A stretch of 64,000 bases of DNA from Pseudomonadota bacterium (GCA_027486675.1 JAIXOQ010000017.1:123986-187985), one strand, 5' to 3'; positions 1 to 64,000 are shown, counted from the stretch's first letter. Notes: a model not told the origin generated them from the letters alone. Numbers and translations: made by a program.

Positions 1-94
1 CAGCCTTTTTTTCATCGACCCGCTCAGCCTTAAAAGACGCACAGGAGATCACACCGAACGACAACAAACCAACTATCAGAAGATTTTTATTCAT
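1..94 (-). CDS. Partial CDS: N-terminus of a putative lipoprotein; the rest lies upstream of the window
   Basis: Minus-strand ATG at 92-94 gives MNKNLLIVGLLSFGVISCASFKAERVDEKK..., a signal peptide with a lipobox-like ISC motif. Not in the ORF track because it runs off the edge. Confidence 0.35.
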   Translation of the reverse strand, partial: MNKNLLIVGLLSFGVISCASFKAERVDEKKA

Positions 95-115
95 GAACAT
101 GGATGCGCCCTCTCC

Positions 116-793
116 CTACTGTTGCTTTCTGATATAAGAATCAAAGTCTTTGTCGATCGTATTTAACTTTGCATCTACTTTATTCTTAAGTTCTGGATCG
201 TCTTTTAATCTTAAGGTTCGGGCACGTTGCACCATTTGTTCTACGTCTTTTTTCGCGACCTGAGCGAGTACCCAGCAAGTATAGATCGACTTCGCGCCTC
301 CAACTTGTGAATAGTCCCGCTGTTCCCAATACTGCTTCTTCTTTTCAATCCCGCCCACAATGGTTTTTGAAAGCTGGGAAGAAATTTTTGAAGTCTCTGA
401 GCTCGATGCAGATGCCGATGTTGTGCCAGTTGTGTCGTCGCTTGTGCTATCGCTTTGCGCTCGGGCGACTGCTGAATCGACGAACACCGACACCTGCTTA
501 CTGATGTCATCCACCGTATCTGCGTGAGCTTTTTCACAAGCCATGCGTTTATTCGCACTTTGGGCATCTCCGGTGTAGTAGTAGAAGTCTTTCGTGTTGA
601 GTCCTTCTTTTTCCGCATAAAAGTTTGGATTATCGAGCCAGGCTTCCCTGCCTCCTTTTGCCGCATCGAGCACCTTAAACTGTGGCGCCTCTACTTCAAC
701 CTTTTGCACGGGTGCACTGGTGCATCCTAAAAAGGAAGACAATGCCAAAGCACAACTCACAACTACAAGTTTCATATCGTTTCTCATTTTCAT
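116..793 (-). CDS. Putative lipoprotein (LPP20-like), function unknown
   Basis: 225 aa ORF. N-terminal signal peptide with lipobox (LSSFLGC-TSA). Ser/Thr/Asp-rich low-complexity middle region. Confidence 0.5.
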   Translation of the reverse strand: MKMRNDMKLVVVSCALALSSFLGCTSAPVQKVEVEAPQFKVLDAAKGGREAWLDNPNFYAEKEGLNTKDFYYYTGDAQSANKRMACEKAHADTVDDISKQVSVFVDSAVARAQSDSTSDDTTGTTSASASSSETSKISSQLSKTIVGGIEKKKQYWEQRDYSQVGGAKSIYTCWVLAQVAKKDVEQMVQRARTLRLKDDPELKNKVDAKLNTIDKDFDSYIRKQQ

Positions 794-802
794 TCTCCTT
801 GT

Positions 803-1813
803 TTAAAGACGTTCCAAAATTTTAGTGCAGTGATCTTCGATTAAACCTTCTAACAAACTTTGAACTGCTGCATTCTTTGTGCGACCGCTTTCGGTTTGGG
901 TTGAGGCGACAGACTCTTTCTTTGAAGCTCGCACCCAGTCGGTCATCAAATCCACTTTCACTTTCTCGAAACCTTGCACCGCCATGTGGACCGAAGTCTC
1001 CACGGCTGAAACTTGAAGCGTAACGCTATTCTCGGACTCTGCTGCCGCAAGCGGGATTCCTCGGCCAGAAAGGCAGGCCTCGAGCTTTTGCGCCCACACT
1101 GCATCCCCAGACTTTTGCCGGACCACAAGGGACTGATCTTTTAAGTGTGCGACAAACTCAGCTTGAAGCGCGTCCAGTTTTGAAGATAAAACACGTGCGC
1201 GATCTCCCGTTGAAACACCCAAACTCATCGCCTCACCTGCGAGTACTTCATACTGGGAGAACTCGGCGCGTGCGCTCTGAAGTGAACTATAACGCACCGT
1301 CTTACCCGACGAAGCGAGGTCCAAGGCAGCCGTCACTTTCCGCTCTTTACTCATCAGTTCAGAGAGGACATTTGACCTGGCGGTTAGCTTATCAATGGCG
1401 ACAAGTGCGTAGGTCGCATCGGGAGCTACAAAAGATTCGCGAACATCAGCCCCCCGGAGTGTGACTTGGGTCTGGATCTCTGTGTTTTGTGAAAAACGTT
1501 CTTCAGCATTTCCCGTATTCTTTCCGTCCGTGCCTTCTAAAAGCTTAGAGGTAGCGGCAACGCTTGATTGGCTCACGACCTGACTTCTAAAACCCTCCGC
1601 CATAGAGCGGCGCGCATTCTGGGCCGCACGCTCTAGAGTTTTGCCTGTGCCCACTGAGGTGATGTAACGCTCTTTGGGAAAGAGGACCTCAGGTGTATTC
1701 ACCCATTCTGGAAGCACTCGAGTCGAGTCCACCGGTGCGGAGCTGCAGGCTCCTAAAGTCAGGGTCAGGGAAATGCACAACATCCAACTGGCGCAATGCG
1801 AATCGTTTTTCAT
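803..1813 (-). CDS. Putative lipoprotein, function unknown
   Basis: ORF 803..1864. Likely true start at internal Met (MKNDSHCASWMLCISLTLTLGAC-SSAP), which gives a signal peptide plus lipobox. Third consecutive lipoprotein gene. Confidence 0.45.
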   Translation of the reverse strand: MKNDSHCASWMLCISLTLTLGACSSAPVDSTRVLPEWVNTPEVLFPKERYITSVGTGKTLERAAQNARRSMAEGFRSQVVSQSSVAATSKLLEGTDGKNTGNAEERFSQNTEIQTQVTLRGADVRESFVAPDATYALVAIDKLTARSNVLSELMSKERKVTAALDLASSGKTVRYSSLQSARAEFSQYEVLAGEAMSLGVSTGDRARVLSSKLDALQAEFVAHLKDQSLVVRQKSGDAVWAQKLEACLSGRGIPLAAAESENSVTLQVSAVETSVHMAVQGFEKVKVDLMTDWVRASKKESVASTQTESGRTKNAAVQSLLEGLIEDHCTKILERL

Positions 1814-1966
1814 AGTGACTCCCTGTGTTTCTAAGAGTCTAAGAAAGCACATACTAGACCACAAGGTGAAACCCCCCTCAAATCAGGGTTTCAGGATCAA
1901 TACTCACTTTTTGGGTGCTGAAAAAGGCGACGGACTGATGCAAACTTCTCCAAAGATTGTTTTTCA

Positions 1967-2042
1967 GGGCCCTTAGCTCAGTTGGTAGAGCGCTTCCATG
2001 GCATGGAAGAGGTCAGCGGTTCGAACCCGCTAGGGTCCACCA
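1967..2042 (+). tRNA. tRNA-Ala (anticodon GGC)
   Basis: Cloverleaf read by eye. Acceptor GGGCCCT/AGGGTCC, D-arm GCTCAGTTGGTAGAGC, anticodon stem CTTCC/GGAAG with loop ATGGCAT (GGC), T-arm AGCGGTTCGAACCCGCT, encoded CCA. Close to E. coli tRNA-Ala(GGC). Confidence 0.85.
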
Positions 2043-2074
2043 TTTTCAACCCAGTTGTGTGGAAGGGCATTGAT

Positions 2075-2482
2075 GTGAAGCCTGTTCTCAGCCTGTTGAT
2101 TTCCTTTCTCGGCTTTACTTCAATCTGCCGTGCTGAGGATATTTTCAAGTACGAGCCCTCCATCGTCACATTGCAAGGAACCGTATCTCTTCAGAGTTTC
2201 GCGGGTTCACCTGCCTATGAGAGTACTGCCCAAGGGGATCGACTTGAGCAAAGTTGGGTGTTGACTTTGAGAGTGCCGATTCATGTTGTTGCTCCACCCG
2301 GCGATGAGCTTTTTTATTCGCAAGAAGGAGTGAGAGAAATTCAGCTCATTTGCGTTCAAGATTGTGTGAGGACTGTATCATTCTCAGAAGGCAAGGTGAT
2401 GACACTGGTCGGGACGCTTTTCCCCGCCCATACCGGCCACCACCATAAGGGCGTATTGATGACCGTCCTTACGGGGAAGTAG
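2075..2482 (+). CDS. Small secreted hypothetical protein
   Basis: ORF 1982..2482 begins inside the tRNA. An in-frame GTG at 2075 gives MKPVLSLLISFLGFTSICRA-ED, a signal peptide with an AxA-like cleavage site. His-rich C-terminus (HTGHHHKG). Confidence 0.4.
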   Translation: MKPVLSLLISFLGFTSICRAEDIFKYEPSIVTLQGTVSLQSFAGSPAYESTAQGDRLEQSWVLTLRVPIHVVAPPGDELFYSQEGVREIQLICVQDCVRTVSFSEGKVMTLVGTLFPAHTGHHHKGVLMTVLTGK

Positions 2483-2486
2483 CTGA

Positions 2487-3149
2487 ATGTTTGTCAGAGC
2501 AGAAAAAGGCAGAGGCCGAACGGTCATTTATCATCGCAGTGATGGGGGCAAAGTAACTCGAACAGGCGGCACTCCTGCGTGGAGAAATACCAACCCCGGC
2601 AACATTCGATCGCTTGGTGGTTTTGCGCTCGAAAATGGATCGATTGGGAGGTCGGACGGTTTCGCTATTTTTCCAGACTATGAGACAGGCCGTCGAGCAC
2701 TGGTCCGACTACTGCGAGGAAAAAAATACCGTGACCTAAGCATTTTTGACGCGATCGCCTCCTATGCACCCGCCTTAGATGGCAACGATGTAGCCAATTA
2801 TCGCAAGCTTCTCAAACAATGGACCAAGCTTGACCTGAGCAGGAAGCTCAAATCGTTAAGTGCTAAAGAGTTCCAACAGGTAGTCGATGCCGTTGAAAGA
2901 GTGGAGGGCTGGAGCCCGGGGACAGAGTGCGCTATCGAGCCAAAAAAAGTAACTGCTGTGAGAAGAAATAGTAAAGGAGTGATTATCTCCTATCAGGTTG
3001 AAATCGCGGGCTGGCTGTCGAAATCACAGCTCATCAAAATGATCGAATCCGAGGGAGGAGTAGATGCTGTCGTGGTTCGACCATCAGGCCGCATGCCGTT
3101 TATTCGGATGCGTCCCGACTCAACGCCTCTGAACAACTTAGACACCTAG
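2487..3149 (+). CDS. Hypothetical protein (220 aa)
   Basis: Long ORF immediately downstream of the 2075..2482 gene. Contains a GTPAWRNTNPGNIR motif. No family confidently recognised. Confidence 0.4.
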   Translation: MFVRAEKGRGRTVIYHRSDGGKVTRTGGTPAWRNTNPGNIRSLGGFALENGSIGRSDGFAIFPDYETGRRALVRLLRGKKYRDLSIFDAIASYAPALDGNDVANYRKLLKQWTKLDLSRKLKSLSAKEFQQVVDAVERVEGWSPGTECAIEPKKVTAVRRNSKGVIISYQVEIAGWLSKSQLIKMIESEGGVDAVVVRPSGRMPFIRMRPDSTPLNNLDT

Positions 3150-3427
3150 TTCTAATCCGGTGAAGAAGTTATATGCGATATAGGATAAATCCTCAGTTAC
3201 TGGGGAGTTCTGGTTTAAAGAGAGTTTCATAGAAAACTTTCTCTTGACCGCTTCGAGTAAAACAGGTTTTTTGATTTGGTGATGCTGAGGTAGGTTTTGA
3301 CTATAGGCGCTTAGAGTTCGCGTCGTTGAATGATCTTTCTGGGATCGTCTTTTGAAATCAAAAATCCATTTTTGAAACGTCTGAAGGGCAGCGAGGTGCC
3401 CAAAAATCACGGGGTTATGATTCTTAA

Positions 3428-4450
3428 ATGATGAATCAAAAGACATCCGTTCTTAGCTGCAAAACAGACCGCTTCCCGCTGAATGACGTTGAGCTTCTGC
3501 ACGCCACATTTGCTCTCTCCCGCATCGAGCAACGTGCGACCGCGACATGGGTCGCTCATCTGGAAGAAGTGGACCGGCGAAAAGCTTACACGTTACTTTC
3601 TTACCCAAGTCTCTTTGAATATTTAAGGAAGGAACTGGGATATTCTGAATCTTCCGCCTATGAACGCATCAGTGCCATGCGGCTTGCCAGACAGAATGAA
3701 AAGGCAAAACAGATGATCGAATCCGGCAGTCTCACTTTGACGGGGGCGACGCAGATTCAGCGCTTCATCAAAGAAGAGAAATCGGCTGGAAATGAGATGA
3801 ATCAAGAACAACAGAACGACCTACTGGCTGCGATCGCTGGAAAGTCAAAGAGAGAGACTGAGAAGTTTTTGTTATCTCAGTCCTCTGCGCCTGAAGTACC
3901 CCGGCTTAAAGAATCCACCCGCGTCGCAACACCCACACATACTGAGGTGAAGTTTTTCTTAGATGAAGATGGGATGAATCTACTCAACCGAGCGCGCGAA
4001 TTGATACGGGCAGATTCTACGACCGATCTTTTCACCCAAGCTCTGAGGGTGCTGATCGAAAAGAAAGAACGCAGCCTAGGGAAGATGGAGTCTCAGAAGA
4101 CAGACAACAAAGTAGAAGCGAGCGCCGATTCAAAATCCCGGCCGGTCGGAAAAATGCCCGTGAGAGAGAACTCGTCTCAGCCAGAATCATTCTCCATATC
4201 TCGTTTTATCCCTCTCCACGTGAAGGGACGGATTCATGCGAGATCCGGCGGCCAGTGTGAATACGTCTCGCCGGTCACAAAGACGCGCTGCCACTCCCGT
4301 GCTCACTTACAAGTGGATCACCAGACGCCGCTTGCACTGGGTGGAAGGACAGAGCTCAAAAACCTTCGTCATTTGTGTCAGGCGCATAATTTAAAGGCAG
4401 CAATGGACCTGGGACTTGCACCGTATTGGAAGGGCCTCATTCGGGGGTAA
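3428..4450 (+). CDS. HNH endonuclease with a DUF222-like N-terminal domain
   Basis: C-terminal HNH motif: CEYVSPVTKTRCHSRAHLQVDHQTPLALGGRTELKNLRHLCQAHN (Cys pair, H-N-H, second Cys/His pair). The N-terminal approx. 230 aa resemble the DUF222 region of 13E12-type HNH proteins. Confidence 0.6.
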   Translation: MMNQKTSVLSCKTDRFPLNDVELLHATFALSRIEQRATATWVAHLEEVDRRKAYTLLSYPSLFEYLRKELGYSESSAYERISAMRLARQNEKAKQMIESGSLTLTGATQIQRFIKEEKSAGNEMNQEQQNDLLAAIAGKSKRETEKFLLSQSSAPEVPRLKESTRVATPTHTEVKFFLDEDGMNLLNRARELIRADSTTDLFTQALRVLIEKKERSLGKMESQKTDNKVEASADSKSRPVGKMPVRENSSQPESFSISRFIPLHVKGRIHARSGGQCEYVSPVTKTRCHSRAHLQVDHQTPLALGGRTELKNLRHLCQAHNLKAAMDLGLAPYWKGLIRG

Positions 4451-4495
4451 GCGCGGAGGATTGGAGCCAATCGCCAATCATTCCTTACGCCTATA

Positions 4496-4623
4496 ACAAA
4501 CACCCCTTTCTCTTATTCCTCTTCCCTCGTGAGGCTAAAAGAGCGGAGCTGGAAGCGTAGCGATAGATCCCATGGATGGGTCCGCCTCACGAGAGAAGAG
4601 AAATAAGAGAGAGGGGTGTTTGT
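4496..4623. repeat. Large near-perfect inverted repeat (40-nt arms, 48-nt spacer) between convergent genes
   Basis: Left arm 4496..4535 ACAAACACCCCTTTCTCTTATTCCTCTTCCCTCGTGAGGC. Right arm 4584..4623 is its reverse complement with 3 mismatches (37/40). Confidence 0.75.
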
Positions 4624-4661
4624 AGAGTATCCTAAGTGCGCATGTGTAACCGAAATGTACC

Positions 4662-6089
4662 TTAAGCAGCCTTTGCACTGACAAGGGTCAACACTTCACC
4701 GGCAATTTCACCCAGCGGACGCACCTGTTCAGCGGCTTTCAGTTTAATCGCGGCCTGCGGCATTCCAAACACCACACAGCTTGCTTCGTCCTGCGCAATG
4801 GTCCGAGCGCCTTTTTGTCGCATTTGAAGTAACCCCTTCGCACCATCTGCGCCCATACCCGTAAGAATCACGCCGACAGCTTTCTTGCCAACAAGATCAG
4901 CGACCGACTGAAACAACACATCGACTGAAGGCCTATGGCGATTCACGGGTGGCGCATCCTTCACCTGCACCTGGTATCCGCTGGGTCCGCTTCCACGGAC
5001 TAGAGACATCTGAAATCCGCCAGGTGCAATGAGCACACGGTTCGGTCGACATTCGTCTCCATCAACCGCTTCCTTCACCTCAAATGCACAGAGATCATTC
5101 ATACGTTTTGCAAAGGCCAAGGAGAAGACTGCTGGAATATGCTGAACAATCACAATGGGAGGGATGCCACTTGGGAGACGGGTAAGCACCTGACGCAGAG
5201 CTTCAGTTCCACCTGTTGAAGAACCGATTGCAATGAGATTTGAAAGATTCATTGCACCCATCGCAGTCACTGGCTTTTGTAGTGCCGATTTTTGAGAAAA
5301 AGGCGTGATCGCCTTAACTTTCGCGGACGAGGCCGTTTTGACTTTCTCAACAATCAAAGGAGTCACTTCCGCAAGCTCATCTAAGGAAGGCTTTTGAATG
5401 TAGTCCACCGCACCCGCCTCTAAGGCCTGAAGGACATGGCCACTCTCCGCCATACTAATAGAACTAATCATCACCGTTGGAATCTGGAACTTAGGAAGAT
5501 AGCGTTTCAGCAGCGTAACCCCATCCATCTCAGGCATATGGATGTCTAGGGTGATCACATCAGGCTTCAATCGAGCGATCATCTCTTCAACCTGCGACGG
5601 CCGTTCTGCGCAACCGACAACATCAAGATCGACCTCAAGAATTCGAGTCAAGATATGTCGTATCGTCTTTGAGTCATCAACGATCAAAACCCTCTTCCGT
5701 TTTTCGGGGAGCATCGCCTGAGGCGCGTTTGCAGAAGCTTGTGCTTCACCTAAGCGAACCCGGCCCGAATCCGTATAGAAGTATGCTTCAAGACTTTTTG
5801 ATTCCGATTCCTTCGTTACGAACGAGACCTCAGGAAATTCTCTCCGGAAATCTGACGACAATGAGCGTACAGATGCACTCGCTCCAATAATTTTGGCTTT
5901 GACTTCCTTTTTGACCGCGATGGATTTAACACTCTTGATGAGTGCACGGAGACGATCCATCGTGCTTGCGCTCGAATCTTGAAGGACCATTCCAGCGCCA
6001 CCCACGCCACCTTCAACGTAAGCACAGACAAAGACTCCACCCTTTAACTCATACCTGAGGACCTGTACTGAAAGGGCAGGATTGGTCAT
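4662..6089 (-). CDS. cheB: Chemotaxis methylesterase CheB: CheD-like N-terminal domain, receiver domain, then catalytically intact methylesterase
   Basis: REC: LIVDDSKTIRHIL...DVITLDIHMPEMDG. Methylesterase: GSSTGGTEAL...IVIVQHIP...LTGMGADGAKG...DEASCVVFGMP (Ser/His/Asp triad motifs present). The N-terminal approx. 130 aa align to CheD (GGVFVCAYVEGGVGGAGMVLQDS...KAKIIGASASV...FYTDSGRVRL). Confidence 0.85.
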   Translation of the reverse strand: MTNPALSVQVLRYELKGGVFVCAYVEGGVGGAGMVLQDSSASTMDRLRALIKSVKSIAVKKEVKAKIIGASASVRSLSSDFRREFPEVSFVTKESESKSLEAYFYTDSGRVRLGEAQASANAPQAMLPEKRKRVLIVDDSKTIRHILTRILEVDLDVVGCAERPSQVEEMIARLKPDVITLDIHMPEMDGVTLLKRYLPKFQIPTVMISSISMAESGHVLQALEAGAVDYIQKPSLDELAEVTPLIVEKVKTASSAKVKAITPFSQKSALQKPVTAMGAMNLSNLIAIGSSTGGTEALRQVLTRLPSGIPPIVIVQHIPAVFSLAFAKRMNDLCAFEVKEAVDGDECRPNRVLIAPGGFQMSLVRGSGPSGYQVQVKDAPPVNRHRPSVDVLFQSVADLVGKKAVGVILTGMGADGAKGLLQMRQKGARTIAQDEASCVVFGMPQAAIKLKAAEQVRPLGEIAGEVLTLVSAKAA

Positions 6090-7990
6090 TTTTTGCCCTT
6101 AAATAGCTCATCGTCTGAATGATAGATAAAGCTTGTATATGGAACGAAATGAAGTGCTTTCGCACGAATCATTTTATACGTTCCATCGAGTGCCTTCTGA
6201 CTTCCGATGTCCTCTAAGATAAGACCGGCTTTCGGAAGCTGCTCAAGCTTGCTTAAGACATCTTTACCCACACTTGCAAAAACAAGTGTAGAAACATTCT
6301 TTCCAATAGCAAGCAACTTGAGTGTGCTGAAGGCTGTATCAAAATCTCCAATATAAAACGTCCCAAGCTTGAAATCCTTGATCCCGTCTACTATTGGACT
6401 CAGTGGAACGGGAGAGACGGGCTTTAGCCCTTCGACTACTTTTGGGAGAATTGTGCTTGGACCATGCACAAGAAAGACGGTTGCAGGCTGTGGACCATTG
6501 CACTGTTTTAGAATGGCAGTGCATTTTTCCTTGTCCCCTATGCCTAAGACAACTACCCGAAGCTGATCTTCACTCCATTTACGGTCAGGTTGCTTCTGAA
6601 AGGACCGATCAAGCTCAAGGGCTCTAGCCGTTTGAGAAGGATCAGGTTTCAGTGCACACCTCAGTTTGAGCTTAATTTCATCGGCCTTATCCGCAAGATT
6701 CGCGAGCGTCGGTTTCTCTATGTAGTCCCTGGCCCCTAATTCAAGAGTTCGCATCCCGACTCCTGAGTCCTCACGGGCCGCGGAACTCAGCATCACAACA
6801 GGAGGATGGCTTGCGGAAAAGTTTTTTTCCAGGTACTCCACTCCGTTTTGCTCTGGCATATGAATATCTAAAGTCATGACATCAATAGGTGTCTTATTTA
6901 GGAATTCTGCCGCCTCAATTCCATTCTTTGCCGTCCCAACAATTTCAAACCCTGCCTCTTTCGTGAGCACCTTCTTGAGAAGTGCCAAGATAGTAGGCGA
7001 ATCATCCACACAAAGAACGCGAATATTTTTCTCAGGCGCTGCTATAGAAATAGATTGCTGACTTGCCGTCGGGATTGCCTTCCCCGCCGGAGTGGGGACC
7101 AAAGATTCCTTTGGCTTGCTACTAGTTGCACCTATATGGCCATAAATGGATGGGCCAATATATTTCACTGGAAGATCGAGGCCGTTTAAGGTCTCTGACA
7201 TGCCGGTAAAGAGGATACCGCCTGGATGCAGACATTGAAGTAGCCCTTTTGAGACTTCCTTAATTTGATCATGAGTAAAATAGATAAAGACGTTCCTACA
7301 AAAGATGAGATCAAACTTCCTACCGCGTACTTTTGACAAATCAAACAAATTGATCACGTCAAATTTACATTTTAATTTTATAGAATCTTTTGCTTTAACA
7401 AACGCTGCAATGTTTCCGGTCCCCCTCGAAAAGTGGGAGCCTACATAAATAGAGGGGGCTTCCTTGATCTCATCCCATCGATAGACACCATTCTTTGCGA
7501 TTGCAACCGAATCTGGATCCACATCACTCCCATAGATTTCAAAGTCCATGGACGGGTCAATCGTCTTCAGGTGGTAGGAAAGAAACATCGAAATTGAATA
7601 CGCCTCTTGCCCACGACTTGAGGCAGCGGACCAAACAGAGATTTTTCGATCGCCCCTGGCTTTGGCCTCCGCTACAACTTTCGCCAAACCGGTCCGCTCT
7701 AGATATTCAAAATGGGAAAACTCCCGAAAGAAGAAGGTGTGATGCGTTGTGAGCAAAGAAACAAGCGCTGCACCTTCTGACTCTTTGTTTTGATTGAGAT
7801 GCTCTCGATAAGCCTGTGGAGTGGCAAGCCCTAGGTCGAGCATGCGTTTTCCAATTCGGGCCGAAACCATCGCTTTTTGCTTGTCACCGAGTTGAATGCC
7901 CGCGATTTTTTGCACAATGCTTGACACATGTGCAATGAGATCGTCATCCAAAGCAAGACCACTGATTTGCTGAGCGGTACTACTACCCAT
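6086..7990 (-). CDS. cheR: Chemotaxis methyltransferase CheR fused to a receiver domain and a degenerate CheB-like domain
   Basis: N-terminal CheR (TTHHTFFFREFSHFEYL; SAM-MTase VWSAASSRGQEAYSISMFL). Central REC (VLCVDDSPTILALL...DVMTLDIHMPEQNG). C-terminal approx. 190 aa CheB-like, but GxSTGG is replaced by GIGDKEK and GMGxDG by SVGKDV. Overlaps cheB by ATGA. Confidence 0.85.
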   Translation of the reverse strand: MGSSTAQQISGLALDDDLIAHVSSIVQKIAGIQLGDKQKAMVSARIGKRMLDLGLATPQAYREHLNQNKESEGAALVSLLTTHHTFFFREFSHFEYLERTGLAKVVAEAKARGDRKISVWSAASSRGQEAYSISMFLSYHLKTIDPSMDFEIYGSDVDPDSVAIAKNGVYRWDEIKEAPSIYVGSHFSRGTGNIAAFVKAKDSIKLKCKFDVINLFDLSKVRGRKFDLIFCRNVFIYFTHDQIKEVSKGLLQCLHPGGILFTGMSETLNGLDLPVKYIGPSIYGHIGATSSKPKESLVPTPAGKAIPTASQQSISIAAPEKNIRVLCVDDSPTILALLKKVLTKEAGFEIVGTAKNGIEAAEFLNKTPIDVMTLDIHMPEQNGVEYLEKNFSASHPPVVMLSSAAREDSGVGMRTLELGARDYIEKPTLANLADKADEIKLKLRCALKPDPSQTARALELDRSFQKQPDRKWSEDQLRVVVLGIGDKEKCTAILKQCNGPQPATVFLVHGPSTILPKVVEGLKPVSPVPLSPIVDGIKDFKLGTFYIGDFDTAFSTLKLLAIGKNVSTLVFASVGKDVLSKLEQLPKAGLILEDIGSQKALDGTYKMIRAKALHFVPYTSFIYHSDDELFKGKK

Positions 7991-8011
7991 GTATAGATTT
8001 TCCCTTTTTTC

Positions 8012-8524
8012 TTAAGCTGCTTGACGGGTTGCCTGGGCCTTTTTTGCAGTTGATTGGTCGTCGACATCTATGGCTTTCGCCATGTCTAAAAGTAAAACGA
8101 GTTTCTTGTCTTGCCGTGTTACTCCAATGATGTAGTCACTGGATTTATTACTCTGAATGTCGGGACGATCACTAATGTCTGATTCCCTAAGCGGCAACAC
8201 ACTGTTCACAGAGTTCACAACGATCCCGATACAAAGAGGTGCCAAATCACAAATGATCACTGCTGTCTCAGTATTCTGGTCCGCCTTAATCCCAAATTTC
8301 AGTCTGAGGTCGATCACAGAAATGACCTGGCCCCGAAGATTCATAATCCCGAGAAAGTGGGAAGGTGTGTATGGGATACGCGTGATATCTGGATAGGCTA
8401 TGACCTCCTTCACAGAGAGCAAAGGAACGGCGTAGGCTTCAGTTCCTAAAGAAAACTCTAAGAACCTCCTGAGTTCACCTGACTTTTCCTCAACCTGCTT
8501 CATACCCTCTTTGTCTTTAATCAT
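8012..8524 (-). CDS. cheW: Chemotaxis coupling protein CheW
   Basis: 170 aa with CheW-like domain (YAVPLLSVKEVIAYPDITRIPYTPSHFLGIMNLRGQVISVIDLR). Start overlaps the cheA stop (ATGA). Confidence 0.85.
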   Translation of the reverse strand: MIKDKEGMKQVEEKSGELRRFLEFSLGTEAYAVPLLSVKEVIAYPDITRIPYTPSHFLGIMNLRGQVISVIDLRLKFGIKADQNTETAVIICDLAPLCIGIVVNSVNSVLPLRESDISDRPDIQSNKSSDYIIGVTRQDKKLVLLLDMAKAIDVDDQSTAKKAQATRQAA

Positions 8525-10383
8525 GCGACTCCCCTTAGACTTTGTGTTGTTCGATCACGGCCCTGCGTACGATTCACGAGTTCTGCCACATCTAGAATCA
8601 GCGCTGCTTTTCCATCCCCAAGAATCGCTCCACCGGTAATTCCTTTAAGACTACGAATTTCAGCACCCAGCTGCTTAATGACCACCTGTTGCTGCCCGAT
8701 AATATCGTCAACCAGCACCGAAAATGCGTGATCGCCTGAGCGAACTACGATCGCAATCGCGGTCGATGGATCGATTGGTTTTACCTTTTGCCCTAGAAGG
8801 GTGCCTAACCGGTGCAAGGGTAGATTTTCCCCTCTTAGGCCAAGCACTTCTCCCATTCCAGTCACATAAGAGACATCTTCTTTTGCAGGTTGCAAAGATT
8901 CATGCACTTGGGTGATCGGAATGATGTACTTTTCTGTCCCTGCCTGAACGACCATGCCATCTATAATTGCGAGTGTCAGAGGGAGCAGAATCTTAAAACA
9001 GGTTCCCTTACCGAGCTCGGTCTGCAAAAGCACTTCACCGTGTAATATTTTCTCGACATTCGTTTTTACAACGTCCATCCCAACACCTCGGCCAGATATT
9101 TCTGTCACCTGACTGTGAGTTGAAAATCCAGGGGCAAAAACAAGGGCGTGACATTCAGCCTCTGTCAGCTTTTGCTCTGCTCGGATGATCCCTTTTTCAA
9201 TTGCTTTTTGGCGAAGCTTCTCAGCATTGAGGCCCTTCCCGTCATCCCTAATTTCTAAAACGATCTGATTCCCCTGGTGGTAAGCGTTGAGCGTAATGCG
9301 GCCAGCTTTTGACTTGCCCATCTGTTCACGTTCCTCGCCTGATTCGATTCCATGATCCACGGCATTCCTAATCAAATGGACTAAAGGATCGCCTAAATGT
9401 TCTACGACGGTTTTATCTAGCTCGGTCTCATCTCCTATGAGCTCAAGATGGATCTCTTTTCCAAGTATCTTAGACGTATCCCGAACTATGCGTTGCATCT
9501 TTTGAAATGTTTGCTTCAAAGGAACCATACGCAGGCTCATCGAAATGTCCTGAATATCCTTAGTAATTTTTGCAAGCTGACCAATTGTTTTCTGAACGAG
9601 TGGTGACTCAATATGCACTCGCTGCTGATCAAGCACCGTCTGCATAATCACAAGCTCGCCCACGTTATTCAGTAAGGTTTCAAGCCGCTTCAGGCTCACA
9701 CGAATATTTTCGTCCTGCACCTGTTGTGGCGGTTGAGCGGGACCTGCTTGGGGAGCTTGAACTGGAGCAGATACTGCTGCCGCTGGCGGGATTACTCGGG
9801 GCTCTACCTGGGAAGCTTCCGGTGTGGCTATGGGCTCAGCTTCGATGGATTCTCTCACTAAGGGGATGAGCTCCGCAAAATGTTCAGTCTCTTCCTCGGT
9901 CTTCACCTCAAAAGCGTCGGCAGATGGGTATTCAAGATCTACAGGAGAAGACGAGACCTCGAGTGGCTCCTCAGAGATAGCCTCGAGAACTACCGTCTTG
10001 CCACTCAATTGGGCGCGGATCTCCTCTAAGAGGGCTACGCTGTCCATCTTGGCTTCAAAATCGGCTTTTAAAGCATCAACCCAAACCCGCAGGTGGTCGT
10101 TGCACTGAAGAAGCAAACTCACGGTCGCAGTGTGGATCTGAAGTTCACGATTCTTTAATTTTAAAAGGAGGGATTCTAGTTCGTGGGTGAACTCACCCAT
10201 TTGGATAAATCCTACACCCCGTGCACTGCCTTTCAGATTGTGAGCAAGACGAAATATTTTCTCTAAGATAGAAGGGTCTTCTGAACGTGTTTCAAGGTCC
10301 AAGAAGCACTGTTCCGTGTCAGCGAGTAGCTGTGCCGCCTCATCTAGAAACCCAGCTTTTAATTCTCTTTCAAAGTCATCCAT
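8521..10383 (-). CDS. cheA: Chemotaxis histidine kinase CheA
   Basis: Hpt domain (FRLAHNLKGSARGVGF). HATPase_c (HLIRNAVDHGIE...GRGVGMDVV). C-terminal CheW-like regulatory domain. No fused receiver. Confidence 0.9.
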   Translation of the reverse strand: MDDFERELKAGFLDEAAQLLADTEQCFLDLETRSEDPSILEKIFRLAHNLKGSARGVGFIQMGEFTHELESLLLKLKNRELQIHTATVSLLLQCNDHLRVWVDALKADFEAKMDSVALLEEIRAQLSGKTVVLEAISEEPLEVSSSPVDLEYPSADAFEVKTEEETEHFAELIPLVRESIEAEPIATPEASQVEPRVIPPAAAVSAPVQAPQAGPAQPPQQVQDENIRVSLKRLETLLNNVGELVIMQTVLDQQRVHIESPLVQKTIGQLAKITKDIQDISMSLRMVPLKQTFQKMQRIVRDTSKILGKEIHLELIGDETELDKTVVEHLGDPLVHLIRNAVDHGIESGEEREQMGKSKAGRITLNAYHQGNQIVLEIRDDGKGLNAEKLRQKAIEKGIIRAEQKLTEAECHALVFAPGFSTHSQVTEISGRGVGMDVVKTNVEKILHGEVLLQTELGKGTCFKILLPLTLAIIDGMVVQAGTEKYIIPITQVHESLQPAKEDVSYVTGMGEVLGLRGENLPLHRLGTLLGQKVKPIDPSTAIAIVVRSGDHAFSVLVDDIIGQQQVVIKQLGAEIRSLKGITGGAILGDGKAALILDVAELVNRTQGRDRTTQSLRGVA

Positions 10384-10454
10384 ACCTGCACACCCTTACT
10401 CAAGTTTTCGGAAGCTTGAATCATTTACTTAAGAAGCCATTGATCTGAGGCCGT

Positions 10455-12671
10455 TTAAACGTCTTCGAAGCGGGGATCATCTTTTGACGGGACTTCAAAG
10501 TTTGCGCTCTTACCGGCTCCTACGGCTTCTTTATGCTCTGAAGGCACTGATTTCTCGGGCTGATTAGTTTTTGACGCTCGTCTTTTGGCAATAGGAACCA
10601 CATTCTCTTTCGAGTCACCACTACTGGTCGACTTAGGCGCATCGGTCTCGCTAGAACCGGAGGCGGCCTGCTGGGCGTCAAAACTCCCATTGATCACGAA
10701 GAACAGATCCCGCACCATTTGGCGAAGTTCTTCGGCCTGGGTGCTCAGCGACTCGGCTGAAGATGCTGTGCTTTGGGAAATTGCAGAGTTCTGCTGCGTG
10801 ACTTGGTCGAGCTGATTCATGGCTTTATTGATCTCGGCTACCCCCTGGGCTTGCTCCTGGGATGCTGATGAAATCTCGCCCACCATGCCATCCACTTCTT
10901 GAACAGTAGAGAGAATCTTGTTCAATACCTCTCCACACCGCGCTGCCACCTGCATTCCAAGGCCAACCTTCTCTTTGCTCTCGACTACGAGGCGTTCAAC
11001 CTCAGTTCTAGTCTCTGCTACAATCCCTTCTACCTTCTGGATGCTGGATTCGAGCATAGTAGAAATTTCTTTTGCCGCATTCCCACTCATTTGAGCAAGA
11101 TTCCCGACCTCCTCAGCAACTACAGCAAATCCCTTTCCATGCTCACCAGCGCGTGCCGCTTCGACAGAGGCATTAAAAGAGAGAAGCTTCGTCTGAAATA
11201 CGATGTCATTGATGACTTTTGTCTTGTTCCCAATCTCGCTAATGACTTTCACGATTTCACCAATTTGACGATTTCGCTCCTCGATCTGATTCATGATTGC
11301 TGTATTGCTGTCGCTGATGTCAGCAATCGATTTTGACATTTCTTGTACCGCCTCTTGCCCCTCTTCGGCAGTGGTTCGGCTCGTCTGTGAAACTTTCTGA
11401 GACTGACTTGCATTATCGGCACTCATTTTAACCATGGAACTGACTTCATCAATCGAAGCTGCAGTTTCTTGGATGGCCGCTGCCTGTTCTACGACTGCTT
11501 CTGAAAGACCTGTGCTTGAGCGGGAGATCTGAGAAGCTGCGTTAAATACCTCGTTTGATCCATGCGATAAACGACCCGCAAGACCTGACAGGCTCTTTGA
11601 GAGGGAAATCGCAAAGAAGTAAGAGATCAGCGATGCAAGTGCAATAACCACCGCAAAGATCCCGTAAAATATATTTTGAGCTTGGATGAGCGCGCTCATC
11701 GCCTCTTTCTGTGAATCCTTAACGAGCACAGACCACCCTATGCTATCTACAAACTTCCCACCACTGACCGGTACAAATCCAGCAATCTGCAAGTCGCCTG
11801 TTTTTGTGTTTTTCTCAAGAAGGGCTCCAGACTTCTTTGCTGATAAAGCCGCCCATGCTGCGCCAGTTTCAGTTTCTTTGAGTAGTCTGTTCCAGTCGTA
11901 CTTCGAATCACTCAGAACCTCTATCTTCGGGTCAGACGAGTACTCAAAGAGCACTGTCCCGTCATGGCGAACCATAGAAAGCTCAGAGCTTCCGAATCCA
12001 CTTTTCTTTAACCCTGCATAGAGCTCTTTAAAGGCGACTTCAAACCAACGTGAACCTGCACGGTTGGTGATCACTCCAATCACCTTGCCACTTGCGTTTT
12101 TGACCGCTGCACTGAAGCTTGATCCTAAACGATCTGAACCAAAAACCTTGCTAGTGTACGGATCAACGTGCACGTCTTCCACAAAAGTTCCTGCAAAAGC
12201 TTTCGCCTTATCTTCTGTGAATTTCCCCTCCATCACAGCTTTAAACCATGGGGCCTCTGAATAATTCTGTTCATAGAGAGGTTTTACAGCGATGTCTTCG
12301 CCACCAGGTGTTTTGCTGGAAGTAGCGACCAGGTGTCCTTTTGCATCGACCAACATGATCAGATCGTAGATGCCATAAAGTGCGCTCCAAGAGTTGAGCA
12401 TGTCTACGATCGATTGCTGGCTGCTCGCTTGAATTGCCGGGCTAATCGCAAAGGCCTGAACGTCGCCGTAACGCTCAAAGAACTGTGCGCCGATAGCATC
12501 ACTTAAGCTTCTGGCATAGGCTTCAAAGCTATCGAGCTGTGCCTTTTCTTGCGTGCCCACAATGTGCTTTAACACCCCCACAGAGGCGGCACCCAGAAGC
12601 ACCGTGATCCCCATGGAAAGAGCGATGAGTTTAAATTTAAGAGATTTGCCATTTTTCATTTGCTTGTTCAT
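10455..12671 (-). CDS. Methyl-accepting chemotaxis protein with periplasmic Cache-type sensor domain
   Basis: ORF 10455..12764. Likely start at internal Met ([26 protein letters not shown]). TM1, periplasmic Cache-like region, TM2, HAMP, MCP signalling domain ([44 protein letters not shown]). Confidence 0.85.
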
Positions 12672-12735
12672 CCGTGATTGCTCATCGGCAGGGCACAAAG
12701 AAAATGTAAAAAAATTAATGTAGACTAGCCGCAGC

Positions 12736-13518
12736 ATGACTTTAGCAGGCAAAACCACCGCCAATATTCCTTCACCCCCACTGCTTCTGATCGGAAAAGG
12801 AAAGCTAGCTCAGCACATGCAAACGTACTGCAAGCTCATGAATGCACCATTTCTGTGGCACAAAGACGCAAGAAGTCTAAACGATGACTTCAGCGCATTG
12901 TGTCAGACTGAGGTCGGGCGACTTAGACCGACCATGGCCTGGATACTGGTCTCGGATCGCGCAGTTCCTCTTGTCACAAGGGGAGTTCGCGCACTAGCCC
13001 CGCATTTAAAACTTTTTCACGCATCAGGTGCGCTTAAGGTGGAGGGCGCCACAGCTCTCCATCCCCTATTCACTTTTGGTCCCGACCCCTATCCACTTCA
13101 GATCTATCAGTCCTTCCCCCTCACATTGATCGGCAGAAGATGGGCAGATGAAGAAATACTCCTGCAATTTTGCTCTACCTACTTTTCTAAAAATCAAAGA
13201 CTTGAGTTCCATGAAGACCATCAGGCCTTTTACCACGCTCTCTGCGTGATGGTTTCTAACTTCCCTCAGATCCTTTGGGATATGAGCGGGACTGCACTTC
13301 AAGATAAAACTGGCGTGAATAGAACCGTCTTTACACCGATCATTCTGCAAGCAGCTGCGAATTTTGCACAGTCTGCAGACCGTGCACTGACCGGCCCTTT
13401 GGCTAGAGGTGATCAAGAGACGATAACTAAGAATTTAAGCGCGCTCGGTGAAACACCACTTCGCGGACTTTATGAAGCATTCCTTAAGAGTTACTCAAAA
13501 CCTTCGGAGGACACGTAG
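12736..13518 (+). CDS. Rossmann-fold / DUF2520-like putative oxidoreductase
   Basis: N-terminal dinucleotide-binding-like motif ([13 protein letters not shown]). C-terminal region contains a TGPLARGD motif reminiscent of DUF2520. Divergent from the che operon. Confidence 0.35.
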
Positions 13519-14897
13519 TCTGTTGCAACCGATGCCTGATAGCGTGCCAGGGCACGGAGGTAATCCACTTTCGAATCAATCTGACGAATCATCGCTTCTG
13601 AGGATTGTTGTTCTCTAAGGTTCACAAAGATCAGATTGCTCGACCCCAGTTTGAATCTCCGTCGTTCACCTTGCTCCAATGAATGTGCAGTTTGAAACTC
13701 TAACCCTGCAAGCTCCACACGCTTACGCGCCTGTTCAAGCGCAGAAAGCACATCTCTCAGCTCCTGCTCTACCCTCTGCATCAACAACTCTTCTTGTGCT
13801 TCAATTTGAATCAAAGTTGCGCGTGCGCTCTCGCCTCGTCCTTCGGCCACATTCACCTGAAGGGGGATCTCGAGCCCAGCGCCAACCTCAAACCCATTAC
13901 CGTATTTTGCATAAAGTCCGGATGCCATGTTTCGAACGGCTCCAACCTGGAGATCAAGACGGGGCAAAACTTGGTTTGACGCAAGTTTAATGTCTAGCTC
14001 TATTTGCTGCTTTCTTGCCCGGATACGAGCGACATCTGGGCGACTGGCTATTGCTGCTTTCTCCTCCTCCTTCAGTTCAGTTCGAGGAAGAGGTCCGTAA
14101 GGAGCATGGCTGATATCCGCAGGCAGCGCCAATGGCTCGGTGCCCGCACCTCGCTCGATCGTTCTAGGGGTTCCGTTATCATCCCGAAGATAAAGAGCAA
14201 GTCTAAAGGATGCTTCCTGCAACGCACGTTCGCTTGCTACCTTTTGAGCCTCTCTTTGTAAAATTGCCCGTCGATTGTCATCAACGTCAAACTTGGGTAG
14301 ATCCCCTCGTTTGACCTGCATTTCAAGCTGAGAGCCTCTCTCCGACGCAACGTGCAATAGCTCTTCAAATACTTCTAGTCGCTTCACAGCTGCCAGCCAC
14401 TCCCAATAGACCATGGTAGCGTCACGCCGAATTTCAATTTTCTGTTGTGCGGAAAGCTGAACTGCAGCATCACGGCCAATGACAGACTGCGCCAATGAAA
14501 CGCGCCTGCTATCTAGAGGGCCGTCTCTCAGTAAAGGTACGTTTAACCCGGCGCGCATTTGACCAGGAGAAGGAGCATCACTCAAACCATAGTAAGGAGG
14601 GAACACCCCATTTGAAGACCTATAACCTGCGAATAGTGAAGTCCCCCAAATGGTAGTTGGCTTCTCTAGAAGAGCATCAAAACGAGTCGTATTATACTGA
14701 TCCCCAAATACACGAGCAGCATTTCCACGGAACCGAATATCAAACTCTCCTTCTGAGGTTTGAACCCGCCCTTCAGCGACTCCTTTTTCTGCATCGGCTG
14801 CTCGCATCATGGGAAATGATCTTTCCACCGATCGAATCACATCCTTTAAGGTAATGGCGAATGACGACTGATTCAGGAGCAACGCTAGAAACAGCAT
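13491..14897 (-). CDS. TolC-family outer-membrane efflux protein
   Basis: 468 aa. N-terminal signal peptide. Two coiled-coil/beta-barrel repeats typical of OEP family. Last gene of the ABC-HlyD-TolC unit. Confidence 0.7.
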   Translation of the reverse strand: MLFLALLLNQSSFAITLKDVIRSVERSFPMMRAADAEKGVAEGRVQTSEGEFDIRFRGNAARVFGDQYNTTRFDALLEKPTTIWGTSLFAGYRSSNGVFPPYYGLSDAPSPGQMRAGLNVPLLRDGPLDSRRVSLAQSVIGRDAAVQLSAQQKIEIRRDATMVYWEWLAAVKRLEVFEELLHVASERGSQLEMQVKRGDLPKFDVDDNRRAILQREAQKVASERALQEASFRLALYLRDDNGTPRTIERGAGTEPLALPADISHAPYGPLPRTELKEEEKAAIASRPDVARIRARKQQIELDIKLASNQVLPRLDLQVGAVRNMASGLYAKYGNGFEVGAGLEIPLQVNVAEGRGESARATLIQIEAQEELLMQRVEQELRDVLSALEQARKRVELAGLEFQTAHSLEQGERRRFKLGSSNLIFVNLREQQSSEAMIRQIDSKVDYLRALARYQASVATDYVSSEGFE

Positions 14898-15917
14898 CTA
14901 CTTCTTGCTCACTTTTTTTGCGGCTTTTTCATCTGGGGAATCAATTGTTGCGGGGAAGCCATTTACTTTTCGCCAGAGTTCATAGCCAAGCCTGACCCTT
15001 CCCAGGAGTACCCAGCCGTTGACTCGCACGCCTTGACGCAGATATTGAGCTGCAGGCCAGTGGTATTCTCCTCCTTCCGGAAAAACTAGAATCCTAAACT
15101 TCCCGGTCTCACCTCCTGCTGAATCAACGCTTCCAACCCTACCCCCAAACGTTCCTACTGCGACTGACGGCCAACCTGCAAACTGAACCGCAGGCCACCC
15201 CTCAAACTGAAGGCGCACTTCTTGCCCTTCATGGATGAGCGGCATGTCATTCCCATCAATCCATAACTCGACGGCGCGCATCTGAGTGTCTGGTACGAGT
15301 TGCGCTAAGACCTCACCGGTTTTAATCACCGGACCGCCCTCGGGCGCGAGGATTCTAAATATTGAACCATCACGAGGAGCCGTCAACACTTGAGATCCCT
15401 GCCGAGTCAACCGAAGGTCAATTCGCGCTAACTCAGCCTTAGCAGTCGCAACATCAGATTGAAACCTTTGATACTCAATCCTGGCGAGTTCATAACTTCG
15501 TTCAGCCGACAAACCTTGATCGGCAAGCTCTCGCTGACGGCCCACGTTAATTTGTGAGGTCTTTTGCGCGGACTCCGCAGCAAGAAGACGTGACTTTGCG
15601 GCCTGTCGCTCTCTTTCCAGTTTTTCCATGATCTGAGGATCTAAATCGGATATCTCAACGAGAGGATCTCCACCTTGAACTCTTTGCCCCTCCACGACGT
15701 ACCACTTCGAAACACGCCCATCTACTGTTGCACCGATTTGCTGGATACGCTCATTGGGCGCGAAAGCGATCACTTTTCCTGTGCCTAGACTCGTCTGAAC
15801 CCACGGAGTGACCACCAGTGAGACGAGCCAAAATGCCAAAAACCAAATCAAATAACGTGCAAATTTAGGCATCTGATCTTCAATTGGGACTTGCTCTAGC
15901 GCTCGGTAATTCTTCAC
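14898..15917 (-). CDS. HlyD-family membrane fusion (periplasmic adaptor) protein
   Basis: N-terminal TM anchor. Biotin-lipoyl-like hairpin (VVEGQRVQGGDPLVEI). Long coiled coil, beta-barrel C-terminus. Start overlaps the upstream ABC gene. Confidence 0.75.
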   Translation of the reverse strand: MKNYRALEQVPIEDQMPKFARYLIWFLAFWLVSLVVTPWVQTSLGTGKVIAFAPNERIQQIGATVDGRVSKWYVVEGQRVQGGDPLVEISDLDPQIMEKLERERQAAKSRLLAAESAQKTSQINVGRQRELADQGLSAERSYELARIEYQRFQSDVATAKAELARIDLRLTRQGSQVLTAPRDGSIFRILAPEGGPVIKTGEVLAQLVPDTQMRAVELWIDGNDMPLIHEGQEVRLQFEGWPAVQFAGWPSVAVGTFGGRVGSVDSAGGETGKFRILVFPEGGEYHWPAAQYLRQGVRVNGWVLLGRVRLGYELWRKVNGFPATIDSPDEKAAKKVSKK

Positions 15918-17515
15918 AAGATCACCCCACCCTCTTTGACCACTAAGACATCACGCACATAGGGGCGATAGCGCTCTGGGTAACTCGAAATAAGTGCAAT
16001 AGCCCAAGGTGTACCTTGACCCAAAATGTTTTTCACCACAGCGTCGTACCCCTTTTCATCCAGCCCACTGAGTGGTTCATCGAGGAGAAGAATCTTCGGT
16101 GATTGAAAAGCAAGGCGAGCAAAAACTACCAGGCGCTTTTCGGAATCAGGAAGATCTTGAGCGCTCGTCTCCTGGGAGTAACGTCCCAGACCGAAGGTCG
16201 CCAAAAGATCTGGTAATTCGTGTGCTCTTTCATGGGACTTGTGAAGCATGACGTTTTGGGCAATAGAACCGCCAAAGACTTCTGGAAGTTCATGCCCACT
16301 GACGTACGAAATGAATTGGGACACTTGGACCGAAGAAAGCTCATGCGTTGGGAAGCCCCCTAAACGCACGCTATCCAATCTTGCGCCGTCATAACCAAAG
16401 ATTCTACGACGCATGGCTTTTTTATTCGCCCGACCATCTGCATGAAAAAGAACTCGAAATCCAGGTTCACCAGTCCAGCCGTCGACCTGTAACGAAATAG
16501 GACTTTGTTCCTGTAAGAGATCACGCCCCTCCGTCTTTGCCTGAATCTCGAGATCCGTTACCTCAAGTACCTTTTCTGACGCAGCTGACAGATCGTAGAT
16601 GTTTTCAAGAAGCTTTCCTAGTTTGGCCAAAGCACTTAAGACCAGAGCAAGCACCAGCTCAGCAGCCACCAGTTGACCAAGACTGAGTTGCTCCTGCTGA
16701 ACGAGCAATGAGCCAAGACCTAATAAAAGAACGGCAGAAGCAACCTGAAGACAAAGCGAGAAAGTCCATTGGCGATAAACCGTTTTAAAGTGATCCGCAC
16801 GGTAGTGCAGCCATCCTTCAAGCAAGATATCAGTCTTTTCTAATGCAAATGACCTGCCCCGGGCGGAATGGAAAACAGTTTCAAAGCTTGCCATCTCAGA
16901 CAACCAATCCACAAAAGTGTATTTGGCTTTTGACTCACCGCGAGCTGATCCCCAGGCGGTACGACCTGAAATCACCACAATCCCATAAAGCGCGAGTCCA
17001 ATGAGCACAGCAAAAGCCATCAGAATCGGATGGTAGATCGCTAGCAATAATAGACCCATCGCCGTTTGAAACAGTACAGCTACTCCATCGAGCACCAGCT
17101 GGGAGGTAAGCTTTTGCACGGTCACAACATCTAAGAAACGGTTCATCCTTGCGCTTAAGGTATGAAAGGCATCGCTTGCCCAATTGGCCATGGTCAGTCG
17201 TTCTGCCACTTCAATTCCGCTTTTCACAAAGAGCCGCCGCTGGATTCGCTCCAATGTTCGGATCTGTATGAGTTGTACGACTGCAGAAAAACAAAGTAAT
17301 GCGGATAGAAAGACACTGAATACAAAGATGGGCTGCTGCACCGATACCAGCCCGGCCGAGTTCACGACTGACTGAACAGCAAGAGGAATGGCCAGACTTA
17401 AAATACCTACGACCGCAGAATAGAGAATGACCGCATAGAAGCTAGATCGTTCATCCGAAAAGAGACGGCTTAGATTTCGGCGAAGGAAGACAAAAGGATT
17501 TTCCCTATGGGGCAT
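15914..17515 (-). CDS. ABC exporter (TMD-NBD fusion, type I secretion-like) with degenerate nucleotide-binding domain
   Basis: Six predicted TM helices followed by an NBD with Walker B (ILLLDEPLSGLD). Walker A is aberrant (ADGRANKK). Signature LSGGQ is replaced by LPDSEKRL. H-loop His is absent (ISSYPERY). Confidence 0.65.
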   Translation of the reverse strand: MPHRENPFVFLRRNLSRLFSDERSSFYAVILYSAVVGILSLAIPLAVQSVVNSAGLVSVQQPIFVFSVFLSALLCFSAVVQLIQIRTLERIQRRLFVKSGIEVAERLTMANWASDAFHTLSARMNRFLDVVTVQKLTSQLVLDGVAVLFQTAMGLLLLAIYHPILMAFAVLIGLALYGIVVISGRTAWGSARGESKAKYTFVDWLSEMASFETVFHSARGRSFALEKTDILLEGWLHYRADHFKTVYRQWTFSLCLQVASAVLLLGLGSLLVQQEQLSLGQLVAAELVLALVLSALAKLGKLLENIYDLSAASEKVLEVTDLEIQAKTEGRDLLQEQSPISLQVDGWTGEPGFRVLFHADGRANKKAMRRRIFGYDGARLDSVRLGGFPTHELSSVQVSQFISYVSGHELPEVFGGSIAQNVMLHKSHERAHELPDLLATFGLGRYSQETSAQDLPDSEKRLVVFARLAFQSPKILLLDEPLSGLDEKGYDAVVKNILGQGTPWAIALISSYPERYRPYVRDVLVVKEGGVIL

Positions 17516-17545
17516 ACTTTAGTTATACCCACAAAAAAAGGAAGT

Positions 17546-18337
17546 TCACCGTGCACGTTCTAAAATAGATGGTCCAGGGTAGAGAGGAAACTGCACTTGC
17601 GAGAACCCACTGAATCCCGGGTCAATAAAAGGCGATCGACTTACTCCGAAACCCACCAAGAGTGAGGCTCCAGAATCAAACTTATAGGTGCCTGCGGGTC
17701 CGGCCATCAAGGAACTATTTCTACTTTGGATTGCACGCGTGCTGAGCCCCGCTAAACCAAGACTCAAGTGATCGGTCGTTTTTACAAGCAATGCTGAAAG
17801 AAACGACAACATGGTCTCGCCGCCTGACTGTCCGCGGACCACCGTCATTTCATCAAAGAACTCGGGCAGGCCCCCAAGACTTCGCACTCGCTCGTATCTC
17901 CACTGGACCAGGAACGAAACACGCTTGACTGCGATGACAAAGTGACCTCGGACGAATCGACGTTGTGTTTGGCCTACGCACTGAAAGGTAGTGCAGTCGA
18001 CAAAACCCGGCCGAAACGCTCGAAAAGTAAAGTCCTGCCCAAAGCTCAAAAGTAAAATAGAAATGGGTGCAAATTGAACCTCACCCCCGATTCGATTCAC
18101 GACTCCTATGCTCCCTGCATTGAGGGCGGTACGGGCGTAACCGTACTTCCAGGCACCTTCATCATAAAGCTTTTTGGAGTACCCAGCAGAGGCCACCGCG
18201 AGTGCACCGGCAGGATAAGTCCGCGCCAACCCTCCGACCGAAAGATCAAATTCTGCATAGGATGGATGCGGCAGAAGAAACAATGCTAGCCAAAACACTT
18301 TTACGAAGCCGCTTTTTAACCATGCAATGTGCATCAT
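17546..18337 (-). CDS. Hypothetical secreted protein
   Basis: 263 aa. N-terminal signal peptide (VFWLALFLLPHPSYA-EF). No recognised domain. Confidence 0.4.
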   Translation of the reverse strand: MMHIAWLKSGFVKVFWLALFLLPHPSYAEFDLSVGGLARTYPAGALAVASAGYSKKLYDEGAWKYGYARTALNAGSIGVVNRIGGEVQFAPISILLLSFGQDFTFRAFRPGFVDCTTFQCVGQTQRRFVRGHFVIAVKRVSFLVQWRYERVRSLGGLPEFFDEMTVVRGQSGGETMLSFLSALLVKTTDHLSLGLAGLSTRAIQSRNSSLMAGPAGTYKFDSGASLLVGFGVSRSPFIDPGFSGFSQVQFPLYPGPSILERAR

Positions 18338-18372
18338 TTTCTATAAGCATGGCACAATCGTAGGGAGCATCT

Positions 18373-19380
18373 ATGTTTTCTTATTTCTACCCCTTACTTC
18401 GGTCGGCACTTTTTCAAATGGATGCTGAAAATGCACATAGAGTAGCGCTCTCACTTTCAGATCCCTGGCTTCGTTATCTTCCGCGACCGAAGTGGTCTAA
18501 GACTGAAATCCAAGTCTTGGGTCTCCATTTTCCGAACCGTTTGGGCCTTGCCGCTGGTTTTGATAAAAACGCGGAACACTTACATACCTGGCGCGCTTTG
18601 GGATTTGGTTTTGTAGAAATCGGTACTGTTACTCCTAGACCGCAGCCCGGGAACCCCAAACCTCGCCTCTTTCGACTCGCTGAATCAAAAGCAATCATTA
18701 ACCGCATGGGCTTTAACAACGATGGAGTGCAAGCGATAGCCGCGCGTCTTAGAAATAGACCGAACGATCTGATCGTGTGCGGTAATATCGGAAAAAATAA
18801 AGACACCCCTGAAGAAGACGCCCATCAGGATTATAAGGAGTGCTTCCGTGCGCTCCAGGACTGTGTGGACTTCGTGACGATCAACGTATCATCACCCAAT
18901 ACTCCTGGCCTAAGACAGCTCCAACAAAGCGAAGCACTGACACAGATCTTAAGTGGGGTGCAGGACTTAAACATGCAAAGAAAAGTCCCGCTTCCGATCG
19001 CACTGAAAGTCGCCCCTGACATTTCCCCCGATCTCACGATTGAGATCGCCGAAGTCGTGAAGGACTACCGCATTTCTGCCCTTGTATGCACGAACACGAC
19101 CGTCGGCAGAAACGGATTGCAGGAGCAACAAAGTATCTTAGATGAAATAGGGGCAGGCGGGTTAAGCGGCCCCCCTCTGTCTGGGGTTTCTCGAAAAACG
19201 CAGAGACTTTTTCGCACCCTTTTGCCTGAGTCGATTCAAATCATCGCTACCGGAGGCATCTCGGATTTGAGCTCAGCTCAAACTCGAATCGAAGAGGGCG
19301 CATCTCTGATTGAAATATATACGGCTCTCGTCTACCGAGGGCCTAAAGTGATCGAAGAAATCACGCGGGGACTCTCCTGA
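18373..19380 (+). CDS. pyrD: Dihydroorotate dehydrogenase (quinone), class 2
   Basis: Motifs LGLAAGFDKN, GFGFVEIGTVTPRPQPGNPKPRLFRL, NRMGFNNDG, ATGGISD. Length 335 aa. Confidence 0.9.
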   Translation: MFSYFYPLLRSALFQMDAENAHRVALSLSDPWLRYLPRPKWSKTEIQVLGLHFPNRLGLAAGFDKNAEHLHTWRALGFGFVEIGTVTPRPQPGNPKPRLFRLAESKAIINRMGFNNDGVQAIAARLRNRPNDLIVCGNIGKNKDTPEEDAHQDYKECFRALQDCVDFVTINVSSPNTPGLRQLQQSEALTQILSGVQDLNMQRKVPLPIALKVAPDISPDLTIEIAEVVKDYRISALVCTNTTVGRNGLQEQQSILDEIGAGGLSGPPLSGVSRKTQRLFRTLLPESIQIIATGGISDLSSAQTRIEEGASLIEIYTALVYRGPKVIEEITRGLS

Positions 19381-19407
19381 AACGCCCCTTTCCTGTATAC
19401 AATAGGG

Positions 19408-20070
19408 ATGAAGCTCGGTTTTCAAGAAGTTAAGGACGAAGAACTCCACTACGAGTTCAATGAGACGGCCCCTTGGGTGATGGAGATTATCGGCAAGCTC
19501 GACGAGCAATCTGTACAAGTCACAAGGCCTGCAAACTGGAAACCACGCTCTCGAAAAACCCGAGTCAACCTCAATATCCATCGCATCGATGAACTCATCT
19601 CAGTTCGCGGAACGATAGAGACTCAGCTTTTTCTGCTCTGCTCCCTGTGTGCCGACGGATTTCCGTTTCCAATTAAAAGAGACTTTAACGCCCTCTATAC
19701 GGTGAACCCAGAGTTTGCTGAGACTCCGAAAGAAAAGTCTCACAATACTTTTGAACCGATGGATCTTGCCAACGACACCCTAGATGATTCCGATCTCGAT
19801 GAAGATGACGAGGATGGTTTTTTTAAGCCCCAAGATCTGGACGGAAGCGACTACGAGGTCACCTTGCTTGAGGAGCCCATCTTAGATTTTCCAACAATCC
19901 TCAATGAACAAATTATCCTTCATATACCGATGCAACCGAAACCAGCTCTGAACGAGGATGGGGACTGCCAAAAATGTGGCAAGCCACAGGAAGCCCTCTA
20001 TCAACCTGCGAAAGAGCCCCTACAAAGGAATCCTTTCGCAGCTCTTAAGAATTGGAAGCGGGAGAACTAA
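19408..20070 (+). CDS. DUF177 (YceD-like) family protein
   Basis: Core VRGTIETQLFLLCSLCADGFPFPIKRDFNALY, and a second C-x2-C near the C-terminus (CQKCGK). Acidic linker. Resembles YceD. Confidence 0.45.
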   Translation: MKLGFQEVKDEELHYEFNETAPWVMEIIGKLDEQSVQVTRPANWKPRSRKTRVNLNIHRIDELISVRGTIETQLFLLCSLCADGFPFPIKRDFNALYTVNPEFAETPKEKSHNTFEPMDLANDTLDDSDLDEDDEDGFFKPQDLDGSDYEVTLLEEPILDFPTILNEQIILHIPMQPKPALNEDGDCQKCGKPQEALYQPAKEPLQRNPFAALKNWKREN

Positions 20071-20882
20071 CTATTTTTCTTCTGATCTCCCTTTTGTGTT
20101 TTTCGCCCGATAGCCTCGCCGCGCTGAATTTAGATTCTTTTATTTCTAACGGCGTGATTGACACCAGTATCTTAGAAGACTCCGTCCCCCAGAACGTCGT
20201 CGATGCAATCGTAAAAACGATGGGTATTTACACCATGCATCGGCCAAGCATGGGCGCCTCTAGTTTAGGAAGCACGGGAACACTTTCAGGCCATGTCGAT
20301 GTCTACATTGAAGGCACGCTTGTTAAGTTTAGTCCGATCATCATCAACGCGCTCAAGCAGACCGAACTTGGAAGTAACGGCATCGGAGACACGTCGAAGT
20401 TTCCGGCCCTTCCAATCGCAAAACTACACGTCGACGCTGCGATCAACGAGCGCACAGCCTTTGGAATATCTGGGATTTACTATCCTGGAAACTACATCGC
20501 TGGAGGCCATATCCAGCATGTTCTTTGGCAACCCGAAGAAGGTCTGTACATCACTGGGCGTTTGTCCGGAACCTATGCTTCCATTCCCATCGCCTACACC
20601 ACTCTCAGTACCTGGAGCCCTGAAATCGTCGTCGGAAAAGCCATGTCCTTTGCCGATCCCTACATCGGAGTTTCCTACACGCTCATCGCGGGAACCTTTG
20701 ATATCACCTTAGACAATCCGCCATTTCCGATCACACGCGTGAAAGCACGAGGGGGCGGCAGTACCGCGTCCTCCTTCATGGGCGTCATTTTTAGAATGCC
20801 CTTCTTTCGTTTGGGCCTGGAAGGATCCTACAACCTGGATGGCTTCCACACCGTCGGTTCCACAGTAGGGCTGAGTTTTTAA
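20052..20882 (+). CDS. Putative outer-membrane beta-barrel / secreted protein
   Basis: Signal peptide (LLISLLCFSPDSLAA). Alternating hydrophobic pattern, C-terminal ...GLSF (aromatic terminal residue typical of OMPs). Confidence 0.4.
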   Translation: MEAGELTIFLLISLLCFSPDSLAALNLDSFISNGVIDTSILEDSVPQNVVDAIVKTMGIYTMHRPSMGASSLGSTGTLSGHVDVYIEGTLVKFSPIIINALKQTELGSNGIGDTSKFPALPIAKLHVDAAINERTAFGISGIYYPGNYIAGGHIQHVLWQPEEGLYITGRLSGTYASIPIAYTTLSTWSPEIVVGKAMSFADPYIGVSYTLIAGTFDITLDNPPFPITRVKARGGGSTASSFMGVIFRMPFFRLGLEGSYNLDGFHTVGSTVGLSF

Positions 20883-23386
20883 ATCTTTGGAAACCAGCGA
20901 CACGCGGCTGAAAGAGCACTCAAGGCAGCTGCTCTGAGTTGATTCACAAATTCACGGTCTAAGTAGGTTTGGCGGTGTGCTGCTGGATTTCTTAAATCCT
21001 GAAGTTGCATGAGTGTCTTTGCCAAATGAATGAGTTCATCGTCCTGGCCGAGAGACGGGATTCGAGCTGTATCTTTGCCAGGAAGTTTTCGACAAAAGAC
21101 CAGGATCACGACTGCCCATGCGCGCAAACCATCAAAAACACGAAATCGATCTTCTGCAATTCGCCCATCAAAGAAAGCCTTCGTCATGGTTTTAGCTTTA
21201 TGCACAGGGATGAGTTCTGTGGGCAGCTTCTTTGTCGCCCCTATCCGTTCTAAGAATCGATCCGGGGCAAGGTAGTCCTCACGGAGCCCCAAACTCTGCA
21301 TCTGCGACTGCACCTCAGACAATCGATTTTCTAGAAGGGGAAAGAATCGCTCCGCGCCTAAACGTCGATCTAAGGTGAGATCAATCGCTTTGCACCACTG
21401 AATCAAGGCCGGCGCTAAATCAAAGGCTCGATCCGCTTTTAGGCTTTCACTCACTAAAAGTTCCGCCGACCGCAAGGTCGATTGAATCACCGGAGGGAGT
21501 GCCGCAAATTCTGGTAAGTCTTTTACTATCGACTCATCCAGGTGTGGAATGGAGGCTTTTATTTTGTCCCCACCTGCGCCTCCTAAACGATCCCTCAGCG
21601 CCGTCCATTTGTTGAGCGCAACGTGATTTGGAGACTTTTGAATAAGCGCATCCATCCGGGATACCAGGCTTGGATCAGCCTCACCTGGGATGGGCTTAAA
21701 CCTGCGATAAATCACATCCACAATTTCTGGATCATCCGAATGGCTTTCTAACACATGAACCAAAGCTGCGCGTGCAGTAGGCAGTTCAATACGCAGTAAA
21801 CTATCGACTGCCCGACCCAGGATGATTGGATGCTTTGATTCGGTTTCCACAATATTTAAAAGTCTGGAAACCGCTCCTTGAGACCTTCGAAATGAACCCA
21901 GCGCAATGACTGCATGGAGGCGCACTGCATCCTGATCGGACCTAGACTCGGAAAGGGTCCACTCTTCAAATTCTGGGACTGGGGCTCTACGAATCATTCT
22001 GAGAAGGGCCAACTCAGACGCTTCACCTAAATGAGGACCTGTTTTTATGCATTGGATCAGGAACTGAGAAAGAGGTCCCGGCTTCAGCTGATCGAGATGA
22101 TTAGAAAAGAGTTCTAGTAAATGCGGCAGCAGCTCTTTTTGCACGCCGCTGTTCAGCGTCAGGAAGTCCTGAAGGATTTTCTGGCAGTCGAGCGTGGTCT
22201 TTATACTAGCCCCGAATCGAAGCCACGCTTTCTGCACCACTAAAGAAGAGACCGAAGAAAACTTATAGAAATCTTCAAGATATTCAGAGGAATTGCCGAT
22301 TTCTGCGATCGCACGAATCGCGCGAGCCCTGCCTTCGTCTGATCCCCTAAGAAGCTGGCTGCGCGGCAAATCCACTTTCTTACCAATCGAAGCAGCCATT
22401 TGCCAAAGGTTGATCCAAGCAATCTGTGTATGAGTGTCTGCAGCCAACCCCAGTTGGGTGCCGAGCATCTCTTGTAAATCAGTCGTTCCCTGAGCAAAGA
22501 GCACCATCCACTGAGCAGCGTCAGGGTCTGAGAACAAGTTCTTGGGCCTACGGGACTCTCCCAAACGAGCCGCAACTTTAAAGTCTGAAGCATCCCACGT
22601 AACAGCCTGAATCAGTTCAGCCGCCCATGAGGTATCGACCCCATGCAGCACAGAGATCGTCTGACTTGCGGTCAGCGGCGTGAATTGCGAAAGGGCAGAT
22701 TGGACCTCCGTGTCTGGGTATGTACCCAGTTCAAAGGACAAATGGGAATGATGACTTTCCTCTGACAAAAGAGTCTGCAAAACCTGTATTGCACGAACCC
22801 CTTTGCGCGCAGTTGCTTGCTTGATAGCCGCCTGGGCTAATCGGTCTAAGGCCGGACTCTCCTGGAACAGAGACCGAAGTTCTTCGATTTCATGGGGGCT
22901 ACGGCTGATTGAACCCAGTGCCATCAGACAGGCCTTCTTCAGCTCTATACTACAATCGCCCTGCAGCATTCGAATCAAACGGGTGGCCATTCCAGCATGT
23001 CGAAATTCGCTCAAACTTAAGATCACTGCTTCCTGGTGACGGCTTTGCTCTGCTTCAAATCCTGCCTTGTCCCACTCCTTCACCAATGCGTGCTTCACCT
23101 GGAGCCAAGGGATTGCGTTTGCTGCCTCCACCCAATCGGTCAGTAAAGATGGCTGAATTTTTTCGTAAAGACTTAAGAATGCAGCGCTCGCATAGGGATC
23201 CCTCATTTGCGCGAGGGACCTCAGTGCGAGCGCTGCTTCGCCCAGATCCTTGGGGTCAACGATGACTTCCATCAGAAGTTCTATCGTTCGTGGATGAGGA
23301 AATGCCCTCATTTTTTTGAGAGCAGCGATCCGTGTTTTTCGCCATTCACTCTGCCGATACGAAAAAACAAGATCACGTGCTTTCAA
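20879..23386 (-). CDS. Large HEAT/PBS-lyase-repeat protein with a C-terminal HEPN-like region
   Basis: 835 aa. Recurring HEAT-like repeats (DPEIVDVIYRRF, AVRLHAVIALGSF, RARAIRAIAEIGNS). C-terminal LQDLRNPAAHRQTYLD contains an R-x4-H motif. Confidence 0.5.
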   Translation of the reverse strand: MKARDLVFSYRQSEWRKTRIAALKKMRAFPHPRTIELLMEVIVDPKDLGEAALALRSLAQMRDPYASAAFLSLYEKIQPSLLTDWVEAANAIPWLQVKHALVKEWDKAGFEAEQSRHQEAVILSLSEFRHAGMATRLIRMLQGDCSIELKKACLMALGSISRSPHEIEELRSLFQESPALDRLAQAAIKQATARKGVRAIQVLQTLLSEESHHSHLSFELGTYPDTEVQSALSQFTPLTASQTISVLHGVDTSWAAELIQAVTWDASDFKVAARLGESRRPKNLFSDPDAAQWMVLFAQGTTDLQEMLGTQLGLAADTHTQIAWINLWQMAASIGKKVDLPRSQLLRGSDEGRARAIRAIAEIGNSSEYLEDFYKFSSVSSLVVQKAWLRFGASIKTTLDCQKILQDFLTLNSGVQKELLPHLLELFSNHLDQLKPGPLSQFLIQCIKTGPHLGEASELALLRMIRRAPVPEFEEWTLSESRSDQDAVRLHAVIALGSFRRSQGAVSRLLNIVETESKHPIILGRAVDSLLRIELPTARAALVHVLESHSDDPEIVDVIYRRFKPIPGEADPSLVSRMDALIQKSPNHVALNKWTALRDRLGGAGGDKIKASIPHLDESIVKDLPEFAALPPVIQSTLRSAELLVSESLKADRAFDLAPALIQWCKAIDLTLDRRLGAERFFPLLENRLSEVQSQMQSLGLREDYLAPDRFLERIGATKKLPTELIPVHKAKTMTKAFFDGRIAEDRFRVFDGLRAWAVVILVFCRKLPGKDTARIPSLGQDDELIHLAKTLMQLQDLRNPAAHRQTYLDREFVNQLRAAALSALSAACRWFPKI

Positions 23387-23414
23387 TGACCACTCCCCCT
23401 ATTTCGTCTATCCG

Positions 23415-23756
23415 CTAAGCTTTCTTCGCGTCCACTTTGCGGTTAAATGTACGGCACCAGCCTTTAGCGGCGACTTCTCCCGTAGGAAAAATCGTGCATT
23501 TTCCATTCACCTTATCTACGGGGGAGTAGAAGGTGCAGTTTGCACAGACATCGTCATTCTTCTTTTTGAGCTTTTTCCACTCGTCGCTTTTCGTCGCGTC
23601 GTGGACGTAAGCCAAACTCAAAGCCAACCCCTTTTTTTCCTCAATGAGGGCGGAAAATGCCTCCCGAATCTTAAAAAATGGGGAAACGGCTACGGCTCCA
23701 ACAACCAGACCGAGCCTCTTCAAAAATTCTCTACGCTGCGTAAGATTGTCTTTCAT
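23415..23756 (-). CDS. High-potential iron-sulfur protein (HiPIP), Tat-secreted
   Basis: Twin-arginine signal (RREFLKRLGLVVGAVAV). Four Cys in HiPIP spacing (CANCTFY...GKCTIF...GWCRTF). 113 aa. Confidence 0.75.
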   Translation of the reverse strand: MKDNLTQRREFLKRLGLVVGAVAVSPFFKIREAFSALIEEKKGLALSLAYVHDATKSDEWKKLKKKNDDVCANCTFYSPVDKVNGKCTIFPTGEVAAKGWCRTFNRKVDAKKA

Positions 23757-23817
23757 TAGTTTAAACGTTTCCTTTCCCTTTCTATTCTACCCAAGATCGC
23801 TGACAATTAACCTTCGA

Positions 23818-26800
23818 ATGAAAGTACCGAGCCTGCAGGACCTAAAGCGCCTTGGTCCGCGACAACTGCGCCAAAGTCTTGAACCCTCTGCGTTAGAGAG
23901 GGGAGCCCAGTTTTTGCGCGAAGGCGCTTTTGATGGAATTGAAATTAGTCAGATGGGCTCATCCGGCCAACGGATCGAGTTTCAATTTGTCGATCCTGCC
24001 TACCCGCAGGCGCGCTGCAGCCTAGACGTTGAGTCCCCAGGCCGCCCCGTCTATACAGCGTGCGACTGCAATCACGCTTCTCACGGAATCTTCTGCAAGC
24101 ACCAAGCGGCCGCCGTTTTGGTCTGCGCCTATGCTCTAGGTGCAATCGATGAATTTGCCCGTCTCCCCGACCCCGTCCTTAAGAAAATTGATACCGTGGC
24201 TCCCGAACTGGAGCGCCTCAGGGCTCAGAGAGCCTCTGTTGAGGCAGCGGCTGCCAAGCAGAATGCTCCCGCCCTTCAGGCCATCATCCTCCTAGATCTC
24301 ATTGATATTGAGGCCCTTGAGCTCGAGCAAGTCGTTTTCACCCGCACATTTGAACGCCGTCCTCGGGACACTGCCTACGTTTCCTACCTTCGCCCTGGGG
24401 ATTTTGTTGACCTGGGTCGGACCCTCTATCTTTTCGACGATGGGACGCTGTGTCGATCCCGGGATCTTCCCTTCTTTGCGGGGGTGACCGATTTAGCTCC
24501 CGAGCTGATTCCTCAGTCGGAAACGCTCGCATCCTGGATCGCGTCCATCTCTCGGTTTCAACAGCTACGTGCACTTCCTGTGTTCCTTTCAAGCGTCGCT
24601 CGCTTTATGGAAGACCGTCGTGCAGTGCGTCTAAATGGCGTATTACCCCATGTTCCAGATGAATTGGAACGAGCACTCATTGCAGAACAACTCAAGGGTG
24701 AACCTGAAAAAGTTCGCGTCCGATATGAAGTTCCTGAAGCCCTCTGGTTACTGGGTGGCACCTTTGCTTTGCACCGGAAAGACGGAACGCTTTCACCCCA
24801 CCGCTTAGAGCGGGGCGGCCGAGCTCCAAGCGAAGGAATTTTTACGGCACCTGCAGAGCTTGCGAAATTTTCGCATCAACATGGCTCACTTGGCCTCAGG
24901 CTGACTGGAAAACAGAAGGTGCTTTCAGCAGATGAAATCACTCCTTGCGTCGAGCTGACTGATGCAGGGGAACTCTGTTTGACCCTGATCGCAAAGGATG
25001 GCTTAAAGCTCAATGGGTTAACTCCAGCGCAGATGCCGCTCCTTCGTGCGGGTCAAGAGGGTTTAAAATGGCTGATTCCTGAGGATTTCGAGCGCGAAAT
25101 CGAAGGAAAAAAATCCGCAAAGACCCCCACTCATCTCAAGCTCTTTAAACATGCGGGTGTTGCGCTTGTGGTGATTGAAGATTGCCTCTCCATGCTTCTT
25201 GCCGGCACACCTTGGAACGAAGAACAACAAACGAGGCTTGAAGCTAAGGTCGCAATCCTACTTCTTCGCTTAGAGGGCACAGTCGCCGGAGCATTACCTA
25301 AGACGCTGGAATCCATGACCTCCCGCGGAGCACTTGAGATCTTCAGAAAAATTCCAAACGCAATTCGTGATCTCACTTTAAACGCGCCGACGCTGACCTG
25401 GACCAATGGCCTTTGGATCACGATCCCTTCGTGGGGAGCGGTACAAGCTCGCGTCCTCCTTCACTGGCTAAGGGCTCTGTTTGAACTTCGCGGCGGCGAT
25501 CTTTGGTTAAGATCCCGTGATGCGTGGGTTGACCCTGAAGTCGTCGGTCTTTGGGATTCTGACCCAGGCGTAAAGGTCGGACCAAAACATTGGCTGAGAT
25601 TTCAAAATAAGAAACGATTTGAACTCGATCTTTTTCTGAAGGCGTTTTCAACGCTCCCTCAATTTGGTATCGGCATTCGTCTAAACGAGCTCCCAGTTGA
25701 AGAACTCACGGATTCAGACTGGAAGTCTGACTTCATGCTGAGCGAGATCGAACGCGCACCTGGCAAGATTGATTGGTTTGAGCTTCACCCTCGCTTCTAC
25801 CTCCGGGGTGCAGAAATTTCTGAGACACAGGCAAAAGAGCTCGCTGAACGTGGGATGCTCCGCCACAACGGTAAGGTTTTCCGCGTGGCTTCGTCTCTCC
25901 TTCCTCAGATGGAAGAATTGGCGCGCTTCTGGGAACAAATTCAACCCCTCACAGAAGCGAAAGCCACAAAGAAAAAAGCAGGCGAGGAGCGGATCTATCC
26001 ACTGGCCCGTCACGCAACTCTTGAGCTTTTGTTGCTGCGGGCTTCAGGCTTGCCGATCCGCGGTGGTCAGCACTGGGCAAATGTTTGTCAGTTTTATGAT
26101 CGTTTAGGCGAAGAACGTCCTCAATTTGAGATTCCAAAGACCTTCAAAGGGGAACTGAAGCCCTATCAGGTCCGTGGAGTCGAATGGATCCACGATCTTT
26201 ATCAACTGCGCATGGGCGGAATTCTTGCCGACGATATGGGTCTTGGGAAAACAGTCCAAACCTTAGCTTTTTTAGAACACCTGCGCCTCACCGGAGAACT
26301 CGGCCCCACCCTAGTGATCGTCCCTACTTCGCTCACCTTCAACTGGAAGAACGAATGCGAACGCTTTACACCTGGGCTTTCGATGCACCTCTTTCAGTCG
26401 CGTGCGATTGCTGACTATCAAAATTTTATTACGAAGAACCCTGGAAGCGTAGTCCTTGTGACTTATGGACTTCTCGCTGAACACGCAGAAATGTTCCAGC
26501 AAACTGCCTGGAATATTCACATCTACGATGAGGCGCAACATCTAAAAACCCTCACAGCAAAAAGAACGACCGCATCACGTCAAGTTCGCGCTGATTTTAA
26601 AATCTGTCTCACAGGAACGCCGCTTGAGAATCACTTAGGTGAGCTTTTCTCTCTTGTGGATCTCGTGGTGCCTGGAAGTTTAGGCTCGCTCGATCGTTAC
26701 AAACGGACCTACCTCACTTCATATGCGCCGGACCCTGAACGAGTGCGTTACCTCAAGTTAAAGACAAGGCCTTTGATTTTAAGGCGTACTAAGCGCGCGA

Positions 26801-27570
26801 TTCTGACTGAGCTTCCTGCAAAAACAGAAAGCTCCATGAAGATTCCGTTTACCGAAAAGCAACTCAAGATCTACCGCGATATTGCACTGTCTTGGAACTC
26901 CAAGGTGCGTGAGATCGTGGGTAAGGATGGCGAAGCCAAATCCCAGATGATCATGCTGACCGCGCTTTTGCGATTGCGCCAGGCTTGCTCTGCTCCTTCG
27001 GCGATTCCAAACGTGGAATACACGGAAACTCCGCCGAAAGTCTCCCTCTTGATCGACACCTTGTCTGAAGTGATTGAAACCGGTGAAAGTGCCCTGGTCT
27101 TCACTCAATTCATGAGCACCTTCCAAATCATTGCTAAAAAGCTCAAAGAGGCTCAGATCCCATTCTTTGAACTACACGGGAAGGTCTCGAGAAAAGACCG
27201 CGAAGATCGAATCACTTCGTTCCAAAACGCACAAGGCGGCACAGTCTTCTTGATGACTCTAAAAACCGGGGGCGTGGGCTTAAACCTCACCAAAGCAAGC
27301 TACGTCTTCCACCTAGAGCCTTGGTGGAACCCTGCTGTGGAAAACCAGGCAACCGATCGAACTCACAGGATTGGCCAAACGAAGCCGGTACAGGTTTATC
27401 GCTACATTATGAGCGATTCCGTCGAAGAAAAAATCGAGATCTTAAAACAGCGAAAGTCTGCGCAATTTGATGCGCTCTTTAGTGATGCGGAATCGACAGA
27501 TGACCTCTCCGGCAGCTCGGGTCGCTTGTCGCACTCAGACTTCGAGTACCTGCTTGGATTTGGAAAATGA
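23818..27570 (+). CDS. SNF2-family helicase with N-terminal SWIM zinc finger
   Basis: ORF from 23644, but the ATG at 23818 (MKVPSLQDLKRL) avoids overlap with the HiPIP gene. SWIM motif CDCNHASHGIFCKHQAAAV. SNF2_N (LKPYQVRGVEWIHDL...DDMGLGKTVQTLAFL, DEAQHLK). Helicase C (LMTLKTGGVGLNLT...QATDRTHRIGQTKPV). Confidence 0.85.
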   Translation: MKVPSLQDLKRLGPRQLRQSLEPSALERGAQFLREGAFDGIEISQMGSSGQRIEFQFVDPAYPQARCSLDVESPGRPVYTACDCNHASHGIFCKHQAAAVLVCAYALGAIDEFARLPDPVLKKIDTVAPELERLRAQRASVEAAAAKQNAPALQAIILLDLIDIEALELEQVVFTRTFERRPRDTAYVSYLRPGDFVDLGRTLYLFDDGTLCRSRDLPFFAGVTDLAPELIPQSETLASWIASISRFQQLRALPVFLSSVARFMEDRRAVRLNGVLPHVPDELERALIAEQLKGEPEKVRVRYEVPEALWLLGGTFALHRKDGTLSPHRLERGGRAPSEGIFTAPAELAKFSHQHGSLGLRLTGKQKVLSADEITPCVELTDAGELCLTLIAKDGLKLNGLTPAQMPLLRAGQEGLKWLIPEDFEREIEGKKSAKTPTHLKLFKHAGVALVVIEDCLSMLLAGTPWNEEQQTRLEAKVAILLLRLEGTVAGALPKTLESMTSRGALEIFRKIPNAIRDLTLNAPTLTWTNGLWITIPSWGAVQARVLLHWLRALFELRGGDLWLRSRDAWVDPEVVGLWDSDPGVKVGPKHWLRFQNKKRFELDLFLKAFSTLPQFGIGIRLNELPVEELTDSDWKSDFMLSEIERAPGKIDWFELHPRFYLRGAEISETQAKELAERGMLRHNGKVFRVASSLLPQMEELARFWEQIQPLTEAKATKKKAGEERIYPLARHATLELLLLRASGLPIRGGQHWANVCQFYDRLGEERPQFEIPKTFKGELKPYQVRGVEWIHDLYQLRMGGILADDMGLGKTVQTLAFLEHLRLTGELGPTLVIVPTSLTFNWKNECERFTPGLSMHLFQSRAIADYQNFITKNPGSVVLVTYGLLAEHAEMFQQTAWNIHIYDEAQHLKTLTAKRTTASRQVRADFKICLTGTPLENHLGELFSLVDLVVPGSLGSLDRYKRTYLTSYAPDPERVRYLKLKTRPLILRRTKRAILTELPAKTESSMKIPFTEKQLKIYRDIALSWNSKVREIVGKDGEAKSQMIMLTALLRLRQACSAPSAIPNVEYTETPPKVSLLIDTLSEVIETGESALVFTQFMSTFQIIAKKLKEAQIPFFELHGKVSRKDREDRITSFQNAQGGTVFLMTLKTGGVGLNLTKASYVFHLEPWWNPAVENQATDRTHRIGQTKPVQVYRYIMSDSVEEKIEILKQRKSAQFDALFSDAESTDDLSGSSGRLSHSDFEYLLGFGK

Positions 27571-28469
27571 GACGCGAGATCGAGGGTTTCCTCGATCACT
27601 TAAAACTTGAGGCCGGTGTTTCTAAACACACCATCGACGCCTATACGCGCGATCTGAAGCAATTTGAAGACCTGTCCGGCGTTCAGTCCATTGGCGAAAT
27701 CAATACTGGGCACGTACGGGATTTTTTGGCACATCTTGCGAAGAAGTCTGCATCCCCACAAACACAGCAACGTAAATTATCCGCGCTGCGCAGTTTCTTT
27801 CTTTTCTCCCTCAAAGAGGAATGGTTAATCCTGGATCCGACCGAAGGAATCTCTGCGCCACCGAAAGACCGGACTCTGCCGCGGGGGATTTCCCCGGAAG
27901 GGGTGCGCGCACTGCTTGCAACAGTGATGGATGGTTTTCCGTATCCTTCAGCATTACGTGCCGCGCTCCAGTCGCGAGACAGAGCCCTCATTCTTTTGCT
28001 TTATGCTTCAGGCATTCGGGTCAGTGAAGCGACAGGAATTGATCTCAGCCAACTCGATACGGAAGCCCTTTGGGTGAGAGTGATTGGCAAAAGATCTAAA
28101 GAAAGAATTGTTCCCTATCCTCCGCTCGTGAATGAGGCCCTTCTGCATTACGTAAAAGATTTTCGTGGGACCTTAAATCCAGCAGACCAAGCCTTATTTC
28201 TCAATCATCGTGGCCGAAGGATGTCACGCCAAGCCGTGTTCTTGCTGCTGAAGGATCTTGCCCGCCAAGCAGGCATGGGCGCGCCTCCGAGTCCTCACCA
28301 ACTGCGCCATACTTTTGCAACCGAACTCCTGCAAGGGGGTATGGACTTAAGAACACTGCAATCCCTATTGGGACACGCGGATTTAAAGACAACGGAAATT
28401 TACACCCATGTTGCGAACGAAGAGCTAGCTCGGATGGTGGATAAACACCACCCCAGGGGTGGATCATAG
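27567..28469 (+). CDS. Tyrosine recombinase XerC/XerD family
   Basis: Core-binding N-terminal domain. Catalytic R..H..R..Y region (LRHTFATELLQGGMDLRTLQSLLGHADLKTTEIYTHV). Start overlaps the SNF2 stop. Confidence 0.8.
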   Translation: MRREIEGFLDHLKLEAGVSKHTIDAYTRDLKQFEDLSGVQSIGEINTGHVRDFLAHLAKKSASPQTQQRKLSALRSFFLFSLKEEWLILDPTEGISAPPKDRTLPRGISPEGVRALLATVMDGFPYPSALRAALQSRDRALILLLYASGIRVSEATGIDLSQLDTEALWVRVIGKRSKERIVPYPPLVNEALLHYVKDFRGTLNPADQALFLNHRGRRMSRQAVFLLLKDLARQAGMGAPPSPHQLRHTFATELLQGGMDLRTLQSLLGHADLKTTEIYTHVANEELARMVDKHHPRGGS

Positions 28470-29208
28470 TCGACTGCCGCAAAGGCTCTCAATCCATGAT
28501 ACTTTCTTAGTCCGTATGGATAGCTTTGAATCTGGCCTTCAGCGCCTTTCCGTTCAGTTTGTTCCGTTCCTTTTTGCCGTGATCATTCATGAGTTTGGGC
28601 ATGGATGGATGGCCAAACGTTTTGGGGACACCACTGCCGAGGACGCGGGACGCCTCACCCTAAACCCCATCCCACACATAGACATTTTAGGGACCATTTT
28701 TTTCCCTGTGATCAACATGGTTTCTGGAATGAGCGTCATGTTCGGTTGGGCAAAGCCAGTGCCCATCGATCCGCGCCGTTTTAGCAGCGCACGAAAAGGC
28801 CTTTTCTTTGTCTCTCTGGCCGGGCCTGGATTTAATTTCCTGGCCTCACTTGTCTCAGCCATAGGCCTCCTGCTGTGGATCAAGTTCACGCCTCAGGACC
28901 ATTATCTCTTTGAGCCCATCACCTTGATGTTAAACATCGGAGTCATCATTAATTTTGGCTTAGGGTTCTTTAATCTCATTCCGATTCCACCGTTAGACGG
29001 CAGCAAAATGTTAGAGAGCTTTCTTCCAAAACGGCTAGCACTTCGGTACGAGAGTTTTTCTAAGTATGGCTTCGTAATCCTTTTGCTTCTGCTTTTTACC
29101 GGGATGATTCGCTACATTGCAATTCCGGTCTACTTGGCCAGTGAAGCAACACTTCACTTTGCAAGCTTCATCACAGGCATCTCGCTTGAGAACTTAAAAC
29201 CCTTATGA
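28459..29208 (+). CDS. Site-2 protease family (peptidase M50) membrane metalloprotease
   Basis: HExxH in a TM helix (IIHEFGHGWMAKRFGD). Several hydrophobic segments and a second conserved Asp-containing helix. 249 aa. Confidence 0.7.
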   Translation: MDHSRLPQRLSIHDTFLVRMDSFESGLQRLSVQFVPFLFAVIIHEFGHGWMAKRFGDTTAEDAGRLTLNPIPHIDILGTIFFPVINMVSGMSVMFGWAKPVPIDPRRFSSARKGLFFVSLAGPGFNFLASLVSAIGLLLWIKFTPQDHYLFEPITLMLNIGVIINFGLGFFNLIPIPPLDGSKMLESFLPKRLALRYESFSKYGFVILLLLLFTGMIRYIAIPVYLASEATLHFASFITGISLENLKPL

Positions 29209-30200
29209 AACCTACAGTTTTATCGGCCGTTCAGCCCACCGAGGGCCTGCATCTTGGAAATTACTTAGGCGCTATCCGGAACTGGATTGCCTATCAGGAA
29301 GACCATGATTGTCTTTTTTTTGTAGTGGACCTTCATGCAATCACCGTTCGACAAGATCCGAAGGTTTTGCGTAGCAATATTGAGCGGGCCGTCGCAACGT
29401 ATTTGGCCTGCGGTTTAGATCCGCGCAAATCCACTCTGTTTGCTCAGTCGATGGTTCCTGAAATTCTGGAACTCTCTTGGGTCTTAACTTGCCACTCGTC
29501 CATGGGTGAATTGGCCCGAATGACTCAGTTTAAGGACAAAAGCAGCAAGCAAGGCGAAAACATTCCCACGGGCCTCTTTGTATATCCCGTCCTAATGGCC
29601 GCCGATATTCTGGCCTTCCGCACATCGCTTGTTCCAGTAGGTGATGACCAAAAGCAGCACGTCGAACTGACACGTGACCTTGCAGAGCGCATGAATAATG
29701 CTTACGGCAAAGATCTCTTCATCGTTCCAAAACCGATGCTGGGCACGACGGGCAGACGAGTCTTTAACCTCCTTGAGCCCGAAAATAAAATGTCCAAATC
29801 TGACCCTACTGGCCTAGGTGTGGTTTTCTTATCTGACGATGACAAAACCATCGAGAAGAAATTTAAGAGAGCCGTCACCGATTCCGGCACGAGCATCAAT
29901 CCAGAGGCCTTGAGCCAAGGACTTAAGAACTTGATCGAAATCCAAGCCGCCATACAGAATACATCGCTCGAAACGTTGGCCTCCCGCTATGCCGGCAAAC
30001 AATACGGAGTCCTTAAAGTTGAAACGGCCCAAGTTGTCATAGAGCACCTGCGCCCCATCCGCGATAAAACCGATGCCCTACTTCAAGACCGGGCTGCCCT
30101 GCACCAGATCCTGCGGGAGGGAGCCGAAAAAGCCAGGGAGAGGGCCTCGGCCCAAGTGAAAGAAGTTTACAAGCGGATCGGGTTTGTCGGAAGATCCTAA
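29205..30200 (+). CDS. trpS: Tryptophan--tRNA ligase
   Basis: Class I aaRS HIGH-like (PTEGLHLGNYLGAI) and KMSKS motifs. Length 331 aa. Confidence 0.9.
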   Translation: MKPTVLSAVQPTEGLHLGNYLGAIRNWIAYQEDHDCLFFVVDLHAITVRQDPKVLRSNIERAVATYLACGLDPRKSTLFAQSMVPEILELSWVLTCHSSMGELARMTQFKDKSSKQGENIPTGLFVYPVLMAADILAFRTSLVPVGDDQKQHVELTRDLAERMNNAYGKDLFIVPKPMLGTTGRRVFNLLEPENKMSKSDPTGLGVVFLSDDDKTIEKKFKRAVTDSGTSINPEALSQGLKNLIEIQAAIQNTSLETLASRYAGKQYGVLKVETAQVVIEHLRPIRDKTDALLQDRAALHQILREGAEKARERASAQVKEVYKRIGFVGRS

Positions 30201-31011
30201 GAACATGGGTTGGACACAACGGGGCCCCCTTCAGGTCCGCCTAGAGCAGTTCGAAGGCCCCCTAGATCTTCTTTTATATCTGATTCAAAGCCAGGAACTC
30301 GATATCACTCGAGTCACTTTGTCGCGTATTACGGATCAGTACCTGACGGCCATTCGTGTTCATCAAGAACTCGACTTAGACGTGGCTGGTGACTACTTGG
30401 TGATGGCTGCGACCCTGATCCTTTGGAAGTCAAAGTCTCTGATCCCAACAGAAAAGTCGGACCAAGAGGTGCTTGAGGAAGTTGCCCTTCCACTGACGGA
30501 AGAACAGCTTCTTTTGATGCTTCAGGATCGGCAGCGCTTCATGGCTATCGGACAATGGTTAAATGGGCGCACTCTCCTTGGGGCTGAAGTTTTCGGCCGT
30601 ACCCAAGCACGCCCTCCGGTTGAAAAACTTTGGCGTCCTATGAAATTGACCCAGATGGTGACCGCATATCAAGACACCCTTTTACGCGAGCGTCGCCGAT
30701 ACAAAGTCCTACTGAAGAAAGAAACCGTTTCCTTATCGGAGAAGATGAAGGAATTTGGCAGCAAGCTTACTCTGATGCACACGACAGCACTGTCCGACCT
30801 CATTTCTAAAGACCCAACCCGAGGCGAGTGGGTGGTTACCTTCTTGGCCTCGCTTGAACTCGCCCGCCTCAAAAAATTACACGTGCTTCAAGAAGGCACT
30901 TACCAGCCCATCTACGTAGAACTGATCGATTCTTTGATGGAGTTTGATTTGAAACTCGCTCAAGGATTTGAATATGAAACTTCGCAAGCAGGAGGCCCGA
31001 CTGCACCATGA
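30184..31011 (+). CDS. scpA: Segregation and condensation protein A
   Basis: ScpA N-terminal signature (FEGPLDLLLYLIQSQELDITRVTLSRITDQYL). 275 aa. Followed by scpB with overlapping stop/start. Confidence 0.85.
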   Translation: MSEDPKNMGWTQRGPLQVRLEQFEGPLDLLLYLIQSQELDITRVTLSRITDQYLTAIRVHQELDLDVAGDYLVMAATLILWKSKSLIPTEKSDQEVLEEVALPLTEEQLLLMLQDRQRFMAIGQWLNGRTLLGAEVFGRTQARPPVEKLWRPMKLTQMVTAYQDTLLRERRRYKVLLKKETVSLSEKMKEFGSKLTLMHTTALSDLISKDPTRGEWVVTFLASLELARLKKLHVLQEGTYQPIYVELIDSLMEFDLKLAQGFEYETSQAGGPTAP

Positions 31012-32120
31012 GTGATGACGAAAAATTTATCCCCTCAGTATTGGTAGAGAATCCTTCTGAAATTCAATCCGTCAACCTAGACGAGGAAATCGAAACTCTA
31101 GAGGAACTAGAAGACGTCCTTTCTGACTTCAATGAGGCAGAGAGTGATCAGACTCTATCTAAGATGGAATCAGCCATGCGAAAGCACGATGAGGAAGTCA
31201 CTTCCGCTCTTACGGAACAACTGGCTGAATCTTCAGCTGACCTAGAAGAGCTAAACGCTGCAATGATTGCGGAAGACGAACTCCTGAAACAGGATGCCGA
31301 AGCGCTTTCTGATGAAAGCGAAGCGCCTACCCCGACTTTAGTATTACGCGACAGTGAAGGCCGCCTGGATTTAGGTGATCTGGAGTCATCCGTTGAGGCT
31401 TTACTGTTTCTTTCGGACAAACCCATATCAGCGAATCGTCTGCTTGAGCTCTTAGAGCTTGGATCGGAGCATGAGCAGGATCTTTCAGACGTTCTTTTAA
31501 ATCTGCAATCTCGCTACAACGAATCCTACTCAGGGCTTGAGTGCATTCCTGTGGCACGCGGCTATCAAATTCGCACAAAACCTGCGAAAGCAGATCTTGT
31601 GAAGAAGCTTGCCAAGGTACAGTTCCAACGTTTGTCCCGTGGAGCGATGGAAACTTTATCCATTATTGCGCTGAAGCAACCTTGCTTAAAGGATGACATC
31701 GACACTGTGCGTGGTGTGGATTCCAGTCATTTTGTGCGTACCCTTTTAGACCGTGGCCTCATTGAAGTGACAGGCCGAAGCGACGCCGTGGGTCGTCCTA
31801 TGACTTACGCAACAACCGATAAGTTTCTTGAAGTCTTTTCTCTATCTGATCTTTCAGCGATTCCAAGTCTGCATGAAATTGAGGCACTGGTACCGCAGTC
31901 TGAACAAGGGAACTCAGAAGAGATCTCCCCTGCCGTACAGAAGATGCGTACTTTAGTGGGCCAGATGAATATTGAAGCGTCACTCCTCGATCAAAGTGCC
32001 GCGCAAGATGAACAAGATCTAAAAGAAATCCGTGACCGTGTGAAAGCGATTCCAATCTCTACCCCGTTTCTAGAGGCCGAAAAGCAAGAACAGGCGCAAC
32101 AGAAGTCAGAGTTATTTTAA
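31008..32120 (+). CDS. scpB: Segregation and condensation protein B with long acidic N-terminal extension
   Basis: ScpB winged-helix core (VEALLFLSDKPISANRLLELL...IPVARGYQIRTKP...LSIIALKQP). Preceded by approx. 110 aa of D/E-rich sequence. Confidence 0.8.
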   Translation: MSDDEKFIPSVLVENPSEIQSVNLDEEIETLEELEDVLSDFNEAESDQTLSKMESAMRKHDEEVTSALTEQLAESSADLEELNAAMIAEDELLKQDAEALSDESEAPTPTLVLRDSEGRLDLGDLESSVEALLFLSDKPISANRLLELLELGSEHEQDLSDVLLNLQSRYNESYSGLECIPVARGYQIRTKPAKADLVKKLAKVQFQRLSRGAMETLSIIALKQPCLKDDIDTVRGVDSSHFVRTLLDRGLIEVTGRSDAVGRPMTYATTDKFLEVFSLSDLSAIPSLHEIEALVPQSEQGNSEEISPAVQKMRTLVGQMNIEASLLDQSAAQDEQDLKEIRDRVKAIPISTPFLEAEKQEQAQQKSELF

Positions 32121-32127
32121 GGGGTAT

Positions 32128-33027
32128 ATGAGCAGTAAAGTTCGAGTTCAGAAGATTATCGCCAAAGCAGGTCTATGTTCACGCCGTGAGGCTGAGGAAT
32201 GGGTTCGCGAAGGTTTAGTTTCCATCAATGGAAAAATTGCAAAACTTGGAGACCACGCCGAGTTAGACGATGCCATTAAGGTGAAGGGGAAACTCTTACA
32301 CTGGCAGGAAGACGAAGCTTATTTTTTGGTCTACAAACCCCGCGGCGTGATTTCCATCATGACGGAAGATGCTGAAGGGCGCACTACGCTTAAGGACGTG
32401 GTCAAGCGCGTGAAGGAGCGGATCTTCCCTGTAGACCGTTTAGAGTACCTAGCCGAAGGCGTTTTACTTTTAACCAATGACGGAAAATTTGCGTTCGATC
32501 TTACGGAAAACATGGATGTTGTTTGCCGGTATCGCATCAAAGTGGACCGCCGCCCGAGCAATGAGGACATTGATCGGTTGCGTCGCGGCGGACGCGTCGA
32601 AGGAAAAGCGATTGTGCCGGAAGCTGTCGCGATCATTGAGACCTACCAGAAAAATGCGCTCATTGAATTTGCGATTCGCGGGATGCATGCGCTTGATCTG
32701 AAGAAGTTCTTAGAGAACAAAGGATTTCACGCCGAAAAGATCACACGTTATGCGATCGGGCATTTGACCATTAGTGGTAGCGGCCCTGGCACGGTTAAAA
32801 AATTAGAAAAGTCCCAAGTACTTGCGCTTCTCAAGCAACCCGAACTCGGCGTGCGGCAAATGACCCAAGATCACTCAAAAATTCGCCCACGCGATATTGC
32901 TGAGAAAAAGCCACTCAAAGGAAAACGCACTGAGAAGAAAAAGGTGAAATCGCGGGCTAAGATTGCAGCCGTGCGCACCCCTAAAACTGCGGCGCGAGGC
33001 AAGGCAGTTAAGCTGTCGATGAAGTAG
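32128..33027 (+). CDS. rluB: 23S rRNA pseudouridine synthase, RluB/RsuA family
   Basis: S4 domain (RVQKIIAKAGLCSRREAEEWVREGLVSINGK). Catalytic region (LVYKPRGVISIMTED...FPVDRLEYLAEGVLLLTNDG). Lys-rich C-terminal tail. Confidence 0.8.
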   Translation: MSSKVRVQKIIAKAGLCSRREAEEWVREGLVSINGKIAKLGDHAELDDAIKVKGKLLHWQEDEAYFLVYKPRGVISIMTEDAEGRTTLKDVVKRVKERIFPVDRLEYLAEGVLLLTNDGKFAFDLTENMDVVCRYRIKVDRRPSNEDIDRLRRGGRVEGKAIVPEAVAIIETYQKNALIEFAIRGMHALDLKKFLENKGFHAEKITRYAIGHLTISGSGPGTVKKLEKSQVLALLKQPELGVRQMTQDHSKIRPRDIAEKKPLKGKRTEKKKVKSRAKIAAVRTPKTAARGKAVKLSMK

Positions 33028-33031
33028 GTTC

Positions 33032-33886
33032 TTATCCTGGCCGATTTCTTTTTGCTGCAAAGGACCTGACTGCTGAGCGTGGAGCGAATCTCAGCGCCTG
33101 AATCAGAGCCTGAAACTGTCTGCCCGGAATAATAACCCGCTGCTTTTGGTCTAATCCTGCGAGTGCCTTAATCGCAACCTCTGGACTTTGCATGAGTGCG
33201 CCATCAAAGGCCTTACTTTTGCTGGAGCCCGCAACACTTCTAAACTCTGTTGCTACAGGGCCAGGGCACAACACAGAAACCAGGATCCCCTGCTCTGACA
33301 GCTCTTCACCCAGTGCTTCGCTGAATGAATTCACAAACGCTTTCGTCGCGTAGTAGATGGCCATATAAGGCCCAGGAAGAAATCCCGCGGTCGATCCGAC
33401 GTTTAAGATCTTTGGGTTTGGATTTTGCTTAAGCAGCGGAATCATTTTGTAATTCAGGGACACGAGCGCATTCATATTGACCTGCATCATCTCGAGCTGG
33501 CGCGGGAGCGGCAGATCCAGAAAGGCCCCAGTGAGGCCGAAGCCTGCGTTGTTGATGAGTACCGAAATCTTAAGCTTTTTCGAATTCAGGAACGTAAGTA
33601 GGAGATCGGCCGCATCCGGCAACTGTAGGTCAAGTGAAAGAGTTTCGCACTCCACTTGATAGTGTTCACGAAGTTCTAATTTCAGCGCTTCGAGCCGCTC
33701 CAGGCGCCGAGCGATGAGGATGGAAGGAATGCCGCGTTTTGCGTATTCACGCGCTAAATCGGCACCAATGCCGCTGGATGCGCCGGTGATGAGTGCATAG
33801 CTTTGATCGGATTTGGGTGGTCTCATTCGTTTGATCCTACGCGAAATTATTGGAAGCATTTCTCCATCGCAGTTCCTTGACTTCAT
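33032..33886 (-). CDS. Short-chain dehydrogenase/reductase (SDR)
   Basis: TGxxxGIG cofactor motif (ALITGASSGIGADLA). NNAG, and the YxxxK active site (YYATKAF). Confidence 0.8.
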   Translation of the reverse strand: MKSRNCDGEMLPIISRRIKRMRPPKSDQSYALITGASSGIGADLAREYAKRGIPSILIARRLERLEALKLELREHYQVECETLSLDLQLPDAADLLLTFLNSKKLKISVLINNAGFGLTGAFLDLPLPRQLEMMQVNMNALVSLNYKMIPLLKQNPNPKILNVGSTAGFLPGPYMAIYYATKAFVNSFSEALGEELSEQGILVSVLCPGPVATEFRSVAGSSKSKAFDGALMQSPEVAIKALAGLDQKQRVIIPGRQFQALIQALRFAPRSAVRSFAAKRNRPG

Positions 33887-33936
33887 TCCAAACGGCGCAT
33901 AGCCTTAGGGGTTCACAGGTCACCTGATTTTCATGT

Positions 33937-34013
<77 letters not shown>

Positions 34014-34033
34014 AATTTCGGGATAGTAAAACA

Positions 34034-34066
34034 GGGACAAGGCACAAAACCTTGTCCTTTTTTTAT
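34034..34066 (+). terminator. Rho-independent terminator downstream of tRNA-fMet
   Basis: GGGACAAGG-cacaaaa-CCTTGTCC stem-loop followed by TTTTTTT. Confidence 0.7.
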
Positions 34067-34534
34067 TTCTGCACCTCAGATCAAAAATACAAACAAAACA
34101 GCCGTAAAAACCACGGAATCCGAATGATCCTGCTGCTGGCTCAGCAGGCAGTCGAAGTCACTGAAGGTCGCGGTTCGGGCAACTAGAAGTATGCAAAATG
34201 GATGCATTTGGATGCCGAGCCGAAATTTCATCATTTCTTCGGATGCACGATTCTGAAATGCATCCAAGCGTTCTACAAGAATCTGATTTTCAAGGCGAAT
34301 TTACTCGCCTCCTAGGCTCCGGCACTGCTTGGTCCTAGGGGGCCCGAAGAGAAAAGTGGGCAACGTTTCGGAGGCCAAGCGAATTCCAACTTTCGAACAA
34401 ATCGTTCCATTTTTTTCCCTTTCTGCTCTGAATCCTAGTTAGTTCAAATGCGCTACAAAAAGGGCTGGGGCAGGTCGGCGGATATAAAAGATGTTTAGTT
34501 ACACGTAATCTGATCCAAAATACCATGACACCAT

Positions 34535-35779
34535 ATGAAAACAGAGAACCTGATCATTCCATCCGAAATCCCATGGGAAGAAATTAAAGGCAAAGCTCTG
34601 GAGGAATTGTTGTATTGGCTTCTCGATTCCATGGGAGCAAAAGATCTTGAGTGGCGAATCGGCGGAAAAGGAAATGGGACAGCTGACCAGGGCAGGGATC
34701 TTGAGTGTGTCTTCTACACGCAGACTCCAGAAGGGGAATTACTTCGGGAATCCTGGTGGATAGAATCTAAGGGACGTGTCGGCAAGGTAGAACCAGACGA
34801 AGTCAAAGGCGTAGTGCTGAATGTCGCAGGAAAAGCTTCAGTTGATGTTCTGGTGATAGCGACAAATTCAAATTTTTCGAACCCAACGCGCGATTGGGTG
34901 AAAGAATGGCAAAGAGGTCATCCGAGACCAATCATCAAACTCTGGGAGCGCACAGAGCTCGAAAAATTCTGCTCAAAATTCCCTACAGCTGTAATGCGAC
35001 TCTACTCAAAAGCACTAAGCACTCAAGGAAGATTGGAGGTGGTGAGATCAAGATTCTGGAATTACGCGTTATTAGCTGACGCGCCAACTCTCGAAGCACT
35101 CTGGAGTAAACATGAGGTACTAATTTCACCTGAGGCCCTCGCGGCGCTGATTACATCTGAGGCCGGAAATGGAAGTTTATCTAAGCGTCCCTGGGGCATG
35201 CGAGTAGATCCAGATACTTTGGGAAAAACTCTTATAAATTCACTCTTAAACTTAATATTTCTAGTCTTTCGCGCGGGGGACATCGGAGTAAGGCAGGAGC
35301 CATTTATAAAAGCATTATCTTACCAAGTTCTATGTGCGATGGACCGCTTGGGAAGTGATTATGTTGCAACATTACTCAAGGAATGGAATTTTGATGACCG
35401 AGCATTGCCACAAGAAATCAAAGAATTAATTTTGGGCCCAGTTATAGATACCTTAGTCACCGAAATTCGCGATGTTTGCACCAGTGATTGTTCACGGGTA
35501 ATGACCAGTCCATTGGAGTTATCGGAGCGAGATATAGAACTATACTGGTTTCGATTGTCGACGAATGGTTCTAACGAAAACAAAAAAGAGAAGGTGCTTA
35601 GTATGGAATCCCTTAAAACACCTTGCAAAGTAGGTTTTTGCGTAAGCGAGGAAGTTGGCTGTCCAGTGAATGGCGATAAGTACCGGAAGCGCGACACCTC
35701 AAAACTGCTTTTTGACATAAAAAAAATTGTTGACTTCAGAAAATCAGAAATAACCAAAAGTAGCCCATCATTGCCCTAA
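34535..35779 (+). CDS. Mrr-like restriction-endonuclease-domain protein with approx. 270 aa C-terminal region of unknown function
   Basis: N-terminal approx. 130 aa match the Mrr catalytic PD-(D/E)xK pattern (GKGNGTADQGRDLECVF...WWIESKGRVGKVEPDEVKGVV...VLVIATNSNFS). No motif recognised in the remainder. Confidence 0.5.
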   Translation: MKTENLIIPSEIPWEEIKGKALEELLYWLLDSMGAKDLEWRIGGKGNGTADQGRDLECVFYTQTPEGELLRESWWIESKGRVGKVEPDEVKGVVLNVAGKASVDVLVIATNSNFSNPTRDWVKEWQRGHPRPIIKLWERTELEKFCSKFPTAVMRLYSKALSTQGRLEVVRSRFWNYALLADAPTLEALWSKHEVLISPEALAALITSEAGNGSLSKRPWGMRVDPDTLGKTLINSLLNLIFLVFRAGDIGVRQEPFIKALSYQVLCAMDRLGSDYVATLLKEWNFDDRALPQEIKELILGPVIDTLVTEIRDVCTSDCSRVMTSPLELSERDIELYWFRLSTNGSNENKKEKVLSMESLKTPCKVGFCVSEEVGCPVNGDKYRKRDTSKLLFDIKKIVDFRKSEITKSSPSLP

Positions 35780-35959
35780 AATCTATTTGCCACCTTCAAA
35801 TCAAACACCACTTGCTCAATCGCCACTAATGGGCACCTCCGACGCCGGCCACTGAACCATTCCGAAGAAGGAGTCATGTCCTTTGTCGATCGATAGAACC
35901 GTCCCCGAAGACATCGCGGTCGCAATCCTAGCCGTCGCTTCCGGCTCATGTGTTGGGCC

Positions 35960-37576
35960 CTATTTCGCACGCTTCAATGAGACTGGCACTGCAGAGGCGC
36001 AATGAGCGAATGCTTTCGCTCGCTCTCTGAAGTCTGAAGACCTCGTGAAAGAGACATTACTTTTAACATCGCCTTTGTTCTTCATCGCCTGAATGGCATT
36101 TGCAATGAGGTTATAGTCCTGCGATACGCAGATCCGCGAATATCGCTTTTCGTCCGGCGTTACACCAGCACAGTTCTCAAAATATGAGACAGAAACATCC
36201 AAAATCGAATAATGCTGTTTATTCAAATTATAGACTTGGGTTTCAAGTGAAATGAGCGCTTCATTCTGTGCCAACTGCGTTCGGTAATACTCGATATCGC
36301 TCTTTTGGCTCTCAAGCTTCATGTCACCAATCGCTTCCAGAATCAAAACGTCGAGCTTAGCCATCCTTAAAGAACTCGACTCTTCTTCGGAGACCTTGCC
36401 ATTGCGACGCTGCTTTTCTTGCAACTCCGAGATGAAAAGTTTGGCTTGAGCAATCTGGTCTATCCTCTCTTTCTCGGCAAACTCGCGCTCAAGCTGTTGA
36501 CGCTCCTTCTCTGCGTCGCCCGTATACTCGCGAATCAAGAGTTCGTTTGAGGAAAGCGGAGCTTTCATAGCTATAGCATCGCCGCGACCTATGGACTTTG
36601 CCTCCGATTGCATCTGTTGCACAATCGTCGGCTTATAAAGGCGTTGGTCGCGATCGTGTTCACGAATCTTAGCTTTGAGTCTCTCAGCCTCAATTTTGTA
36701 TTCTTTAATCTTTTTTTCAGTCGACGCTAGCGCTTTGTCTCGCTGAGTAACAATATTTTGCTTAATCTCTTCACGGATCTTTTGCGCCGTGTCATAGACG
36801 GCGCGGTAAGTGCCGCCTTTCACTGAGTGAACCCCAAGACTACTTAGCATAGCCAGATCGCTCTTTTCGACTGAGAAGCCCTTGCCAAGTGCGTCGAGTA
36901 CGTTCAGGGATAGGCTAACGGAGGTTCCCACAGTGATGGTTTCATTTTCAGGTGTCGTCGACCACGCACAAACAAATTTCTGTTGGTCGGGAGAAAGCTT
37001 ACTGACCCAGCGGGTAAAGACCCCACTAAAGCAGGCATTGCTAAAGATCCTCAGAAATACTCCCCGTTCAGCAGCGCGGATCGCAAGATTCTCTAGTTCA
37101 TTGGTCGTTGTGCAGTCTTCACGAAATGTTCGAACGCCGCCCTTGGAGCCACCGTGGGTGTCAAAAAAAACATCGAGGATACTTCCCTCCTCCTGCGTCT
37201 CCACGGCGTTGTGCAAAGGATTCCAAAATTCTTGTACTTCGCGATTCCCTTCGACGATTCCAAATTCGATTGCCTCCCGAACTTGTTCTGCTTTTATGAG
37301 GTCAAAGTAGTGCGATGCAATTGCGCCCGTATCAAATGAGATGAAGTTGCCACCAGTTCGACTTGCATACTTTAGTGCAGCAGCACCAAATTCGTTTCGG
37401 GATTGGATCTCGCTTTTATCTGCCGCGCCTTGATTTAGAAAAACGAAGTGGGCCGGGGCCGCAGTTGCAACACACCCGACCATCAGAACGGAGGTAAGAA
37501 AAATAGTACCGACTGGCGACATATGCCGCATTATAGTTGACATAAATGGTAATGTAAAGATGATTTTTGTGTCCAT
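35960..37576 (-). CDS. Secreted/lipoprotein clan-CD (caspase/legumain-like) peptidase-domain protein with long C-terminal coiled coil
   Basis: Signal peptide with lipobox-like LMVGC. His-Gly ... Ala-Cys dyad context (FFDTHGGSKGG ... LRIFSNACFSGVF) as in C13/C14 peptidases. C-terminal half is heptad-rich (EKKIKEYKIEAERLKAKIREHD...). Confidence 0.45.
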   Translation of the reverse strand: MDTKIIFTLPFMSTIMRHMSPVGTIFLTSVLMVGCVATAAPAHFVFLNQGAADKSEIQSRNEFGAAALKYASRTGGNFISFDTGAIASHYFDLIKAEQVREAIEFGIVEGNREVQEFWNPLHNAVETQEEGSILDVFFDTHGGSKGGVRTFREDCTTTNELENLAIRAAERGVFLRIFSNACFSGVFTRWVSKLSPDQQKFVCAWSTTPENETITVGTSVSLSLNVLDALGKGFSVEKSDLAMLSSLGVHSVKGGTYRAVYDTAQKIREEIKQNIVTQRDKALASTEKKIKEYKIEAERLKAKIREHDRDQRLYKPTIVQQMQSEAKSIGRGDAIAMKAPLSSNELLIREYTGDAEKERQQLEREFAEKERIDQIAQAKLFISELQEKQRRNGKVSEEESSSLRMAKLDVLILEAIGDMKLESQKSDIEYYRTQLAQNEALISLETQVYNLNKQHYSILDVSVSYFENCAGVTPDEKRYSRICVSQDYNLIANAIQAMKNKGDVKSNVSFTRSSDFRERAKAFAHCASAVPVSLKRAK

Positions 37577-37719
37577 ACGCCAAAACGACTATAGAGACTG
37601 CTTAGGTGTGCTGCGCGCAAAAGGCCTCCACGGGACTTGCATCCTGCTGCAGTTCACGGAGTAGCCCCCCCTAATGCCGCCGACGGATTTAAAGGCTTTG
37701 AGCCAAACCTGTACCCCTA

Positions 37720-37766
37720 AAAATGGGAGACTTTGTCTCCCATGACAGACAGAGTCTCCCATTTTT
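37720..37766. promoter_or_regulatory. Three copies of a 9-bp motif ATGGGAGAC (one forward, two inverted) upstream of the wHTH gene; candidate operator
   Basis: ATGGGAGAC at 37723..37731. GTCTCCCAT at 37735..37743 (a perfect palindrome with the first copy across a 3-nt spacer). A further GTCTCCCAT at 37754..37762. Confidence 0.4.
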
Positions 37767-37928
37767 GACAGATTGGTCGGGTATTTACTTGGGGAGGCAA
37801 TTTTAGAATTCCCCAATCCTTTTCAAGAGATACGGCCATTTTCGGTCTAACGGCCTTTTTTCACCAAAGCTGGCACGCCTTTGCATCTCAGTAGTTCAGA
37901 AACACAAACCGAGAAAAGGAGAGGCTTA

Positions 37929-38747
37929 ATGAATCAGAAGCCAGGAATACAGGACCGGATGATCGAGGAAAAAGATGCGACCCCGCAATACAACAGCGGC
38001 CAACCGATGCCGCCTGATACATATGACGCAATATTGTTCACAGCGAAAACAGGATTTATCAGCGCTGGGATCTGGAGGCGATACTTCGGATCAGGAAATG
38101 ACAGATCAAAACGGCGAACCCTACGCCGCCTCTGCGAACGCAGCTACTTCCGCCGACATCACAGCGGGCAAGCGAAGAATGTATTTTTACTTGGAGCAGA
38201 AAGCGTCCAATGGCTTAAGTCTCGCGGATACGGATTTGTGAGAAGCGCCTATCTTGCACAGTTGGATCACGATCTCATCCTAGCGGAATCAGTTCTTCGT
38301 CTTGAACTCAAAGGATACTGCGACAGTTGGTGGACAGAAGCTGAACTGAAAATCGGCAGTGGCCTGGCCTATGCTGTGAAACCTGCGACCGGTTCACAGA
38401 AGCATCCAGACCTTCTGATTACTTTGAGCACGGCTGGCGGAGATCAGAAAGTAGCCATCGAACTTGAGCTCACTCAGAAGAGTGCTCAGCGCTACCAAGA
38501 CACGGTGAATGCCTACGATCGGATGGAAGACCTCTCAAAAGTTATTTTTGTGGCCAGGACGGACTCCGGGATGTTTGCAATAAAAAGAGCGTTCCAGACG
38601 CACGGCTCGGCGCGCCTCCGTGCGAAGGTGCTTTTTGCAGAGTTATTGGATTGGCACGTAGACCCGGGCAGAGCACCTCTCAGCGGGATGGACGGCACGA
38701 CATCGATCGCTGAAATCTGCAAGAACCAGAGGCTGACAGCGGCATGA
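37929..38747 (+). CDS. Hypothetical protein: N-terminal winged-helix-like region plus PD-(D/E)xK-like core (replication-relaxation-like)
   Basis: ORF from 37881. The ATG at 37929 has a strong RBS (AAAAGGAGAGG). Putative nuclease motif HPDLLITLS...VAIELELTQKS (D...E-x-E...K). Confidence 0.4.
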   Translation: MNQKPGIQDRMIEEKDATPQYNSGQPMPPDTYDAILFTAKTGFISAGIWRRYFGSGNDRSKRRTLRRLCERSYFRRHHSGQAKNVFLLGAESVQWLKSRGYGFVRSAYLAQLDHDLILAESVLRLELKGYCDSWWTEAELKIGSGLAYAVKPATGSQKHPDLLITLSTAGGDQKVAIELELTQKSAQRYQDTVNAYDRMEDLSKVIFVARTDSGMFAIKRAFQTHGSARLRAKVLFAELLDWHVDPGRAPLSGMDGTTSIAEICKNQRLTAA

Positions 38748-39001
38748 AAAAGGTGACTCGTTCAAAAGTCCTCCAGGAGTCATCTATTTGTTACTCAGCC
38801 AAGTAGACCAACTGCGAATAACCACTACGTAACTCTTCAATATTTTCCCCTCCGCCCGGACCGGTCATTTCCTCTGTTCGTTTTTGACCACTCCCCCCCA
38901 ACGATGTTGAGAGAGAGTGGTCAAAAACTAGGAAATAAACATAAGGGCGGAGGGAGAGGTAGAAACAAAAAAACAAGTAAGAATGAAAGGTAGGCAAAGC
39001 G

Positions 39002-39406
39002 ATGGAGAAAGAAGAAAAAACAAAAACAAAGACAGAAATCCAAAACCAACACCAAAAGACAAAGAAGCAAGCCGAAGAACAGTTCCGCGTGGTGATCTCT
39101 AGAGAAGCGAACGCGGAACTGGAGCGACTCGTGGCTCGTATTCTGGATGGTCATGATGCTGTCACTGTGTCGAAGTCTGATATCGGCAATTACATCTTTT
39201 GTAATCTGAACAAGCACATTTCAGATGCCGATATCCAGACGATTCGAGTCACGCACTTCGATGAGCGAAAGGTCCTACAAGGTCTGATGCGAAGGTCTAG
39301 CCAAGAGGATGAAATTCCTAGCGATCTAAAAAAGATCATTCGCGACTTCTATGGGATAGGGGAAAAAGATAAAAAACGACCTTCTAGACGGGATGCGGAG
39401 CCCTAG
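39002..39406 (+). CDS. Hypothetical protein (134 aa), Lys/Thr-rich N-terminus
   Basis: ORF with a plausible RBS. No recognisable domain. Lies between the wHTH gene and xis. Confidence 0.35.
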   Translation: MEKEEKTKTKTEIQNQHQKTKKQAEEQFRVVISREANAELERLVARILDGHDAVTVSKSDIGNYIFCNLNKHISDADIQTIRVTHFDERKVLQGLMRRSSQEDEIPSDLKKIIRDFYGIGEKDKKRPSRRDAEP

Positions 39407-39523
39407 ATTGATTCCCAACTAAATCGCTATGTTCATTGACCTTCAGATCTTAGCGATCCTTCCATGCACCTCGTTCCGAAGTTACGCCCCTCTCATTGTC
39501 GCCTGAACCCAACTTGGAGTAAT

Positions 39524-39787
39524 ATGGACAAAGAACTGATAAACAGTTCGTCGCTCTCTGAAAAACAGAATTCTTGTAAAACACATGATGAAGTTGTTTC
39601 GTTAGAAGTCAGCAAATGGCTCACATCTAGCGAAGCCGCCCTTTACCTTCGGATCTCGAACTCCAGCTTAAAAATGATGGTGTATCGAGGTTCAGTTCGA
39701 GTTTGGAAGCTAGGAAGGCGAAATCGCTTTCTACGCGAAGATCTCGATCGACTCATTCGGGTACCTTCAAACAAAAAGGAGACCTAG
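39524..39787 (+). CDS. Excisionase-like HTH DNA-binding protein
   Basis: ORF from 39464. The ATG at 39524 has an RBS (GGAGT). HTH_17/excisionase-like segment WLTSSEAALYLRISNSSLKMMVYRGSVRVWKLGRRNRFLREDLDRLI. Stop is immediately followed by the int start. Confidence 0.55.
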   Translation: MDKELINSSSLSEKQNSCKTHDEVVSLEVSKWLTSSEAALYLRISNSSLKMMVYRGSVRVWKLGRRNRFLREDLDRLIRVPSNKKET

Positions 39788-41041
39788 ATGGCACAGAAGG
39801 ATTTTATAAAGGACGGAATACAGAAACTCATCATCTACATCGCAGTAAACTGTAAGGAGTACCCAGGAGGAAAGATCCAAAGGAAAAAGACCGTCACCGG
39901 TATTGCCAAAGGATCGCCGAAGGCGAACGCAATCGAGCGAGAAATGATCCGAGAAACGGAACGCGAGGCTGCGCAAAGAGAAGCCGTTGGCACCAACTGG
40001 GAAGCACTTGTAGGATTGTACGAACTTTGGGCTCGCGACGAAGAAAAGAACGGTCGCTGGGTTCAAAGCAAGCAAACCCTCTTTGATGCTGTACGCTCTT
40101 TACACAATTGGACCAATGATTGGTACAAACTCCCTGCCGCAAACATTACGGCTACCGATGTCACCAAGCTATTTCACAGAATGAGAGCTGCGGGTGTATC
40201 GGAAACCACAATTGGCAAAATGCGGGGGGATATTCGGAAAGTCTTTGAATTTGGTTTGCTGTTTGATCACATTCGCGGTGTCCGTAATAACCCGACAAAT
40301 GGGGTGACGATAAAAAGTCGAAAGCGGATGAGGACAGAGATTCTCAGCGAAGATGAAATCAAAAAGCTACTTTCCTATGCAAAGTCCTACGAACCAAGCT
40401 GGCACCCAATTTATGCCTTTGCCGTGTACACAGGGTGTCGTAACGGGGAATTGTACTCGCTTAAATGGAGCGATATCGATTTTCAGGAACGACTGATTAC
40501 GGTTCAACGGTCCTACAACAAAATGTTTAACGAAGAGAAATGCACGAAGACCGGCGAGTGGCGCCGAGTCTCCATCTGCGACCCTCTTTGGGAAATTGTT
40601 TTAGAACTGAAACGAAACCATGATCACGATCTTGAACGTGGAGCCTGTAAGTATCCGGGCTACGTTCTTCCGAGACCGGGTGTATGGCAGAACGGAGAAC
40701 AGGCGAGAAAGCTTCGAGAGTTTTGTGAAGAAATCGGAATCACACCGATCTGCTTCCACACTCTTAGGGCTTGTTTTGCGACTGAACTTCTAAGGCGCGG
40801 TGTAGACGTTCCTAGCGTGATGCGGGTTGGAGGCTGGAAGAGCCTAAAAACAATGATGCATTACGTTCGTTTATCCGGTATGGCAGACAAAGGGATCACT
40901 GATCCTTTGGACTACCGATCGGAAGACCCCCAAGCGACCAATCGCAAGCTTTTGTCTGCGGTTGGAGAATCGTTTCGATCAGGGGGCGGAATGGGTGCAG
41001 AGATTATCCCACTGCCGACTCGGAAACTTCCGCATCGGTAA
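39788..41041 (+). CDS. Tyrosine-type integrase (phage integrase family)
   Basis: SAM-like N-terminal domain. Catalytic R...HxLR...Y region (FHTLRACFATELLRRGVDVPSVMRVGGWKSLKTMMHYVRL). RBS AAGGAG upstream. Confidence 0.85.
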   Translation: MAQKDFIKDGIQKLIIYIAVNCKEYPGGKIQRKKTVTGIAKGSPKANAIEREMIRETEREAAQREAVGTNWEALVGLYELWARDEEKNGRWVQSKQTLFDAVRSLHNWTNDWYKLPAANITATDVTKLFHRMRAAGVSETTIGKMRGDIRKVFEFGLLFDHIRGVRNNPTNGVTIKSRKRMRTEILSEDEIKKLLSYAKSYEPSWHPIYAFAVYTGCRNGELYSLKWSDIDFQERLITVQRSYNKMFNEEKCTKTGEWRRVSICDPLWEIVLELKRNHDHDLERGACKYPGYVLPRPGVWQNGEQARKLREFCEEIGITPICFHTLRACFATELLRRGVDVPSVMRVGGWKSLKTMMHYVRLSGMADKGITDPLDYRSEDPQATNRKLLSAVGESFRSGGGMGAEIIPLPTRKLPHR

Positions 41042-41297
41042 CTGGGGGTTACAAGAAGGACACTGCATTAAAAGTGCTGTTCGCTGTAAGTTCTTGAATT
41101 TATGAGCCCCGACCAGAGGCAACCAAGACACAAAGAAAGGAGTCTCACAAAAGTTGGAGTACTTTTTTTGTGTCTTGGTTGGGTAGATTTTGGAACCTCG
41201 AAAACGAAGGTTTTCAAGCGAAGGCAGGAGCCGAAGCGCACTTTAGTCTTGAGGCGCGTGCACCGAGAGGTCACGAGCCGGATGCGACCGATAAATC

Positions 41298-42587
41298 TTA
41301 CCCCTGGCGCGGGGTCGCAAAACTCTGTTGATCCCACTCTGCTATCCACTCCAGAAGCACTTTCTCAAAGAGTTCTATTCCCTGCTTTAATCCGCTCGAA
41401 GTGCACGGTCCGAAGTCTCCAGGCTTACAACGAGGAAAAATATATCTATGGGCGTCTGCCTTCCAGTTCTTCTGCTCCGCAAAATAGCGCCGCACGCTCG
41501 GTCGATCAAAGGCAAAGACTTCGTCATAATCATCTTCGTGACCGTAATGGAAAACCACATCCACATAGCCAGTCCGTACATCCGGATCAAGCCTAGGGTT
41601 ATCCAGAACTGCATTCACTTTCCCTTGTAGCCGGACACGTTCCCCAGGCTTAAGTGATTCGATCTTTCGGCGAATCTGGGTGATGTGCTGAACATCGTGG
41701 GCCGGTACGCCCGCGCCGAACATAGTGCCATTGTCAATCTCTACCGTGCTCGTGTCTTCCGGGAAGCCGATAAAATGAACGTCAGAAGCAATTACCGTTC
41801 GAGCGATGTCCTCCATGGACTGATTCAGAAACGTTGGCACGAGAAACGTTCCGGGCAGGACTCCACTCAGTTCACTTTCGTATAATTCTATCGAAGAAGA
41901 CGAAAGCTCATGACGGCGGTAATCGAAGAATGACTCAGAAATGAAACCAGCACCTCTCCTCTCGTAGAGCGCATAGTCGGATGCCGAATTTTTGTCCTTA
42001 ATCACTTTGAAGTAATATGAGTACGAAGAGGGACCTCTCAAAATAAGAAACTCTATTTCCGGATCGCCTATTTTTCCACGGATCCTAAAATGGTCAAAAA
42101 AGTCTGGCTGATCCCAATTGAACGAAGAGCCCATGACGATAGAAAAATCAACTGCCTTCCTGATCAGCGAGATTTCCTGCTCGGAAAGCAATCTAAACGA
42201 GGACTCGAAAGTGCGATTCGCGGAAGCAAACAGAGTGGCCCAGGCTCTAGCACGGATGGAGATATTCGGTGAATTGAGTGCTAGCAGCGAGAAGTCTCCG
42301 TAAGCGCTCTTGAGCCGGCCCCAAGTATCGAGTCCGATTGGAGACGAGATTTGTGCGTTCACATTCTTTACTTCGGCAGCCTCCAAAAACGCGTTGTCGG
42401 AAACGGCTTCATCAACAAGAATACGGCAAAGCCATGTGGGCATTGCCCATGCGCTATCGCTGAAGCATACAAAGAAGACGATGAGACATATTCCGCGGGA
42501 CCTTGGCTTCACAACGGTAGGAAACATACTAAACATTACCATTTGGGTCAAATAATCACCGACCCCATCTCTTGCAACTTGGGCCAT
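41298..42587 (-). CDS. Hypothetical protein (429 aa)
   Basis: Long ORF with an N-terminal hydrophobic segment. No confidently recognised domain. Confidence 0.35.
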   Translation of the reverse strand: MAQVARDGVGDYLTQMVMFSMFPTVVKPRSRGICLIVFFVCFSDSAWAMPTWLCRILVDEAVSDNAFLEAAEVKNVNAQISSPIGLDTWGRLKSAYGDFSLLALNSPNISIRARAWATLFASANRTFESSFRLLSEQEISLIRKAVDFSIVMGSSFNWDQPDFFDHFRIRGKIGDPEIEFLILRGPSSYSYYFKVIKDKNSASDYALYERRGAGFISESFFDYRRHELSSSSIELYESELSGVLPGTFLVPTFLNQSMEDIARTVIASDVHFIGFPEDTSTVEIDNGTMFGAGVPAHDVQHITQIRRKIESLKPGERVRLQGKVNAVLDNPRLDPDVRTGYVDVVFHYGHEDDYDEVFAFDRPSVRRYFAEQKNWKADAHRYIFPRCKPGDFGPCTSSGLKQGIELFEKVLLEWIAEWDQQSFATPRQG

Positions 42588-42758
42588 TTAGATCAGCTCA
42601 CTTACGAATCTCGAAAGGCGATCTAACCGTTTCGAAGAAGGAGTCATGCCTCATGTCACTCGACAAACTCATTCCGTTAGCAACTACTTCTGCGGTCCAG
42701 GCCGAGGCTCCGTACGTTAGGCAGCAGACGAGTACTTTCATCGTCGCAAGTTCATGGT

Positions 42759-43259
42759 CTAAGGATTTTTCTCTAGCGTCATTAAAAAACCCAGTGCTTC
42801 ATTAATCGTAAATTCACTAAAAACTCGGATTCCATTTGACTCTAGTAGCGCCGTCGTTACTCCTTGCCCACTCTTTTTACCGCCAGCAAAGGTACCGTCG
42901 TAAATGGACTGACTGCCGCAAGAAGGGCTGTCTTCTTTCAGTATCGCAATCTTGATTCTATGACTGAGAGCCAAGGTGAGGGCATTCTGCGCTCCCCGAA
43001 TGTATCCATCAGTAACATCAGTGCCGGTATCCTCGATTATTTTTTATGAATCATTTAAAACTGAAGCACCATCTCCGCCGCCAACGATTTCGGCAGGTGG
43101 CCGGGGCGTCGCAAATCCTGCAGAAACCTCCGGACAAACCATCACAAGACGCCCTTCATTTCTCCAAAGATCAAGTGTCGAATTGGCATAGAGCGCATGC
43201 CCACCGTGGTACTTAACTTTTTCTCCAAGCAAACAAGCGCTGATTAGAATTTTCTCCAT
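42759..43259 (-). pseudogene. DUF523-family gene interrupted by an in-frame TAA stop
   Basis: Track ORFs 43044..43259 (MEKILISACLLGEKVKYHGG...CPEVSAGFATPRPPAEIVGGGDGASVLNDS*) and 42759..42974 (TTG start; ...ILKEDSPSCGSQSIYDGTFAGGKKSGQGVTTALLESNGIRVF) are in the same frame. Together they cover a complete DUF523 fold, separated only by TAA at 43044..43046 (VLNDS*KIIEDTGTDVTDGY). Confidence 0.55.
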
Positions 43260-43476
43260 CTGATATTATTATACCGACTTCGAGGCAAGTGGATGAAGAG
43301 TATTGAGCCACCCGCACAAGTTACGCCAACAGGAGAAAGCGGAATCACCCAAGTCATCGCTCGCACTCATTTTCAAAAAAAAACCAAGAATTAGCTGTTC
43401 ATCATTGTCGAACCAATCCTGAACAGGCAGCTTAGTTCTTCACGAACCTCACTGGAAAAAGAAGGGCACTCAGGAA

Positions 43477-43884
43477 ATGAATCGATTCATCAATACCCTA
43501 ATGGTGGGCTTCGCACTTGTTCTCACGCAGGTAGCCACGGCCATAACCCTAAAAGACATGGTGAAGTGCGAAGAGTTCCCAGATCCTCCGTCAGGACTCA
43601 TTCAATCGATCCGCGAATGGGATACACTGCCTCCCCATCAACGCATCAACGCTGCCTTCTATCATGATGCGAAACACCACGTGATCAAACGCAGCTTTGA
43701 TGTGGTGCGAAACCCAAACGGATTGCCCAGTGACTACAAGTCCATTTTTCTGGAGGCTGCTAAACGCATTCAAGAAGACTTGCCTGAGGTCTACTCAACA
43801 TATTACCCCCTCATCGGTGAACCATTTCTTTCTGAAATCGAAGTGGCAACAACTCCGACCGGCGAATTGCTTGCGTATCAGTAG
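43477..43884 (+). CDS. Small secreted hypothetical protein
   Basis: Signal peptide (MNRFINTLMVGFALVLTQVATA). 135 aa. No recognised domain. Confidence 0.4.
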   Translation: MNRFINTLMVGFALVLTQVATAITLKDMVKCEEFPDPPSGLIQSIREWDTLPPHQRINAAFYHDAKHHVIKRSFDVVRNPNGLPSDYKSIFLEAAKRIQEDLPEVYSTYYPLIGEPFLSEIEVATTPTGELLAYQ

Positions 43885-44153
43885 ATCTTTAAACAAGTGG
43901 GCGGTGATGCTGGGCGTCCACTCGAAAAGAGATTTGCAACTCGCCAGCTTGCGTATCAAGCAGGGCTCGATACCGAAGCAGACGTAGAATGGAAGATTAA
44001 TTTCGAGATCAACCATGATGGAACCATTTACCACCAAAAGAATGCGCACTGGGAGTGGACTGGGCATTAGGAGAATCTGAAGTTAGATTTGCTGAGACTG
44101 GGATGAAACCGAAGATTGAAATCCAAACTCAAAGCAGTGATAACCTCTAGTCT

Positions 44154-44699
44154 ATGAAGGCCAAACTTGACGAGCTACGCAAAAGGCTAGACCACTTCAG
44201 CGCTCGGAGTGATTTAACGGTAGAACAGATTGCATGGGGCCATTGTATCGAAGAAGCAATACTCGCGGGCGAGCAAGGAAATTATAGCGTCGGTGCATTA
44301 GTAACGGATTCTAAATTCCGTATTCTCGGGCGCGGACGGAACGCGGTCTTTAAACCAAAATTCCGCTCCGAGGCGCATGCTGAGATGATTGCGATTTCAG
44401 CGGTTGAAACGGCTGCATCCGTAGTAGATAAGAATAATCTGATTTTGTTTTCGACCCTTGAGCCGTGCCTCATGTGCACAGCGAGGATTTTGCTATCGGG
44501 TATTGGCCAAGCTGTCTTCCTAAAACGCGATCCCACTGCTGGCATCTGCGATCGGCTTCACATGTTACCGCCCAACTATCAGGATTTAGCCAAACGGGTT
44601 CAGTTCCACGAATACAATAATGATCTGGAACTCAAAGAGATCTCTTCCGAGCTTTACAAAATTGGCGAAGAGCTTTGGTCACGGGAGTACGGGCTCTAA
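44154..44699 (+). CDS. Nucleoside/tRNA-adenosine (TadA-like) deaminase, CDA family
   Basis: Zinc-binding motifs HAEMIAI and PCLMCTARI (H-A-E ... P-C-x2-C). 181 aa. Confidence 0.7.
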   Translation: MKAKLDELRKRLDHFSARSDLTVEQIAWGHCIEEAILAGEQGNYSVGALVTDSKFRILGRGRNAVFKPKFRSEAHAEMIAISAVETAASVVDKNNLILFSTLEPCLMCTARILLSGIGQAVFLKRDPTAGICDRLHMLPPNYQDLAKRVQFHEYNNDLELKEISSELYKIGEELWSREYGL

Positions 44700-44769
44700 A
44701 AGTTACAGTCATCACCGACGTACTTATACTAAGTCTCCTAATCTTTGATTCAGTGTATTTCTGAAATCT

Positions 44770-45408
44770 CTATTTGGCGTTTAATGCAGTTTTGAGTTCC
44801 TGCATTACCTCTTTTTTGAGCGCCAGTAGTTCATCAAGTCCAGGAAGCTTCACAAATGCGAGCGAGAAGATCAGTTCATTTCGACCCAATGACTCTTCTT
44901 TTAGTTTGAAATCTACTTGGCAGGCTTTCCTGCCGTATTCTGGATCCTCACTCATTTTGGCGTAATGATCGATCCGCTCTTGCTCAAACGCGTTGAGACT
45001 ATAGTCGGTTTCTTCCAAGGAGTAGAGATTCTTAGCGTAACGAGTTTTCAACTTCTGAGTAAATGGCATCAGATTCCGTAGAATCTTCTCTGCCTGAGCA
45101 ATGTTTGGTATGCCTCGAAGTTTGAATTCGCGGTCCGATTTCTCAGGATCGACGTAATCCCTACGCATGGGATCGCCGTATTGAATAATGAACAATTTGT
45201 CCTCTGAGATTGCGCTTCCTTGAACTGAATCACTCACCCAAGCCTCCTTTGGCAAAAACATGCAAAGCACGACAAACACTACACGAGCAATTCTCATCAA
45301 CTGATCTTCAACCACTGATCGGAAAGCGCAATAACTGACTTCAGTTCCATGATCATGCTTTGTAGCATATTGGATTCTGCCAGCCATCCTCAGCATGCCC
45401 TCGGACAA
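44770..45408 (-). CDS. Hypothetical protein (212 aa)
   Basis: Long ORF with an N-terminal hydrophobic stretch. No recognised domain. Confidence 0.35.
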   Translation of the reverse strand: MSEGMLRMAGRIQYATKHDHGTEVSYCAFRSVVEDQLMRIARVVFVVLCMFLPKEAWVSDSVQGSAISEDKLFIIQYGDPMRRDYVDPEKSDREFKLRGIPNIAQAEKILRNLMPFTQKLKTRYAKNLYSLEETDYSLNAFEQERIDHYAKMSEDPEYGRKACQVDFKLKEESLGRNELIFSLAFVKLPGLDELLALKKEVMQELKTALNAK

Positions 45409-45593
45409 CCCAGAAATGGGCTAGGGGCCAAACCATCCTTAAGATGTGTTAGACATTTGGCGCCATTGCATGAATCGAAGGCGAGAACGTTTTAGTTCTT
45501 CTTCACCGCGAAAAAGAAGTAGCCATTTTCTAACGGGCGCGCAGGATCATTCCCGTCTCTTCGGAACACAGAGACCTTGCCCTCGTGAACTGA

Positions 45594-45603
45594 GGGGGGG
45601 GGG
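45594..45603. repeat. Homopolymeric G10 tract in the intergenic region upstream of the OMP-like gene
   Basis: tgaGGGGGGGGGGcaaacg read directly. About 190 bp upstream of the 45790 start. Confidence 0.8.
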
Positions 45604-45789
45604 CAAACGATCATTGTCTCTGGCCCAGTCTTTCGAATTCCTGTGACCAGCGATCCATCTATCAAGCGGCTGGTCCGTCAGCTTCACCCCCTTGCATTCA
45701 CTGGGTTCGGGATGCGAGCACAGAAAAACGGATTTATAGAAGAATACTGAGCTGGATTCCAAATCAGCTTTATGATCTTCTGAAAATGC

Positions 45790-46707
45790 ATGAAACACAC
45801 CCCGAAGAGACCCACTCAAAGTCGTGTACATATTTTTTTCGTCTTAGTAGTTATCATTTTAGTATCGGTCGGGACAGCCCAGGTTGCCTCTGCGCAGCTC
45901 AGGGATCGGGCAGCGCTTTGGGTCGAAGCCCTGCCTTCAGCTGACTTGGAATCGATCAACGGGGCGTCGAGTCCAACTCTGCAAGCTCAAGCCGCTGAAG
46001 TTTATGCTGCCGAAAGATTCTTTCTAGATGAAGACGGAGCTGACCTCCTTAATGTTGCTCTGTCCTATCGCAATAGCTTTATCCAAACCAACGGCGCCCC
46101 TGGCCTTGCCGGCGTGCGCAACGTCGGCTGGATAGTGCCAATCGTTACCTGGCTTCATTCCATCAATGAGCGGGACACAATCATCATCCAGGGGCGCCCA
46201 GGAGTTTTTACCGATTACACTCGCATCAACGGGGATCACTTTCGCATGGAGGGTTCTGTTTTGTGGGATCGTATCTGGAACGATCGGTGGACCCTTGGAG
46301 TTGGATTTGCAAGAACAAGTAATTTCGGCAAAGTCCTCTACCTTCCTCTGTTTCACGCGCTCGGCATAATCGGAAAAGACCTTTGGCTTGATTTGCTATT
46401 ACCGGGACGCGGCGAACTTTATTTTCTGCCCTCTAAAGATTGGGAGCTTGGCGTCATGTTTAGTATCACTGGATCCCAGTACGCAATTGGGGAGCAGGCT
46501 CTAGGCTTTGATACGCTTCAATATGCGAATGTACTCATGGGGCCAACCTTACGTTATAGATTGAGCGGAAGTGCATATCTGGGGCTCGAAGCGGGTTATA
46601 CAGTGATGCGACGTGCAATTACCCTCGACAGCGATACTGGAGCGCAGTTCAGCTATGAGCCTGGTCGCACATTCTTTACTCGTTTAGGTCTACAACTTCG
46701 ATTCTAA
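45790..46707 (+). CDS. Putative outer-membrane beta-barrel protein
   Basis: Signal peptide (FFVLVVIILVSVGTAQVASA). Alternating amphipathic strands. C-terminal ...LGLQLRF (terminal Phe). Confidence 0.45.
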   Translation: MKHTPKRPTQSRVHIFFVLVVIILVSVGTAQVASAQLRDRAALWVEALPSADLESINGASSPTLQAQAAEVYAAERFFLDEDGADLLNVALSYRNSFIQTNGAPGLAGVRNVGWIVPIVTWLHSINERDTIIIQGRPGVFTDYTRINGDHFRMEGSVLWDRIWNDRWTLGVGFARTSNFGKVLYLPLFHALGIIGKDLWLDLLLPGRGELYFLPSKDWELGVMFSITGSQYAIGEQALGFDTLQYANVLMGPTLRYRLSGSAYLGLEAGYTVMRRAITLDSDTGAQFSYEPGRTFFTRLGLQLRF

Positions 46708-46735
46708 GAAAACCTCGAATGAAAGGCACAATCGT

Positions 46736-47521
46736 ATGAAAATTTTTCTCAGTTTACTCTCCTTGACGTTCATTCTGTCAGCACATGCGGCACCAGCAAA
46801 AAAATCAGCGGTAGCGTCCGCTCCAACAGCCCCATCCAATTCTTTTGCAAAAGTTGATGCCGACCTCCAGGCGAGCCGCTTCACTGAGGCGCGTGCTGAA
46901 ATTGAGGCACAGCTCAATAAAGACCCAAGTAACGCGGAATGGGTGTGGCGCTTATCGCGTGCAAAGGTATTTCAAGGTGACACATTAAAGTCAGGTTCAA
47001 AGGAACAAGAACAGCTTTATATTGAATCTCTTTCGGACTCGGAAAAGGCAATCCAATTGAAGCCAGATCTTGCAATGGCGCATGTACGTCGCGCCATATC
47101 CGCTGGAAAGATCGCGTTGTTTAAGGGGATCATCGAATCCAAAGATTTAGCCCTTGAGGTCAAGAAGTCTTGTGAAACTGCGTTAGCTAAAGCCTCGACT
47201 CTGGACGCAAATGCTAAGGCTCTTGCTCATTACGTGTTGGGCCGGTTGCATGTGAAGCTGACAGATACTCCACTGGTATTGAGAAAGCCCATGGGACTAG
47301 GCTGGGCAAATTTGCAAGAAGCAGAGACAAACTTGGCGGAAGCAATCAAGGTGTATCCAAACTGGGTGCAGATTCGATTGGAATACGGCAAGGCGTTGAA
47401 GAAGCTAAAAAAATCATCTGAAGCGAAAGAGCAGCTTCAACAGGCGATCAATCTGCCGTCTTCTGAGCCGGGTGACGAAGAGAAGAAATCAGAGGCGAAG
47501 GAACTTCTGTCTCAGTTCTAA
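46736..47521 (+). CDS. Secreted TPR-like repeat protein
   Basis: Signal peptide (IFLSLLSLTFILSAHA). Helical repeat content with TPR-like spacing. 261 aa. Confidence 0.4.
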   Translation: MKIFLSLLSLTFILSAHAAPAKKSAVASAPTAPSNSFAKVDADLQASRFTEARAEIEAQLNKDPSNAEWVWRLSRAKVFQGDTLKSGSKEQEQLYIESLSDSEKAIQLKPDLAMAHVRRAISAGKIALFKGIIESKDLALEVKKSCETALAKASTLDANAKALAHYVLGRLHVKLTDTPLVLRKPMGLGWANLQEAETNLAEAIKVYPNWVQIRLEYGKALKKLKKSSEAKEQLQQAINLPSSEPGDEEKKSEAKELLSQF

Positions 47522-47545
47522 ACACTTACAAACTGCACCAGCAAA

Positions 47546-47555
47546 GGGGGGGGGG
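47546..47555. repeat. Second homopolymeric G10 tract, immediately after the TPR-like gene
   Basis: caaaGGGGGGGGGGctcat read directly. Lies between convergent genes. Confidence 0.8.
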
Positions 47556-47567
47556 CTCATTCGTAGC

Positions 47568-48524
47568 TCAATCCACCCTATTTCGTTTTTCCCCTCGAAG
47601 AAACGCAAGTAGGTTTTCAGTCAATTCCGCGAGGAGCCTCGTTCTTGATTCAAATGTGGCCCACGCAATATGAGGCGTAACCAAACAATTCTTTGCGCGC
47701 AACAGGGGATTACCATCGCGCGGTGGTTCGAATGATAGGACGTCTAGGGCCGCGCCCGCGATCCTGCCTTCATTTAAAGCAGCCGCAAGATCTTCCTCAG
47801 CAACTAAAGCGCCCCGACTGACGTTTAGAAAGAAGGCTGAAGGCCTCATGAGTGCAATTAGGTCTTTATTAACAAATTCTTGATTCGTGGAAGTCAAAGG
47901 ACAATGCAAAGAAACAATATCCGAGTCTGAAAAACATTGTTTTAAACTGACAAAGCGAACGCCATCCATAGCATCACGTTCAGGATGGGTGTGACTTGCG
48001 ATGACCTGCATCCCGAATGCCAATGCAATTCTGGCAACAGCCTTTCCTATCTGCCCGAGTCCTACAATTCCCAAAGTCTTTCCGGACAACTCGGTCAAGG
48101 CCGCTAGTGAATAGCTAAAGTCTGCCGTTCTACACCAGTCCATGGATCGCGTACTTGCAGCATGAATCCCCACATGATTCGTGAGCTCAAGGAGCAAAGC
48201 GAAAGTATGTTGGGCAGCAGAAGCAGTGCTATATCTCGGAACATTTGTGACTGCGATGCCACTTCTGCGCGCAGCATTCACATCAATGCAGTTAAATCCG
48301 GTCGCGGATACACCAATGTATTTCAGTTTACTTGCGTCATGAAGAGTTTGCTCGTTGAGCATTACCTTATTGGTAATCACAATGTCCGCATCCTCAATCC
48401 TGGTAAGAATTTCGGAATCTGATGTGTGCTCATAGGCGCTAATGGCACCTAAAGTCCGAAGAGGGTCCCAAGAGTCTTCAGGAAGCGAGATTGTTCTTCG
48501 GTCAAGAACTACGATTTTCAGCAT
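47568..48524 (-). CDS. D-isomer-specific 2-hydroxyacid dehydrogenase (glycerate/phosphoglycerate DH-like)
   Basis: ORF extends to 48644, but the family-typical start is the internal Met (MLKIVVLD) at 48524. NAD-binding GxGxxG (GIVGLGQIGKAVARIAL). Catalytic R/E/H region (HIAWAT). Confidence 0.8.
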   Translation of the reverse strand: MLKIVVLDRRTISLPEDSWDPLRTLGAISAYEHTSDSEILTRIEDADIVITNKVMLNEQTLHDASKLKYIGVSATGFNCIDVNAARRSGIAVTNVPRYSTASAAQHTFALLLELTNHVGIHAASTRSMDWCRTADFSYSLAALTELSGKTLGIVGLGQIGKAVARIALAFGMQVIASHTHPERDAMDGVRFVSLKQCFSDSDIVSLHCPLTSTNQEFVNKDLIALMRPSAFFLNVSRGALVAEEDLAAALNEGRIAGAALDVLSFEPPRDGNPLLRAKNCLVTPHIAWATFESRTRLLAELTENLLAFLRGEKRNRVD

Positions 48525-48708
48525 GGATAATATTAATCCTAAAATGCGGAGCCCAAGGAGGAAACGCCAATCATCTCGTCCTTGTTGTGCAATCCAGTTT
48601 CGATCCTTCGTGACCCCTAACAAAAATAGCCCCACCGTTTCCACGATGGGGCTATGAGATTTTCAGATACGGCGCAGTCTCTCTGGAGTGCTGCTAAAGA
48701 AGGAGAGC

Positions 48709-49455
48709 CTAAACGTTTCCGAATCCACCATCGGCAAGGATGTCAGACCCTGCAATATAGCTCGAATCATCGCTTGCTAGAAAGAGCGCTACTTTCGCCA
48801 TCTCTGTAGCGCTACCGAAACGATGTGCGGGAACGATAGACTTCATGTGCTCTGAGAATCCAGCCACTTGATCTGCAGGCATCCCCATTTTTCCATAGAT
48901 TGGCGTCTCAATAGGACCTGGAGACAGGACGTTGAAACGTACATTTTCTACAGGAATCTCTGCAGTCCATGAGCGTGCAAGACTGCGAACAGCTGCTTTT
49001 GTAGCTGCATAAACAGACGCGCCAGCCATGCCTTTTACGCTTACGGTCGAAGCATTTAAAACTACCGTACTTCCTTTGTTGAGCAGCGGAAGAGCCTGAG
49101 CCACAGTAAAATAGAGACCTCGGACGTTCGTATTGAACTGATTGTCAAAGAAATCTTCCGTCACTTCAGCAGTTGGAGTAAACAGAGCGACGCCTGCATT
49201 CGCAAAGAGAACATCTAACCCGCCGTAGGTGGTCTTAATATGTGCATAAAGTGCCGTCAGTTGCTTTGGCTGACTAACGTCGGTTTGAACCACATCAAAC
49301 TGTCCACCGAGCTCTGTTTTGGCGACTTTAAAAGTCTCTGGCGATCTTGCTGTGATAATGACTTGGGCGCCTTCTGCCTTAAACATCTTTGCTGTTGCGA
49401 GCCCAATACCTGAATTTCCACCTGTTACTAATGCGATCTTACCTTTAAGTTTCAT
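48709..49455 (-). CDS. SDR-family oxidoreductase
   Basis: KIALVTGGNSGIGLATA, NAG, YAATKAA motifs. 248 aa. Confidence 0.8.
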   Translation of the reverse strand: MKLKGKIALVTGGNSGIGLATAKMFKAEGAQVIITARSPETFKVAKTELGGQFDVVQTDVSQPKQLTALYAHIKTTYGGLDVLFANAGVALFTPTAEVTEDFFDNQFNTNVRGLYFTVAQALPLLNKGSTVVLNASTVSVKGMAGASVYAATKAAVRSLARSWTAEIPVENVRFNVLSPGPIETPIYGKMGMPADQVAGFSEHMKSIVPAHRFGSATEMAKVALFLASDDSSYIAGSDILADGGFGNV

Positions 49456-49468
49456 GTGTTCTCCTTTT

Positions 49469-49535
49469 TTGAACCGTTTGGTTCAAATTACAGAGAACCA
49501 AAGTGACTGGCAAGTCTTTTTTGAACCATATGGTT
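49469..49535. promoter_or_regulatory. Two palindromic operator-like sites in the SDR/TetR divergent intergenic region
   Basis: TTGAACC-gttt-GGTTCAA at 49469..49486 and the perfect palindrome AACCATATGGTT within 49521..49535. They share GAACC/GGTTC half-sites. Confidence 0.5.
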
Positions 49536-49557
49536 TTTTATGCTAAGCTACATATCT

Positions 49558-50100
49558 ATGGGACGCCCAAAAATCTATGATCGCGATGCTGTGCTTCACG
49601 CGACAACTCAAGCATTTTGGCAAAAGGGCTTAGCCGACACCACTCTGTCCGATATTGAGAAATGCACTGGGGTGAATAAATCAAGCCTCTACACTGAGTT
49701 CTTAGATAAAGACGATATCTTTACAGCCAGCATCGAACACTACATTCAAACCGGGGGAGTGATTGAGCTCTTAACCACGAAGCCCTTGGGAAAAAAGAAT
49801 CTCTTAGAGTTCTTAAAGCTCGGAAAATCATGTTCAGGCCAACGGGGCTGTTTTGTAGCGAACTCTGTACGTGAATTTGCTATCTTACCTGAAAAAGCAA
49901 AAGACATGATTCAGTCGCATTTCAAAAAGATAAAAACACTGCTCACAAAAAACATTCGCGCCACAGAGTTTTCTGGCAATCCTGAAAAATGCACAGATCT
50001 GATCCTGACCTTTAATGCGGGGCTTTGCTTAGAACTCAATGCAACAAAAGAGTCCCAGGAAGAAAAGATTGAAACGTTCGTCTCGTTACTTGGGATTTAG
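49558..50100 (+). CDS. TetR-family transcriptional regulator
   Basis: ORF from 49540; likely start MGRPKIYD. N-terminal TetR HTH (ATTQAFWQKGLADTTLSDIEKCTGVNKSSLYTEF). Confidence 0.8.
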   Translation: MGRPKIYDRDAVLHATTQAFWQKGLADTTLSDIEKCTGVNKSSLYTEFLDKDDIFTASIEHYIQTGGVIELLTTKPLGKKNLLEFLKLGKSCSGQRGCFVANSVREFAILPEKAKDMIQSHFKKIKTLLTKNIRATEFSGNPEKCTDLILTFNAGLCLELNATKESQEEKIETFVSLLGI

Positions 50101-50109
50101 AGTCAGACC

Positions 50110-50625
50110 TCATAAAGTTTTAGCAAATATGACTTTGGAGTCCCCTATTCCATAAAAGTCGGCAATTCTCCCACATTCTTTATAGCCGCTGCGCGGATAG
50201 AATTTCCTGGCTCGCTCGAGCGGGGGCAATGAACTCGTTTCAATCACGATCACTCGCCCTCCTTGGGTCCTAATTTCACTCTCGATCAATGCGAGCATCT
50301 GACGCCCGACTCCTTGGCCGTGGACTTCAGGGTGTGCGCCAATCCACCAAACATCCCAGACGCCGCTCGCATACTGAGATGGGGCGAAATACGACCAGGC
50401 AAGAATATGATCCGTACCCTCTTGCGTTGCTACTTTAATTTGGTGTTGATCTCCGAGCGTACCGGCATGAAAACTCGACAAGGTTGATCCTAAGAGTTCA
50501 GTCACTTCATCGGGCTGAAAGACGCCGGTAGCTTCAGCAAGGTTCATGAGAATCTGAGATTCTGACGGTGTAGGATTCCGGATTAACATAGGTCTGCTAC
50601 TGAGTAGATTTTCACAATGGCCCAT
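50110..50625 (-). CDS. GNAT-family N-acetyltransferase
   Basis: Acetyl-CoA-binding motif region (IGAHPEVHGQGVGRQMLALIESE). 171 aa. Confidence 0.7.
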   Translation of the reverse strand: MGHCENLLSSRPMLIRNPTPSESQILMNLAEATGVFQPDEVTELLGSTLSSFHAGTLGDQHQIKVATQEGTDHILAWSYFAPSQYASGVWDVWWIGAHPEVHGQGVGRQMLALIESEIRTQGGRVIVIETSSLPPLERARKFYPRSGYKECGRIADFYGIGDSKVIFAKTL

Positions 50626-50691
50626 TGGATCACCCGATTGTATGCCAAGGCAGGGTAGAAATCCAATCGTCGGGCCTTCAGATCTTAAAAA

Positions 50692-51300
50692 TCACATCGA
50701 ATCGAGCAATGGTGCCTGGATACTCGACCCAAGTACTGCAAGCGCATTCATCCCAGTTGGAAATCCGCAGTACGCGATTTGATGCCGAAAGAAGCATCGC
50801 AAGCGCTCTGGATCATATCCCCGAATGAGATATGTTCTGATCTCTGCTTCAAGAAGGTGCAACTCCCCTCTTGCCGAATGAGAGAGAATAGCCACTTCTA
50901 TCGCAAGATCCTCAGGACAAGGAGCGGCCGTATCTAGGACCAGCTTTCGGCCCTTATCAAAAAGCTCATGCACACTGTCCTTCAGGGAGCTGTCTTTTTC
51001 GCTTAAGATCTTCAAGATGTGCCCTAACGTTAGGACCGCACCCCCTGTGTTTAAGAACCCTTGCAGATGAATCTGGATTTGCTCTGACTTCTCTGTGGCC
51101 AGCAGGGAAACAATCGTCACAAAACTCTTTTCCGAGACACTCAGCCCCGGCAGCGCCCAAAAGTAGTCATAGGCAATTCTCTGCACCATGTCGTTTAACA
51201 CGGGATCAATTTCTTCCAGCCGCTGATAAACGCTCGCCGCACTTTCCTCACCGTAAAGACTGACCATTTGCGGGGACATTCCATGGTTCATTTGCTGCAT
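50692..51300 (-). CDS. Hypothetical protein, possibly carboxymuconolactone-decarboxylase (AhpD-like) family
   Basis: All-helical 202 aa protein. Weak resemblance to CMD-family proteins. Low confidence. Confidence 0.3.
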   Translation of the reverse strand: MQQMNHGMSPQMVSLYGEESAASVYQRLEEIDPVLNDMVQRIAYDYFWALPGLSVSEKSFVTIVSLLATEKSEQIQIHLQGFLNTGGAVLTLGHILKILSEKDSSLKDSVHELFDKGRKLVLDTAAPCPEDLAIEVAILSHSARGELHLLEAEIRTYLIRGYDPERLRCFFRHQIAYCGFPTGMNALAVLGSSIQAPLLDSM

Positions 51301-51352
51301 TTATCTTAACCCCATTTGTATTATCCTACTTACCATAAAGGCCCCTCCTGCT

Positions 51353-52741
51353 ATGAATTCACCACTCTCCTACACCACGCTTCCCGAAACGCTTTGGGCG
51401 CCCGCAAATGTCCACAAATTTCCTGCTTTAGAATGGGTCATCGGATCATTTGATGGTACTGAACTTCCCCCACGCGAATGGATACGCTTAATTGCGGATA
51501 CAGAAAATTCTTCAAGCATTGCTCAAGCCTACGGAGGACATCAATTTGGGCATTGGAATATATTAGGCGATGGACGAGCGCTTTTATTTCAAGAAATCCA
51601 TGCCAAGAATGGTGACCTCTTTGACATCGGGTTAAAAGGCTCAGGCCGCACACCTCTATCGCGTGGCGGAGACGGCCGTGCGCAGCTGGGCTACATGTTG
51701 AAAGAATTTTTAATCAGCGAGTGGTTTCACGCGATGCGCATTCCGACCACACGATCTTTAGGGGTCCTAACGACGGGTGAAACTGTTCAGCGCGAACGCC
51801 CTGAACCCGGAGCCGTCCTCATCAGAAAAGCCCGAAGCCACATACGAGTCGGCACCTTTCAGTTTGCTGCTGCAAAGGGTGGCGCGTCGTTAGTGAAAGA
51901 GCTACTTCAGTTCACGGGTGTTCGCCACTTGAGGAACAAGGATGTATCTGCCTTAGACCTGTTAAGAAAGACGGTAGAATCACAGGCGAAGTTGATCGCT
52001 GTTTGGATGAGTATTGGATTTATTCACGGTGTGATGAACACCGACAATATGACCATCAGCGGGGAAACCATCGACTTCGGCCCTTGCGCATTTCAGGATG
52101 AATTCCACTTTGACCAGGTCTATAGCCAGATCGATCAAAACGGGCGTTATGCCTATGAAAACCAACCCCACATAGCACTTTGGAATCTGTACCGCCTGGC
52201 AGAAGCCCTACTCCCGCTCATCGATGGCGACCAGGACCATGCGCGTCAAAAGGCCAAAGAGGCTTTAGATCAATTCAATACGATTTATGATTCAGAGTGG
52301 CTTCGATTGTTTCAATCAAAGCTTGGGATCAGTCCTGCGCATTCGGACACAGACGACTGCACTTTAGCCAAGGATTTTTTATCAGAGATGGAGTCTAATA
52401 GCGCAGACTTCACAAATTCGTTTCTAGCGCTTGAGGACCTTGTACTGGGCCAAGGCCCTGGCCCAAAAGTCAGCACTGCGTGGACCACGCGGTGGCTTGC
52501 GCGCACGAGCAAAAAACCAGACACATTGACGCGCTTGCAAAGCTCTAACCCTCGCATTATCCCGCGCACGCACTTCATCAAACAAGCGATCGATGCAGTT
52601 CTAGCTGGAGATAGAAAGATGCTTACGGATTTCCACGCGGCAATCACTCATCCCATGGTTGAACTCACCCAAGACGGGGCGGGCTTTAAAAACCCCCCAC
52701 TCCCGCATGAGAAAGTCCCCTACACGACTTGTGGGACTTAA
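51353..52741 (+). CDS. selO: Protein adenylyltransferase SelO (YdiU/UPF0061 family)
   Basis: Conserved SelO segments (GGHQFGHWN, LGDGRALL, EWFHAMRIPTTRSLGVLTTGE, DFGPCAF). 462 aa. Confidence 0.75.
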   Translation: MNSPLSYTTLPETLWAPANVHKFPALEWVIGSFDGTELPPREWIRLIADTENSSSIAQAYGGHQFGHWNILGDGRALLFQEIHAKNGDLFDIGLKGSGRTPLSRGGDGRAQLGYMLKEFLISEWFHAMRIPTTRSLGVLTTGETVQRERPEPGAVLIRKARSHIRVGTFQFAAAKGGASLVKELLQFTGVRHLRNKDVSALDLLRKTVESQAKLIAVWMSIGFIHGVMNTDNMTISGETIDFGPCAFQDEFHFDQVYSQIDQNGRYAYENQPHIALWNLYRLAEALLPLIDGDQDHARQKAKEALDQFNTIYDSEWLRLFQSKLGISPAHSDTDDCTLAKDFLSEMESNSADFTNSFLALEDLVLGQGPGPKVSTAWTTRWLARTSKKPDTLTRLQSSNPRIIPRTHFIKQAIDAVLAGDRKMLTDFHAAITHPMVELTQDGAGFKNPPLPHEKVPYTTCGT

Positions 52742-52769
52742 GTACTCAAAGCTCTTACGGTCGTGTAAC

Positions 52770-53468
52770 ATGCCCCTGATGAATGCATCCACTGAGGCCA
52801 CGCATCCAAATCTTTCTCAAGCCGAAACAATGGAAGGGGTCCTGTTTGCACGACAGAAAAGCTGGGAAGCACTTGATCTGATCAAACCTAAAATCCTCGT
52901 TGAAGGCATCTCCGAGGTGGAAGCGCGGAAGATCATCATTCAATCCTTCTTAGAACTTGGAGTGAAAACACATTGGCATCAGCCTTATGTCAGATTTGGC
53001 ATCGGCACGAAGTCCACCTATGCAGATCCCTTAAGCGACGATCACAGGCTAAAAAAGAATGACCCAGTCTACATTGATATTGGTCCCGTCTGGAGTCACG
53101 AAAGAACGGGGGTTAAATTTGAGGGCGACGTTGGAGACTCTTTTGTATTTGGTGAAAATGAAATTGCCGAGCACTGTGGACAAACTGTGCGGCAACTTTT
53201 TTCGGAAACAAAATCTTCCTGGCGCAATAACCAATGGACTGGGCCAGAAATATACGAGTACTTAAAAAATCGCTCTCGAAGCTTAGGCTATTCTTTGCTG
53301 GTTGATGTCGACGGTCACAGAATCGGAGACTTCCCTCACCATAGATATTCAAAAGAAGGCATTCCAAATCTTCACTTCCATCCATCCGCACACCTCTGGA
53401 TCTTAGAGATTCAAATCGTTCACGATGAACTTCCGATCGGTGCCTTTTTTGAAGATCTTCTATTTTGA
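52770..53468 (+). CDS. Hypothetical protein with M24 (pita-bread) peptidase-like motif pattern
   Basis: ORF from 52659 overlaps selO. The internal Met start (MPLMNAS) is more plausible. Spacing of VYIDIGPVW ... EGDVGDSFVFG ... DGHRIGDFPH ... WILEIQI is reminiscent of the M24 metal-site pattern. Confidence 0.3.
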   Translation: MPLMNASTEATHPNLSQAETMEGVLFARQKSWEALDLIKPKILVEGISEVEARKIIIQSFLELGVKTHWHQPYVRFGIGTKSTYADPLSDDHRLKKNDPVYIDIGPVWSHERTGVKFEGDVGDSFVFGENEIAEHCGQTVRQLFSETKSSWRNNQWTGPEIYEYLKNRSRSLGYSLLVDVDGHRIGDFPHHRYSKEGIPNLHFHPSAHLWILEIQIVHDELPIGAFFEDLLF

Positions 53469-53470
53469 CG

Positions 53471-54304
53471 TCACTCCTGGTCCACGACTCGGATCGCATC
53501 GATGATTAAATCGGGGCGTTTCCAGGGCACAAAATGATTGAGACCGTGGACACGAATGACTTTTAAAATCGTCTTTGGTTCCAGATGCTTCACTAGGAAA
53601 TCCTGATTCTGAGGCGGAACAAGGTCATCCTCTTCACCTTGAATCAACACACTCCGAGCCTGAATGCTCTTCCAGTCTGGAAGGATGGATTTAAGCTCCC
53701 CTTTGAGAGGAAGAATCTCTTCATTGCAGACGCGCAGAGCGGATGGAATCAGAACTCGAATCGGCCACCACTGCGCGGGATACTGAAACCACTTGGTCGT
53801 CTCTAAGTCTGGGTCAACAGAACTTGCAACAAAGACCAGGCCGGTTGCTCGATGTGGCGCATCCATCGCGGCTTTTGCGATCACTGGACCACCAAAGGAA
53901 TGGCCAACCAAGATCGCGGGCTTATCACTCTGATTGACCTGGAGCACTTCCAGCACATCAGCCGCCTGCGCTTTCAGCGAAGGCACAGCAATACCGGGAC
54001 GACTCTCTCCGTAGCCAGGTCTATCGATCGCAATCAGATGAAAATCTTTTTGAAGCTCTGGATTCAGTAAGAAATGACTCCAGCCCTCCCACGAACCTGG
54101 GGATCCATGAACAAAGACGACGGGGCGTTTCTTAGGGTCACCGCTCCACGCGTAACCCAGGGTCCCATGTCTGCCTACAATCTTTTGGATCTGATCTTTG
54201 TGCTCCGCCTTAAAGCGTTTGATGTCCGAATCTACTGCGACAGTCGGATTAGCACAACCGCTCAGGACCCCAGCAAGAAAAAAGAGACTCCGCAAAACGC
54301 GCAT
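53471..54304 (-). CDS. Alpha/beta hydrolase, secreted
   Basis: Signal peptide. HG oxyanion (VVFVHGSPGSW). Nucleophile elbow GHSFGG. Confidence 0.7.
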   Translation of the reverse strand: MRVLRSLFFLAGVLSGCANPTVAVDSDIKRFKAEHKDQIQKIVGRHGTLGYAWSGDPKKRPVVFVHGSPGSWEGWSHFLLNPELQKDFHLIAIDRPGYGESRPGIAVPSLKAQAADVLEVLQVNQSDKPAILVGHSFGGPVIAKAAMDAPHRATGLVFVASSVDPDLETTKWFQYPAQWWPIRVLIPSALRVCNEEILPLKGELKSILPDWKSIQARSVLIQGEEDDLVPPQNQDFLVKHLEPKTILKVIRVHGLNHFVPWKRPDLIIDAIRVVDQE

Positions 54305-54406
54305 ACTTATTGATACGCTGTATTCGTTCTTCTCAACAGAAGCTTAGGGATACTTCTTGTTGCACCTGGATGAAAGCGGTCTGAATAAGTGATATAAATC
54401 AGAGCA

Positions 54407-54748
54407 ATGAAGCCATTCAAAGTACTCCTAGTCCTCCAGACCATTGTCATTCTTGGATACACCCTAGCCGTTGGGACAAACCACGGATGGAATCTTTTTG
54501 AGATCTTTTTTTCAGATATACTGGCACTCAATTGGCCGGGACAGTTCAACCTCGACTTCACCTTCATGCTCATGCTTTCTGCACTTTGGACCGGATGGCG
54601 AAACAGATTTTCGCCTCAGGGGCTAACACTCAGTGTGATTGCCTTTGTCGCAGGGATTAGCTTTCTGGCTCCCTATCTCCTCGTGCTCACTTTCAAACAC
54701 AAAGGAGATGTCCAGAAGGTCTTGCTTGGCATGAGAAGTGTGACCTAA
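54407..54748 (+). CDS. Small integral membrane protein
   Basis: 113 aa with four hydrophobic helices. No family assigned. Confidence 0.4.
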   Translation: MKPFKVLLVLQTIVILGYTLAVGTNHGWNLFEIFFSDILALNWPGQFNLDFTFMLMLSALWTGWRNRFSPQGLTLSVIAFVAGISFLAPYLLVLTFKHKGDVQKVLLGMRSVT

Positions 54749-54800
54749 TCGTTTGCGGCACTGGGCCTCATGTTCTCCACTTGGACAAACAGGAATAGGT

Positions 54801-56474
54801 CTATTCTTCTTGAAACTCTGCCTTATTCCAAATGCTCTCTAGCCCCGTCCCTACACCCATGTCATAGCGTGACGATGGTTTAAATAAGTGCTCCCCTTGA
54901 AAAGTCGCTTTACAGTCTTCAAAGGTTATTAGAATTAGGCGACCTGTTTTTTGAGAGCGGGTGAAGCTTGTCACCACTCCTTCTACGATTACTCCAGATT
55001 GAAATTCAAGTTTAACCCTCTCACCTGGCACGATTCCCTTGTCGCCGAGTTGTGAATCTGACAGTTCCTCAAGCAGACTTCGGTCCCGCAGCCGTCCTAC
55101 CGGGGTTCCATAACCGCCGACATGCTGCTCAAATCCTTGTCCTGGAATAAACTCTTTCCTATCCAAAAGTCTGCTCGGGCCAATGGTTTGCACATATGCG
55201 GGGTTTCCATACTTATCGGCAATCGCCCGAAAGAGTGTACCTTCGATCTCAAGGCCTGATGTCATCACTAAGACCACCGGAAGATTGAAGAATTCAACCA
55301 GGGGTAATTCCACTTTAGGACGCACTACTCCTAGACCAATGGTTTCTAGGAACTGGGCGCGAGCGCCTATAGAGAATGACTCTTCTATAAATCGCTCAAG
55401 CAGGGCAACAGACGCCTGATGTCGCTGATGCAAGGTCTTTGAAAGGTCAGCCCACAATTGCTTTTCGCTCATTGTCCCGGTCATCCTAAATGAAGTAGAA
55501 GCGGCATTCATAGCTGCATAGAGAACATTTACACTGTACTGGCGAATGCGTTTTCCAAGATCTTCTTGCTCAAACCGCGATCTATTTTGCCTCTGCAGTA
55601 ACGTTGCAACATCCCTTTCAAGCACCCAGTACTCCGCAAGAGCAACGCGTGCAAGATCGATCTTCGATAAACCTCCGAGCCCCTCAGTGCGGATCCTTTT
55701 CATTTGAACTTCGAAGGACGCGGAGCTTACCGGAGTCAGGGTTTGCGCTCCATCGACTTTCATATGCTTTGCCCAATCACTTAAGGATTGAAGCACCCTG
55801 CCGTAAGACTTCAAAGATAGATGTTCTTCAATAGCTGAACTGAAGAAACGTGGATATAAAGTGAGCGGAATCATTCCGAAGAATCCCGCACCAAAGAGCC
55901 ACTCGGCCACCGCGCCCAAAGCAATGGATGCACCTACGACGACGACGAACGGCTTATCTACATGGCTCGGCCAGTTCGAGACGATTGTTTTCAATTCTTC
56001 TTCCGGCAAAGCAAGCACGCTGATGGAAGCGATAGCGATAGTCCCTTCAATGAAGCCGTAACCAGATTCATGCTGTATTGCTGCCCGCCAGGCCTGCAAT
56101 TCCCCCTGCATTGGCCATTTAAGTGAAGCCTCGACGCCATCCCAAAGTCTTTCAACGCTATTGAGTGTTTGGACAACGACGCGACGCCAATGTTTTGATT
56201 CTTTCCACTTCGTCACCCAATCAAGCCCAGACTTTTTGCCGACCAACTCACGCGCAAAGGCAAGACGCATCTCAGTCGGCATGGCCTCTACAACCGACAG
56301 CCATTTCATCGCTGTGCCAGTCTCATTTAAAATTTCACTGAAGTAGGAAGACGCACCCTCTGATGAAAAACTACAGATGCGCTGAACCCTTTGGGACTGT
56401 CTTGGATGATTATCCGCAAAGGCACGAGGATGAACGCTTAAAAAAATCGCCGCAACAATCAGCAATAATCGCAT
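54801..56474 (-). CDS. Hypothetical secreted protein (557 aa)
   Basis: Signal peptide (LLIVAAIFLSVHPRAFA). No confidently recognised domain. Confidence 0.4.
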   Translation of the reverse strand: MRLLLIVAAIFLSVHPRAFADNHPRQSQRVQRICSFSSEGASSYFSEILNETGTAMKWLSVVEAMPTEMRLAFARELVGKKSGLDWVTKWKESKHWRRVVVQTLNSVERLWDGVEASLKWPMQGELQAWRAAIQHESGYGFIEGTIAIASISVLALPEEELKTIVSNWPSHVDKPFVVVVGASIALGAVAEWLFGAGFFGMIPLTLYPRFFSSAIEEHLSLKSYGRVLQSLSDWAKHMKVDGAQTLTPVSSASFEVQMKRIRTEGLGGLSKIDLARVALAEYWVLERDVATLLQRQNRSRFEQEDLGKRIRQYSVNVLYAAMNAASTSFRMTGTMSEKQLWADLSKTLHQRHQASVALLERFIEESFSIGARAQFLETIGLGVVRPKVELPLVEFFNLPVVLVMTSGLEIEGTLFRAIADKYGNPAYVQTIGPSRLLDRKEFIPGQGFEQHVGGYGTPVGRLRDRSLLEELSDSQLGDKGIVPGERVKLEFQSGVIVEGVVTSFTRSQKTGRLILITFEDCKATFQGEHLFKPSSRYDMGVGTGLESIWNKAEFQEE

Positions 56475-56595
56475 CTTGCGTATTCAATCATTTTCAGACA
56501 AAAACTGTCAATCAACGAGATCAGAGGACATGAGGGCCCTGCCCCGTCCTTTTTCTTTGGCAGAACCTCCCCACTAGCATAAAACTGCCACCACG

Positions 56596-57963
56596 ATGAC
56601 CGTAAAAATCTATCTGATAAGACTTCAGTGCATCGCTCTGACCTTCCTCTGTGCATCATCGATAGCACTCTCGGCAGCTGCGGCCTCTCCCTTCAAATGG
56701 TGCGTCGCAACAGCAGGCCATCAGATTGAAGGCGAAAACTTTGATAGCGATTGGTGGGCCTTTGAACAAAAACCAGGAACTATCGCACGTAAAGAAAACT
56801 CCTCTTGTGCAGCAGATTCCTGGAATCGCCTCACTCGCGACCTCGACAACCTTCGCTATTTGGGTGTGAACATGTACCGGTTTTCTATCGAATGGAGCCG
56901 TATCGAGCCGAGACCCAACCAATATGACGAGGCCGCTATCTTCAGGTATCAGGAATTTATCAGGGACTTAGAGGCCTCAGGCATCGAGCCGATGATCACC
57001 CTTTCGCACTTCACGATTCCAAATTGGTTCCGCAAGCTTGGTGCCTGGGAACATCCACTAGCTGCAGCCCGATTCGCCCGTTTTGCTAAACTGGTACGCT
57101 CGCGAATCGCTCCGATGGCGACTTACTTCATCACCTTTAATGAACCTATGGTCCATGCCATAGGGGGATATTTCTCAGGCAGTGTGCCTCCGCAAGAAAA
57201 GCGGAAATTAGCGGGAGTTGCGCCCGTGCTGCGCGGAATGCTCCTCGCTCATGCTGCAGCCTACCGTGAACTTCACTCGCTCGATAAAGAATTAAAAAAA
57301 GTCAGCAGTATTGGTGTCGCTCAACACATCCGTCCTATGCGTGGGACGTCTGAGCTTCCTTTGAATAATTACCTAGCGAAGAAGCTAGAACAGGCGTGGA
57401 GCTGGGCTTGGATCGATGCTGTTGAAACCGGGTGGCTTCGGATTGAAGTCCCGACTCAAGCATCGCTGAAAGAAGCGCTCAAGGGCGTCGCTGGCACACA
57501 AGACTTTGCAGGCATCAATTACTACACCGTAAGCGAAATTAGCGCCTCAGATCTTTTTCAATCAAGCCGCCACCCAGACTCAATCCGCAATGACCTCTAC
57601 GATCCTCATGCCTGGAAATCCCGTCCAGACGGACTGGTCTCTGCAGTGACGCAATATGATCAAAAGGTAAAGAAGGCCCGTGGACACTCGATCCCAATCT
57701 TCATCACTGAAAATGGTGTCGCTGATGCGGCAGATAGAAAACGGCAAAAGTTTCTGTTAGATCATCTCAACGTAGTTGAGGCACTCCGAAAATTTAAACT
57801 ACCCATCCAAGGTTATTGTCACTGGAGTTTGATGGATAACTTCGAGTGGATTCACGGCTATGAACCCAGGTTTGGTTTGTTTGAGACGGACTTTTTAACA
57901 TTTCAAACCACGCCTCGCCCGAGCGCCAAGCTATATAGAGACTGGATCCAGGGACATCAGTGA
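56596..57963 (+). CDS. Glycoside hydrolase family 1 (beta-glucosidase/beta-galactosidase), secreted
   Basis: Signal peptide. GH1 acid/base (FITFNEPMV) and nucleophile (IFITENG) motifs, plus the N-terminal FKWCVATAGHQIEG signature. Confidence 0.85.
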   Translation: MTVKIYLIRLQCIALTFLCASSIALSAAAASPFKWCVATAGHQIEGENFDSDWWAFEQKPGTIARKENSSCAADSWNRLTRDLDNLRYLGVNMYRFSIEWSRIEPRPNQYDEAAIFRYQEFIRDLEASGIEPMITLSHFTIPNWFRKLGAWEHPLAAARFARFAKLVRSRIAPMATYFITFNEPMVHAIGGYFSGSVPPQEKRKLAGVAPVLRGMLLAHAAAYRELHSLDKELKKVSSIGVAQHIRPMRGTSELPLNNYLAKKLEQAWSWAWIDAVETGWLRIEVPTQASLKEALKGVAGTQDFAGINYYTVSEISASDLFQSSRHPDSIRNDLYDPHAWKSRPDGLVSAVTQYDQKVKKARGHSIPIFITENGVADAADRKRQKFLLDHLNVVEALRKFKLPIQGYCHWSLMDNFEWIHGYEPRFGLFETDFLTFQTTPRPSAKLYRDWIQGHQ

Positions 57964-58038
57964 GGGGCGCTGCCCTGACCAAGGCGTAAGAACATTATTT
58001 TGTACTCTTTTAGTCTGGATTAGATTAGTTTCCAACCC

Positions 58039-60228
58039 ATGCGTTTTGCTAGGATCTGCGCTCTCCCACTGGTGCTCGCGCTCTGTGCGCCCATCCTTGC
58101 GCGATCCCAAACCGAGTTATCCAAACCAACAAATCCACCCAGCCGCGCAGAAGGTTCCTGGACCGCTGATGCGATCGCCGGAATGATTGCTAGCCGCGCA
58201 ACAATAGCCCACCGGTGGCCAGAGTTTTCAGATCCAGCTCCTTACGTTCAAGCGCCAGTCCTCACACGTTTCGCCGGGTACACAATGCTCATTCATGCAC
58301 TATCGCTAAGCTTTCCTGAGCACTACCCGCAAGTCTCTGTCCCGCATCTTGAAGACCTAAAAAAACCTCTGATCGAACATGAAATGAGAATGTCCCCGGA
58401 ACAACCGACTCGTGTGGATATCGAGTCCCTGCGGAAGCTCAAGGCGATTTCGGGTCCAAGCTCCGTAGAGGCAAGTTCGAAGCTGGCGCTTTCGATCGAA
58501 ATGATGGCCTCAGGTTACTCTCGGACCAACAGAAATTCTTATGACCTTCTGGAAGGTCTTGTCAGGAATCTCTCAGATGAGGAAAGACAGATTTTTAAGA
58601 AACGCGACGATGAACACAGGCTGGGCTATCTACTTGATCCTGATTTGGCGGCATTCAAGGCGCACTTCGAAATGGAGACAGCCTTAGCATGGGACCTCAT
58701 TCACCGGGTACTTTCCTCATTCTCCGATAAGGACCTCGTGGAAGATCCAATCCAGGTCATCAGCACTCTCCGCCACCCAAGTCTCCTCGCAAAGCACATA
58801 CCTAAAAGCTGGGGAATCTCTGCTGAGTCCCATTTTAGAATCGCACGCTTACTCGCACGGAGAATCGCAAAAATCGCAAAAGAACAAGTTGGCGCATTGA
58901 GAATCCCTCATCCTAAAGACCAGGACATACTTAGGAATCCATGGAATTTTAAACTCATTGAAGTCCCGATGTGGCTTGCATTGTTACGCGGCTTCGCGGG
59001 GAATGACTGCAGTACAGACTCCTGCACTTACTCCCCACTTCACCCGGACGAGACAGTCTTTTTTATCGAGGATACTGCAACGGGGAAGCTCCTGGGCTAT
59101 GCACAAGTTAGGAAGGTCGTGGCATCTGGCACTGATAACGAACAACCGAATTCAGGGGCCACTTACTTTATTCATACAGTAACCGGCCTTGGAATACAGG
59201 CGAGCCAGGTGCGTCCAATTTTGGGCGCAGTCATCTTGGTTCTTAGTGAAAAAGGTCCTGGCAGTCAATTTTTGATTCCAACTGATCCAGCAATACTCAA
59301 CTCACTCATCAATCGAAAACGGATCCAGAATGTATTTGCGGATGGGTTTGAAGGAAAAGAGGTCACTTTAGCGCCCACCTTAGAATCGATCTGGAGCGTA
59401 CTCTCGAAGATCCAGCCCAACTCCGATGAGGATCCGAGCGTCACCCAGAAAGGACTACTCCTCAGTCTAGAACAAACACAGAACCTCAGAAAAAGAATTG
59501 AAAAGACAGAGGAAAAAAAGACCTTCCTCAGAGCAACCGAGGAGGAAATTGGCGAGGGATTGAAATCTCAGTTTATGGTGGCGTATTCCGCTTTGCCAAA
59601 GAGTTTTGCTAACGATGTGGACGAGTCTCATTGGTATATCGAATTCGCGAATGCACTTCAACATCCCATGTTTAAAAGGTACGCGCTCGGGAAAACTAGA
59701 CGACGAAGACATGCGGAAATTAGAGATGAGGGACAGGGGGTAGTGCTTAGATACTTAGACGTCCTATCGCTTCATGCCGACGAATTGCGGGTTCCGAATT
59801 TAGTGCTTCAACTTGAAGGGCTAGGCCTGCCGAAGTTACAGTCCAAATTGATTGCAGGGATATTTGCAAATATGAAGCGCCTTCAGCGCAGACCTAAAGA
59901 AAGCCGCGTCCTTCGGAATCTTAGCGAAAATATCCGGGATACAAAGGCCTTGTTAGAATCTTCGGGCAACCTAGCATTCGCCCCAATTGGTGATGCGCTA
60001 GCGGTAATCCTTCACGGTCGAGCGCAAGAGCTCGCCCAACAGATCAGCTCGAATGCGGGCAGATCATACTCTTTGGCTAACGCGTTGATTGACCTTTCAC
60101 CCAGAATAGCGGAGACCTCCATGTACACGAAGCCCTTAGAAGAATGGGAGAATGGCACTTCGATTGAACACAGGATTTGCAGATATATTGTCGATCAAAA
60201 ACTAGCCACAGAAGTGCAGCCGCACTAG
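58039..60228 (+). CDS. Hypothetical secreted protein (729 aa)
   Basis: Signal peptide (ALPLVLALCAPILARSQ). No recognised domain. Confidence 0.45.
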   Translation: MRFARICALPLVLALCAPILARSQTELSKPTNPPSRAEGSWTADAIAGMIASRATIAHRWPEFSDPAPYVQAPVLTRFAGYTMLIHALSLSFPEHYPQVSVPHLEDLKKPLIEHEMRMSPEQPTRVDIESLRKLKAISGPSSVEASSKLALSIEMMASGYSRTNRNSYDLLEGLVRNLSDEERQIFKKRDDEHRLGYLLDPDLAAFKAHFEMETALAWDLIHRVLSSFSDKDLVEDPIQVISTLRHPSLLAKHIPKSWGISAESHFRIARLLARRIAKIAKEQVGALRIPHPKDQDILRNPWNFKLIEVPMWLALLRGFAGNDCSTDSCTYSPLHPDETVFFIEDTATGKLLGYAQVRKVVASGTDNEQPNSGATYFIHTVTGLGIQASQVRPILGAVILVLSEKGPGSQFLIPTDPAILNSLINRKRIQNVFADGFEGKEVTLAPTLESIWSVLSKIQPNSDEDPSVTQKGLLLSLEQTQNLRKRIEKTEEKKTFLRATEEEIGEGLKSQFMVAYSALPKSFANDVDESHWYIEFANALQHPMFKRYALGKTRRRRHAEIRDEGQGVVLRYLDVLSLHADELRVPNLVLQLEGLGLPKLQSKLIAGIFANMKRLQRRPKESRVLRNLSENIRDTKALLESSGNLAFAPIGDALAVILHGRAQELAQQISSNAGRSYSLANALIDLSPRIAETSMYTKPLEEWENGTSIEHRICRYIVDQKLATEVQPH

Positions 60229-60357
60229 CGGTTTTGACTAGATTGAGGTCCGCAAGAGCGGACCATTTGGTATCCGAACTTATGAGCCACTCTGCTCGCC
60301 ATCTGCCCCTAGGCTGCTGAATCATCCGAACGTGGCTATTCTACTGCAACTCATCCT

Positions 60358-61230
60358 TTAAGGTCGTTGTCGTTCAGGAATCAGCACCGTAAAAGTACTT
60401 CCACGCCCTAAAAAACTATCCACTAAGATCTCTCCGCCTAGTTTTTCCAAGATTGCCCTCGAAGAGGAAAGACCCAAGCCAGTTCCTTGCCCTTTGGGCT
60501 TTGTCGTAAAGAAGGGCTTAAAGAGCTCCTTTAGATTTTCGTCACTAATTCCAACCCCATTATCTGCAATCGCTACCCTGACAAATTTTTTTTCTAAGCT
60601 AGTCCGGATCACAATGCGTCCGCGTTTTTCAATTGCATGAGCCGCGTTGATCAAAAGACTCATGAGCACCTGCAGTAACGCGCCTGTATCAGTGATCATT
60701 TTGGGCACTACTCCAAACTCTTTGACTACCTCACACTTGTACTTTAATTCATTTGCAGCCACTCGAAGTGCCGCCTCAATACACTCATGAATGTCCGTTT
60801 CCTGAGTGGTCTCAGTGGAAACATTTGTAAAGACCTTGAGGCTTCGGATTGTTTCTGATATTCGGCAAACACCAATTAAGCACTCCTCTGCAAGTATGCT
60901 TTGATCCTTAAGAACGAAGTTAAAGTCCGGATCGTTCAGGAGGACCTGGACGCCATGAAGTCTTGTGCTGGTCGCATTCGTACCCTCTTTACCCAGGTCT
61001 GCTACTAAAGTCCGCACTTCGCCCACAAATTGCAGCATCTTATCCTGATAGATCTTGAGCGTCTCTAGATTGGACTGAACATAACCCAGTGGATTGTTGA
61101 TCTCGTGCGCGACACCTGCTGCGATCATGCCGATGGAAGCAAGTTTTTCAGACTGAATGAGCTGCTGCTGGGAGGCGATGAGGTGAAACTCATCCTTCTG
61201 GTCTAGCTTCTTGGATCGGCTTTGCGGCAT
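60358..61230 (-). CDS. Soluble sensor histidine kinase (HisKA + HATPase_c, no sensor domain)
   Basis: H-box (MIAAGVAHEINNPLGYV). N/G boxes (NAAHAI...DNGVGI...GTGLGLS). No TM segment. Confidence 0.8.
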   Translation of the reverse strand: MPQSRSKKLDQKDEFHLIASQQQLIQSEKLASIGMIAAGVAHEINNPLGYVQSNLETLKIYQDKMLQFVGEVRTLVADLGKEGTNATSTRLHGVQVLLNDPDFNFVLKDQSILAEECLIGVCRISETIRSLKVFTNVSTETTQETDIHECIEAALRVAANELKYKCEVVKEFGVVPKMITDTGALLQVLMSLLINAAHAIEKRGRIVIRTSLEKKFVRVAIADNGVGISDENLKELFKPFFTTKPKGQGTGLGLSSSRAILEKLGGEILVDSFLGRGSTFTVLIPERQRP

Positions 61231-61647
61231 TTATGCTGCCACCCTCTCATCATTGAGCGCCAGGAGATGCTCCACTGTTTGAGCAAACCGATCTAGGTGA
61301 AAGGGTTTTGGAAGAAAGGGCGGACACTCCCTAGCATTCTTCTCTTTCATCAAACTGAGAAATGACTCCGTGCCCATCCCTGACATCAGCAAAAAGGGAA
61401 TTCCGCTGCTTTGAATTGCAGGATGCTCCCACAATTCAAGGCCGAATCTCAGATTCGGGAGAAAGTAGTCGCAGATGATCAAATTGGGACGATTCGCCTG
61501 CAGGTACTCAAAGCTATCTTCAAGGCTTCCCACACACTCGACCCGAGCATGGGGGGCAATCGTACGAATCGCACGCTTCATAGAACTCCACAGAAGCGTT
61601 GAATCCTCAACCACAAGAATCGTCACTGCGTTCGAAGTGTTTTCCAT
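61231..61647 (-). CDS. Single-domain response regulator (receiver)
   Basis: ILVVEDS, phospho-acceptor context LIICDYFLP, LMSGMG, LPKP. 138 aa. Confidence 0.65.
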   Translation of the reverse strand: MENTSNAVTILVVEDSTLLWSSMKRAIRTIAPHARVECVGSLEDSFEYLQANRPNLIICDYFLPNLRFGLELWEHPAIQSSGIPFLLMSGMGTESFLSLMKEKNARECPPFLPKPFHLDRFAQTVEHLLALNDERVAA

Positions 61648-61655
61648 AATACTCC

Positions 61656-62258
61656 TTATATTGTATGAACCAGACCATCCAAGGCCTTAAGCAGCTCTTC
61701 TCTTTGAAAAGGTTTTGCGACAAAACCCGCAGCACCTAAACTCATCGCCTCCTGAACTCGACCCGAAACATCTCCGGAAACAATCATCACTTTAGTCTTT
61801 TTTTGCAGCAGATCATTCCTGCTCAGGGCCTTCAAAACCTCTATCCCGTCCATACCGGCCATGTGGATATCTAAAGTCATCACGTCCGGAGAAAACGAAG
61901 CGATCTGAAGACCGGCTTCAAACCCTCCTAACGCAATTTGAGTTTCATATCCCGCTAAGCGGAGGATCCGCTCTAATGAATGCGCAAACGGCAGATCATC
62001 CTCAACGATCAAGACTCTTCGCGGGCCAGACACCTTTTTTGCCGCTAACCATTCGTCGGGCAAGGGCATGCCATTCTGTTGCATAAACCGAATGAGGCTT
62101 TCGACGCTGATCCTATGATCACCGCGACCGGGCAACCGAGTGGCCTCGAGCTGCCCCCGCTGAACCCACCGAATCACCGTACGAAAGTTAACACCACAGT
62201 AGCGAGCGGCCTGCCCCGTCGTTAGGAATTGGTCGAGATGATCTGTCCCATTTGCCAC
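61656..62258 (-). CDS. Response regulator with N-terminal MerR/excisionase-type HTH and C-terminal receiver
   Basis: HTH (LTTGQAARYCGVNFRTVIRWVQRGQLEA). REC (RVLIVEDDLPFAHSL...DVMTLDIHMAGMDG...IVSGDV...KP). Confidence 0.7.
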   Translation of the reverse strand: MANGTDHLDQFLTTGQAARYCGVNFRTVIRWVQRGQLEATRLPGRGDHRISVESLIRFMQQNGMPLPDEWLAAKKVSGPRRVLIVEDDLPFAHSLERILRLAGYETQIALGGFEAGLQIASFSPDVMTLDIHMAGMDGIEVLKALSRNDLLQKKTKVMIVSGDVSGRVQEAMSLGAAGFVAKPFQREELLKALDGLVHTI

Positions 62259-62475
62259 CCCTTTAGAGTAGTCCTACAGAACCTAATTGGTCAAGCTTGA
62301 GAACCTGACTTTCATGACAATGCAAGAACATGAGTTACTCTTAACATTATTGCCCAATAATTTCAATTACTTAGCATATTTGTCTGAAATTAAGGCTTGG
62401 TCGGTTTGACAGGTTAATGCACTTCGTTATATTATTATTTTAGTCAGGAATAGCGGTCACTCGCTAGAAAAGGAA

Positions 62476-62859
62476 ATGGACATGAAGGCCAGAATACTTC
62501 TCATCGACGACAGCAAGATACTCCGCACCTTGCTCGGAAAAATTGTAGAGCGTGCGGGCCATGAAGTCGCAGGATACGGCGAGGATGGCGTCCAAGGGCT
62601 ATCTCTCTTCCTCTCTACCAAACCTGATTTCACTTTAATGGATGTCACCATGCCCAACATGAGCGGCAAGGAATGCCTTGAGGCCATCCTGAAACACTCA
62701 CCTCACGCAAAGGTCATCATGATCTCGGGCCTTGCGGATCCAGAGATCGAAAAAGATTGTCTCAGACTTGGAGCAAAGGCCTTTATCTCCAAATCTGATC
62801 TCACGAGCTCTGGTGCCCTTGAAAAGCAACTGAACGAAGTCTTGAAGAGATTTCAGTAA
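62476..62859 (+). CDS. CheY-like single-domain response regulator
   Basis: ILLIDDSKILRTLL, DFTLMDVTMPNMSG, MISGL, ISKS. 127 aa. Confidence 0.8.
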   Translation: MDMKARILLIDDSKILRTLLGKIVERAGHEVAGYGEDGVQGLSLFLSTKPDFTLMDVTMPNMSGKECLEAILKHSPHAKVIMISGLADPEIEKDCLRLGAKAFISKSDLTSSGALEKQLNEVLKRFQ

Positions 62860-62874
62860 GCCCAAGGACAAAAA

Positions 62875-64000
62875 ATGGAAAACAACGAAGCTCAGAAAAA
62901 AATCACCTCCGACGTCACAGAACGGTTTGCACAAGAAACAGCTGCAATCTTTAACGGTCTACTTCAATCTCCAGGAAAGGCGAGCAGCATCACCGCCCTG
63001 AGTGACTCACTGCAAAGTCAAAGATCTATTTTTGTTTCGGTCTACTTTACTGGGCTGGTCTATGGTGAGTTTATCTTGGCGCTAGATGAAGATACTGCGA
63101 CGGAGGCAATTCGAAGAAGCGGCCTTTCCGATGAACTCTTCAGCAATCCAAATGAAAAGCTCCGCATCGACCAGTTTGGTGCGATTACAGAAGCCTTAAA
63201 CATCATTGTCGGGACAACACTTCAAATCCTGACGCTTACTTTTGACAAGCTCACAATTACAGCGCCTAGGGTCTACTTCGGAAAGATTCAATATCCTAAG
63301 CTGCTCACAGGCATGCAGTCCGTTGACCTCGGATTTGGATCTATAGATTGCCACTTCTATTACGATCAAATGCAACTCGATCTTGCAGTTTCTTATCAGG
63401 ACACACTTCAAAGTCTGATCACAACGAACCGTGCATTAAATCAAGTAAACGAGAAGCTGAAAGAACAACAGGCTCAGTTGGTTCACTCAGAAAAGATGGC
63501 CTCTTTGGGGATGATGGCTGCTGGTGTGGCACATGAAATCAATAACCCTCTCGCATACGTGGATAGCAACATTTCAACGCTCGAAGATTATTCCAATATC
63601 GCACAAACGCTTCTCACTACTCACGAGCGACTGCTTCATTCGTTTGTTAGAAAAGACCAAAGAATACTGGAAAAGTCCATTGGTGAGATCGATGAAATTA
63701 GAAAAAAAGATGACTTCTCTAGGATACTCAAAGACACAAAAGACATCTTCGAAGAAACAAGGTTTGGGATTAAGCGAATTAAAGAAATTGTCCTTGGCCT
63801 AAAAAGTTTCTCCCACTTAGACCAGGAGGTCTTTAAGGCTATAGACATCAACGAGCAGCTCGAAAACATGCTGCGATTAGTTGCGAACCAACTCAAATAT
63901 AAGTGCGATGTACAGAGAGAATACGGGGAATTGCCTCCGGTTCACTGCTTCCCAGGGCCACTCAATCAAGTCTTTGTGAACCTACTTGTGAATGCGGCGC
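62875..64000 (+). CDS. Partial CDS: CheX/CheC-like phosphatase-type domain fused to a histidine kinase (continues beyond window)
   Basis: Own translation from the ATG at 62875 (frame 1) has no stop to the window end. N-terminal domain carries a CheC/CheX-type E-x2-N motif (QFGAITEALNIIVG). Then HisKA H-box (MAAGVAHEINNPLAYV). Absent from the ORF track because it has no stop. Confidence 0.7.
   Translation, partial: MENNEAQKKITSDVTERFAQETAAIFNGLLQSPGKASSITALSDSLQSQRSIFVSVYFTGLVYGEFILALDEDTATEAIRRSGLSDELFSNPNEKLRIDQFGAITEALNIIVGTTLQILTLTFDKLTITAPRVYFGKIQYPKLLTGMQSVDLGFGSIDCHFYYDQMQLDLAVSYQDTLQSLITTNRALNQVNEKLKEQQAQLVHSEKMASLGMMAAGVAHEINNPLAYVDSNISTLEDYSNIAQTLLTTHERLLHSFVRKDQRILEKSIGEIDEIRKKDDFSRILKDTKDIFEETRFGIKRIKEIVLGLKSFSHLDQEVFKAIDINEQLENMLRLVANQLKYKCDVQREYGELPPVHCFPGPLNQVFVNLLVNAA

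Follow-up and report, generated by a model that had tools for sequence, protein, structure and literature searches.

A CheX-domain histidine kinase and a CheY-like response regulator form a recurrent gene pair, a possible bridge between chemotaxis-type sensing and two-component signalling

The 64,000-nt stretch of Pseudomonadota DNA analysed here (the window) ends in a gene whose product, judged by profile, fold and motif, joins a genuine CheX-family domain with an intact catalytic motif to a histidine kinase core, and which lies directly downstream of a gene for a CheY-like response regulator. CheX is known as a small stand-alone enzyme that inactivates CheY~P where chemotaxis pathways meet the flagellum. 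In this protein it is the sole domain outside the catalytic core of a kinase, whose gene forms a fixed unit of two with that of a CheY-like protein. The CheX-kinase and CheY-like pair, known parts in an uncharacterised arrangement, recurs at other loci, and it may connect sensing of the chemotaxis type with two-component signalling. Five genes at this end of the window, including the CheY-like protein, the bare receiver and the HTH-REC regulator between the two kinases, lie where an earlier note on this DNA had placed them (Table 1).

Table 1. Features of the window; positions are counted from its first nucleotide
Feature	Coordinates	Strand	Evidence or remarks
Che operon, MCP - CheA - CheW - CheR-REC - REC-CheB	4662..12764	-	Pfam domains
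HK1, bare soluble DHp and ATP-binding core, 290 aa, His42	60358..61230	-	HATPase_c 1e-22, weak HisKA
Bare receiver REC138, 138 aa	61231..61647	-	Response_reg 9.8e-10
HTH_17-REC response regulator, 200 aa	61656..62258	-	HTH_17 7.2e-10, Response_reg 4.4e-22
Promoter candidate, sigma-70-like	62406..62435	+	TTGACA, 16-18 nt spacer, TATATT/TATTAT; upstream of CheY-like gene
CheY-like single-domain response regulator, 127 aa	62476..62859	+	Response_reg 7.2e-21
CheX-kinase gene	62875 to window end (64000), open-ended	+	Equivalent position of end, 64302; 475 aa
CheX-family domain, CheX-kinase aa 1 to about 168	62875..63378	+	Profile, fold, motif
E-x2-N motif, CheX-kinase	63190..63201	+	Glu106 63190..63192, Asn109 63199..63201; predicted helix 102-120
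Helical connector, CheX-kinase aa about 169-205	63379..63489	+	Last CheX strand into DHp helix; predicted continuous
DHp and start of ATP-binding domain, CheX-kinase	63490..64000	+	H-box SEKMASLGMMAAGVAHEINNPL; N, G1, F, G2 boxes within full gene

The CheX-kinase gene runs off the window, and the earlier note had proposed looking for the remainder. The full-length gene was obtained from a Logan contig (L026) that shares 6,736 nt with the window without a mismatch, and this 100%-identical contig supplies the 302 nt needed to finish the gene. The protein is composed of the N-terminal CheX domain, a helical linker, a DHp domain with the phospho-acceptor His220 (63532..63534, inside AHEINNPL of the DHp helix) and a complete ATP-binding domain. 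HATPase_c covers residues 362-467 (1.8e-28), and the motifs NLLVNAAQA, DNGCGI, FDPFFSTK and GTGLGLS are readable. The Pfam HisKA score is sub-threshold (21.7, cutoff 26.9); the DHp region aligns with the NCBIfam T2SS_HK, AtoS and EspC kinase models and with HK1. By its H-box and HATPase_c domain the protein is a class-I (HisKA-type) histidine kinase, and the fusion to a HisKA/HATPase core, proposed from the partial gene, is borne out by a complete core. No Hpt, H-kinase_dim or CheW match was found in the 475 aa, which sets the protein apart from CheA (class II). The polypeptide stops after HATPase_c with neither REC nor Hpt, and so is not a hybrid or phosphorelay kinase; the intramolecular phospho-relay suggested in the earlier note must be given up for the same reason. 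Among distant CheX-domain relatives REC and Hpt do occur, and some distant family members carry Hpt...HATPase or CheW. No membrane-spanning segment was found in the CheX-kinase or HK1, and both are soluble. Downstream, an ORF of at least 267 aa from equivalent position 64305 has no Pfam match and no counterpart in the related loci.

The assignment of the N-terminal domain rests on its relatives more than on the single sequence. Taken alone, the window protein scores 21 bits (E = 3.5e-4) against Pfam CheX (PF13690, CheC-like clan), below the gathering score of 27, and phmmer with the domain against the PDB gives 3hzh_B at E = 0.71. Word-indexed protein searches with the domain, and with the family alignment, returned zero matches, and the relatives were recovered by an exhaustive HMMER scan. 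Pfam CheX is matched by 93 of 109 of these relatives (best 7e-11), and a profile built from 30 of them retrieves CheX structures from the PDB at 4.6e-9 to 3e-6, led by 3hzh_B at 4.6e-9, with 1squ/1xko at 6e-7. Every profile match with E < 1e-3 belongs to the CheX/CheC family (one is a CheC-like FliY), and two weaker ones are CheC. In the HMM check proposed in the earlier note, both CheX and HisKA are sub-threshold for the single sequence and CheX is supported by the family; on the point that would have told against its proposal, an N-terminal domain lying outside the CheX/CheC profiles, the domain proved to lie within them. The fold agrees. The AF2 model of the domain (pLDDT 91.7, pTM 0.82; a single-sequence AlphaFold run gave a low-confidence pLDDT of 38) was compared with the PDB by Foldseek, and the top 13 matches are CheX or CheX-like chains (E = 2e-11 to 6e-8, target-normalised TM-scores, TMt, of 0.68-0.79). 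CheC, FliY and FliM rank after them, with E-values for FliM worse by 4-5 orders of magnitude.

The E-x2-N motif named in the earlier note is present and conserved, with Pro131 about 21-22 residues further on, as the CheX motif expects. Among 133 relatives Glu106 is kept in 131, Asn109 in 132 and Pro131 in 110, and the three align residue for residue with 3hzh_B and 1squ. No second E-x2-N was found in residues 1-200. CheC, which has two pseudo-symmetric E-x2-N sites in about 200 aa, was rejected as an identity on this ground and by its rank below CheX. Because the domain is the first ~168 aa of a 475-aa kinase and not a stand-alone protein of ~150 aa, we speak of a CheX-domain protein and not of a CheX orthologue. 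The connector to the kinase core is predicted to be helical: in the AF2 model helix 169-191 extends to the end of the modelled segment, and a low-confidence single-sequence model of the CheX-kinase has helices at 165-202 and 206-227. In 28 relatives of the same kinase class Glu and His are separated by exactly 114 aa, and in another class by 101 aa. The CheX-type domain is invariably N-terminal among the relatives, where it heads five output types: HisKA-CA, HisKA-CA-REC(-Hpt), Hpt...HATPase, GAF-kinase and GGDEF.

The CheY-like gene ends 15 nt before the CheX-kinase start. Its translation carries the expected receiver residues (acidic pocket D11/D12, phospho-acceptor Asp56, Ser84 and Lys105); NCBIfam ranks the CheB receiver and CheY_Halo highest, with all scores below cutoffs, and the exact protein is not on record in the databases searched. 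The sigma-70-like site in the 217-nt divergent intergenic region has 11 of 12 consensus matches, and is a candidate only, since such sites are no commoner in the region than in shuffled sequence. To retrieve related loci a 6-sequence alignment was used, because the 30-sequence alignment was too diverse; in the genome-contig scan the only match was an unrelated Geobacteraceae kinase (L001). At the window and at all 17 other assessable CheX-kinase loci, a gene for a receiver of 126-142 aa lies directly upstream on the same strand, the receivers at the homologues being 37-56% identical to the CheY-like protein of the window. The pairing spans three kinase classes. It is seen with hybrid kinases that have a receiver of their own (L024, L032) and with a kinase whose ATPase domain is CheA-like (L007), and it therefore goes with the CheX domain whatever the class of kinase. 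Contrary to expectation, none of three CheX-GGDEF relatives has an upstream CheY-like gene, so it may be the kinase, and not CheX, that adjacency goes with. At four loci (L016, L017, L019, L010) the neighbours of the pair are housekeeping genes and further signalling genes are absent, and there an ordinary cognate kinase-regulator pair is the simplest reading. The other half of the earlier proposal, that the domain serves as phosphatase or sink for the neighbouring CheY-like protein, is a plausible one and gains support from the strict gene pairing.

A che operon without cheY and without CheX lies 50 kb from the CheX-kinase in the window. Its CheA (8521..10383) carries Hpt (P1), dimerisation (P3) and CheW-like (P5) domains. 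A scan of the window for further CheX domains and single-domain receivers of CheY type found none, although it also missed the divergent REC138. At the metagenomic locus L004 a CheY-like/CheX-kinase pair lies directly upstream of a che operon and heads it; that operon has no other cheY or phosphatase, which makes the paired CheY-like gene its sole cheY, and it is collinear with the window operon (CheA 46%, CheW 54% and CheB 55% identical). At another locus (L005) an MCP gene is directly upstream of the pair. By this gene order, the che operon of the window may likewise be linked to the CheY-like/CheX-kinase pair.

Divergent from the pair are the genes of three further signalling proteins. The HTH-REC regulator joins an HTH_17 DNA-binding domain (MerR/excisionase type), at its N-terminus, to a C-terminal receiver, and is a candidate for the cluster's transcriptional output; a partial homologue, 52% identical and likewise divergent from the module, is encoded at the closest related locus (L009). 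The TAA stop of REC138 abuts the ATG of HK1 in the same frame (...GCA GCA TAA ATG...). HK1 itself, of which an identical protein (P0139) is present in NCBI and Logan, gives an NCBIfam match that is T2SS_HK-like (248 bits, cutoff 450). Fused N-terminal REC-kinases make up 23 of 120 HK1 relatives, with 396-484 aa and mostly 416-430 aa, and the summed lengths of REC138 and HK1 (138 + 290 = 428 aa) fall within the range common among them. The split form is also kept in an 85%-identical HK1 relative. REC138 is thus probably a detached input receiver of HK1, and the two resemble a split REC-kinase. Neither this resemblance nor the cheY-less che operon in the same window had been remarked on earlier.

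The two kinase cores share 39% identity over 192 aa (E = 5e-41), and on this alignment they belong to one kinase subfamily. The near-identity of their H-boxes, pointed out in the earlier note, is real (25 of 32 positions). What had been drawn from it does not hold: 61 of 120 unrelated HK1 relatives match the HK1 H-box as well as or better than the CheX-kinase does, and more than 100 database kinases, 42-50% identical to HK1, are closer to it overall than its neighbour is. To call the cores duplicated was therefore an overstatement. The near-identical H-box is a subfamily signature, which weakens any argument for duplication, and it was rejected as a sign of recent local duplication or of shared partners.

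Most likely, the CheX domain acts on the CheY-like protein by binding it and removing its phosphate, and these events would be coupled to the kinase. In the mechanism that we propose tentatively, and consider slightly less probable than an even chance, the CheX domain is both phosphatase and docking site for CheY-like~P and is coupled to the kinase core, so that the module ends a chemosensory-type signal and also relays it. The + strand operon would produce the CheY-like receiver and then a soluble, dimeric class-I kinase with CheX as its sole N-terminal domain. This domain would dock the co-transcribed CheY-like protein in its phosphorylated state, and the aspartyl-phosphate would be hydrolysed via Glu106/Asn109, as by free-standing CheX. 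Occupancy of the domain by CheY-like~P may also set the activity of the kinase core, because CheX takes the usual site of a sensor domain and a helix of fixed length leads from it into the DHp. The CheY-like protein would most likely be loaded by a CheA-type kinase, for which the cheY-less che operon at 4.6-12.8 kb is the candidate. The kinase core would forward the signal to other receivers, the candidates being the divergent HTH-REC regulator and the REC138/HK1 split kinase; the module would in this way terminate a chemosensory-type signal and pass it into a two-component pathway. Against this mechanism count the pairs that stand alone among housekeeping genes at the four loci named above, the missing adjacency at the three CheX-GGDEF relatives, and the 50 kb that separate the che operon from the pair in a window that is all we see of this genome. 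In other HisKA kinases an H-E-x-x-N motif supports intrinsic phosphatase activity; the CheX-kinase DHp retains this motif, so that the need for CheX is not obvious. A broader proposal, possible but doubtful in our judgement, makes the CheX fold a new class of cytoplasmic input domain: it would sense whether a dedicated CheY-like protein is phosphorylated, feed the CheA output of a chemosensory array into class-I kinase, hybrid-kinase or diguanylate-cyclase signalling, and terminate the signal by hydrolysis. If true, this would be a direct Che-to-two-component relay, hitherto undescribed.

The two genes might instead be a self-contained pair, in which the core phosphorylates its cognate CheY-like protein and the tethered CheX domain removes the phosphate, without any input role for CheX. 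The kinase:phosphatase ratio would then be fixed at 1:1 and the CheY-like~P pool would be short-lived and robust to concentration. We regard this as rather unlikely, even though neighbouring kinase and regulator genes are usually cognate, the pair stands alone among unrelated genes at several loci, and CheX-GGDEF relatives lack an adjacent CheY-like gene. There is also a precedent in the kinase-phosphatase CheA3, which acts on CheY6 in Rhodobacter sphaeroides (PMC2924250, PMC6829392). Such a pair would, however, leave the kinase without any input domain, and would not explain why the upstream CheY-like gene persists beside hybrid kinases that already have a receiver, why CheX heads GGDEF and GAF-kinase proteins, or why the connector length is fixed; at L004, moreover, the operon holds a CheA and the CheY-like gene is its only cheY.

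The fixed connector also weighs against an active CheX domain that is fused to the kinase of another pathway for co-localisation or co-expression only. Conserved catalytic residues would be expected in that case too, and CheC/CheX domains are known in fusion with FliY and with Leptospira CheA (PMC10542144), but the unvarying Glu-to-His spacing, a connector predicted to be a continuous helix and not a flexible linker, and an N-terminal position without exception across five output types make it improbable. Least probable is a degenerate fold with a role in binding or dimerisation only, like the FliM middle domain, and no acyl-phosphate hydrolysis. The sub-threshold single-sequence Pfam score and the presence of FliM and other non-catalytic CheC-fold binders among the fold matches would fit it; the retention of Glu106, Asn109 and Pro131 and the lead of the CheX structures over FliM speak against it.

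If the CheX domain does read phospho-CheY, it would explain how che operons without cheY or motor output feed gene regulation or c-di-GMP signalling, and how sensor-less soluble kinases obtain an input. These hypotheses lend themselves to direct tests in vitro, given small, soluble proteins with known catalytic residues. Our literature searches found no account of CheX fused to a HisKA-type kinase.

Free-standing CheX (Thermotoga maritima 1XKO/1SQU; Borrelia burgdorferi 3HZH with CheY3) has the same fold as the window domain (TMt 0.68-0.79), a single E-x2-N on the second long helix with a Pro downstream, and a gene that also adjoins one of cheY type. It is ~155 aa long, whereas the window domain, only 13-19% identical to the solved CheX proteins, is the N-terminal part of a 475-aa kinase and is joined by a helix to the DHp. 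The phosphatase region of Rhodobacter sphaeroides CheA3 is not known to be related to the CheX fold. CheA3, compared here by its description, resembles our proposal in uniting phosphodonor and phosphatase for a single-domain CheY in one polypeptide; the phosphatase region is described as part of CheA3 and not as a CheX domain, and CheA3 requires CheA4 for phosphorylation (PMC2924250, PMC6829392). The Leptospira F1 CheA-CheC/CheX fusions likewise combine a CheC/CheX-type domain with a histidine kinase, and their authors proposed a dual kinase/phosphatase function (PMC10542144); they are class-II CheA proteins with Hpt, dimerisation and CheW-like domains, in contrast to the HisKA-type DHp with its His, and no Hpt or CheW, of the window protein. 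The Che3 system of Myxococcus xanthus also has a che operon (MCP, CheA, CheW, CheB, CheR) that lacks cheY and has its output integrated with a distinct kinase/regulator pair, CrdS/CrdA; there the coupling is direct, CheA3 with the NtrC-like CrdA, with no CheY-like intermediate and no CheX-domain kinase (PMC3147164). The N-terminal REC-histidine kinase fusions among the HK1 relatives share the long DHp and the HEINNPL-type H-box and receive their input by phospho-receiver chemistry and not through a ligand-binding sensor. Compared with these, REC138 is a separate, translationally abutting gene, and in the CheX-kinase the receiver appears to have been swapped for a domain that would bind a phosphorylated receiver in trans.

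Two divergent operons, separated by an AT-rich spacer of 217 nt, make up the final 3.6 kb of the window. One encodes a DNA-binding response regulator (HTH-REC), a bare receiver (REC138) and a kinase core (HK1); the other encodes a CheY-like receiver and the fusion protein that we call CheX-kinase. The earlier note had placed the three receiver proteins between two kinases, and all were found there, with Pfam confirming each minus-strand gene and a Response_reg match (7e-21) confirming the CheY-like protein. Their translations contain the canonical acidic pocket, acceptor Asp, Ser/Thr and Lys in all three cases. The domain order of HTH-REC is reversed, an N-terminal HTH_17 (MerR/excisionase-type) DNA-binding domain preceding the receiver, and a 52%-identical partial homologue, likewise divergent from the module, is present in the closest related locus. 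HK1 and CheX-kinase are both free of hydrophobic stretches that could span a membrane. Rfam and ARAGORN matches in the window were limited to two tRNA genes.

Features of the window, with positions in window coordinates
Feature	Position	Strand	Remarks
tRNA-Ala(GGC)	1967..2042	+	
che operon	4662..12764	-	MCP, CheA, CheW, CheR-REC, REC-CheB
REC-CheB	4662..6089	-	che operon
CheR-REC fusion	6086..7990	-	che operon
CheW	8012..8524	-	che operon
CheA	8521..10383	-	che operon
MCP	10455..12764	-	che operon
SNF2-family helicase	23644..27570	+	1,308 aa; N-terminal ~830 aa without Pfam match
tRNA-Met(CAT)	33937..34013	+	
ORF near cluster	54801..56474	-	557 aa; no Pfam match
ORF beside cluster	58039..60228	+	729 aa; N-terminal signal-like hydrophobic stretch; no Pfam or NCBIfam match
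Terminator-like hairpin	60247..60264		after the 729-aa ORF
HK1 kinase core	61230..60358	-	290 aa; Pfam-confirmed
Bare receiver REC138	61647..61231	-	138 aa; Pfam-confirmed
HTH_17-REC regulator	62258..61656	-	200 aa; Pfam-confirmed
Promoter-like site	62406..62435	+	upstream of CheY-like gene
CheY-like receiver	62476..62859	+	127 aa; Response_reg 7e-21
CheX-kinase ORF, in-window portion	62875..64000	+	375 codons; starts 15 nt after CheY-like gene; open at window end

The complete CheX-kinase gene was recovered through HK1, whose sequence also occurs, at 100% identity, as database protein P0139 on a Logan contig of 7,855 nt (L026). This contig agrees with the window at every one of the 6,736 overlapping bases and reaches 1.1 kb beyond its end, the final ~30 nt being Illumina adapter-like sequence and not genomic. 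The stop codon lies at window-equivalent position 64302, giving a product of 475 aa composed of the N-terminal domain, a helix, an H-box AHEINNPL (His220) and a complete HATPase_c domain (residues 362-467, 1.8e-28) with all of the N, G1, F and G2 boxes; the kinase core that had been seen only in part is thus confirmed as complete. No receiver or Hpt domain was found across the full 475 aa, and therefore nothing in the protein could perform the intramolecular phospho-relay suggested in the earlier note, which we reject. Three nucleotides past the stop, L026 carries a further ORF of at least 267 aa (equivalent to 64305..65100, plus strand), with no Pfam match and no counterpart in related loci.

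Taken as a single sequence, the N-terminal domain offers weak evidence for CheX, all of it in one direction: a Pfam CheX score of 21 bits (cutoff 27), an NCBIfam match to CheX_Thtogales (1.5e-3), and Borrelia CheX (3hzh_B) as the best PDB match (E = 0.71), in which TEALNIIVG pairs with TEVGNIIAG. When residues 1-189 were run by HMMER exhaustively against 1.84 billion representatives, 133 relatives emerged, all with the matching region at or near the N-terminus, and 93 of the 109 scanned have a Pfam CheX match (best 7e-11). Searching the PDB with a 30-member profile retrieved exclusively CheX/CheC-family structures (3hzh_B, 4.6e-9; 3hm4, 4e-7; T. maritima 1squ/1xko, 6e-7). A confident AlphaFold model built from the same alignment (pLDDT 91.7, pTM 0.82) was compared with the PDB by Foldseek: the 13 highest-ranking matches are all CheX chains (E = 2e-11 to 6e-8; target-normalised TM-score 0.68-0.79), followed by FliY, CheC and FliM. 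Of the two catalytic residues of CheX, Glu106 is conserved in 131 and Asn109 in 132 of the 133 relatives, Pro131 in 110, and there is one E-x2-N-type site only, which is the CheX and not the CheC pattern. Profile, fold and catalytic residues agree; therefore the observation named as speaking against a CheX/CheC-type assignment, a domain without a match to such profiles, was not made, and we assign the domain to the CheX family, its active site being intact.

Across its relatives, the CheX domain heads HPK4-like HisKA-CA cores, the class of the window protein; a second HisKA subfamily with REC, at times together with Hpt, at the C-terminus, of which several members stem from Bdellovibrionales MAGs; Hpt...HATPase proteins, one of them named in IMG 'signal transduction histidine kinase/CheY-specific phosphatase CheX'; one GAF-kinase-REC-REC protein; and three GGDEF cyclases. 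Within each kinase class, catalytic Glu and acceptor His stand a constant distance apart (114 aa in 28 proteins, 101 aa in 12), and in the AlphaFold model a helix is predicted to leave the CheX domain toward the DHp. Judged from these sequences, the domain is used in the manner of a modular input domain at the N-terminus. The GGDEF proteins are diguanylate cyclases of 336-352 aa (L027, L028 and L030); near the first of them are genes for a HAMP-Hpt-HATPase kinase, a CheX-Hpt-HATPase kinase (P0057), a REC protein and an HDOD protein.

Gene neighbourhoods were collected by exact-protein look-ups of homologues and a metagenome scan, and scored with local HMMs. Besides the window, 17 distinct CheX-kinase loci extend far enough upstream to be assessed (one of them, L023, fragmentary; three further loci at contig ends were left out). 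Without exception, the window included, the kinase gene is immediately preceded on its own strand by an ORF of 126-142 aa for a single-domain receiver, with a gap of -16 to +68 nt. These receivers share 37-56% identity with the CheY-like protein of the window. The gene is retained even upstream of hybrid kinases with their own receiver (L024, L032) and next to the L007 kinase, whose ATPase domain is CheA-like. The remaining neighbourhood is variable: housekeeping genes surround the pair in L016, L017 and L019, divergent REC-HDOD genes are present in L002 and L012, and the closest relative, L009, has a REC-HD-GYP gene and the HTH-REC fragment. An MCP gene is directly upstream in L005, and a complete che operon (CheA, CheW, MCP, CheR-REC-CheB) directly downstream in the metagenomic locus L004. 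L007 also carries a CHASE8-HAMP-Hpt-HATPase kinase gene directly upstream of its CheY-like gene and, directly downstream of the first CheX-kinase, a second, more distant CheX-like domain heading a PAS-HisKA-HATPase-REC hybrid kinase (8045..10615, plus strand); a multi-kinase cascade is possible there.

The two kinase cores are 39% identical over 192 aa. Their H-boxes do agree closely, at 25 of 32 positions, as the earlier note had observed; a reading of this as local duplication or shared specificity is rejected. Both cores belong to one very large subfamily (more than 7,800 matches at E < 1e-20), HK1 is 42-50% identical to more than 100 unrelated members, and 61 of its best 120 relatives match its H-box at 25/32 or better, so the resemblance is a subfamily signature. 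Among the same 120, 23 are fused kinases with an N-terminal REC (396-484 aa, mostly 416-430 aa), none with a C-terminal REC. As the TAA stop of REC138 directly abuts the ATG of HK1 in the same frame (138 + 290 = 428 aa), and the Met start recurs in a relative of 85% identity, the two genes look like a stable, conserved split REC-kinase. Both HK1 and CheX-kinase are devoid of ligand sensors, input apparently arriving through receiver phosphorylation.

The complete che operon of the window, which contains neither cheY nor CheX, and the operon behind the pair in L004 are collinear, with 46-55% identity. In the 64 kb, no ORF other than CheX-kinase has a CheX domain, and the only single-domain CheY-type receiver found is the adjacent gene, the divergent REC138 having escaped that scan. 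From the observed domain identities, catalytic motifs, full gene length, gene pairing and modular domain use, we propose that the CheX domain would bind the phosphorylated CheY-like protein, probably loaded by CheA, and hydrolyse its phosphate via Glu106/Asn109. Because of its sensor position and the rigid connector of fixed length, it may also gate the kinase core, which could pass the signal on to further receivers, for example HTH-REC or REC138/HK1. As a whole this scheme is plausible, and we hold it tentatively.

The pair could instead form a closed cycle of its own, the kinase core loading the neighbouring CheY-like protein and the tethered CheX domain unloading it; this is rather unlikely, yet it draws support from the isolated two-gene loci, from the three CheX-GGDEF loci, where no adjacent CheY-like gene was found, and from R. 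sphaeroides CheA3/CheY6 as a functional precedent (PMC2924250, PMC6829392). We consider it improbable that the domain is an active tethered phosphatase uncoupled from the kinase, and very improbable that it is a degenerate, non-catalytic CheX fold, which the conservation of Glu and Asn disfavours.

No published account of a fusion between CheX and a HisKA-type kinase turned up in literature searches, although in automatic annotation at least one CheX/histidine-kinase protein already carries such a name. The architecture is real, recurrent and uncharacterised, assembled from known parts, and would gain in significance if the role as a reader of phospho-CheY holds true. The fold and active site also occur in free-standing CheX and in the CheX-CheY3 complex, both of which lack the kinase fusion. 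Leptospira has CheA-CheC/CheX fusions for which a dual function was proposed (PMC10542144); those, however, are class-II kinases, whereas CheX-kinase is of the HisKA type. In M. xanthus, the Che3/CrdS-CrdA system, in which a cheY-less che operon feeds a two-component system (PMC3147164), is a precedent for such a link, although its coupling differs from the one proposed here.
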